This document shows positions 1 to 32,000 of a stretch of DNA of 32,000 bases, piece after piece; the first letter of the stretch is position 1; each line of letters begins with the position of its first letter. Origin of the DNA: Candidatus Woesearchaeota archaeon. Lineage in GTDB: Archaea > Nanobdellota > Nanobdellia > Nanobdellales > CAZNIQ01. Made by a program: the position numbers and the translations under genes. The stretch spans positions 439 through 32,438 of the forward strand of contig CAZNIQ010000005.1 in assembly GCA_964573185.1 (NCBI GenBank). Reading direction: 5' to 3'. The notes below the pieces were generated by a model. The model ran no database searches. It had not been told where the DNA came from and saw nothing but the letters and a program-made list of their open reading frames with translations.

Positions 1-605
1 TAGAATCAGATCCTATATTTTTAGTTTCAAGATCCTTTGATGTAAACAAACCCGGTACTCCTATAGAGAAGCTTGTTGGAGGGGTCTTAGGTGGTAGTTT
101 ACTTAAAGGAAGACTAAAAGTTGGACAAGAAATAGAGATAAGACCCGGAATTTACACTGAAGAAGGATGGGAACCATTATATACTTATATAGAATCTATA
201 AGCCAAGGGGGATACCTTGTAGAAGAAGCGAGACCAGGAGGTACTGTTGGTATCGCTACAACTCTAGATCCCTCTTTAACTAAAGAAGATGGGTTAGCAG
301 GGCAAGTAGTGGGATTACCAGGAAAACTACCACCAGAATGGAAAGATGTAACATTAGAAATACATTTGTTTGAAAAAGTTATAGGTACGGAAGAAGAAAT
401 GAAAGTTGAGCCAATAAAACTCGGAGAAGAATTGATGCTTAATGCTTACTCTATTGTATCTATCGGAAAAGTAATAGATGTTAAAAAAGATGAAATCACT
501 GTTAGATTACTTAAACCTATTCTAGGATATGAAGGGGATAAGGTTGTTATTTCCAGAAAAATAAAGGGAAGGTGGAGAATAATAGGATATGGCAATATTA
601 AATGA
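1..605 (+). CDS. eif2g: Translation initiation factor aIF2 gamma subunit, C-terminal part (5' end outside window)
   Basis: Frame 3 is open from base 3 to the TGA at 603-605. My translation of 3-308 (ESDPIFLVSRSFDVNKPGTPIEKLVGGVLGGSLLKGRLKVGQEIEIRPG...) plus the tracked 98 aa shows the SFDVNKPG / GGVxGGS signature of e/aIF2-gamma domains II-III. The track start at 309 is an internal GTG. Confidence 0.85.
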   Translation, partial: ESDPIFLVSRSFDVNKPGTPIEKLVGGVLGGSLLKGRLKVGQEIEIRPGIYTEEGWEPLYTYIESISQGGYLVEEARPGGTVGIATTLDPSLTKEDGLAGQVVGLPGKLPPEWKDVTLEIHLFEKVIGTEEEMKVEPIKLGEELMLNAYSIVSIGKVIDVKKDEITVRLLKPILGYEGDKVVISRKIKGRWRIIGYGNIK

Positions 606-1003
606 AAAAGATACTTCTGGACACTAATTTTCTTTTAGTTCCTTTTCAATTTAACGTTGATATCTTTTCTGAAATAGAAAGATTGGTTACGGAGAAATTT
701 AAATTGTATACTTTGAAAAAATGTGTTTGGGAATTAGAACATATAATGAGGACTGCTAAAAAAGGAAAGGATCGTTTATTTGCAAAAATGGCTTTACAAT
801 TAATTAAAAAATACAACATTGAAGTCATAGATACTCCTTTAGATAAAAAAACTGATGATCTAATTGTTGAGATAGTTAAAGAAAGTCCTAGAGAATGGAT
901 TGTATGTACTAACGATAGAGAATTAAGAAAAAGATTAAAGAAATTAGGAATAACTACTATATTTTTAAGGCAGAAAAAGTATTTGGAAATGGAAGAAGCT
1001 TAA
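602..1003 (+). CDS. PIN-domain nuclease, Fcf1/Utp24-like
   Basis: ILLDTNFLL near the N-terminus and VCTNDRELRKRL near the C-terminus are PIN acidic-residue motifs. ATGA start/stop overlap with eif2g at 602-605. A PIN gene after aIF2-gamma is a common archaeal arrangement. Confidence 0.7.
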   Translation: MKKILLDTNFLLVPFQFNVDIFSEIERLVTEKFKLYTLKKCVWELEHIMRTAKKGKDRLFAKMALQLIKKYNIEVIDTPLDKKTDDLIVEIVKESPREWIVCTNDRELRKRLKKLGITTIFLRQKKYLEMEEA

Positions 1004-1025
1004 ATTTTGATACCTATATAATCTT

Positions 1026-2138
1026 ATGCCAATAAATGCTCCACCAGAATTCTATGAAATAAAAAAGAAAGTTCTAGAAGCTAAAGATCCTTATGAAAAG
1101 CTTAAATGGTTAAATGAGTTATTAAAAGTTGCGCCAAAGCACAAAGGAGCTCATAATCTTTTAATACAAATAAAGAAAGCTATTAAGAAGTTAAGAGAAG
1201 AATTGGAAGAAAAAGAAAGGAAAAAAGGAACAACATTTAATCCTTATGCTATAAAGAAAGAAGGAGATGCTACTATAGTAATTCTTGGAGTGGAAAACTC
1301 TGGGAAATCTTGGTTACTAAATAGGTTAACAAATGCAAATGTAGAAGAATCAGATATTCCTTTTACAACGGATTTACCGAAAATCGGTGCTTTGCATCTA
1401 AATGGCGCTATCATTCAGACAATAGAACTACCAGCTTTTTTTGAATCTAGAGCTTATACATTAATAAGAAACGCAGATTTAATTTTAATACTTCTAGATG
1501 CTTCCAGGGATTTAGAGGAACAATATCAAAAAATAATGAAATATTTAGAGCAGGGGGGAATAGAAATAAACAAAAGAAAGCCTAATATAAAGTTTGAGAG
1601 AAAATATTCTGGGGGAATAAAGATATATGGTGAACAATTTATTACAGACGCTTCAAAGGAAGATGTTATAAAAGCTTTGCAAGAATTTGGAATATATAAT
1701 GCTGAAATAACGATATATGAAAAAGTTACATTTGAAGATGTTTTAGATGCTATAGATGGCTCAAAAGCTTATAAGAAAGCTATTTTTGTTTTTAATAAAG
1801 TCAAAAATGAAAAAGAAATAGAAGAATTCATTAAAAAGCATAAAATAAATAAGTATATAATTATAAAAGATGAAAAAGATGTTGAAAAATTGAAAGAAAA
1901 GATTTGGAAGGAATTAGAGTTGATAAGAGTGTATACAATGGATCATTTGAAAAAGAAAGCAGAAAGACCATTAATTTTGAAGAAAGGGAGCAAAGTAAGA
2001 GATGCCGTTAAGAAAATAAATGAAAAATGGTTGGATCTCTTTGTTTATGCAAAAATAAAAAGAAACGGAAAAATAATAAGAGTAGGTTTAGATTACGAAC
2101 TTCAGGATGGAGATTTACTTGAAATAAAAATAAAATAA
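1026..2138 (+). CDS. DRG-family GTP-binding protein with C-terminal TGS domain (G3/G4 motifs degenerate)
   Basis: N-terminal helical region, P-loop GVENSGKS, PFTT (G2), and a C-terminal TGS-like beta-grasp (LIRVYT...RVGLDYELQDGDLLEIK). G3 reads ELPA instead of DxPG, and G4 reads NKVK instead of NKxD. Confidence 0.7.
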   Translation: MPINAPPEFYEIKKKVLEAKDPYEKLKWLNELLKVAPKHKGAHNLLIQIKKAIKKLREELEEKERKKGTTFNPYAIKKEGDATIVILGVENSGKSWLLNRLTNANVEESDIPFTTDLPKIGALHLNGAIIQTIELPAFFESRAYTLIRNADLILILLDASRDLEEQYQKIMKYLEQGGIEINKRKPNIKFERKYSGGIKIYGEQFITDASKEDVIKALQEFGIYNAEITIYEKVTFEDVLDAIDGSKAYKKAIFVFNKVKNEKEIEEFIKKHKINKYIIIKDEKDVEKLKEKIWKELELIRVYTMDHLKKKAERPLILKKGSKVRDAVKKINEKWLDLFVYAKIKRNGKIIRVGLDYELQDGDLLEIKIK

Positions 2139-2139
2139 A

Positions 2140-2373
2140 TTATTCTGCAACTATTAAAGTAATTGTTTTCTCCACACCATCTAAAGATCTTATTTCATTT
2201 AATACAATATCTCTTAGTTTACTAACACTTTCAGCCCTTAATTTTACAACAACATCATATTCCCCGTAAACGATATAAGCTTCCTCAACTTCTGGTCTTT
2301 CCTTTAATTTTTTAACTACCTCTTCTTCTTTACCCGGTCTAGTTACGATTAAAACGAAAGCCAGGACCATCAT
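2140..2373 (-). CDS. Stand-alone Lrp/AsnC-type ligand-binding (RAM) domain protein
   Basis: 77 aa with the beta-alpha-beta-beta-alpha-beta pattern (AFVLIVTRPGKEEEVVKKLKERPEVEEAYIVYGEYDVVVKLRAES) and no HTH. Confidence 0.65.
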   Translation of the reverse strand: MMVLAFVLIVTRPGKEEEVVKKLKERPEVEEAYIVYGEYDVVVKLRAESVSKLRDIVLNEIRSLDGVEKTITLIVAE

Positions 2374-2636
2374 AATTTTTTACGGATACCTTCAAGAATT
2401 GCAGCTATTTTCAAGAGAACTATTAAAGATAACCATTGAACTATTCCTATGAACATTAGCCAAGATAAAGTTGCTTGCCATTCAGCCACAGGTAAACCAG
2501 CTGTTTGATTCAAGAATTGGGACATCGGACCTTGAATTATAGTTTTTATAGTTAACCAGCCTAGAACCACAACAAAAATCAATGTTATTATGATAACAAT
2601 CTCTAAAAGGTTCGGTTTCGTAAATTTATACTCCAT
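2370..2636 (-). CDS. Small membrane protein (about 3 TM helices); start probably the internal ATG at 2636
   Basis: Hydrophobic segments start after MEYKFTKPNLLEIVIIITLIFVVVLGWL. The first 30 codons of tracked ORF 2370..2726 are basic and non-hydrophobic, and would leave no promoter room for the divergent gene at 2670. Confidence 0.4.
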   Translation of the reverse strand: MEYKFTKPNLLEIVIIITLIFVVVLGWLTIKTIIQGPMSQFLNQTAGLPVAEWQATLSWLMFIGIVQWLSLIVLLKIAAILEGIRKKL

Positions 2637-2669
2637 TATACTTAAAATATTACCTCTCTTAAGAATTTT

Positions 2670-2981
2670 GTGGTGAAATGTGTGATATGTAAAGAGGCGA
2701 TATGGAATCCTGTATCTCCTAAACAAGTACTTTCAGAAGCCTTAAATCTTTTATACGAATTAAAAAGATACGATCTTGCTGAAGAATTAAAAAAATATTT
2801 TGAAGAATATTTTAAGAATTTGAGAAAAACGTTTAAGATTAGATTTAAGTATATGGATGATACAAAGGATGTTCCTGTTTGCTGGGGATGTCTTTGGGAT
2901 ATTATTTATGACTTCCTTAAGGAGAGAGATGAAAAGATTGCTGAATTGTGGAAGAAGCATTTCTGTCCCTACGGGTTATAA
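2670..2981 (+). CDS. Hypothetical small protein with two CxxC pairs (putative zinc binding), GTG start
   Basis: ORF with CVIC near the N-terminus and CWGC at residues ~70-73. No family recognised. The 3' end overlaps the convergent ORF 2917..3342 by 65 nt. Confidence 0.4.
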   Translation: MVKCVICKEAIWNPVSPKQVLSEALNLLYELKRYDLAEELKKYFEEYFKNLRKTFKIRFKYMDDTKDVPVCWGCLWDIIYDFLKERDEKIAELWKKHFCPYGL

Positions 2982-3342
2982 GGTCTTTAAAAACTCTGAA
3001 AACAACATATGTAATATCTTTATCAAATTCCCTTACTTTCTCAATCTCATATATTTTGTCTTCAAGCCTACTTAGATAAATATTCCTTAGATATTTTATA
3101 ATATAAGCTGTAACCTTATTGTTTCTGAAAATTAGATATAAAGCGTGGTTAGGACCTCTCCCAACGACTTTTATTTTTTCTATAGGATAACATTTCATAT
3201 CTTTAAGAAAAACCTTGGATATAACTACTCCATCTATATCTCCCGTAACAGATGCCGCATATACAACTTTATCTAATTTTGACAGCTCTTCTACTTTGGG
3301 AACGTCAGGTCTCGAATATTTCACTAAGCATAAGTAGTACAT
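2917..3342 (-). CDS. Hypothetical protein (N-terminal part RAM/ACT-like)
   Basis: 141-aa ORF. The N-terminus YLCLVKYSRPDVPKVEELSKLDKVVYAASVTGDIDGVVI resembles a RAM-type fold. A TATA-like AT tract lies in the 37-nt divergent spacer 3343-3379. Confidence 0.4.
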   Translation of the reverse strand: MYYLCLVKYSRPDVPKVEELSKLDKVVYAASVTGDIDGVVISKVFLKDMKCYPIEKIKVVGRGPNHALYLIFRNNKVTAYIIKYLRNIYLSRLEDKIYEIEKVREFDKDITYVVFRVFKDLITRRDRNASSTIQQSFHLSP

Positions 3343-3379
3343 CTTAAAATTTTATATTTCCACATTTTTAAACTTTCTT

Positions 3380-3868
3380 ATGGTAAAACTGCTTTCAAAA
3401 AAGGAGAAAAAAGAATTGAAAAGGAAATTATCATATATTGATGAAGAAATCTTAAATGAAATTTTTGATAAATACGAAAATATCTTTAGAATTGAATTAA
3501 AGGACAAAGATTTAATAATATATTATTCTAATAAGCCAATTTTCTTTGAAAAAGATAACAAAGTCTTTCCAACTTTAAATTTAATCTATGATCTAGGATA
3601 TATATTTTTGAAAGAAGTAAAGGTGGATGAAGGAGCGGTAAAGCACATTTTAAAAGGAGCAGATGTCTTTAGACCAGGAATCACATTTTTTGAGGAAAAC
3701 ATTCAAAAAGAAGATATAGTTGTTGTTGAAGATCCAAAAGAAAAACCAATAGCCATTGGGGTATCATTAGTAAACTTTGAAGAGTTTAAAAATATGGAAA
3801 AAGGAAAAGTAATTAAAAATTATCATTACTTAAATGATAAAATCTTTAAGTTTTCTTTGAAAAAATAA
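3380..3868 (+). CDS. PUA-domain RNA-binding protein (MCT-1/Tma20-like)
   Basis: The C-terminal half VDEGAVKHILKGADVFRPGITFF...IVVVEDPKEKPIAIGVSLV...KGKVIKNYHYLNDKIF is a canonical PUA domain. Confidence 0.7.
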   Translation: MVKLLSKKEKKELKRKLSYIDEEILNEIFDKYENIFRIELKDKDLIIYYSNKPIFFEKDNKVFPTLNLIYDLGYIFLKEVKVDEGAVKHILKGADVFRPGITFFEENIQKEDIVVVEDPKEKPIAIGVSLVNFEEFKNMEKGKVIKNYHYLNDKIFKFSLKK

Positions 3869-4930
3869 ATTCTTTAAAATCGAAGAGTATTTCATCCATT
3901 TGTTTAAATTAATTTTTCTTTTTTCTAACTCCTTTTTAATAAATTCCAAAGCTTCATAAGTTTTTCCTTTAAAAACTAGGTCAGAATATTTTACTCCTTC
4001 TCTTACAACCCAAACTCCTAATGGAACGTAATATTCTTCAGTTACTATTCTAAAAACAACAATGTTAGCTTGTCTTTTTATTTCTCTCAATTTTTCCAAT
4101 ACAGAAAGCTTTGAAGCATAAAAACCTCCATATTCTTCATCTTTTCCATAAATAGTATAACTATAAGGATTATAAATTGATTTTGGCTTAAAAGCTTCTA
4201 AGAGTTCAAATCTAAATGTCCCAGGTAAAAATAAAACAAAAAATTCATTTCCAAAGTATTTTTTATAAAAAACATAAGATTTTTCTACTTGTTTATAATT
4301 TTTAATTTCCTTTTCAAGTTTTTCTATAAGAATAGAATAAACAGCTGTTATAGCATTTTTTGAAGGAACGAGTTTTCTATTAATATATCCACCAACAAAT
4401 CCTAAAGAAAGTACCCTAGCTAGGTAAGAATCAGAATAACCTTTATTGTATAAATACCATATTGCTTCTTTTGCTCTTAAAGATTCATTTATTATATAAT
4501 CTACTTCTTTTGGAATCCTAGGATTACCATAAATATCAATTTTCTTCGCTTTAACGTTCAGAAAAGGTCCTATAGATGTAAAAACAACATTTGGTTTCCT
4601 TACCTTAGCTTCTATATCCAATTCCCTTATAGACAATAAATCTTCCTTATATTTTTCAAGAAAAGGATCTTTTCTTTTCCCAATATAAGCATAGGTCTTT
4701 CTAATGACGTTTACAAAAGATAGTCTTTGTTTAATAAATTCTTCAATTGTTTTTGGCTTCTCTTTATAAAGTTCTTCAGAAGACAAAATTCCTAAGTTCA
4801 AGTAAGGATACGAACCAGTGATTAGGGTATCTGGAGGTGTTATACCTGAAATTTCTCCCTTTATTTTCTTTGAATAAAGTACTTTGTATTTTTCTGCTAA
4901 TCTTTTTAATCTAACAACACCTACTTTCAT
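3830..4930 (-). CDS. Nre-like (COG1602 / Nre_N+Nre_C-like) protein with C-terminal PIP box
   Basis: Segments ITPPDTLITGSYPYLNLG, NRKLVPSKNAITAV and YYVPLGVWVVREGV resemble motifs I recall from archaeal Nre proteins (from memory, not searched). The extreme C-terminus QRKLKDFII fits the PIP consensus QxxLxxF[FYLI]. ATGA overlap with the upstream membrane gene at 4927-4930. Confidence 0.45.
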   Translation of the reverse strand: MKVGVVRLKRLAEKYKVLYSKKIKGEISGITPPDTLITGSYPYLNLGILSSEELYKEKPKTIEEFIKQRLSFVNVIRKTYAYIGKRKDPFLEKYKEDLLSIRELDIEAKVRKPNVVFTSIGPFLNVKAKKIDIYGNPRIPKEVDYIINESLRAKEAIWYLYNKGYSDSYLARVLSLGFVGGYINRKLVPSKNAITAVYSILIEKLEKEIKNYKQVEKSYVFYKKYFGNEFFVLFLPGTFRFELLEAFKPKSIYNPYSYTIYGKDEEYGGFYASKLSVLEKLREIKRQANIVVFRIVTEEYYVPLGVWVVREGVKYSDLVFKGKTYEALEFIKKELEKRKINLNKWMKYSSILKNLFFQRKLKDFII

Positions 4931-6852
4931 ACCACTGACGTTACCAATTTAGCTAAATTCCATAAGAACATAGAAGCTGTTGCTGCTACTATGGAATAAA
5001 GTACTACTGCTAAAAGCAAATTATACCCTATTAATTTCTTTTCTTTAAATTTATCCAACCCATTTTCAATTCCATTTATGATATATGATAATAAAATTAC
5101 TAATAAAATCAAGTAAAAACCAATAGCTAATTGTAGTATTGCTGGTGATATCGCTTTTTGAACAGAGAATATGTACAAGATTTCTAGAGGAACATAGGAT
5201 TCCACATTGGAAGGCAACTGTAGAGCGCTTATCGCTTTTCCTAAAGAAAGTAGAATTGCTATCATCATCGCATCCATTCCTATAATTATACCTAAAACCA
5301 AAGGGGCAACAAACTTTGCAACTAAGTTCATAGAAGATAATGTTTCTGCCAATAAATCCTTTATTCTTCTTTCCACTCTCTGTAAATATATCATATATTG
5401 TGCTATCACTGCCAATACTTTTGCAGCCGCCTCTGAACCTTTTTTAATATTTTCAACAAAGATTTCCATTACCCCTTTTAGCAGAGAGGAGGGATAATAC
5501 AATAAGGCTCCATTTTCCTTGTCAAATATAGCTTGCTCCAATGACATTCCTAAAAATTTTACGTTGTAAAAAGCTTTCCCAAAGAATTTTCCTATCTCCT
5601 TATTCTTATTCCTTAAATAAATTTCGTAAAACGCGAATTCTGGCGGTATTCCTTCTGACAATCTATTTGCCAATTGAATTAAAATTGAAGGTAATTCGCT
5701 TAATAACTTTTCCGTTCTTTCAACAACTCCTTTGACTAAATTATAATAGAAAATGAAAGCATAAGATATAGATAACCCCAAGATTATGATAAAGAAAATT
5801 GAAATTAAAATCGATGCAAGATTAGGATCATTTATATTTATTTTTAAAGAAGATAAAAGAATAAGTAGAAACCAAAAAACAAATATACCTGCTAGAATAG
5901 ATGTGAATTTAAAGTATTTTCCTTTCTTTTTTAGATAATTATAAATATAAGTGTCCTCGTAAGTATTATAAACAGGCCTCTTTCTCAATATATCTTTTCC
6001 TATAATTAAAATTGCTAGGGGAATTAAAACATCGTAAATTAATATTAAAGCTATAGGTGGAAAAGCTTCCGTTAATAAAGAACCTATTATAGGTACTAAA
6101 GTTAAGGTTAGCATTGGTAAAACCATTCCGAGCATATATAAAACTTCTATAGGATTTTTCAATGAAACAGCGTATTCCATCATCTTATCATATAATCCCT
6201 CTAGCATTTCTTCAACAGCTTTATCTAAAAGTATTTTTCTCCTCTCTTCAGAAGGTTCATATAATAAACTCTCTAAAAGTATTAGGGAATTTACAAAGTA
6301 ATCTGCTTTTCCTTGCCATCTTTTTATATAATCATCTAATGCTTCTTTCAAAGTTTTATATCTTCCTATCGAAACATTCCAATATAGTTTCATTAAATCT
6401 AGCTTTAATGGGGGATTTATGTGTTCTAGGGCGAATAAAAAAGCTTTTTCAAGATTTGGATTATATCTCATATACATTGCCATATAAAGGATAAATGGGA
6501 GTAGTTGTGCCTCCTTTTTCCTTTGAATATCCGAATATTTCCATTGTAGGTGTAAAAGTAGAAAAGCAATGATTGATACTCCAGCAAGCAAAGGAATTGT
6601 AAAATAAAAGATATTTAAAGTTGCAATAAAAAATAATAAAGATAAAAGTAAGGAAAAAATAAGAATTGTTATTATTGTGGAAAATAGTTTTTGTGATGCG
6701 CCAAAAAGGTGTGTTTCTTCTATATATTTATCAATATTCTTATCTTTAAAATCTACTTTTATGAAAGAAAAATTATTAACCAAGAATTCCCAAAGTTTAT
6801 CTACAGTGCTTATCTCGTATTTTCTTAATTCTAAATATTCTTGCGCAACCAT
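4927..6852 (-). CDS. FlaJ/TadC-like polytopic membrane platform protein (two T2SSF-like cytoplasmic domains)
   Basis: 641 aa with TM bundles alternating with two helical soluble domains (QLLPFILYMAMYMRYNPNLEKAFLFALEH... and LPSILIQLANRLSEGIPPEFAF...GMSLEQAI...). Overlaps the upstream secretion ATPase gene by 22 nt. Confidence 0.6.
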   Translation of the reverse strand: MVAQEYLELRKYEISTVDKLWEFLVNNFSFIKVDFKDKNIDKYIEETHLFGASQKLFSTIITILIFSLLLSLLFFIATLNIFYFTIPLLAGVSIIAFLLLHLQWKYSDIQRKKEAQLLPFILYMAMYMRYNPNLEKAFLFALEHINPPLKLDLMKLYWNVSIGRYKTLKEALDDYIKRWQGKADYFVNSLILLESLLYEPSEERRKILLDKAVEEMLEGLYDKMMEYAVSLKNPIEVLYMLGMVLPMLTLTLVPIIGSLLTEAFPPIALILIYDVLIPLAILIIGKDILRKRPVYNTYEDTYIYNYLKKKGKYFKFTSILAGIFVFWFLLILLSSLKININDPNLASILISIFFIIILGLSISYAFIFYYNLVKGVVERTEKLLSELPSILIQLANRLSEGIPPEFAFYEIYLRNKNKEIGKFFGKAFYNVKFLGMSLEQAIFDKENGALLYYPSSLLKGVMEIFVENIKKGSEAAAKVLAVIAQYMIYLQRVERRIKDLLAETLSSMNLVAKFVAPLVLGIIIGMDAMMIAILLSLGKAISALQLPSNVESYVPLEILYIFSVQKAISPAILQLAIGFYLILLVILLSYIINGIENGLDKFKEKKLIGYNLLLAVVLYSIVAATASMFLWNLAKLVTSVV

Positions 6853-9608
6853 TCTTCAAATCTTCTTAAGCATTCATTCTTCTCCGGATACCCCACCTCT
6901 TGATACACTTCATCCATTATTTTATGTAACATATCATTGGCTTTAACAACAAAATCTGCTTCTAATAATTCTCTATTACCTGTTCTTTTAGCATAATCCA
7001 CTAACATCTTTTTAGCTTCTGCTCTTAAAAGGATGTTTTCCCATAATTTTTCCCATGAACCTGCAAATACTTTTATTCTTGAAGCTACAGATTTTAAGAT
7101 TTCAGAATCCCCATGAATGAGATTTGAAGTTGGTTTCAATTCGTCTTTGTCTACGTCATATATCATTAAATCTACAAAACCCTTTTCCATTAGTGGATCC
7201 TTTTCCCAGTGTTTCCTTACTTCTGTTATTCTTAATACTCTCCTATATTTCCTTAAACCGGATGGATCTTTTATAGGATTTGCAATTACTATAATATCAG
7301 TTGCTTTAAATGAAGTTTTCGGGACACCCAAATCATTTACAACTCTATCGTAAACTCCATAAGGGCTTTCCGCATGAATAGTTCCCATAACTACATTTGC
7401 TAAAGCACCAACTCTCATAGCTTCATATAATGTTACAGCTTCTTTAGATCTCACCTCGCCTATAATTAAAGCAGAGTCACCAAGTCTTAAAGAAACTTTT
7501 ATTCCATCATCGGCAGAGAGTTCTGAAGTCTGTAAAGATAATGGAGAACGAACTTTCAAAGGTAAAATATTATATCCCAATTTTCTAAAGTAATCTGTTG
7601 GAATTTCCAAAACATCTTCAATAGTTATTATTCTAACTTTCCTAGGGATTTCTAGCATTAAAGCAGTTAAAAGAGATGTGTTGTGAGCTATAAAACCGTT
7701 TGCAATAAAGTTTTCGGTTTCCGTTTCCAAATCGTAAACCCATTCTTCATATGTCTCTTCAATTTTTTCCACTCTATCAAAGAATAAGTCTGAATTTGCT
7801 AATATCTCTAATTTTTCTAAAATTTCCTTTGCTTTTCTAATTCTTTCTTTTGCAATTTTTAATTTTTCTTCTTCATTTATTTCAGTAATTACTCTAGCTA
7901 TTGCTACAAAATTCCCCACCTTTAGTTCTTCGGCTCTTTTCCATTTCAATTCTCCTTTTTCGTTTACAAGGAATGGATGTTCTGGGGTAACTTTTATTTC
8001 AAATCCACTTTTTGTTTTTATTTTCAATAACTTTCCTCCTCTTCTTTTATAAACTGCCTTTACTTTAACTTTCTTTATTTTCAAATCTTTTAGATCTAAT
8101 CCATAAACATACAAATTTTTCGGAATAGTAACATAACCATCCTCTATTTCTATTTTGCCTTTTTCTAATTCTTTTTCAACCAAATCCTTTATTTTTACAA
8201 GCTCTCCTTTTCCATTTAAAATTAAGGTATCCCCTGATACACATTTTCCAGCTCCTCGCGTTCCGGCTATCAAAATTGTCCTCCCCGTGTCTACTAATAA
8301 GGATAATAAACCTGCTGCTAGAGGGCTTAACATTTTGTTCTCTATAAACAAAGGCAAGGTCCAAGGCCTAGATCTGTGTCTTCTTAAAGCAAAACCCAGA
8401 CCTTTTGGACTTAAAGGTTCCATAACGGCGGCAACTCTTGCTCTTACATTGCCTAAATCTATTTCTGTGTCCAATACAGGATTAGCCTCGTCAAATGGTC
8501 TTCCAGAAATTAATCTTAATTTTGTAGCCCATGATTCAGCTTCCTTTGGACTTACATAAATATTTGTAATACACTGCTCATAATCTGCATGATTTATAAA
8601 GATAGGTGTTTTTCCTAAAGGTGGATTGATTAAAATATCCTGAACCCTTTCATCTTTTAACAAATATTCTAAAATTCCAAAGCCGATGGTATATCTCGTA
8701 ATAATTTTTGCTAATAACTTTTTCCTTATATTTGGATAGTTTTTCAAGAAGTTTAAAACTAAATTATAGAAATTTTCTCTTAATCTGTACGGATCCAGAT
8801 AGTCTGCTCTTTTAGGCTGATATCCTATTAAGAATCTCCTTACTTGTAGCATCGCATTTACCTCTTCCGTTGTCAAGAAAAATTCCGGTGGAAAAATATA
8901 GTATCTATTTGAAACTTCGTAAGGTAAAGAAAATATAATTACTTCTGCATCATCCACTTTATAACTTTCTAAAATGTTTGCCTCTTCAGGAATACTTCTT
9001 ATTAATGATAAATAAATAAAAGAAGGCTTTATATCGGGTATGAAAAGCTTTCTATAAATTAACCTATCCCCAGGAACGTATCCATCTAGATAGACTTCTA
9101 TTCTTTTATATACTTCTGTCTTTTGAAATAACAATTCAATATAGCTTATTAAGTCGATTAACTCTTTTAATCCTATCTTTAATTCTATATCTTTTGTCTT
9201 CTCGTAATATACTTCCAATTTTCTTTTATATCTCTTTAATTCAACTAATGTGCCTATAGGATCGTAAGGATATTTTTTAAGGATATCAAGAAGATTTATT
9301 CTTTCAGTGTATGCAGCGTCTAATTTATTTAACTTTGAAAAAACATTTTGTATAGCATTCCATATAGAAGCCAACTCCTTTAGATATTTTATTTGAGAGG
9401 CCGAATATTCAAATATATCGTATTGTTCAATAATTATTTTATCAAACTTTTCCTTTGAAAAAAGATCAATTATGAAAGCCATTAACTTCGGATTTTCTTC
9501 TAGCAAAGGTATCTCTGGTTGCTGATTTAAATTAATATATAACACTTTTTCCCCATGTTCAAGTTTAACATCATATTGAAACATACCTATAAATATTCTT
9601 TTTTCCAA
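6831..9608 (-). CDS. KlbA/FlaI/VirB11-family type II/IV secretion ATPase with long N-terminal domain, interrupted by a mini-intein
   Basis: FALRRHRSRPWTLP...ILIAGTRGAGK[intein]TSLLTALMLEIP..VRIITIEDVLEIP...LIIGEVRSKEA...GTIHA gives a split Walker A, Walker B and His box. The tracked start is TTG 9608. ATG 9584 (MFQYDVKL) is more likely because TATA-like tttaaata (9611-9618) then lies about 30 nt upstream. Confidence 0.85.
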   Translation of the reverse strand: MEKRIFIGMFQYDVKLEHGEKVLYINLNQQPEIPLLEENPKLMAFIIDLFSKEKFDKIIIEQYDIFEYSASQIKYLKELASIWNAIQNVFSKLNKLDAAYTERINLLDILKKYPYDPIGTLVELKRYKRKLEVYYEKTKDIELKIGLKELIDLISYIELLFQKTEVYKRIEVYLDGYVPGDRLIYRKLFIPDIKPSFIYLSLIRSIPEEANILESYKVDDAEVIIFSLPYEVSNRYYIFPPEFFLTTEEVNAMLQVRRFLIGYQPKRADYLDPYRLRENFYNLVLNFLKNYPNIRKKLLAKIITRYTIGFGILEYLLKDERVQDILINPPLGKTPIFINHADYEQCITNIYVSPKEAESWATKLRLISGRPFDEANPVLDTEIDLGNVRARVAAVMEPLSPKGLGFALRRHRSRPWTLPLFIENKMLSPLAAGLLSLLVDTGRTILIAGTRGAGKCVSGDTLILNGKGELVKIKDLVEKELEKGKIEIEDGYVTIPKNLYVYGLDLKDLKIKKVKVKAVYKRRGGKLLKIKTKSGFEIKVTPEHPFLVNEKGELKWKRAEELKVGNFVAIARVITEINEEEKLKIAKERIRKAKEILEKLEILANSDLFFDRVEKIEETYEEWVYDLETETENFIANGFIAHNTSLLTALMLEIPRKVRIITIEDVLEIPTDYFRKLGYNILPLKVRSPLSLQTSELSADDGIKVSLRLGDSALIIGEVRSKEAVTLYEAMRVGALANVVMGTIHAESPYGVYDRVVNDLGVPKTSFKATDIIVIANPIKDPSGLRKYRRVLRITEVRKHWEKDPLMEKGFVDLMIYDVDKDELKPTSNLIHGDSEILKSVASRIKVFAGSWEKLWENILLRAEAKKMLVDYAKRTGNRELLEADFVVKANDMLHKIMDEVYQEVGYPEKNECLRRFEEWLRKNI
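7680..8243 (-). mobile_element. Mini-intein (188 aa, no homing endonuclease) inserted in the P-loop of the secretion ATPase
   Basis: Cys1 codon at 8243-8241 (GAGK|CVSGDTLIL, block A). Block B is KVTPEHPF, block F is VYDLETETENFIANG, and the terminal HN is followed by Thr+1 (FIAHN|TSLL; Asn codon 7682-7680). Removing it restores GAGKTSLL. The linker is a K/E-rich helix with no LAGLIDADG or HNH. Confidence 0.85.
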
Positions 9609-9618
9609 AATTTAAATA
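9585..9618. promoter_or_regulatory. Bidirectional promoter spacer with two TATA-like boxes
   Basis: tataaata (9588-9595) lies about 28 nt upstream of ATG 9619. tttaaata (9611-9618, tatttaaa on the minus strand) lies about 30 nt upstream of ATG 9584 of the ATPase. Confidence 0.4.
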
Positions 9619-10020
9619 ATGCTTGATATTGTTAAGCGTATTAAATATATAGAAGAAAAACTCGATGCGTTAAATCAAAAAGTCTATGCTTTTGAAAGAG
9701 ATTATCAAAGAGATCTAAATGAAATAAATGAAAAACTAAATAAGGTAAATGAGGAGTTAAGTTTTCTGAAAAAAGAGTTAAATGAATTAAGAAAAAGAAT
9801 TGATGCTTTGATTATAAGACTAAAATTCTTTGCTACAAAAGATGAGGTAAAAATGATACAGAGATACCTAGAATACTTTACGCCTCTAGGTTTTGTTACG
9901 GAAAATGAGTTAAAAAGAGTCCTGGAAAAATATGTCACTAAAGAGGAGTTAAATAAGATAATTAAAGAAATAAAACAAATAATAAATAATGCTTCAGTTG
10001 TTCAAGAAGAAGAAGAATGA
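9619..10020 (+). CDS. Coiled-coil protein, unknown function
   Basis: 133-aa ORF with heptad-like repeats (LNEINEKLNKVNEELSFLKKELNELRKRIDAL) and an acidic tail. Divergent from the ATPase operon across a 34-nt spacer. Confidence 0.5.
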   Translation: MLDIVKRIKYIEEKLDALNQKVYAFERDYQRDLNEINEKLNKVNEELSFLKKELNELRKRIDALIIRLKFFATKDEVKMIQRYLEYFTPLGFVTENELKRVLEKYVTKEELNKIIKEIKQIINNASVVQEEEE

Positions 10021-10522
10021 ATTAGAACTTCCACCTTTAGAACAGACACAACAGGGTACTCAGCAATTAGGACAAGACATTACCCAAACATTTAATCAAA
10101 ATATACAACAACCAATGTTTCAAGAGCAACCACAAATAAATTATGATTACCAGTATCAAACAAATTACAACTATAATTGGGAAGAGTATTTTCAATCTTT
10201 AGTCGAAAAAATAGTTAGTGAAAAATTACAGGAAGTAAGAAGAGAAATCGATGAGATAAAAAAATCATTATCAAAGTACGATGTTGAAATTTCTTCTTTG
10301 AAAGAGAAAATAAATAGTATTGAGAACAAGTTATTAGATTTTAATAAGATATTAATAGAAAAAACAGAGCATTATGATAAAACTGTTAAAGAGGTTTTAG
10401 CAGAAATAAAGGCATTTCACAAATTAATGCAAGATTTCTTACCAACGTTTACAGATGCTGTTAAGGAATTAAGGGAAGTTATTTCTAAGCTTGATCGGAT
10501 TTCTCAGCAATTTCGTCCTTAG
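9989..10522 (+). CDS. Coiled-coil protein with Q/N/Y-rich N-terminal low-complexity region
   Basis: 177-aa ORF overlapping the previous gene by 32 nt. Residues ~19-64 are QTQQGTQQLGQ...QPQINYDYQYQTNYNYNW, followed by a coiled coil. Confidence 0.5.
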   Translation: MLQLFKKKKNELELPPLEQTQQGTQQLGQDITQTFNQNIQQPMFQEQPQINYDYQYQTNYNYNWEEYFQSLVEKIVSEKLQEVRREIDEIKKSLSKYDVEISSLKEKINSIENKLLDFNKILIEKTEHYDKTVKEVLAEIKAFHKLMQDFLPTFTDAVKELREVISKLDRISQQFRP

Positions 10523-11096
10523 GTTTTAATATCCCTTTTTCAATTAATTTATCTAAAACTTTTCTTATTATCCTTCTGAAAACATGCCTTTTATGTAAAC
10601 CTCCAAGTTTCATTGCCGCCTTCCTTATGGAACCCTCTTGAATAATTAAATTCAAATAGAATTTTTGCTTTTCTGTCAATTCATTAGATAAATGTTCTAA
10701 AGCTAATTTTGCTACTTTTACAGGATCTATTTCAATACCTTTCCAAGCAAATTCTTCTGAAAATATTGGTTTTTCAAATTTTTCTATCCACTCAAAATGT
10801 ATTATCGTTACCCAATCTTCGGATTTTAACTTTGGATAATGTTTTTTCAATGCTTCCTTTAGTTTTTTCTTTGATTCGAAGCCATCTAAAAAAGCATCTT
10901 CATCAGTTAGATCTTTTACCTGCTTATATTCAACTTTAGTAATTTTTGCCTTCCCTAAAACATATCCCCCACAATGTATATAAACTACGTCCCCCGGTTT
11001 ATATTCTGTTACCTTTCCCAACCTTATAGTTGCAGTTTTTAAACCTGAAAGAAGTTTGTCCCAGTATTCTTTCTGAAATTGCAAATGTTTTGCCAC
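10485..11096 (-). CDS. ASCH (PUA-like) domain protein fused to a C-terminal helix-turn-helix
   Basis: N-terminal LSGLKTATIRLGK...GDVVYIH...AKITKVEYKQVKDLTDEDAFLDGF is an ASCH fold pattern. C-terminal LTEKQKFYLNLIIQEGSIRKAAMKLGGLHKRHV looks like an HTH. Confidence 0.6.
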   Translation of the reverse strand: MAKHLQFQKEYWDKLLSGLKTATIRLGKVTEYKPGDVVYIHCGGYVLGKAKITKVEYKQVKDLTDEDAFLDGFESKKKLKEALKKHYPKLKSEDWVTIIHFEWIEKFEKPIFSEEFAWKGIEIDPVKVAKLALEHLSNELTEKQKFYLNLIIQEGSIRKAAMKLGGLHKRHVFRRIIRKVLDKLIEKGILKPKDEIAEKSDQA

Positions 11097-11875
11097 TACT
11101 CTAAAAGCTTAGATAAAAAGTTTTGGAACTTTTCTATTAGCAAATCTATTGCTAAAGGTATTATTTTCTCAGCGGAGTAATTTCCATAGGATTCTACTAC
11201 AAATATATATTTTCCATTTGGTTTAAACTTTATTTTATCTGGATTTACAGATTCTATCGCATCAAGAAAAGTTCTATCATATTTTTTCTCCTCAGGAACA
11301 ATTATTCTATTTCCTTCAATTTTTACTCCTAATTCTTCTAGTATCCTTTTTTCTTCTTCATTTAGTTCCTTTACTACTTCTAATTCTCCTAATTGATAAT
11401 AATAAGCCCAGCCGGGAGACCACTTAGCATGCTCTTTTCCTTTACCCATTACAGCCTCCATCTCAATGTCTATTCTTTGTCCTTTTTCTAACCAAACTAT
11501 TGGGATTTCTGGATAAGGAGTATAAACCCTAGGATCTTCTATTTGAATATCTTTTGCATAAACCCAACCAGGACCTTCTTTTTTCAATTTCATCTTTACT
11601 TTAACCTCATTTACTTTTGTCACAAATTCTTCTGGGGTATGAAATGGAATTAGACCTAATCTGTGTGCTAAAAACTCATCCCAAAGAACAGAAGTATTAT
11701 CATAAATATATACGTCTTCTATTGCTAGAGTAGGAACTTCCTCTAAAATGAACCTTCTTATAGTATTTAAAAACAAAGGATCGACTCCTTCAACAAGTAT
11801 CTTAATTTTATAATTTTTCTTATCTTTATCTATAGCGTATTTATCAGCTTCTATTGAAAGAACTTTTATTTTCAT
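11096..11875 (-). CDS. rpoD: DNA-directed RNA polymerase subunit D (Rpo3), cysteine-free (no Fe-S domain)
   Basis: [50 protein letters not shown] is the conserved Rpo3/RpoD dimerisation-domain signature. The 259-aa product has no Cys. Confidence 0.85.
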
Positions 11876-12360
11876 ACTTCAGGCAAAATAACTTGTCCAG
11901 GAACTTCTATCTTATCTCCATATAACTCTTTCCAAACTTCATAAGCTGCTTGATCTACCAAAGCTTGTCCTTTTGGTGTTACTACTCTTCCCTTCTTTGG
12001 TTTATCTACCCATTTTATTAAACCAGCCTTTTCTAATTGTTGTAAGATCGTTCTAACTATTTTTCCAGAACCTTTTACAAAATGTTCTGGATCGTATCCA
12101 TGTCTAGGTTTCTTTTTACCACCATATCTTGTTCTTAACCTTTCAACGCCTACAGGACCATGTAAATAAACTTGTCTTAAGATAGAAGCTGCTCTTAAAT
12201 ACCACCAAACTTCTGGTGGATCATCTGGAGGTCTTTCATTTGCAGGAGATGTCTTAACAAATTTAGCCCATTCTGGAGGTTTTATTTCTGGAAACTGCTT
12301 AAGTTTTTCAGCTAACTTCTGGACTAATAGGTGTCCTGGAACATCATATGCAGTAACCAT
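11872..12360 (-). CDS. rps19e: Ribosomal protein eS19 (S19e)
   Basis: [60 protein letters not shown] is characteristic of eS19. TATA-like tract at 12381-12390 lies about 25 nt upstream. Confidence 0.9.
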
Positions 12361-12380
12361 AGGGTTTTGTTAAAGGGCAG

Positions 12381-12390
12381 ATTTAAAAAA
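12381..12390 (-). promoter_or_regulatory. TATA-like box for the rps19e-rpoD-ASCH operon
   Basis: The minus strand reads ttttttaaat, about 25 nt upstream of ATG 12360. Confidence 0.4.
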
Positions 12391-12391
12391 G

Positions 12392-12946
12392 TTAGGACGT
12401 GCAAAGGAAATCTTCTAAAGAGGGTTTGTCATGTAGGTACTTCTTAAAAAGTTCTATAACTTTTCTTTCATATTCAGGAAGTCTAGGATCGTTAGCATTC
12501 AATGGTATTTTTTCAAAGTTCTCGCTTCTTACTATATGAATAACAGGACCAGCCCCTGTTTCTATATAATCCAAACCCCTAAATTCTCTCGGATTTTTTA
12601 TCATATATGAAACTCTTACGTCATAGCCGATGTTTAAGCATTTGTTATATTTTTCTAGATCTGCTCTCAAAGCAAATGGAGAATCTGGTAAAGGAACTAC
12701 ATCTTGTATTTTAGTTCCAATTATCGTATCATGTTTTAGGATTGCCAGTTTCCACCCATTTTCATATTTGTAACATACATAAACGTAACCTATATCAGAA
12801 AGCTTTGGTTCGGCACTGCTACAAATCAATATATTATCGAAATCTTCACGCTTCCCAAAAAGATTAGAATAAGAAACGCTACCTATTGCTGCTAATACAA
12901 GAGCACTACCTACTATCTTTAAAAAATCTCTTCTATTCATCTTCAT
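12392..12946 (-). CDS. Exported hypothetical protein with twin-arginine (Tat)-type signal peptide
   Basis: The N-terminus MKMNRRDFLKIVGSALVLAAIGSV has the RRxFLK motif followed by a hydrophobic h-region. The mature part has no recognisable family. Confidence 0.5.
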   Translation of the reverse strand: MKMNRRDFLKIVGSALVLAAIGSVSYSNLFGKREDFDNILICSSAEPKLSDIGYVYVCYKYENGWKLAILKHDTIIGTKIQDVVPLPDSPFALRADLEKYNKCLNIGYDVRVSYMIKNPREFRGLDYIETGAGPVIHIVRSENFEKIPLNANDPRLPEYERKVIELFKKYLHDKPSLEDFLCTS

Positions 12947-12960
12947 AGGGTTAAGTATTC

Positions 12961-13275
12961 TTATTTCTTTTTAAAGCTTTTTATAGGAAACCTATATATC
13001 CTTCCACAATTCAAGCATGTATAGATAGCTCTTCCATTTCTTATCCTAACTCTTAACGTTTTCTCAGGAATCCAAAAAGTCAAACATTTTCTGCAAAATC
13101 TTCTTTTTATTTCCTTTGGTAACTTTATATGATATTTTAATTTTATTTTCCAGAGAATATAAATATATCTATTTGCCAACTCTAAGTTACCTTTCCTAGC
13201 CTCTTCTACAGCTTTTTCAAACAAAATTTTTATTCTTTCTAGAGCTATCTTCTTTTCCTTAACTTTTCTCGACAT
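12961..13275 (-). CDS. rnp4: RNase P protein component 4 (Rpp21/Rnp4)
   Basis: N-terminal helical part (RIKILFEKAVEEARKGNLELANRYI) plus zinc ribbon FCRKCLTFWIPEKTLRVRIRNG..YTCLNCGRIYRFP. Confidence 0.85.
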   Translation of the reverse strand: MSRKVKEKKIALERIKILFEKAVEEARKGNLELANRYIYILWKIKLKYHIKLPKEIKRRFCRKCLTFWIPEKTLRVRIRNGRAIYTCLNCGRIYRFPIKSFKKK

Positions 13276-13726
13276 ATTTTAAAGCTAAAGAAAGTAAAGC
13301 TATAGAGGTTCCTAATAAAGCTAAATCGTAAGCCCCAATTCCTACTGCCATTCCAATTGCTGCTGTAATCCATAGAGAAGCTGCAGTAGTGAGACCGATA
13401 ACTTTATGCTCTTCTTTTAGAATAGCTCCTCCTCCAATAAAACCTATGCCAGCTAAAATATAAGCTGCGATCCTTGCTGGGTCTGCACCAATTTTTCCAA
13501 AGTATTCATAAGAAATAAGAGTAAAAATGGTAGTACCTACACCAACTAGAATGTGTGTTCTTAATCCAGCAGGTTTTTTATGTATCTCTCTTTCTAAACC
13601 TAAGAGAAAAGAGAATAGAAAAGATAAAACTAGCTTAATAAAATGTTCTGGATTAAAGAAGAAAAAGAAGTAAATTAATAAAAGAAGAATGCTGATAAAC
13701 ATTGATAGTTGATCAGCATTCATCAT
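13259..13726 (-). CDS. mgtC: MgtC/SapB-family membrane protein
   Basis: LLGLEREIHKKPAGLRTHILVGVG is the MgtC family signature, with 4-5 TM helices. The start is ATG 13726 or ATG 13702. Either way it lies directly downstream of the 5S rRNA 3' end (13731). Confidence 0.85.
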   Translation of the reverse strand: MMNADQLSMFISILLLLIYFFFFFNPEHFIKLVLSFLFSFLLGLEREIHKKPAGLRTHILVGVGTTIFTLISYEYFGKIGADPARIAAYILAGIGFIGGGAILKEEHKVIGLTTAASLWITAAIGMAVGIGAYDLALLGTSIALLSLALKYVEKS

Positions 13727-13730
13727 GATT

Positions 13731-13861
13731 GGCGGGCGGACGGCTTCCGCCGATTCCCGGCGGCCTGCGCCGCCAGTACTACGGCGGACGTGGCCCGGCT
13801 TAACTTCCGTGTTCGAAATGGGAACGGGTGTTTCCCGGGCACTTTGGCCGTCCTACCCGCC
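13731..13861 (-). rRNA. rrf: 5S ribosomal RNA (orphan, not linked to 16S/23S in this window)
   Basis: GC-rich island. The reverse complement reads GGCGGGTAGGACGGCCAAAGTGCCCGGGAAACACCCGTTCCCATTTCGAACACGGAAGTTAAGCCGGGCCACGTCCGCCGTAGTACTGGCGG...GCCGTCCGCCCGCC. It contains the universal CCCATTTCGAACACGGAAGTTAAGCC loop and GTACTGG, and the termini pair into a long helix I. Confidence 0.9.
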
Positions 13862-13882
13862 GAAAGGGTATCTAAATATACA

Positions 13883-13892
13883 TTTTTAAAAA
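13883..13892. promoter_or_regulatory. Palindromic T5A5 TATA-like element midway between the 5S rRNA 5' end and the divergent ORF
   Basis: tttttaaaaa is its own reverse complement. It is centred about 26 nt from both 13861 (5S 5' end) and 13913 (ATG). Confidence 0.45.
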
Positions 13893-13912
13893 TTTCTATC
13901 CACTCATTAAAG

Positions 13913-14401
13913 ATGACAACTTTATGCCCTACCGTGAACTTTAGAAAATATATAAGAAGTACATTAGGAAAATACTATAAAACGGAATTTGTTAGGCTCT
14001 TAGAGGAATGTCAAACTCTTGAGGAGATTATTCAAACCTTATTAGAACATAACGTACCTCCAACTTACGCTGAGACTTTAATAAAAAAAGAACTCTTGAT
14101 TCCGGTAGACGGTGTATGTATCGAGCAGCTTGGAGGCTATATTCTAAGAAGAATGACTGCATATATAAATGATGAAAAGAATAAATATTATGCTACTTTG
14201 ATTTTAAGGAAAATAAAAGACATTATGAGAGAGAAAGGAAAAAGATGTATTTCGTATGAAGAACTAGAAGAAACGTTAAACCTTTTAGGATATCAAAAAT
14301 TAGCAAGAGATATAATAAGATCTATAAAAACATATGTAAGCTTTATCTTAAACCATAATAGGAAAGCACGTAATTTTTATCAATATAATAAGCCTGAATA
14401 A
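13913..14401 (+). CDS. Hypothetical protein (163 aa)
   Basis: This is the internal ATG of tracked ORF 13709..14401. The upstream 68 codons are the antisense of the 5S rRNA gene and its promoter, so I discard them. The palindromic tttttaaaaa at 13883-13892 sits about 26 nt upstream of this ATG. The 3' end overlaps the convergent ATPase gene by 59 nt. Confidence 0.4.
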   Translation: MTTLCPTVNFRKYIRSTLGKYYKTEFVRLLEECQTLEEIIQTLLEHNVPPTYAETLIKKELLIPVDGVCIEQLGGYILRRMTAYINDEKNKYYATLILRKIKDIMREKGKRCISYEELEETLNLLGYQKLARDIIRSIKTYVSFILNHNRKARNFYQYNKPE

Positions 14402-15872
14402 TTTTTGTGAAAATTCTATAATCTCTAATACCAAGCTCAGCTAATTTTCTTAAAAGTCTTGCTCTTATTTTTAATTCTTCCCAAAGTTCTTCCTCAGAAA
14501 TCCCGTATTCCTTTGATATTTTCTTAAAAACATAAGAAGTCCCATAAAATTCAAAAGTGTTTCTTGCAAAATTATATCTGAAAGGAACATTATATTTTAC
14601 ATCACCATTTTGATATACTTCCATAATTTCATAAGTTTCTTTTAAAACTCTTCTTATACTGCCAGATTTATCTTTAAAATGAATCATAGAAGCAACAATA
14701 TCTAAAAGTTCAACTAAAGAAGGTGGTAAATTGATTGGGGGTGTTATTAATCTTCTAACAACCGCTTTTACATCTGTTGCGTGCATCGTACTTAAACAAG
14801 CATGTCCGGAAGCCATTCCTTGAAATAAAACGTAAGCTTCTTCACCACGTATTTCACCAACAACTACATAATCTGGACGCTGTCTAAAAGAAGCTTTTAA
14901 CAAATCAAATAAAGAAACTTCTCCATAGCCAGATAAACCAAAAGCGGGTCTTGATACAGCTGGGATCCAATTCTCATGATATAATTGAATTTCTCTTGTT
15001 TCTTCTATTGTTACAATTCTTGCAGTAGGCGGAATAAACATTAGAATAGCATTAAGAAATGTAGTTTTACCTGCAGCAGTTGGCCCTATAACCAAGATAT
15101 TTCTCTTATATTCAACAGCTAGCCAGAAATAAGCAAAGATTTCAGGAGTTGCCGTTCCATTCAAAATAAGGTCTATCGGTGTTAGGGGTTCCTTCCTAAA
15201 CTTTCTTATAGTAAATGTCGGACCCCTTGTAGTGATATCAGAAGTATAAGTTGCGTTAACTCTGGAACCGTCTGGAAGTGTAGCATCTAAAATAGGCTCA
15301 GCATAAGAAACATATCTACCAGCCCTTTGTGCCATTTTTTCAATTAACTTTCTTATTTCTTCTTCATCTTTAAATATAATATTTGTTCTCAGATTACCAA
15401 AAATCCTATGAACTACAAATACTGGAATATTTACTCCAGAACATTCTATATCTTCAATAAAAGGATCATGCATTAAAGGTTCTATTGGTCCTAAACCGAT
15501 AAAGTCTCTAAAAATGTAATACATTATTTTATTGTAAGATTCGTCTGGAAGATCTATTCCTAATTCTGACATAACGAATTGAACGTTATCTTCTAGATAT
15601 TCCAAAGCTTTTTTTACGTCTTTGAATCTCGAAAAACCAACATTTAAAACTTCTTTTAACCCCTCCTCTATTAATTCTAAAGCTTGTTTTTCTGTATCTG
15701 TTAATTTAGGTTCAAGTACGAAATAAATTAAATCTCCTAGTTGAGGAACGTATTTTATTCTTGCATAAGCATAAGGATAAATTAGAGGATAAATTACATC
15801 TACTTGCTTTTTGTCAGCGAACTTAGGAATATTTGGAATAGGCGGTGAAAGATCAATATAGAATTTTGGCAT
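14343..15872 (-). CDS. FlaI/ArlI-like type IV filament assembly ATPase (GspE/VirB11 superfamily)
   Basis: TIRKFRKEPLTPIDLI...ILVIGPTAAGKTTFLNAILMFIP..ARIVTIEETREIQL...RQRPDYVVVGEIRGEEA...GHACLSTMHA gives Walker A, Asp box, Walker B and His box. Its 509 aa is typical of archaeal FlaI/PilB-like ATPases. Confidence 0.85.
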   Translation of the reverse strand: MPKFYIDLSPPIPNIPKFADKKQVDVIYPLIYPYAYARIKYVPQLGDLIYFVLEPKLTDTEKQALELIEEGLKEVLNVGFSRFKDVKKALEYLEDNVQFVMSELGIDLPDESYNKIMYYIFRDFIGLGPIEPLMHDPFIEDIECSGVNIPVFVVHRIFGNLRTNIIFKDEEEIRKLIEKMAQRAGRYVSYAEPILDATLPDGSRVNATYTSDITTRGPTFTIRKFRKEPLTPIDLILNGTATPEIFAYFWLAVEYKRNILVIGPTAAGKTTFLNAILMFIPPTARIVTIEETREIQLYHENWIPAVSRPAFGLSGYGEVSLFDLLKASFRQRPDYVVVGEIRGEEAYVLFQGMASGHACLSTMHATDVKAVVRRLITPPINLPPSLVELLDIVASMIHFKDKSGSIRRVLKETYEIMEVYQNGDVKYNVPFRYNFARNTFEFYGTSYVFKKISKEYGISEEELWEELKIRARLLRKLAELGIRDYRIFTKIIQAYYIDKNYVLSYYGLR

Positions 15873-15909
15873 TATTATTTTAAGCCCGAACGTATTATTA
15901 AAAGTTATA

Positions 15910-17403
15910 ATGCAAAAGTTTGTTCAAGAAACCTTAAAGGAGATTAGAGAAATTCATATTCTTCTATATAAGCTCAAATTAATTAGAGAAAAAGAAAAAA
16001 AACTGAAAGAAGAACTTAAAGAGATAGAAATTTTGTTTAAAAGAGGTCTAATTGGAGATAAGACATATAATAAATTAAAAAATGAAATTGAGGAAGAAGT
16101 AAGGAAAATAGATGATAAAAAATATTATATTATAAATAGAATTTTACAGATAATTGATGATATTGATAATAGAATAAAATTCTTGCTCGAGACTCGAGAA
16201 ATATCAAAAGATAAATGGATAAAAGAAAAGATAGATAAAACATTAGAAATCATTCATAGAGAGATTAAAAAAGAAAATATATCCAAGCCTGTAGTTCAAA
16301 GAATAAAAGAACTAAAGTATAGTATTCCTAGAGTTCAAATAAATATTCGACCAAAGATAGCAAAAGGTAAAATAGAAATAGAAAAGAGAAAACCAAAGCT
16401 TTCTAGAGTTGCAGTAAGATTATACCAAGAATTAAAGAGAAGAAAAGAGGAAAGGAAAAATGTTTTGAAAAGAAAGGTTATTATTGTTCATAAAACTAAA
16501 AAGCATAGTACTATTAATATATTTGAAAAAATAGCAAATAAGTATTTTGGCGGTCTCGCTGATTTCATTATAAAAAACTTTCCGGATTTATATGCTAAAT
16601 TCTATGAAGTTTTAAGGAGATCTGGAATTAAAACTTTATCCAAGACATATTTTGCATTAATGTTGTTCCTAACAATTATTGTTTTTATTTTCTCTTTAGT
16701 AATTGATCTAATACTACATATATTTGTATTCAAATCTTTCAATCCTCTTTCCTTCTTCATTTTTCTTATATTAATAACTTTGTTTTCAATTCCTTTAACT
16801 ATTGCTATATTTTTGATTTATCCTTACATCAAAGAGAAAGAGAGAAGAGAAAATATAGATGCTGCTTTACCTTTTGCTCTAGTTCAGATGTCTGCTATAG
16901 CGTCAGCAAACGTTTCCCCATATGTAATGATAAAAGTTATTGCAAATACTGAAGAATTCAAAGATCTTTCAGATGAGTTAAAGAAAGTCATAGAATATAT
17001 TGATTATATGGGTTATGATCTTACTACTGCTTTAAGAATGGTTGCAGAGGAGACTCCCTCATATAAATTAAAAGATTTTCTAAAGGGTCTAGCATCTATT
17101 ATAAAATCCGGTGGAAATGTTGCGGAATATATTAAAGAGAAAGCATTAGATGCCTTAATACATTATAGAACTGAAAGAAAGAAATTTATACAAGCTTTAC
17201 AAACTTATTCTGATTTATACACCGGTATAGTTGTTGCTGCTCCTTTATTTTTCATAGCTACATTAGCAGTTTTACAAACAATGGGTGGAAAAGTTTTTAA
17301 CATAGATATCTCAAAGGCAATTTTCTTCGGAACATATGTTTTTATACCCTTAATTAACATTTTGTTTTTGCTATTTATTCATATAACCCAGCCAAAAGGT
17401 TAA
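15910..17403 (+). CDS. Half-size FlaJ/TadC-like platform protein with ~200-aa N-terminal K/E-rich coiled-coil extension
   Basis: The C-terminal ~290 aa have TM helices, one T2SSF-like domain (ALPFALVQMSAIASANVSP...GYDLTTALRMVAEETPSYKLKDFLKGLASIIKSGGN) and more TM helices. The N-terminal 200 aa are charged heptad repeats. Confidence 0.6.
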   Translation: MQKFVQETLKEIREIHILLYKLKLIREKEKKLKEELKEIEILFKRGLIGDKTYNKLKNEIEEEVRKIDDKKYYIINRILQIIDDIDNRIKFLLETREISKDKWIKEKIDKTLEIIHREIKKENISKPVVQRIKELKYSIPRVQINIRPKIAKGKIEIEKRKPKLSRVAVRLYQELKRRKEERKNVLKRKVIIVHKTKKHSTINIFEKIANKYFGGLADFIIKNFPDLYAKFYEVLRRSGIKTLSKTYFALMLFLTIIVFIFSLVIDLILHIFVFKSFNPLSFFIFLILITLFSIPLTIAIFLIYPYIKEKERRENIDAALPFALVQMSAIASANVSPYVMIKVIANTEEFKDLSDELKKVIEYIDYMGYDLTTALRMVAEETPSYKLKDFLKGLASIIKSGGNVAEYIKEKALDALIHYRTERKKFIQALQTYSDLYTGIVVAAPLFFIATLAVLQTMGGKVFNIDISKAIFFGTYVFIPLINILFLLFIHITQPKG

Positions 17404-17636
17404 ACTGAACGAGCAGAAAACAAAACTATTGCCAATCCTGCTAAGAATATAATAATTGCAGAGTAGCTTTCTTTTAAGAACATCTTAATTTGCCAATACG
17501 TTTCAAATGACACTCCAAATAAAGACAAAATCCTATAGAAAGTATAAGAGTTTGTAAAAGTATCAATAAGTAGAATAATCCCAAGAATTAACAAAATAAT
17601 CCCTAGGAATCTTATGGGATCTGTAAATGAGCGCAT
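17400..17636 (-). CDS. Possible small membrane protein (78 aa); doubtful
   Basis: Two or three hydrophobic helices. The only ATG (17636-17634) shares its A with the discriminator base of tRNA-Gly, and the tracked upstream extension is antisense-free tRNA sequence. It may not be a real gene. Confidence 0.3.
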   Translation of the reverse strand: MRSFTDPIRFLGIILLILGIILLIDTFTNSYTFYRILSLFGVSFETYWQIKMFLKESYSAIIIFLAGLAIVLFSARSV

Positions 17637-17706
17637 GCGGCGGCCGGGATTCGAACCCGGGTCACGGGCTTGGAAGGCCCGCATCCTGCCGCTAGACTAC
17701 CGCCGC
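17636..17706 (-). tRNA. tRNA-Gly (anticodon UCC), intron-less, CCA not encoded
   Basis: The reverse complement is GCGGCGG-TA-GTCTAGCGGCAGGAT-G-CGGGC-CTTCCAA-GCCCG-TGAC-CCGGG-TTCGAAT-CCCGG-CCGCCGC-A. This gives a 7-bp acceptor stem, 5-bp anticodon stem, TCC anticodon and a TTCGAAT T-loop. Confidence 0.9.
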
Positions 17707-17736
17707 TTATAAAAATATGTTTTTAACGTTAAATTT

Positions 17737-18012
17737 TTATTCTTTCTTTTCCTCTTCCTCCTTCTTTTCTTTCTTTATAGCTAATGCTGCTTTGGAAATG
17801 ATCATGATATCGCCAATAGCCCTTACTAATTGATGTGGAACAATTACCCCTTTTATTCCTTCTTGTAATAATTCAGGATATGCTATTCTAATTTTCCAAC
17901 CATAAATTCTATTTTCCTGTAATAGTACATCCTCTACTTCCCCAAAAAAATCACCCTCATCTGTATATACTTTCTTCCCATACATCTCAGACACTCTCCT
18001 AAGTTTAAGCAT
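17737..18012 (-). CDS. PRC-barrel domain protein
   Basis: MYGKKVYTDEGDFFGEVEDVLLQENRIYGWKIR...VIVPHQLVRAIGDIMII fits the PRC-barrel pattern, with a K/E-rich tail. Confidence 0.6.
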   Translation of the reverse strand: MLKLRRVSEMYGKKVYTDEGDFFGEVEDVLLQENRIYGWKIRIAYPELLQEGIKGVIVPHQLVRAIGDIMIISKAALAIKKEKKEEEEKKE

Positions 18013-18033
18013 ACTATTGATACCTCTTACCTT

Positions 18034-18042
18034 TTTATAAAT
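18034..18042. promoter_or_regulatory. Shared TATA-like element between the PRC-barrel gene and cdc48
   Basis: tttataaat sits in the 49-nt spacer, about 24 nt from ATG 18062 and about 26 nt from ATG 18012. Confidence 0.4.
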
Positions 18043-18061
18043 TTCACTGAAAATAATTTTA

Positions 18062-21000
18062 ATGCCAAGTGATGATAAGAAGAAACCGGAAATAAGATTA
18101 AAGGTTGCAGAAGCTAGGCAAGAAGATGTTTACAAGGGTATAGTTCGTATAGATGCTGAAGCCATGAGAAAAATAGGAGTAAAACCCGGGGATGTAGTTG
18201 AAATAGAAGGAAAAAGAAAAACAGTAGCCATTGCTGAAAGATCATATCCTGAAGACGTAGGATTAGGAATAATAAGAATGGATGGTATTCTAAGAAGAAA
18301 TGCAGGTGTTTCTTTAGGTGAATATGTAACTGTAAGGAAAGCTGATGTTAAAGAAGCTAGAAGAGTTGTAATTGCTCCCGCACAAAAAGGCGTTTATGTC
18401 GAAATTCCACCGGAAATGGCAAAGCAAGCTTTACTTGGAAGGCCTCTAATGAAAGGAGATTTAATTGTTCTAGGGGGATACAGAAGAAGGAGGAGATATT
18501 CTTCAGATTTCTTTGAAGATATATTTTCTGTATTTGAAGAACCTTTCTTTACCGGTTTTGCTGAAACTAAATTCATAGTTGTAGATACACAACCTAGAGG
18601 ACCTGTAATTGTAACAGATATGACAGAAGTAGAAGTATTGCCACAAGCCGTTGAAGTTAAAGAGGAAATTCCAGAGGTTACTTGGGAAGATATTGGTGAT
18701 ATGGAAGAAGTTGTGAGGAAAGTTAGAGAATTAGTTGAGTTGCCTTTGAAACATCCCGAAATCTTTGAAAGGTTGGGAATTGAACCTCCAAAAGGGATAT
18801 TGCTATATGGTCCTCCGGGTACTGGTAAAACACTCCTAGCCAAAGCCGTTGCAAATGAAACAGGGGCCTACTTTATTGCCATTAATGGACCAGAGATAGT
18901 TTCAAAGTATGTCGGTGAATCCGAAAGAAGATTAAGAGAAATATTTGAAGAAGCTCAAAAGAATGCTCCTGCGATTATATTTATAGATGAAATCGACGCT
19001 ATAGCTCCAAGAAGAGATGAAGCTGTTGGTGAAGTAGAAAGAAGATTAGTTGCACAGCTTTTAACCTTAATGGATGGTTTAAAATCTAGAGGAAAAGTTA
19101 TAGTTATAGCAGCAACGAACAGGCCTAATGCAATAGATCCTGCATTAAGAAGACCCGGAAGATTTGATAGAGAAATAGAAGTTCCCGTACCAGATGAAAG
19201 AGCCAGATACGAAATACTAAAAGTTCATACAAGAAATGTTCCCTTAGGTAAAAAGATTGTAGAGAAAACACCTGATGGTAAAACAGTAGAAAAGTATGTA
19301 TTGTTAACTCCAGAAGAAAGAGATCAATTGTTAAGAAAATTAGCAAAGATGACCCACGGTTACGTAGGTGCAGATCTAGCTGCTTTAGTTAAAGAGGCTG
19401 CAATGAATGCTATTAGAAGAGTATTACCAGATATACTTGAAAGAGAAGAAGGGCCATTACCTCCAGAAGTACTAGAGAAGTTAGTAGTTACTGAAGAAGA
19501 CTTTATGGAAGCTTTGAAAGTGGTACCTCCATCTGCAATGAGAGAAGTTTTAGTAGAGGTACCTAACGTTAGATGGGATGATATTGGAGGATTAGATGAG
19601 GTTAAACAGATGTTAAAGGAAATGGTTGTTTGGCCTTTGAAATATAGAGAGATATACAAGAAATTGGGAATTGAACCTCCAAAAGGGATATTGCTATATG
19701 GTCCTCCGGGTACTGGTAAGACTTTGTTAGCAAAGGCGGTGGCTACAGAATCTGGAATGAACTTTATAGCAGTAAAAGGTCCAGAAATTTTATCGAAGTG
19801 GGTAGGTGAGTCAATTCCCGGAGATGAGAAAGTTTTAGCAAAGATAGATGGAGAAGTAAAACTAATTGAAGTAGAAAAGTTATATGAAGAATGGTTAAGA
19901 GGAAAAGAAATAGAAGTAGTATCTGTTGTCGATGGAAAAGTAAGATGGTCTAAGATAGAAAAGATTTCAAGACATCTAAGAACTTCACCAGTAGTTGAGA
20001 TAATTACAGAATCTGGAAGAAGAGTTAAGGTTACTTTAGATCATTCTGTATTCACTGTTAAAGATGGAAGAATAATTTCGGTTCCTACTTCAGAATTAAA
20101 GGAAGGCGATTGGATTGTCTTAATAAATAGAATACCGTCTGGAGATAAAGAAGAAATAGCGGGGATAAAAATAAATGAAAATATTGCAGAACTAATAGGT
20201 TTATATATAGCTGAAGGAGATATAAATAAAGACTATGTAAGGATTCATACGAAAGATTCTGAAATAATAAAAGAAATAGAAAGGATAATAAAAGAGGAAA
20301 AGCTTGAAGGAAAGTATTATGAAAAAGATGGTTCATTCTGGATAAAGACGAAATGGTTCGTAGAATTATGCAAATTATTCGGAGTAGGAGCTAAAAACAA
20401 AAGATTAGGACCTGCTCTATCTTTAAAGAAAGAATTATTAGCTAAAGTGTTGAAAGGATACTTTTCTGGAGATGGAACATTCTACTTAAAGAACCATAAA
20501 AGATCTGGAACAATAGAGGCAGTAACTGTAAGTAAAACTTTAGCTGAAGAATTATTAATAGCTCTATCAATGTTTGGTATATTTGCAAGGATAAAAGAAA
20601 GGGTAAATAGAGTAGGAAACATTGAATATAGGATTCTAATTGGAAGGACAGAACAATTCAAGATTTTCTTAGAAGAAATAAGATTTATACAGGAAGGAAA
20701 GAATAGAAAGCTTAAAGAATTTATAAAGAGTAGGAAATGGACGAGAGGCAAAAGAAATATACCAGCAGAACTAGTAGGAAAGTTGTATGCTGATATGGAG
20801 GTAGAATATTATTCTGATAGGGTTGTTCAGAAAGCATTAAAGAAAGTATTGCTAGAAGATTTGTACTTCGATAAAATAAAGGAAATAAGAGTCCTAGAGA
20901 GGGATGATATGTATGTTTATGATGTTGTTGAAGTAAAGGAGGGGCATAATTTTGTAGGAGGACAAGGTTTCTTATTGCATAACTCTGAAAAAGCTATTAG

Positions 21001-21826
21001 AGAAATATTTAGGAAGGCTAGACAAGTAGCACCATGTGTTATTTTCTTTGATGAAATAGATGCTATTGCTGCTAGAAGAGGCTCTGAAACTTCAGGAGTC
21101 ATAGATAGAATTGTAAACCAGTTATTAACAGAAATGGACGGTATTACTACAAGAGGGGATGTTGTTGTAATAGCAGCAACTAATAGACCCGATCTGATAG
21201 ATCCTGCTTTATTAAGACCCGGAAGATTTGATAGATTAGTTTATGTCCCACCACCAGATAAGAAAGCTAGAATCGAGATACTAGCAATACATACTAGGAA
21301 CACACCACTAGATCCTGAATTTGACAAGAACTTAGAAACTCTAAAGAAGAAATTAGAGGAAATTAAGAATAACGAGGAAATGTTAAAGTTCTATAAGGTA
21401 TCAAAGGAAGACGTAGAGAAATGGCTAAGAGAGTTAACAGATGCGAAGAAAGCTTATGAATTGTACGAGAAAGATAAGAAATTTAGATATGTTGCTAATG
21501 CTTTGTTGATCTTTGAACCTATTGCAGAAAAGACCGAAATGTACTCCGGTGCTGATCTAGCAGCACTTGCAAGGGAAGCAGCATTAACAGCATTGAGGGA
21601 AAGATTAGAGTACTATAGAAACCAAGGTTTATCCGAAGATGAGGCATTAGCAAAAATAAAAGACGAGCAAATAAAAGTAAAGTTAGAACACTTTGAGAAA
21701 GCATTACAAAAAGTAAAACCATCTATTACAAAAGAAATGCTCGAATATTATAAAGCTTTTACAGAATATATGAAAGGAACGTTTAGGAAGGAAGAAAAAA
21801 GAGACAAAAGATCTTACCTACTTTAA
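18062..21826 (+). CDS. cdc48: Cdc48/VCP-type AAA+ ATPase (N domain + D1 + D2) carrying an intein in D2
   Basis: N domain ([20 protein letters not shown]). Two AAA modules, each with [20 protein letters not shown] and IIFIDEID / [11 protein letters not shown] with [17 protein letters not shown]. The D2 helix after Walker A is interrupted (WVGE|S...HN|SEKAIREIF, compare D1 [13 protein letters not shown]). Confidence 0.95.
18773..18828 (+). repeat. 56-nt perfect intragenic repeat, copy 1 (D1 Walker A region of cdc48)
   Basis: ttgggaattgaacctccaaaagggatattgctatatggtcctccgggtactggtaa is identical base for base to 19664-19719. Confidence 0.95.
19664..19719 (+). repeat. 56-nt perfect intragenic repeat, copy 2 (D2 Walker A region of cdc48)
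   Basis: Identical to 18773-18828. It ends 92 nt upstream of the intein insertion point. Confidence 0.95.
19811..20983 (+). mobile_element. Full-length intein (391 aa) with LAGLIDADG homing-endonuclease domain, Ser1 / Ser+1
   Basis: Block A is [14 protein letters not shown] (Ser1 codon 19811-19813) and block B is [10 protein letters not shown]. The LAGLIDADG motifs are [10 protein letters not shown] and [10 protein letters not shown]. Block F is [16 protein letters not shown], and the terminal LLHN (Asn 20981-20983) is followed by Ser. Excision restores [13 protein letters not shown], matching D1. Confidence 0.9.
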
Positions 21827-22047
21827 CCCCAGATTTCCTTTTTAGCTAATCTTACGTCTTCTTCTTGAACAGTTTTTCTTCCAGCGTGCTTTGCTAATTC
21901 AACTGCTCTTTCAGCTATCTTTTCAGCAATTTCAATTATAGTTTCTACAAATACTCTCTTTGCTTCTTCAGATACTCTCTTTGCTCCAGCTTTTCTTAAA
22001 ATTCTATATAGAGGGGCAACAGGTAACTCGTACTTTCTCCTCGCCAT
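21823..22047 (-). CDS. Archaeal histone (HMf family)
   Basis: 74 aa. [62 protein letters not shown] is a single histone fold. TATA-like tgtttaaatc lies about 25 nt upstream. Confidence 0.9.
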
Positions 22048-22132
22048 AGAACATAACTATTCGAAGGGGGATTTAAACATTTTGGAGTACATTTTGGTCT
22101 CAAAGGATACGTGAATTTATGAACAGCAGTCG

Positions 22133-23023
22133 TTAATCCTCTTCGGGGAACACGTAAACTCTATCTGAAATTAAAACGGTTTTTTCATGTTGGGACACTA
22201 AGCCTCCTGACTTTTCAACAAGTATAGGATATTCATAAAGAATATCTAACTTTTTCATCAAATTAATAGCATAATCTACCTGATTTTTTGGAAAAATTTT
22301 GTATAACCATCTTTTTGCAAATGGTAAAGTCTTGTATTCTTTTATTATATAATCATAAATTTTTCTAGCAATTCTATCTCTTGGAGCTTTAAGATCCATT
22401 ATCTTTAGAATTCCAGAAGGATTTCCATCTTTAACATAGCCAATACCATTAGTTGCAAAGGGTTCTATAGCATATAATCCTTCTTCTAATTTTATTTTTG
22501 ATTTATTATTGAAATTTGGTATAGTTAAACCTGCATGTAAATTATATTGTTCTATTTGATGTCCCGAAAGATTATATATTGGGTTTAAATTATATTTTTT
22601 TATAGTTCTCTCAATAACGTCTCCAATTGCCCACAATTCTACTCCTTTTTTTATTACTTTCAATGCATTTTCCAATGCTTCTTTTGACGCTTTTATTAAT
22701 CCTTTATGATCCCCCAAATCTATAGTTATAGCTGTATCAATGATCCAACCATTTATATGAACTCCTATATCAATTTTAACAACATCTCCTTCTTTAAATG
22801 CTGATTTATCATCAATACTTGGTGTATAATGCGCAGCAATATCATTTATTGATATATTTACTGGAAAAGCAGGTTTACCTCCTTCTTCAATTATAAGTCC
22901 CTCTATTTTTTCAGCAACCTCTAATAAAGATACTTCAGGTCTAACTAGCTTTTTAGCTAAATTTAAAGCTTTAGCAGCTATTTTTGATGCTTTTTTTAAA
23001 TCAGCTAGGGTGACTCTCTTCAT
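22133..23023 (-). CDS. map: Methionine aminopeptidase, type 2 (archaeal)
   Basis: AAHYTPS, DVVKIDIGVHINGWIIDTA, LSGHQIEQY and SQHEKTVLI are the metal-ligand motifs of the pita-bread fold. Its 296 aa is typical of archaeal MetAP2. Confidence 0.9.
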   Translation of the reverse strand: MKRVTLADLKKASKIAAKALNLAKKLVRPEVSLLEVAEKIEGLIIEEGGKPAFPVNISINDIAAHYTPSIDDKSAFKEGDVVKIDIGVHINGWIIDTAITIDLGDHKGLIKASKEALENALKVIKKGVELWAIGDVIERTIKKYNLNPIYNLSGHQIEQYNLHAGLTIPNFNNKSKIKLEEGLYAIEPFATNGIGYVKDGNPSGILKIMDLKAPRDRIARKIYDYIIKEYKTLPFAKRWLYKIFPKNQVDYAINLMKKLDILYEYPILVEKSGGLVSQHEKTVLISDRVYVFPEED

Positions 23024-23049
23024 TTTTCTGAGCCGGTGGATTTCATCAC
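23001..23049 (-). ncRNA. Candidate C/D-box sRNA embedded across the hypothetical/map gene junction (weak)
   Basis: The minus strand reads GTGATGA-aatccaccggct-CAGA-aaa-ATGAAGA-gagtcaccctag-CTGA. This gives perfect C and D boxes exactly 38 nt apart with two 12-nt spacers, but D' (CAGA) and C' (ATGAAGA) are degenerate and the whole element is coding sequence. Confidence 0.3.
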
Positions 23050-23451
23050 ATACCTATACCAACAAGCTGTTTCTACATCTTCATTAAAAGATAATAGAGC
23101 TCTTATGCTAAAATAAACGTTATCGGCTTTATATGTTAATTCTCTCCCTACTGCTACGAGGGATGCTGTTAAACTATCTCTGAAAGATAATATATTATCT
23201 TCCGCTTCGTACTTTACTTTCAATCCCAAAGTTCTATCGCTATCTAAAGTCCCATCAATTTCTACATAAAGTTTATTCCCTTTCTTTTGAATTTTGATGT
23301 TCCCCTTTGATTCTAAATATGATGTAATTAGTGAATAAGGGAAATTCTTCATTAAATCTATTGCTAATACCTTAATAAATAATTCGTTTAAGAACAAGTT
23401 TATCAAATCCTCAAGGTTCTTTTTTGTACAATATAGAACTACTGAAGACAT
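23020..23451 (-). CDS. Hypothetical protein (143 aa)
   Basis: An ORF translationally coupled to map by a 4-nt overlap. No family recognised. Confidence 0.45.
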   Translation of the reverse strand: MSSVVLYCTKKNLEDLINLFLNELFIKVLAIDLMKNFPYSLITSYLESKGNIKIQKKGNKLYVEIDGTLDSDRTLGLKVKYEAEDNILSFRDSLTASLVAVGRELTYKADNVYFSIRALLSFNEDVETACWYRYVMKSTGSEK

Positions 23452-23477
23452 TTATATTTTTAGGAAAAGGTATTTAA

Positions 23478-23525
23478 ATGATGACACCACCCGTGACTGA
23501 AGATGATGATATGGGCATTTGCTGA
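23478..23525 (+). ncRNA. C/D-box sRNA (2'-O-methylation guide)
   Basis: ATGATGA(23478-84)-caccacccgtga-CTGA(23497-500)-ag-ATGATGA(23503-09)-tatgggcatttg-CTGA(23522-25). All four boxes are perfect, both guides are 12 nt, and it sits in a 107-nt divergent intergenic spacer with tttatatt about 20 nt upstream. Confidence 0.85.
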
Positions 23526-23558
23526 AATTTTAAATACAAGTTTTAACATTATATAAAA

Positions 23559-24671
23559 ATGAAAGTTACGATTTCTGTTATAAAAGCAGATATCGGTTCT
23601 TTGGTTGGGCATCATGTGGTACATCCGAAACAAGAAGAGGTTGCTAAAAAACTTTTAGAAGAAGCAAAGAAAGAAGGAAAAATTATAGATTATCATGTAA
23701 CGCATGTTGGGGACGATTTAGTTTTAATTATAACACATACGAAAGGAGAAGATAATTCAGAAATACATGGATTGGCTTGGGAGGTATTCAAGGAAGCGGC
23801 GAAAGTAGCAAAGGAATTAAAACTCTATGCTGCAGGGCAGGATTTATTATCTGATACTTTCTCAGGAAATATAAAAGGATTAGGACCAGGTGTTGCTGAA
23901 ATGGAAATTACAGAAAGACCTTCCGAACCAATAATTGTGTTTGCTGCAGATAAAACTGAAGCAGGAGCATGGAATTTGCCCTTGTTCAAAATGTTTGCTG
24001 ATCCTTTCAACACAGCGGGTTTAGTAATTGACCCTTCAATGCACCAAGGATTCAGATTTGAAGTTTGGGATTTAATTGAACACAAAAAAGTGATTTTATC
24101 TTGTCCTGAAGAAATGTATGATCTTTTAGCTTTAATTGGAGCACCTTCAAGATTTGCTATAAAGAGAGTTTATCCTAAGGAAGGTTCACCGATAGATCCT
24201 AATGAGCCTGTAGCTGTAGCATCGACTGAAAGAGTAAATGAGATTGCTGGTAGATATGTTGGAAAAGACGATCCTGTTTTGGTTGTAAGAGCACAGCACG
24301 GATTACCTGCTGTTGGGGAAATACTAGAAGCGTTTTCCGAACCGTGGTTAGTACCCGGTTGGATGAGAGGATCACATTGGGGACCTTTAATGCCTGTACC
24401 TGTTAGATACGCAGCTCCTACTAGATTTGATGGGCCACCAAGGGTAATAGCATTAGGATTTCAATTAAGAAATGGTGAATTAATAGGACCAGAAGATTTA
24501 TTCGATGATCCTGCGTTTGAACATGTAAGAAGAAAAGCGATGGAAATGGCTGATTATATAAGGAAGCATGGACCGTTTGAACCACACAGATTACATTTAC
24601 AAGAGATGGAGTATACAACACTACCAAAGGTATTAGAAAAGTTAAAAGAGAGGTTCCAGCCTATAGAATAA
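23559..24671 (+). CDS. fbp: Fructose-1,6-bisphosphate aldolase/phosphatase (class V FBPase)
   Basis: MKVTISVIKADIGSLVGHH..., GDDLVLIITH, GAWNLPL, RGSHWGPLMPV and the ~370 aa length are hallmarks of the archaeal bifunctional FBP aldolase/phosphatase. Confidence 0.95.
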   Translation: MKVTISVIKADIGSLVGHHVVHPKQEEVAKKLLEEAKKEGKIIDYHVTHVGDDLVLIITHTKGEDNSEIHGLAWEVFKEAAKVAKELKLYAAGQDLLSDTFSGNIKGLGPGVAEMEITERPSEPIIVFAADKTEAGAWNLPLFKMFADPFNTAGLVIDPSMHQGFRFEVWDLIEHKKVILSCPEEMYDLLALIGAPSRFAIKRVYPKEGSPIDPNEPVAVASTERVNEIAGRYVGKDDPVLVVRAQHGLPAVGEILEAFSEPWLVPGWMRGSHWGPLMPVPVRYAAPTRFDGPPRVIALGFQLRNGELIGPEDLFDDPAFEHVRRKAMEMADYIRKHGPFEPHRLHLQEMEYTTLPKVLEKLKERFQPIE

Positions 24672-24685
24672 TTTTTAAATTTTAT
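24672..24685 (+). terminator. Oligo-T tract after fbp (possible archaeal terminator)
   Basis: tttttaaatttta lies immediately after the TAA stop. Confidence 0.3.
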
Positions 24686-24747
24686 TCCTATAATGTGTTT
24701 TCGTATTGGCACAAGGTTAATATATATGTTTAACAATAATATTTAAC

Positions 24748-25239
24748 ATGACTGCTATGCTTAAAATAATTGAAGAAATCTATGGAAAAGAGGTAGCTGA
24801 CATTATAAAATACATTATGGAAAAAAAGGAGGTTTCTATTGATGAGTTAGTTAAGAAGTTCGATTTAGAACCTGCTGAAATAAGAAAAATTCTTTATGCT
24901 CTTGAAAATCTAAACATAATTAAAAGGAGAAGAATAAAAAACGGTTTATATTTGCATTATGATTTTAAGTGGTCTGTAAACACTTCTATGCTTGAAAAGA
25001 TACAAAGAAAAATAGCTGTACAACATTTACAGGAATTGAAAAGAAAGGTTCAAGAATTGCCAGATATTATTTATGAATGTCCGATCTGTGGGGTAAAGGT
25101 ACCTTTCGAAGAAGCATTTGAATATGGATTTAGATGTCCTGAATGTGGAGAAATGCTAGTTCAAAAGGAAAATGAAGAAAAGAGGAGATTAATTGAAAAA
25201 ATAAAAAGATTAGAAGAGGAGCTTGGAATTAGATCTTAG
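24748..25239 (+). CDS. tfe: Transcription factor E, alpha subunit (TFIIE-alpha homologue)
   Basis: N-terminal winged helix (VADIIKYIMEKKEVSIDELVKKFDLEPAEIRKILYALENLNIIKRRR) plus zinc ribbon YECPICG...FRCPECGEML. 163 aa. Confidence 0.8.
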   Translation: MTAMLKIIEEIYGKEVADIIKYIMEKKEVSIDELVKKFDLEPAEIRKILYALENLNIIKRRRIKNGLYLHYDFKWSVNTSMLEKIQRKIAVQHLQELKRKVQELPDIIYECPICGVKVPFEEAFEYGFRCPECGEMLVQKENEEKRRLIEKIKRLEEELGIRS

Positions 25240-25879
25240 ATTTTTAAGACAGAAAAATCTAGTTGATCAGAAAAAACTGGAAAGGTTAAAAGTTTGTATA
25301 GTAGGCTTGGGTGGCTTGGGATCCTTCGTTTCTTTAGAATTAGCTTATTTAGGAATAAATAACTTAATATTAATTGATAAGGATATAGTAGATATTTCAA
25401 ACTTAAATAGGCAAGTATTGTACGGTATAAAAGATATTGGTAAGAAAAAAGTTTATGTAGCTAAAGAAGAGCTAGAAAGAAGATTTCCAAATTTAAATAT
25501 AGAAATTTACGATAAAGATATTAAGGAAATAAATGAATTGAGTTGTGATATTATTTTTGACTGTCTAGATAACTGGAAAGATAAATTTTACTTGGACAAC
25601 CTAGCACATAAATTAGATATTCCGTTAATTCATGGAGGAGTTAGGGATTTCAAGGGACAAGTTTATTTCCACATTCCAAACAAGAATCCTTGTTTAAAAG
25701 ATTTGATTAAAATAAAAGGAGAGGAAAATAATGATACTATTGTATCTGCTTGTGGTTTAGTAGCTTCTCTAATGGTACAATTATTAGTTTTGTATTTAAA
25801 TGGGGAAGAAGTTTGGAAATATTTGTATCTTATAAGAAAAGATGAAATTAAAAAGATTAAAGTTAAAGAAATAAAATGA
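25223..25879 (+). CDS. Minimal E1-like adenylyltransferase (ThiF/MoeB/UbaA family), TTG start
   Basis: RFLRQ..., KVCIVGLGGLGSFVSLELAYLGINNLILIDKDIVDISNLNRQVLY (GxGxxG plus NLNRQ). At 218 aa it has no CxxC zinc motifs and no rhodanese domain. The only possible start in the open frame is TTG 25223, which overlaps tfe by 17 nt. Confidence 0.8.
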   Translation: MELDLRFLRQKNLVDQKKLERLKVCIVGLGGLGSFVSLELAYLGINNLILIDKDIVDISNLNRQVLYGIKDIGKKKVYVAKEELERRFPNLNIEIYDKDIKEINELSCDIIFDCLDNWKDKFYLDNLAHKLDIPLIHGGVRDFKGQVYFHIPNKNPCLKDLIKIKGEENNDTIVSACGLVASLMVQLLVLYLNGEEVWKYLYLIRKDEIKKIKVKEIK

Positions 25880-26079
25880 AAATAAAAGTTTATATTGAAA
25901 GAGAGGATAAAGAAATGGAAATAGAGTTTAATGGTAAGACTGTAAAAGATTTATTAGAATACTTGAAACTTCCCTCTTCAGAGTTTGTTGTAATGAAAAA
26001 TGGGGAAATAGTTACGGAAGACGAAGAATTAAAAGACGGAGATTATATAAAAATAATAGATGTTGTTTCTGGCGGCTAA
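25876..26079 (+). CDS. Ubiquitin-like beta-grasp protein ending in Gly-Gly (SAMP/ThiS/MoaD-like)
   Basis: 67 aa with C-terminus ...DGDYIKIIDVVSGG-stop. ATGA overlap with the E1-like gene. Confidence 0.75.
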   Translation: MKIKVYIEREDKEMEIEFNGKTVKDLLEYLKLPSSEFVVMKNGEIVTEDEELKDGDYIKIIDVVSGG

Positions 26080-26918
26080 AATTCTATTTCTATAGGAACA
26101 TTAAAACCCTCTTTTTCTACATTTAAGCCAGATAGTATTGAAGCAAATAAACCCGAAGATTCAATAGGAAATCCTTTATATCTCATACAAACGTATGTTG
26201 CCGTATAGATATCTCCAGAACCTGTAGGGTCTGTAATTTTCCTTGGCTTAAATACCGGTATTTTATATACTTTGTTTTCAGAAATTATTATAGAACCTTT
26301 TGATCCTAAAGTTATTAAAAGTTCCTTTACATATTTTGCTATTTTTTTGCCACCTTCTATTATATCCTTTTCTCCCGATAGTATTCTTATTTCTTCTTCA
26401 TTAGTTTTCAAAATATCTATGTATTCTAAAAAAGATAAATCCTTTAATGGTCTTAAAACAACCCTACTTCCTTCCAGGTGCCTCAAATGACCTTGAATAT
26501 CTAAAACAACAATGTTATCTTCTCTCTTTATTTTTTCATAAATTTCTAAAGGAATATCTGTATTTAACAAAGGACCAAAATAGTATATCTTTGCTTTAAC
26601 ATTAATATCCTTTATATCAAAAGGATCGGAAATTTCTGTTACTTCTTGAATTCTTTCGTCAACATTTTCCTTATATATATTTTTAAATGTCATTGTACCT
26701 TTAGATTCTTTCCAAAAAACATCTATCCCTTTTTCTTTTAATTCTTCAATTAAATATTTATCTTCTTCTTTTGTTTTAGTTATAACACAAACTTTTAAAT
26801 TAAATTTCTTAGCTGTTAAGGAAGAATAATATACAACACCTCCTGTTTTTTGAACAACTTTTTCCTTTGTTACAATTATATCTTTTGTTATTGGGCCTAT
26901 AATACATATGTCGTACAT
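26076..26918 (-). CDS. PfkB-family (ribokinase-like) sugar/nucleoside kinase
   Basis: N-terminal ICIIGPITKDIIV...GGVVYYS and C-terminal DPTGSGDIYTATYV (the DxTGAGD motif). Confidence 0.8.
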   Translation of the reverse strand: MYDICIIGPITKDIIVTKEKVVQKTGGVVYYSSLTAKKFNLKVCVITKTKEEDKYLIEELKEKGIDVFWKESKGTMTFKNIYKENVDERIQEVTEISDPFDIKDINVKAKIYYFGPLLNTDIPLEIYEKIKREDNIVVLDIQGHLRHLEGSRVVLRPLKDLSFLEYIDILKTNEEEIRILSGEKDIIEGGKKIAKYVKELLITLGSKGSIIISENKVYKIPVFKPRKITDPTGSGDIYTATYVCMRYKGFPIESSGLFASILSGLNVEKEGFNVPIEIEF

Positions 26919-28264
26919 TTTATTTTCTTAGAGTATTTTCTTATAAGTATTTTTGCATTCTTTATTTCTAGATCTGCTTCTTTATTTTTTAAATAAAGCA
27001 ATCCATAGTTAAATCTCACATCTTTAAAGTATATAACTATTCTTTCAATTTTTACCAAGAAATTTACAATATCGTCCTTCTTTATTTTATATTGATCAAA
27101 AACTTTATTATCTATTATATGTTGAAACGTTACATAATTTTTATCTAGGATTAATTTATATTCATGGTTGTCAACTCTCAAAGACAAAGAACCGTTGTTT
27201 GTTTTTAAAGATATTATATATCCTGAAATAGAGATATATTTTGTCTTATAAATATATCCATCGTCCGGTAAAAACCAAAAGATGGTTGGATCTTTATTGT
27301 CTATGTCAAACCCTTCATTCGTTAAACCTTTAGGAGTATAAATTCTATTTATTACGTTAAAAGTTCTAGTTTCTATTACATCTATTCTATTTTGATACTG
27401 CGCAGTACCGTATATCTTACCGTAAGAGTAATCACAATCCTGTATAGGACCCCATCCCTTTTTCTCTACAGATTTAATGAACCTTCCATCTAAAGAATAA
27501 ATATATAGTTTTTCGGCGTCCCAGTTAAACAAATACAATCTTTTTTTATCAGCTGCTATTGAACCGATATGGTCTGGAACTTCTATAAATTTCTCATATG
27601 ATAAATCAGGATATACTTTTAGAATTATCGTAGGTTTTTCTACTTTAGGTTTATATTCTGCAATTGCAACATAAAAGAATTTATTACTCTTATCATCTGA
27701 TATTCCAGACACATGATATCTTGTATCAAATTTTAATTTCAATTTTCCTTCAATCTCATAATTCTTTAAATTAAATTTAAAGATATAAGAACATTTTTTC
27801 TCCCTATCAACAGTAGCTATAAATAAATAATCTCCTAATCTAACCAAGCTTTGATTATGTCCGTACTCCCAAGGGATTTTCTCCAATATTTCTATTTTAC
27901 TTCCAAAAAACAATTTTCTTTTATATTCTTTAAATTCTCCATATTCCAAAAAAGATTTAGTTTCAGAAATTTTCTCAGTTACAAATACTGTTAACTTTTC
28001 CTTAGCAGTAATCTTTCTTAGTTTAACAATAATCTTTCTTCCGTTCCAATTTTTAAAATCAACGGGTTCTTTATTAAAATATTCGAAAGGAACAATGTTT
28101 CCGTATTCATCTATAAGGCTTATTTCCCTTTTACCATATTTCTTAATTATTTTAGAAATGTCTGTTAATACTTCTATATCTGTTTGATCGTATCTTCCAG
28201 TATTTTTGAACTCCAAGACCCCATATACTTTTACATACTTGTCTTTATATTTTAAAAAAATCAT
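26897..28264 (-). CDS. Hypothetical beta-rich protein (possible beta-propeller plus C-terminal beta-sandwich)
   Basis: ATG 28264 forms an ATGA overlap with the upstream transporter stop. The tracked start at 28318 would overlap that gene by 58 nt. Repeated blade-like segments are seen (YLFIATVD, FFYVAIAE, RLYLFNWD, KIYGTAQ). The 3' end overlaps the PfkB start by 22 nt. Confidence 0.5.
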   Translation of the reverse strand: MIFLKYKDKYVKVYGVLEFKNTGRYDQTDIEVLTDISKIIKKYGKREISLIDEYGNIVPFEYFNKEPVDFKNWNGRKIIVKLRKITAKEKLTVFVTEKISETKSFLEYGEFKEYKRKLFFGSKIEILEKIPWEYGHNQSLVRLGDYLFIATVDREKKCSYIFKFNLKNYEIEGKLKLKFDTRYHVSGISDDKSNKFFYVAIAEYKPKVEKPTIILKVYPDLSYEKFIEVPDHIGSIAADKKRLYLFNWDAEKLYIYSLDGRFIKSVEKKGWGPIQDCDYSYGKIYGTAQYQNRIDVIETRTFNVINRIYTPKGLTNEGFDIDNKDPTIFWFLPDDGYIYKTKYISISGYIISLKTNNGSLSLRVDNHEYKLILDKNYVTFQHIIDNKVFDQYKIKKDDIVNFLVKIERIVIYFKDVRFNYGLLYLKNKEADLEIKNAKILIRKYSKKIKCTTYVL

Positions 28265-28677
28265 GATAAAAGAATTGCTGCCGCTACAACTAGTATAGAT
28301 GCCAAAATGACTTTCCAAATTTCTACAGATTCGTGGAATAAAAGTATTGATAAAATTACAACAAGCAAGGTGTTCATATTATATATTGGTGCCATTATTG
28401 ATAGATTTAAACCTTTTCTTAAAGCATAATTGACGGCAAAGACACCTAAAAACCAAAGGACCCCGGAGATAAAAGCTAAGAAAGCATTTTTTATATTAAA
28501 ATTTGTTATCGTTTCTTTTAGGAATAGAAAAGTTAATATTGAAGAAATAAATATTCCTAAGCCCATAAATAATATTGCGAGCTTTAATTCAGCTTCCTTT
28601 AGAACAGCTTTCAGGAGAATAACGTACAAAGACCAAGCTAGCATAGCAATACTACCATAAATTATCTCCTCTTTCAT
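28261..28677 (-). CDS. Half-size EamA/DMT-superfamily membrane transporter
   Basis: 138 aa, 4-5 TM helices, C-terminal LLFHESVEIWKVILASILVVAAAILL typical of an EamA repeat. Confidence 0.6.
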   Translation of the reverse strand: MKEEIIYGSIAMLAWSLYVILLKAVLKEAELKLAILFMGLGIFISSILTFLFLKETITNFNIKNAFLAFISGVLWFLGVFAVNYALRKGLNLSIMAPIYNMNTLLVVILSILLFHESVEIWKVILASILVVAAAILLS

Positions 28678-28712
28678 AAATTTAATTTAGGATTTTAAAT
28701 TATAAAAAAATA

Positions 28713-29213
28713 ATGGAACTTCCAATTGTTCTTGGCTGGAAGCCCAATAAGTATATAAGAATAGATAAGTTGCCACCTTTAAAAGGGAAATTCGCAATAC
28801 ATTTCCACTTAGAGGAGTCCAAAGACAAAGCACATGTTAAATTAGAATATGGAAATACAGATTACTGCTTATCTTTGTTTATTTTCGATATAAGGAAGTT
28901 TTATAAAAATGAGGATGTTAGAGTAAGGTCTTATGACCTTTGGCCAAAGGAAATTATGTTTAATGCTTCAATAGGTAAATATGATCCTGAAACTGGAGAA
29001 ATTGAAATCATAGAGAAAAGGAAAGGTTATAGAGACGATGCTATTATTGTTGATTGGGGAAACTATAAATTAGAAAACGCTATTATTGAATTCGATTTTG
29101 AAACAAGAGAATTAAAGTTAAAATATAAGATAGAGTTTTATAGAGAAGTCAGATATTATTCCCCAAAGTATGGATATTCTGTAAGATCAGAATATATATT
29201 TAGAAAGGTTTAA
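28713..29213 (+). CDS. Hypothetical all-beta protein (166 aa)
   Basis: A clean ORF with an AT-rich promoter-like spacer upstream. No family recognised. Confidence 0.45.
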   Translation: MELPIVLGWKPNKYIRIDKLPPLKGKFAIHFHLEESKDKAHVKLEYGNTDYCLSLFIFDIRKFYKNEDVRVRSYDLWPKEIMFNASIGKYDPETGEIEIIEKRKGYRDDAIIVDWGNYKLENAIIEFDFETRELKLKYKIEFYREVRYYSPKYGYSVRSEYIFRKV

Positions 29214-29238
29214 TAATTTAGGAAAATAGTTTATTTTT

Positions 29239-29955
29239 ATGTTATTATCTAAAGAAAAATTTGTATTAGCTGGTATTTTAAGCATAGTTCTCGTTTATAC
29301 GGTTTTTGCATCAATAAATATTATTGGAACATTATATGTAAGTGAAATATGTTTGAATGGAAAGTGCATACAGGATTGGAAAAATATAACACATCCATTA
29401 GAAAAGAAAATCAATGAATTGAGCAGAAAAATAGAGGAATTAAATAAATCCGTTAGAAAGATAAATATTATTTTAGAACAGGGGACAGGACTTGCTATTC
29501 TTAAATCCTGGGATCAATGTTATGATGGGAAATATGTAAGATCACCCTATTGTGTTGGAGCGGTACCTCCTGTGTGCAGTCCTTATGCGATGTTAGATTT
29601 AGGAAGCATAAAGCATATTACTAAAATAAGAATTGTTGCTTCAGCAGGGAATAACTGCTGCTGTGGTTTCTGTATAGACATGTGCCCAACAGGGTATAAT
29701 CAAGGAGGTTATGTTCCAATAGCAATAATGTACTCTACTGATGGTAAGAATTGGAAATACGTTCCTGTACTAAGTATTACTGGAGGTGGGAGGAAATGCT
29801 TTGAAGGACAAGTGCAGACAGTCCCTTGCTGTGAATTCAAAGAAATAAACATCACCACAGATATATACGCAAGATATATAATAGTTGGAAGAGGAAGTGG
29901 ATGGGGTCCTGCTAGAGGAGAAGTATTAATAGACTGTGTCCAAGCTCTCTCCTAA
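29239..29955 (+). CDS. Membrane-anchored Cys-rich protein with discoidin/galactose-binding-like C-terminal domain
   Basis: N-terminal TM (FVLAGILSIVLVYTVFASINII), a short coiled coil, then about 150 aa with about 15 Cys including CCCGFCIDMC and PCC. The strand pattern ITKIRIVAS / IMYSTDGKNWKYV / ARYIIV resembles F5/8 type C domains. Confidence 0.5.
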   Translation: MLLSKEKFVLAGILSIVLVYTVFASINIIGTLYVSEICLNGKCIQDWKNITHPLEKKINELSRKIEELNKSVRKINIILEQGTGLAILKSWDQCYDGKYVRSPYCVGAVPPVCSPYAMLDLGSIKHITKIRIVASAGNNCCCGFCIDMCPTGYNQGGYVPIAIMYSTDGKNWKYVPVLSITGGGRKCFEGQVQTVPCCEFKEINITTDIYARYIIVGRGSGWGPARGEVLIDCVQALS

Positions 29956-30442
29956 AACCTTCATATTTTTGATACTTCTGATTATTTTTATACTTTATAT
30001 AGTCTTTAAACCGAAAATTATTGAAAATAGATATTTTAAGATAGTTTATGGGAAAAATGATTTATCTAAATTAGCAAAAGAAAAAAATTGTATTTTTATA
30101 AAGAAATATGATCTCGTGGCTTGTAGCAAAAACAACCAAACAATATATTACTTTAAAGACCGTACGATGTATATTAAAAACTTTCCAGAAATACCAGATA
30201 ACATAGAAAAAGTATTAATTAAATATGGAAAAATTTTATTTGCTTACAAAGAATGGGCAAGTACTATAAAGATCAAATATCTAAACTTAAACAAAACTGC
30301 TATATTAAAAAAGATGGCTTTGGATATAATCGATATAAACAAGATGAAAAATTGTACTGTAATAATAGTATCTTTAAAAGAAAAATATGGAAAGCTTTTA
30401 GAGATAAATGAATGCAATAAAACCTTAACTTTAGTAACTTAA
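29936..30442 (+). CDS. Hypothetical N-terminally anchored protein (GTG start)
   Basis: Signal-anchor TFIFLILLIIFILYIVF, and no in-frame ATG before residue 78. Overlaps the previous gene by 20 nt. Confidence 0.4.
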   Translation: MSKLSPKTFIFLILLIIFILYIVFKPKIIENRYFKIVYGKNDLSKLAKEKNCIFIKKYDLVACSKNNQTIYYFKDRTMYIKNFPEIPDNIEKVLIKYGKILFAYKEWASTIKIKYLNLNKTAILKKMALDIIDINKMKNCTVIIVSLKEKYGKLLEINECNKTLTLVT

Positions 30443-30736
30443 CTCCTCAAGTAGCTCTATCAAGGTTCTAATCTGTTCTCTTGTTAGATATCTTATTTTT
30501 ACATCTTCTTTTACCTCAAATATTATTCTTTCTATTGGTGATTCATCAGAAAATTTTGCTTTTAAAATATAGGACTCTCCTTCCATAGCTATCTCTATTC
30601 TTATTGGTCTGTACTTTTGCAGAATTTCATAAACTTTTTTATCCAATTTTTCTTTAGAATATTCTACTAACGCTCTATAGACATTAAATAACGCTTCAGC
30701 AGAGGTCTTAAGTATATATTTTATATCTTCTGACAT
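30431..30736 (-). CDS. Hypothetical protein (101 aa)
   Basis: A clean ORF with no recognised family. Confidence 0.45.
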   Translation of the reverse strand: MSEDIKYILKTSAEALFNVYRALVEYSKEKLDKKVYEILQKYRPIRIEIAMEGESYILKAKFSDESPIERIIFEVKEDVKIRYLTREQIRTLIELLEELSY

Positions 30737-30769
30737 GTTCCTAGAAAAAGTGAAATCTTTAAAAGTTTT

Positions 30770-30817
30770 TCAGAACGCTTGCCCATCATCATTCTCAGAT
30801 AGGACGGCCTTCATCAT
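30770..30817 (-). ncRNA. C/D-box sRNA whose D' guide is complementary to the 5S rRNA of this window
   Basis: The minus strand reads ATGATGA(30817-11)-aggccgtcctat-CTGA(30798-95)-ga-ATGATGA(30792-86)-tgggcaagcgtt-CTGA(30773-70). Its architecture is identical to the sRNA at 23478. The guide core ggccgtccta equals plus-strand 13846-13855, so it is antisense to the 5S RNA. Confidence 0.85.
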
Positions 30818-30846
30818 TAAAAATAGTTTTGAATTAAAGATAAAAT

Positions 30847-31722
30847 ATGTTTGGAGATGTTAAATCCGTCGCAGTAGTTGGTGCGTCCCCAAAAGAAGGA
30901 AAAGCTGGAAATATAATTCTAAAAAATTTCATTAAGAGATTTAAAGGAAAAATTTTTGCGGTAAATCCAAAGTATAAAGAGGTTTTAGGCGTCCCTTGTT
31001 TTCCTACAGTTAAAGACATATCTGAAGATATTGATTTAGTTGTAATAGCAGTTCCTGCTGAGAAAGTACCAAAAGTAGTAAAAGATGCTTCTGAAAAAGG
31101 AGTTAAGTATGCTATTATAATTTCTGCTGGATTCTCAGAAGTAGGAAGAAAGGATTTAGAGGAAGAAATATTAAAATATAAGGGAGATATGAAAATTATT
31201 GGACCTAATGGTTTAGGGGTTTACGATCCTTATTCTGGTATAGATACTTTCTTTATAGAGGAATCAAGAGTTCCAAGACCACCTAAAGGAAATATAGCAA
31301 TATTATCTCAATCAGGTGCTATAGCTTTAGCATTAATGGAATGGCTGGCTTTACATAACATTGGAGTATCAATTATAGTTTCTTATGGCAATAAAATAGA
31401 TTTAGATGAAGTAGATTTCCTTAAGATGTTAAAAGAAGATAAAAATACTAAGTATATTTTCATGTATCTTGAAGGCTTGAAGCCTGGGAGGGGGAAAGAA
31501 TTTATTAAAATTGCTAAAGAATTGTATAAAGAAGGTAAAAGGATTATAGCTTTAAAGGCCGGAAAATCTAGAAGAGGAAAAGTTGCAGTTAGTTCTCATA
31601 CGGCGTCTATGGCAGGAGAATATGAAGTTTATAAGTTTGCTTTTAAACAAGCTCATATAATTGAAGCTAAAAACATGGAAGAGATGTTGATTTATTTAAA
31701 GACTTTGAGTTACTTCGGATAA
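30847..31722 (+). CDS. ADP-forming acyl/acetyl-CoA synthetase alpha-type protein, short form (CoA-binding + CoA-ligase domains only)
   Basis: VAVVGASPKEGKAGN, VNPKY..VLG..CF, DLVVIAVPAEKV, IIISAGFSE, IGPNGLG, and phosphohistidine loop SSHTASMAG. It stops at 291 aa, whereas ACD alpha subunits as I recall them are about 460 aa. Confidence 0.75.
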   Translation: MFGDVKSVAVVGASPKEGKAGNIILKNFIKRFKGKIFAVNPKYKEVLGVPCFPTVKDISEDIDLVVIAVPAEKVPKVVKDASEKGVKYAIIISAGFSEVGRKDLEEEILKYKGDMKIIGPNGLGVYDPYSGIDTFFIEESRVPRPPKGNIAILSQSGAIALALMEWLALHNIGVSIIVSYGNKIDLDEVDFLKMLKEDKNTKYIFMYLEGLKPGRGKEFIKIAKELYKEGKRIIALKAGKSRRGKVAVSSHTASMAGEYEVYKFAFKQAHIIEAKNMEEMLIYLKTLSYFG

Positions 31723-31723
31723 A

Positions 31724-32000
31724 CTATAAAACTTTTACTCCTTCTTTTTTAGCTATTTCCTTTAACTTTTCATCATAGGTAAACAAACCAGCCTTTAATC
31801 TTTTAGCTACTGGAATTAAAATTAAATTATCTATCTCTTTTAATAAAACATTGTATTTTCTAGCCAATTCTCATTAAAGAAATCTTCTAAGAAAGTATCA
31901 ACTAAAATAGAAGTGCTCTTTATTTCTTCAACTGCTTTATAGATTTCGCTCTCTTCAATTTTCAATTTGTGTTTACAAACTAAAATAAATTTTATTAAAA
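31724..32000 (-). pseudogene. Possible frame-disrupted PIN/VapC-like gene (runs off the window)
   Basis: My translation: one minus frame gives ...IEESEIYKAVEEIKSTSILVDTFLEDFFNENWLENTMFY-stop (stop at 31840-31842). A second frame from 31870 gives ELARKYNVLLKEIDNLILIPVAKRLKAGLFTYDEKLKEIAKKEGVKVL-stop (31724-31726). The ILVDT and TYDEKL...GVKV motifs look like the two ends of a PIN domain. Confidence 0.25.

Follow-up and report, generated by a model that had tools for sequence, protein, structure and literature searches.

A DPANN secretion ATPase and membrane platform joined to an NreA gene: probably two unrelated functions packed into one gene string

Three minus-strand genes follow one another with overlaps in a 32-kb stretch of nanoarchaeal DNA (the window, by which we mean the whole stretch analyzed), encoding a secretion ATPase precursor, a membrane platform and an Nre protein. 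We consider it quite probable that this string packs together two unrelated functions, the core of a filament-like machine found widely among DPANN archaea and an ordinary NreA, and that their co-transcription is neutral. The conserved partners of the ATPase and the platform are two coiled-coil genes, CC1 and CC2, and not Nre. A preliminary description had read the string as a DNA-handling membrane machine into which Nre is hard-wired.

The secretion ATPase, its mini-intein and the membrane platform

The ATPase precursor (positions 6831 to 9584 of the window, minus strand) is of the GspE/FlaI/CpaF type. In the Pfam T2SSE (PF00437) search that the preliminary description had proposed, the precursor (47 bits) and the spliced extein (60.8 bits) both passed the cut-off of 24.9, and the Intein_splicing and TIGR intein models matched as well, which bears out the earlier identification of a FlaI-type secretion ATPase with an intein. 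Against the PDB, the spliced extein of 737 aa matched archaeal GspE (2OAP, 1.4e-25), CpaF (3e-22) and FlaI (5.7e-19), and the core aligns with FlaI (4II7/4IHQ) and CpaF (8RKD, 9E24) both by sequence and by predicted fold. The NCBIfam FlaI equivalog model gave 97 bits, below its cut-off of 550. Mechanically, the reading frame extends to a TTG at 9608; however, the start is most likely the ATG at 9584, which fits a 34-bp divergent spacer and is preceded at about -32 by a TATA-like box, a spacing that recurs at about 16 other genes of the window and in relatives. After splicing, the Walker A motif reads GTRGAGKTS, and in comparisons of 7 and of 30 family members the stretches ITIEDVLE, LIIGEVRS and GTIHAESP show little or no variation. 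Taking these stretches as the boxes typical of the family, the Walker A motif, Asp box, Walker B motif and His box are presumably all intact.

The arrangement resembles that of the archaeal type IV pilus (T4P) pairs of VirB11-family ATPases and TadC proteins (Makarova, Koonin & Albers 2016), in which a GspE/FlaI-type ATPase is followed by an overlapping TadC-like platform. Compared to those pairs, the DPANN family in the window possesses specific extensions of about 200 aa at the N-terminus and about 100 aa at the C-terminus, both conserved, and two specific, divergently transcribed coiled-coil partners. Its ATPase is also unusually conserved for a T4P motor, with 45–54% identity across orders. 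In a Foldseek search with the N-terminal model, the matches to 2OAP (1e-9) and 4IHQ (2.5e-9) start only at about residue 200; no structural match was found for the first ~190 residues, and no nucleic-acid-binding domain was recognisable in the N-terminal extension. Unlike the archaellum loci, the vicinity of the window ATPase holds no FlaH, FlaF/G or archaellin genes.

The mini-intein (7680 to 8243, minus strand; 188 aa, ATPase residues 456–643), recognised by Pfam and TIGR intein models, is inserted between the K and the T of the Walker A motif (GAGK/TS). It begins with Cys1, contains a TPEH block and ends with HN followed by Thr+1, and its profile scores were 1.2e-28 for Intein_splicing, 2.4e-20 for TIGR01445 and 7.2e-7 for TIGR01443; a homing endonuclease domain is absent from its 188 residues. 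Because the intein breaks the P-loop, the precursor would have to excise the element before the ATPase can work, in a reaction predicted from its sequence blocks. The closest solved intein is that of Pho CDC21 (6RPQ, 3.4e-25). The intein of Mja KlbA (MJ0781) is a comparable mini-intein without an endonuclease in a VirB11/KlbA-type secretion ATPase, but the window intein begins with Cys rather than Ala and is much nearer to the Pyrococcus CDC21 and RadA inteins (3e-25 and 6e-20) than to Mja KlbA (2JMZ, 1.5e-9). It is absent from an 88%-related genome, where the ATPase has 739 aa, from all 80 related loci and from the top 120 homologues, and the window ATPase is its only carrier among more than 200 family members inspected. 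This intein allele is the sole unusual feature of the locus. As a mini-intein allele within the Walker A loop of a secretion ATPase from DPANN archaea, it was previously unlisted, and its value is modest.

The platform (4927 to 6852, minus strand) is a polytopic protein of 641 aa that homology and its predicted fold place, as a divergent member, in the GspF/TadC/FlaJ family, with putative GspF-like cytoplasmic helical bundles such as those of FlaJ and of TadB-TadC in the Tad system. Compared to these proteins, its own sequence fails Pfam T2SSF (PF00482), the search proposed for it in the preliminary description, and it found no Pfam or NCBIfam match even at E <= 1; six of 20 platform homologues do match T2SSF, the best at 1.6e-7. 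The family profile aligns by hhalign (E = 5.5e-5) to the T2SSF region of TadC2, a second TadC-like protein in the window, with the alignment confined to the C-terminal half of the platform. Furthermore, the AF2 model (pLDDT 82.8) gave a local match to the cytoplasmic domains of EpsF/OutF (probability 1.00, TMt 0.70–0.75). The family matches and the model agree with the FlaJ/TadC-like type assigned earlier; for the two domains also described, comparison of the N-terminal with the C-terminal half yielded a match that is in register but weak (hhalign E = 0.012, probability 3.6%).

The Nre protein and its C-terminal motif

The third gene (3830 to 4930, minus strand) encodes 366 aa. The preliminary description had called it Nre-like and had proposed searches for the two Nre domains, and both were found well above their gathering cut-offs: Nre_N (PF04894) at 2.3e-48 and 165.8 bits (cut-off 25), and Nre_C (PF04895) at 4.4e-25 and 88.1 bits (cut-off 27). 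Homologues in Nanopusillaceae and Nanobdella are 40–42% identical, one of them annotated as "DNA repair protein NreA". The NCBIfam equivalog NF041387 (DNArepr_NreA_Halo) gave 161.7 bits, below its cut-off of 700, a score to be expected of a nanoarchaeal orthologue because the model is specific to haloarchaea.

Like the NreA proteins of Haloferax volcanii and Archaeoglobus fulgidus, which bind PCNA and have a role in the repair of DNA damage (Giroux & MacNeill 2016; reviewed by MacNeill 2016, PMC4929162), the window protein combines Nre_N and Nre_C with a C-terminal PIP-type motif and is apparently single copy within the 32 kb. It is of the NreA type and lacks the N-terminal Cys4 domain, as does haloarchaeal NreA. 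It differs in that it is at most ~30% identical to non-DPANN Nre proteins and in that the last position of its motif is Ile, not an aromatic residue. The motif, QRKLKDFII (3833 to 3859, minus strand), fits the consensus Qxx[LIMV]xx[FWY][hydrophobic], and its codons lie within a 39-nt antisense overlap with the 3′ end of a PUA gene. The PIP box of the preliminary description is therefore upheld as a consensus match, but nothing about it is special to this copy: among Nre homologues, the final 14 aa contain it in 16 of 37 by the strict and 30 of 37 by the loose pattern, compared to 0 of 157 control proteins, and it is a published NreA feature (PMC4929162). Collectively, the domain and motif matches describe an ordinary NreA orthologue, predicted to be a PCNA-tethered repair factor.

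Gene order and promoters in the window and in relatives

The ORF listing places the three genes at 6831–9608, 4927–6852 and 3830–4930, and the coordinates and overlaps given in the preliminary description agree with the sequence. A stretch of 22 nt (6831 to 6852, minus strand; ATGGTTGCGCAAGAATATTTAG) belongs both to the end of the ATPase gene and to the beginning of the platform gene, and an overlap of 22–25 nt is kept in loci L001, L002, L004 and L005. At the next junction, stop and start codon of platform and Nre overlap in an ATGA (4927 to 4930, minus strand), which is found only in the window genome and its 88%-related relative (L001). On the other side of the ATPase, the 34-bp spacer (9585 to 9618) holds two TATA-like boxes, TATTTAAAT directed toward the ATPase and TATAAATA toward CC1, and it is probably a bidirectional promoter giving leaderless transcripts. 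Most heads of transcription units in the window are preceded by a TATA box situated between -27 and -32. None lies upstream of the platform or of Nre in the window genome, nor is one conserved before Nre between the window and L001, and co-transcription of the three genes in the window genome is likely for lack of such boxes. Since in the window genome and its close relative no promoter is recognisable for Nre, and its start shares nucleotides with the stop codon of the platform, it is probably co-expressed with the machine, a co-expression that could have acquired some meaning. In the Nanopusillaceae and Nanobdella relatives, Nre has its own TATA box.

The ATPase has relatives in no fewer than 540 DPANN species genomes, and 1326 proteins match its N-terminal part. 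The locus census covered the best 80 of these at least 540 relatives, 45–54% identical over almost the full length, of which 67 loci had enough flank to score the platform and 64 to score CC1 and CC2. In 58 of the 67, the platform is the gene immediately after the ATPase. CC1 (9619 to 10020, plus strand; 133 aa) is a coiled-coil protein with only generic coiled-coil matches in Pfam and the PDB, and in 48 of the 64 loci a homologue stands upstream of the ATPase in divergent orientation. CC2 (9989 to 10522, plus strand; 177 aa) combines a Q/N-rich N-terminal part with a coiled coil and has a homologue upstream in 43 of the 64; no known family was found for it, and no nucleic-acid-binding domain was recognisable in either protein. 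A coiled-coil cytoplasmic partner described for subclade 4F loci (PMC4858521) offers a likeness to this module.

Nre, in contrast to these partners, is present in three of the 80 loci, a frequency shared by bystander genes such as PIN, GTPase, PUA, AsnC and TFE (each two to three of the 80). The preliminary description had proposed testing whether the ATPase/platform/Nre neighbourhood is conserved in relatives and had set its lack beforehand as a ground for giving up its reading; essentially no such conservation was found. Two of the three loci belong to Nanopusillus and carry an opposite-strand Dph2-like gene between platform and Nre. The third (L068, of an unrelated lineage) has the different order Nre, a 198-aa ORF and ATPase, without a platform, and is in keeping with the roughly 1.5 co-locations per 80 loci expected by chance. 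No secretion ATPase was found near Nre in three Nre loci outside Nanoarchaeales.

The order in Nanobdella and Nanopusillaceae is ATPase, platform, Diphthamide_syn (opposite strand), Nre, PUA (opposite strand), a small unannotated gene and AsnC, and in loci L004 and L005 GTPase, PIN and eIF2-gamma genes continue the same block. The window is collinear with this block, whose genes have unrelated functions, but the diphthamide-synthesis (Dph2-like) gene is missing there between platform and Nre. Nre would therefore stand beside the platform through inherited block synteny. It was probably fused onto the upstream unit because the intervening gene is missing: loss of the Dph2-like gene in the window lineage would have produced the ATGA junction and a probable read-through co-transcription, a neutral outcome of genome compaction rather than a functional coupling.

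The filament machine and rival readings

In a crude FlaFind-like scan, the 32-kb window contained no ORF with a class III signal peptide and no Peptidase_A24, in agreement with the preliminary description, which had noted the lack of such signal-peptide genes nearby; the same scan returned seven candidates in the control locus L009. No genuine pilins or prepilin peptidase were found in the Nanoarchaeales loci examined. One locus (L016) gave a single pilin-pattern match, which we took as background. In L009, from a DPANN relative, a class III signal-peptide cluster and a Peptidase_A24 lie beside the homologous ATPase/platform pair, and at least three pilin candidates occur in ten of the 80 loci. 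Because some DPANN relatives thus have pilins and the peptidase beside the pair, an ordinary type IV filament system is the most likely identity of the machine; since the window and the Nanoarchaeales loci have neither, we infer filament assembly there by homology. Makarova et al. (PMC4858521) noted nanoarchaeal T4P ATPases with no recognisable cognate pilins and missing prepilin peptidases in two nanoarchaea, and reported that archaeal pilins are often encoded apart from the ATPase/TadC pair. ATPase, platform, CC1 and CC2 would then constitute the core of a machine that resembles type IV filament systems and is widespread in DPANN archaea. By analogy to the GspE/FlaI/CpaF systems, a hexameric ATPase would dock on the GspF-like bundles of the platform, and ATP hydrolysis would drive pilin-like subunits, encoded elsewhere or too divergent to recognise, out of the membrane into a surface filament that probably serves contact with the host cell.

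Given the unusual conservation of the ATPase and the lack of a structural match for its first ~190 residues, the family could also have a role other than pilus building. A pilin-independent derivative in Nanoarchaeales, for example a secretion or host-contact device to which Nre is unrelated, is in our view rather unlikely. The lack of pilins and prepilin peptidase in the window and in every Nanoarchaeales locus examined points toward it, as do the published nanoarchaeal gaps, the conserved extensions and the conserved cytoplasmic coiled-coil partners outside known families. However, class III signal-peptide clusters flank the pair in L009, which also has Peptidase_A24, and in about ten of the 80 loci, archaeal pilins often lie away from the pair, and the pilin search covered 32 kb of the window genome. 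It is highly improbable that the module is a distinct machine derived from type IV filaments and serving host-cell contact or macromolecule transfer, as opposed to an ordinary adhesion pilus, and that its transcription unit captured NreA in the Nanoarchaeaceae-like lineage of the window, so that repair is co-expressed with the acquisition of DNA or material from the host.

Two further readings tie Nre to the machine. In Sulfolobales, DNA exchange that serves repair is promoted by the UV-inducible Ups pili. Together with the Ced system of DNA import, these pili are a precedent, in concept, for linking DNA repair to archaeal type IV pili, compared to which the link in the window consists of gene adjacency alone, in two genomes. 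Ups is discussed as subclade 4I (PMC4858521). A regulatory rather than physical coupling, in which a repair factor and a type IV filament would respond to one signal through one promoter as in Ups, could draw on this precedent for joining DNA damage, T4P and repair and on the probable single transcription unit; but only two genomes, close relatives of each other, have the fused arrangement, the promoters are still separate in sister families, the analysis identified no damage-responsive element, and neutral loss of the intervening Dph2-like gene accounts for the same facts, which makes this coupling very unlikely.

We give hardly any credence to Nre being a working part of an ATPase/platform machine for DNA uptake, export or surface-coupled repair, with its PIP box recruiting PCNA. 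The coupling-type overlaps, an Nre without a separate promoter in the window genome and L001, the lack of pilin genes in cis and the additional co-location in L068 could be cited in its favor. Nre, however, is missing from 77 of the 80 related loci and as frequent as unrelated neighbor genes; the nearest other families interpose an opposite-strand gene and give Nre its own promoter; neither the N-terminal extension of the ATPase nor CC1 or CC2 has a recognisable nucleic-acid-binding domain; and homologous pairs in other DPANN archaea accompany pilin clusters. Moreover, Nre is a near-universal, stand-alone archaeal protein (PMC4929162) with a family-wide motif. The hard-wired machine of the preliminary description thus fails on the three of 80 loci, the intervening gene, the Nre loci free of an ATPase and the breadth of the motif, and since Nre stands beside the motor only in one small nanoarchaeal branch, there is no evidence for a DNA-handling membrane machine.

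If true, the DNA-handling reading would define a new class of archaeal membrane machine; the evidence says otherwise. Extreme genome compaction can produce operon-like, translationally overlapping strings of unrelated genes, and overlap alone is therefore not proof of functional coupling in nanoarchaeal genomes. The real conserved unit that can be delineated here comprises the ATPase, the platform and the two divergent coiled-coil genes, and it is present in 540 or more species genomes of DPANN archaea. Its value is modest, and it is a reasonable target for studying how DPANN symbionts attach to their hosts.

Identity and layout of the three genes

The listing of open reading frames (ORFs) confirmed exactly the three minus-strand genes of the preliminary description, namely those encoding an ATPase (6831-9584, with the ORF extending to TTG 9608), a platform protein (4927-6852), and Nre (3830-4930), and its gene identifications proved right. 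The overlaps of 22 nt between the ATPase stop and platform start (6831-6852) and of the ATGA type between the platform stop and Nre start (4927-4930) were read directly from the sequence. The closest named relatives of these proteins are from Nanopusillaceae, Nanobdella aerobiophila, and Woesearchaeota, pointing to an uncultured nanoarchaeon (DPANN) as the probable source. The 3′ end of the Nre gene also overlaps a convergent PUA-domain gene on the opposite strand by 39 nt (3830-3868), both here and in a close relative (locus L001), which shows the tight packing of the genome. The nine codons of the Nre PIP motif (3833-3859) are antisense to the C-terminus of the PUA protein. The G+C content of the window is approximately 30%, and a lone 5S rRNA gene at 13735-13855 on the minus strand (87.7 bits) forms a G+C-rich island crossed by spurious ORFs.

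The ATPase matches the Pfam models T2SSE and Intein_splicing as well as TIGR models for intein N- and C-termini. When the spliced extein of 737 aa was compared with the PDB, residues ~216-635 matched archaeal GspE (2OAP, 1.4e-25), CpaF (3e-22), and FlaI (5.7e-19). The N-terminal 447 aa, modelled with AF2 (pLDDT 85.6), aligned with 2OAP, FlaI, and CpaF over ~200-265 columns only, which correspond to the GspE-like N-domain; the first ~190 residues, a small sheet and a helical bundle, matched no solved structure. Translation likely begins at ATG 9584, as judged from the sequence, which leaves 34 bp between the divergent genes and places a TATA-like box at -32. A TATA-like box is found upstream of the ATPase gene in all Nanoarchaeales relatives, and TTG 9608 was rejected as the start because the 10 bp separating it from the divergent gene leave no room for such a box. 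A TATA-like hexamer lies 27-32 nt upstream of the ATG in about 16 genes of the window, for example those starting at 3342, 3380, 9584, 12360, 12946, 15872, 15910, 18012, 18062, 22047, 23559, and 24748. This spacing implies mostly leaderless mRNAs and makes it simple to call where transcription units of this genome begin.

The intein, 188 aa long (aa 456-643; window 7680-8243), splits the Walker A motif between Lys and Thr (GAGK|TS), and so the unspliced precursor would presumably have no ATPase activity. C1, a TPEH block, and HN directly before Thr+1 are all present, and an endonuclease domain is absent. Close kinship with the Mja KlbA intein was rejected, as the Pyrococcus CDC21 and RadA inteins are far more similar. 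The intein is absent from the ATPase of the 88%-related genome (739 aa), from 80 related loci (match lengths of 2073-2259 nt), and from the 120 best homologues (738-770 aa, two partial entries aside). Among the parts, only this intein allele is clearly unusual. A second intein-bearing ATPase is found within 10 kb, a CDC48/VCP AAA ATPase of 1254 aa (18062-21826, plus strand) whose large intein includes a LAGLIDADG endonuclease domain (Intein_splicing 5e-21, LAGLIDADG_3 4e-21).

The platform sequence itself has no Pfam or NCBIfam match. It belongs to a large, DPANN-wide family, 6 of 20 members of which match T2SSF (best 1.6e-7), and the C-terminal half of the family profile aligns with the T2SSF region of TadC2, the second TadC-like protein of the window (hhalign E = 5.5e-5). 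Its AF2 model (pLDDT 82.8, pTM 0.78) locally resembles the cytoplasmic domains of EpsF/OutF (Foldseek prob 1.00, TMt 0.70-0.75, rmsd ~2.9 Å); whole-model searches gave poor global E-values, so that the structural support consists of local domain matches only. Collectively, these results indicated a divergent protein of the GspF/TadC/FlaJ type, in agreement with the FlaJ/TadC-like assignment made earlier, while the two-domain organization proposed with it is weakly supported (N-half versus C-half E = 0.012).

The third product is an Nre protein, with matches to Nre_N (2.3e-48) and Nre_C (4.4e-25) that are each far over the Pfam gathering cut-off. Like haloarchaeal NreA (PMC4929162), it does not have the N-terminal Cys4 domain. 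Its C-terminal QRKLKDFII fits the PIP-type pattern, a motif required for the repair of mitomycin C damage in Haloferax (PMC4929162). Of 37 Nre homologues, 30 have the pattern within their final 14 residues (16 when it is applied strictly); all 157 control proteins lack it. Being family-wide, the motif is an ordinary feature of Nre.

Genomic context of Nre

In L001, where Nre is 88% identical, gene order and overlaps are the same as in the window. In Nanobdella aerobiophila and three Nanopusillaceae contigs, where Nre is 40-42% identical, the order is ATPase, platform, Diphthamide_syn (opposite strand), Nre, PUA (opposite strand), a small unannotated gene, and AsnC, followed in two of the loci (L004 and L005) by GTPase, PIN, and eIF2-gamma genes. 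The window is collinear with this long block, whose genes are functionally unrelated. The opposite-strand Diphthamide_syn gene rules out a common transcript in these relatives, and Nre there has its own TATA box within a short spacer shared with the Dph2-like gene. At the equivalent site, the window and L001 have platform coding sequence and no conserved TATA box. A weak AATTTAGCTAAAT element from -29 to -17 upstream of Nre is an unlikely internal promoter and is not conserved in L001. Co-transcription of the three genes is plausible in this genome. The window has no Dph2 homologue, and the simplest reading is that Nre was fused onto the upstream unit by loss or relocation of the Dph2-like gene. 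In Nanopusillaceae, the Dph2-like gene (PF01866; L002 7287-7964, L004 7319-7963, L005 7289-7966) divergently adjoins Nre, as does a Dph6-like PP-loop gene (PF01902; L091 7075-7788) on another DPANN contig. The recurrence of a diphthamide-pathway gene beside Nre in two unrelated arrangements may be coincidence.

A species-level scan (one genome per species) with the ATPase-family alignment as query found a relative in at least 540 genomes, and the best 80 loci were analysed, with genes located by tblastn. The platform gene lies directly downstream of the ATPase gene on the same strand in 58 of the 67 loci with enough flank. Nre was found anywhere in the locus in only three of 80, against a chance expectation of ~1.5 co-locations per 80 (single-copy gene, genome of ~0.8 Mb, loci of ~15 kb). 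Two of the three are from Nanopusillus, with the Dph2-like gene intervening, and genes for PIN, GTPase, PUA, AsnC, and TFE (2-3 of 80 each) occur mostly in those same loci. The third, which is the only co-location found outside Nanoarchaeales, is in an archaeal MAG (L068 644-5578), in which Nre, a 198-aa unknown ORF, and the ATPase gene follow one another on the same strand, then TFS, without a platform gene. No secretion ATPase gene lies near Nre in three loci from other DPANN lineages. In one of them (L092 8001-9975), Nre overlaps a downstream radical-SAM gene, a pairing of the NreB/SplB-like type described by Giroux and MacNeill; this positive control shows that genuine partners of Nre can be recognised from context. 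The census counts, the chance expectation, and the Nre loci lacking a secretion ATPase together indicated that the ATPase/platform/Nre neighbourhood is essentially not conserved in relatives, an outcome that the preliminary description had itself named as refuting its proposal.

A conserved four-gene module and its likely function

The unit that is conserved consists of two coiled-coil genes on one strand, CC1 (9619-10020) and CC2 (9989-10522), and the divergent ATPase and platform genes on the other. CC1 and CC2 were found divergently upstream of the ATPase gene in 48 and 43 of 64 loci, respectively. Profile searches with both against the PDB and Pfam gave generic coiled-coil matches only. 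In Woesearchaeota and Diapherotrites, CC2 homologues (family alignment A5; L007 4627-5274, L009 4389-5099) have an N-terminal helical motif, QGxSxxQIIxxLQxxGYxxxQIxDAxxQA, UBA-like in look; Nanoarchaeales have a Q/N-rich low-complexity stretch in its place. Conservation is good at the C-terminal motif, EYDKxxxxVGTEIKAMEKVFxKxLP.

In a FlaFind-like scan, class III signal peptides were absent from the window and from the Nanoarchaeales loci, in line with the earlier remark that no prepilin gene lies nearby. The same scan found at least three candidates in 10 of the 80 loci. In L009 there are seven, which together with a Peptidase_A24 gene lie immediately downstream of the ATPase/platform homologues. 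Two overlapping plus-strand genes of unknown family at 29239-30442 (238 and 168 aa), with hydrophobic N-terminal segments (MLLSKEKFVLAGILSIVLVYTVF... and MSKLSPKTFIFLILLIIFILYIVF...), lack the [KR][GA] pattern of class III cleavage and could encode secreted or surface proteins. A 184-aa protein of no known family (12392-12946, minus strand) has an N-terminus, MKMNRRDFLKIVGSALVLAAIG, twin-arginine-like in look, with a weak TAT_signal match (E = 0.0098, below cut-off); such a signal is odd in a reduced nanoarchaeal genome. A second type IV-like pair is present at 14343-17403, also without adjacent pilin genes. Its minus-strand ATPase (509 aa; T2SSE 8e-35 and PilB3_C) and divergent plus-strand TadC-like protein (497 aa including a long N-terminal coiled coil; T2SSF 1e-12) are encoded 37 bp apart, and this spacer has a TATA-like box at about -31/-32 in each direction. 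A tRNA-Gly(TCC) gene (17636-17706, minus strand) abuts a 78-aa two-helix membrane ORF (17400-17636) that neighbours this TadC gene.

The best-supported reading, based on motor and platform homology, is that the ATPase and platform form a type IV filament assembly core. The intein would splice out, the hexameric ATPase would then dock on the cytoplasmic bundles of the platform, and ATP hydrolysis would drive the assembly of filaments from pilins encoded elsewhere. For nanoarchaea, Makarova et al. (2016) had already described T4P ATPases whose cognate pilins could not be recognised, and two cases in which prepilin peptidase is missing; for one ATPase subclade they described cytoplasmic partners of the coiled-coil type (PMC4858521). 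The lack of class III signal peptides in the window favours a module that works independently of pilins, and the pilin candidates of L009 speak against one; such a function, in which Nre would play no part, is less likely but a serious alternative for the mechanism.

The two readings that do involve Nre fare worse. Plausible co-transcription would suit an Ups-like coupling at the level of regulation, limited to this lineage, which is very unlikely; in Nanobdella and Nanopusillaceae, Nre keeps a separate promoter. The preliminary description had proposed that Nre, with its PIP box, joins the ATPase and platform in a DNA-handling membrane machine. The identity of Nre and its motif stand, but with Nre no more frequent in the census than its bystander genes the proposal is unsupported, and its probability is very low; the literature searched contained no paper tying Nre to secretion ATPases. 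In Nanoarchaeota, homologues of FlaJ/TadC were discussed by Jarett et al. (2018) as probable contributors to interaction with the host. The DPANN-wide, under-studied module of four genes is the more promising lead.

Follow-up and report, generated by a model that had tools for sequence, protein, structure and literature searches.

A 48-nt element on the minus strand of the DNA analyzed here, a stretch of 32,000 nucleotides that we call the window, is very probably a genuine box C/D sRNA, and nt 2-11 of its D' guide are exactly complementary to the 5' strand of helix I of the 5S rRNA encoded in the same window. Another C/D sRNA in a hyperthermophile is routine; the 5S target is the less routine part. 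Such a target is plausible for this sRNA, if unusual, and what is unusual is the candidate substrate, not the mechanism. From the sequence evidence, the chances that 5S is a genuine target of the D' guide, with or without helix 95 of the 23S rRNA, appear evenly balanced.

A C/D element had been placed at 30770-30817 by the sequence-only reading. Direct read-out of the DNA confirmed both its coordinates and its sequence and assigned it to the minus strand. There, 30817-30770 reads AUGAUGA-AGGCCGUCCUAU-CUGA-GA-AUGAUGA-UGGGCAAGCGUU-CUGA, and the same element was found with a regular expression. Its parts, its neighbors, the 5S rRNA gene, and the two other sRNAs of the window are collected in Table 1.

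Table 1. Coordinates of the candidate sRNA, its surroundings, its proposed target, and the other sRNAs of the window
Feature	Position	Strand	Basis or remark
Box C/D sRNA core, 48 nt	30770..30817	-	Direct read and regex scan
C box AUGAUGA	30811..30817	-	Regex; box positions invariant in 12/12 clade sRNAs
D' guide AGGCCGUCCUAU, 12 nt; nt 2-11 are GGCCGUCCUA, the complement of 5S UAGGACGGCC	30799..30810	-	Sequence
D' box CUGA	30795..30798	-	Read from sequence, regex
Spacer GA, 2 nt, between D' and C'	30793-30794	-	Sequence
C' box AUGAUGA	30786..30792	-	Regex, clade alignment of 12 sRNAs
D guide UGGGCAAGCGUU, 12 nt, orphan	30774..30785	-	Sequence
D box CUGA, followed by AAAAACUUUU	30770..30773	-	Sequence
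TATA-like element ATATTTTATC, putative sRNA promoter	30838..30847	-	Inspection of sequence
ORF of 101 aa, no assigned function	30431-30736	-	Flanks sRNA
CoA-binding domain gene of split ADP-forming acetyl-CoA synthetase	30847-31722	+	Flanks sRNA
5S rRNA gene with extended helix I	13731..13861	-	Rfam core 13735-13855, flanks, fold
Proposed D' target UAGGACGGCC, 5' strand of 5S helix I; predicted 2'-O-methylated G at 13852	13846..13855	-	Complementarity
Second perfect C/D sRNA, 48 nt, guides CACCACCCGUGA and UAUGGGCAUUUG	23478-23525	+	Strict regex
Third C/D sRNA GUGAUGA-AAUCCACCGGCU-CAGA-AAA-AUGAAGA-GAGUCACCCUAG-CUGA	23001-23049	-	Relaxed regex

By all structural features compared, the candidate belongs to the archaeal box C/D sRNAs; four perfect boxes, 12-nt spacers, and the score against a model of the clade make a strong case for it. 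The RUGAUGA that the class carries at its 5' end is present as AUGAUGA (30817-30811), and the CUGA of the 3' end lies at 30773-30770. D' and C' are joined by a short loop (CUGA-GA-AUGAUGA), which measures 2-4 nt in the other 11 sRNAs of the clade, and the two spacers, which are about 12 nt in this class, are 12 nt each. Searching both strands of the window (64 kb) with a strict C/D'/C'/D pattern gave two matches, and a relaxed pattern added one; the RTGATGA motif occurs 10 times on these strands. Box positions are invariant in an alignment of 12 clade sRNAs, three from the window and nine from a close relative. From these 12 sequences, a covariance model (R1) was built. It scored the candidate at 40.9 bits (E 9e-12), with the candidate itself in the training set, and on the window only the three window sRNAs rose above noise.

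The candidate shares with known archaeal C/D sRNAs (the 26 of N. equitans, Randau 2012, PMC3491384; RF00095; the sR families) all four boxes, the 12-nt spacers, a very short D'-C' loop, a size of about 50 nt without a long terminal stem, and a short intergenic location beside promoters. The density of sRNAs in its clade, about one per 6 kb, is also like that of known archaeal C/D sRNAs. It differs from them in its guides: they match 0/26 of the N. equitans sRNAs, and among 489 compiled sRNAs the only resemblance, a loose one, is to the D guide of P. calidifontis sR39. A further difference is that its best visible target is 5S, versus 16S, 23S, or tRNA for known archaeal C/D sRNAs.

No Rfam family matches the candidate sRNA at the gathering threshold. 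This result would fit an element that is no RNA gene at all, only a chance cluster of short motifs in an AT-rich intergenic region, a reading that we hold to be highly improbable. A score below gathering is expected, because guides vary in such a family. Under relaxed settings, the best match was snoPyro_CD (RF00095), a generic Pyrococcus family, which aligned over the full length with 30 bits (E 1.4e-4; gathering score 45) and with a 3-bp UUU/AAA terminal stem included in the alignment. The significant sub-threshold matches on the candidate's strand were all archaeal or eukaryotic C/D families. Against a chance cluster stand the four perfect boxes at exact 12-nt spacing, in a pattern that occurs only twice in 64 kb where RTGATGA itself occurs only 10 times, together with the score against the clade model and the conservation of sibling sRNAs in the relative. 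The GC content also speaks against it: the sRNA segment, although intergenic, has 41% GC in a genome of about 30% GC with GC-rich RNA genes. Among the proteins of a C/D RNP, a Nop5 gene (PF01798) was found on a contig of the close relative, and Nop5, L7Ae, and fibrillarin genes are absent from the window.

The candidate lies within a 110-nt intergenic region with divergent genes on either side. The TATA-like element ATATTTTATC is located about 21-30 nt upstream of the C box and reaches into the start codon of the CoA-binding gene, which is divergent; a second TATA-like element, CTTTTAAAGA, follows the D box and precedes the ATG of the 101-aa ORF. Because the two elements are placed in this way, we infer from inspection of the sequence that the sRNA forms its own transcription unit. 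In this window, the split acetyl-CoA synthetase is represented by its CoA-binding part alone, which is followed by an opposite-strand PIN-domain gene, whereas in relatives the Ligase_CoA_2 and ATP-grasp_5 parts directly follow the CoA-binding gene. The upstream neighbor of the CoA-binding gene was different in every relative examined, which marks this site as a rearrangement hotspot.

The source organism is an uncultured hydrothermal member of the Nanoarchaeota. The window sequence is 99.8-99.9% identical in hydrothermal metagenomes (ENA ERZ27262635, JGI 3300026488, and Logan runs), and its methionine aminopeptidase (MetAP) shares 58% identity with proteins that bear the names Nanopusillus or Nanobsidianus. 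The closest relative is a MAG, GCA_054017035.1, with 86% identity in MetAP and 92% in the CoA-binding protein. About 40 kb of this 86% relative yielded nine further sRNAs of the same 48-50 nt architecture. Both other sRNAs of the window have orthologues there, with 11 of 12 positions kept in both guides and a variable D'-C' loop. Guide conservation of 11/12 in these siblings shows that C/D sRNAs are a real class in this lineage and are subject to constraint there.

Several observations concern these siblings themselves. The second sRNA (23478-23525) lies upstream of a class V FBP aldolase/phosphatase gene, and its orthologue at L020 8306-8353 (minus strand) of GCA_054017035.1 keeps 11/12 of each guide around a different D'-C' loop. 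In the third sRNA, the C' box supplies the ATG start of MetAP (22133-23023, minus strand), and the D guide and D box serve as codons 3-8; in the 86% relative, the orthologue (L020 9914-9962) is 38 nt apart from the MetAP start. The D' guide of the third sRNA fits the conserved 23S 5' region CCGGUGGAU. The close relative clusters its sRNA genes, with four to six in 2.6 kb (L020 15471-18055). Two of its sRNAs, at L020 16938-16986 (plus strand) and 16982-17029 (minus strand), are encoded on opposite strands with 3' ends that overlap by 5 nt, and a tandem pair lies in L023 18397-18515. In contrast, 21-kb loci of Nanopusillus-like genomes (22-23% GC) contained no sRNAs, nor did the relative with 71% identity in the CoA-binding protein.

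The candidate itself was found in its own lineage only. Copies identical to it are limited to assemblies with 99.8-99.9% identity to the window, and at this level of identity strain variation is uninformative about constraint. Beside CoA-binding homologues of 92, 85, 82, and 71% identity, there was no orthologue of the candidate, and the upstream neighbors differed. In a scan of JGI metagenomes, the sRNA architecture with the CCGTCC core matched the organism's own contig and, besides it, a single unrelated sRNA of an archaeon with higher GC; a scan of viral contigs for the candidate returned none. Searching genome contigs by MetAP for loci with both the sRNA and 5S recovered only relatives of at most 52% identity. 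The MetAP loci of the 86% relative, a 773-kb Nanoarchaeota genome, and a Nanopusillus MAG contained neither 5S nor an orthologue of the candidate and keep only MetAP-histone(-CDC48) synteny. An sRNA in L023 upstream of a 100-aa gene was considered as a positional orthologue and was dropped because the two proteins are unrelated. The candidate therefore looks lineage-specific, or at least mobile. Within the same neighborhood, the CDC48/VCP ATPase of the window (18062-21826, plus strand, 1254 aa) carries an intein with a LAGLIDADG endonuclease domain, and its orthologue in the 86% relative (L020 11189-13780, 863 aa) is without an intein.

The proposed target is encoded in an isolated 5S rRNA gene (13731-13861, minus strand), with 16S and 23S absent nearby. 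Rfam assigned RF00001 with 87.7 bits to 13855-13735 of the minus strand. Helix I extends beyond this core: GGCGGGU-A-GGACGGC pairs with GCCGUCC-GCCCGCC in 14 bp with one bulged A, six pairs more than in the Rfam model. With the 131-nt gene and two unpaired 3' A's, the 133-nt stretch 13729-13861 has a folding energy of -79.8 kcal/mol (z = -7.0). AT-rich TATA-like elements lie 12-31 nt upstream of 5S, a position that suggests a transcript start at the mature 5' end or close to it. In Sulfolobus and Pyrodictium, the reported 2'-O-methylated positions of 5S lie around C32-C35, not in helix I. Downstream, an MgtC-like ORF starts 5 nt past the 3' end of 5S, and its first letters are ATGATGAATGCTGA (13713-13726, minus strand). 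This string resembles a C box plus a D box and was set aside as a coincidence rather than an sRNA, with a model score of 6.7 bits.

The D' guide pairs with 5S at 13846-13855 through 10 consecutive Watson-Crick pairs, as had been read from the sequence. Opposite the G at 13852 stands guide nucleotide five, counted upstream from the D' box, in agreement with the earlier N+5 assignment. Guide-target pairs are expected to include at least nine consecutive pairs with N+5 among them (PMC4644070); here, there are 10, and N+5 falls on a G-C pair. In solved crystal structures of C/D RNPs, nt 2-11 of the 12-nt spacer pair with the substrate, and nt 1 and 12 do not (PMC9670817). The guide-substrate duplex is limited to 10 bp, and substrates of 9-10 bp are efficiently modified (PMC7229835). 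The D' guide matches 5S at 10/10 positions in this register. Because its ten matching nucleotides are exactly spacer nt 2-11, the match to 5S is the maximum that the enzyme can use. A terminal G-U at 13856, which the sequence-only reading had added, is possible but irrelevant, as spacer nt 2-11 alone pair. That reading had also correctly placed the target on the 5' strand of helix I; with a 14-bp helix I, however, the site corresponds to nt 7-16 of the likely transcript, not to its very 5' end. Along with the bulged A and the U of the G.U pair, the proposed target takes in the seven inner pairs of the helix and reaches the first C of the junction.

Such a match is rare by chance. A 10/10 core match to 5S was reached by 1.7-2.0e-4 of shuffled or composition-matched guides, or about 1e-3 when all six window guides are counted; the earlier estimate of well below 1 percent thus holds in its order of magnitude. 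For a whole genome, the chance would be about 2-6% if 100-300 guides are present, a number assumed from the density in the clade. The longest complement to 5S in any register, compared over 36 real sRNAs (10 from the clade and 26 from N. equitans), is that of the candidate, and the runners-up reach 9 nt (with box nucleotides used), 8 nt, and 7 nt. In the 32-kb window, the 5S site is the only complement of the D' guide with at most two mismatches. One sRNA of the close relative, L023_5734, has a 9-nt 5S complement, AGUUAAGCC; it was rejected, as 2/9 nt lie in the D box and a 23S site fits better. A second site in 5S, for the D guide, was looked for and none was found.

The serious rival to the 5S target is helix 95 of 23S, the stem of the sarcin-ricin loop. 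A longer or better complement in 16S or 23S would weigh against 5S, and the comparison was made with an alignment of seven archaea including N. equitans in the supplement of Dennis et al. 2015 (PMC4644070). Spurious ORFs from N. equitans 23S, used as probes for nanoarchaeal 23S contigs, gave only two unrelated matches. In N. equitans, which serves here as a proxy, helix 95 is GGGGAAGGACGGCCUAGUACGAAAGGAACGGCCGUCC, and nt 1-10 of the D' guide pair contiguously with its AGGACGGCCU. This 10-bp match is as long as that to 5S, but it is not longer, and in the functional register (nt 2-11) it is not better, at 9/10 versus 10/10. The difference lies at A11 of the guide, which faces the second A of GAAGG in helix 95 and the matching U in 5S. 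GAAGG is common to six of the seven aligned archaea, and the seventh, M. maripaludis, has GAAAGG. The candidate could thus be an ordinary 23S guide whose D' spacer is directed at the 5' strand of helix 95, with the second G of AAGG as the methylated nucleotide, and the same 8-10 nt in 5S helix I would be a coincidence of two GC-rich stems; we consider this unlikely, though it carries real weight. The two duplexes have indistinguishable energies (-19.1 versus -18.8 kcal/mol). When 24 clade guides were compared with a 462-nt 3' region of N. equitans 23S, the helix 95 match of the candidate was joint best, equal to or above clade guides that plainly match conserved 23S sites, which score 8-9 in that region. 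Most archaeal guides target 16S or 23S (PMC4644070), and 23S is a far commoner class of target than 5S. On the other side, the base that misses in helix 95 is the one that suits the U of 5S, the sequence of the helix 95 stem varies between archaeal lineages, and N. equitans is a distant relative. None of 489 sRNAs of seven archaea, N. equitans included, guides against the 5' strand of helix 95, and the prior for this site is lowered accordingly. An exact scan of JGI metagenomes, including the organism's own sample, for GGACGGCCU plus the sarcin-ricin loop gave 0 matches. The D guide is without a site in the adjacent ~460 nt. If helix 95 was the selected site, the in-register match to 5S would be a coincidence of about 2e-4; if 5S was selected, the N. 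equitans match would be a coincidence of about 1-3%, an estimate for the region searched that is higher for the whole rRNA set. By our estimate, the prior strongly favors 23S over 5S, yet too little to overturn this ratio of coincidences. A helix 95 of the form [A/G]UAGGACGGCCU in this organism would favor the 23S target.

It is distinctly unlikely that both matches arose by chance and that the D' guide is an orphan or is aimed at another RNA such as a tRNA, SRP RNA, or RNase P RNA, since two independent 10-pair matches are improbable at the rates given above, about 2e-4 for 5S and, as a rough estimate, 1-3% for the 23S region. Nevertheless, in Pyrobaculum, orphans make up about 28% of the guides, and of those sRNAs, a third have tRNA targets (PMC6009581). 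The comparison with tRNAs of this genome covered one, tRNA-Gly; the sRNA is apparently confined to this lineage; and the first-stage scan that drew attention to the match carries a look-elsewhere factor. The partner guide, D, is an orphan: its target, AACGCUUGCCCA, has no match in 5S, tRNA-Gly, the window, or reference archaeal 16S and 23S, and no exact 7-mer of it occurs in the 16S/23S alignments of seven archaea. As D-guide targets, ACUUGCCCC near helix 98 of E. coli was unhelpful, and an anticodon-loop reading of AACGCUUGCCCA was dropped, as it would place a pyrimidine at position 37. The window's tRNA-Gly(UCC) (17636-17706, minus strand) is identical to N. equitans tRNA-Gly(UCC) over the 40 nt printed (PMC3491384), except for the last base. 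In N. equitans, sRNA3 lies directly downstream of this tRNA; no sRNA follows the tRNA-Gly of the window.

The nearest precedent for a 5S guide comes from Dennis et al. 2015 (PMC4644070), who state that among sRNAs lacking a 16S or 23S target many are complementary to tRNAs or 5S rRNA, for which data were not compiled. The candidate resembles these cases: it is a canonical sRNA whose guide is complementary to 5S, without a demonstrated target in 16S or 23S. The cases themselves were never listed or validated, which leaves no site-by-site comparison with the candidate, and a search of the literature for a documented 5S guide found none beyond this mention. Among compiled guides, the D guide of P. 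calidifontis sR39, CGGCCAUCCUAU (PMC4644070 supplement 1), is identical to the candidate's D' guide at 10/12 positions, including CCUAU next to the box. It comes from another phylum and is combined with a different partner guide, and AUAGGA, its target string, is absent from the compiled 16S/23S alignments; the target of sR39 could be 5S or a tRNA. This resemblance may be fortuitous.

With 5S as the target, the sRNA would be transcribed independently and would assemble with L7Ae, Nop5, and fibrillarin. Nucleotides 2-11 of its D' spacer would pair with the 5' strand of helix I in nascent 5S, at nt 7-16 of the transcript, and fibrillarin, positioned by this pairing, would 2'-O-methylate the G encoded at 13852. 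As the 3' strand of helix I is made about 110 nt later and the guide has to bind before that, the sRNA may also act transiently as a chaperone of 5S folding. The complete form of this proposal is a dedicated, lineage-specific 5S guide that binds co-transcriptionally, methylates G13852, and keeps the strand open for as long as the 3' strand is missing; we advance it tentatively, at slightly short of even chances. In a more exotic version, one guide would serve two ribosomal stems that share GGACGGCC, 5S helix I and 23S helix 95. The look-elsewhere factor of the first-stage scan, the absent conservation, and a possible better target pull the other way. GC-rich stems in the rRNAs of hyperthermophiles can share 8-10 nt by chance, so a guide match to one RNA is not to be read as its target before all stable RNAs of the genome have been checked.

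Herein, an sRNA of the routine C/D class is paired with a substrate for which the literature gives hints of guide-directed methylation (PMC4644070) but no site-by-site documentation. The whole 5S molecule is closed by the helix I duplex. If the proposed pairing is true, it would be the first concrete, testable case of C/D-guided modification of 5S combined with chaperoning. Validation would add to the substrates known for the archaeal methylation machinery and, with an RNA of only about 130 nt and a single guide, would provide a simple system for guides as folding chaperones.
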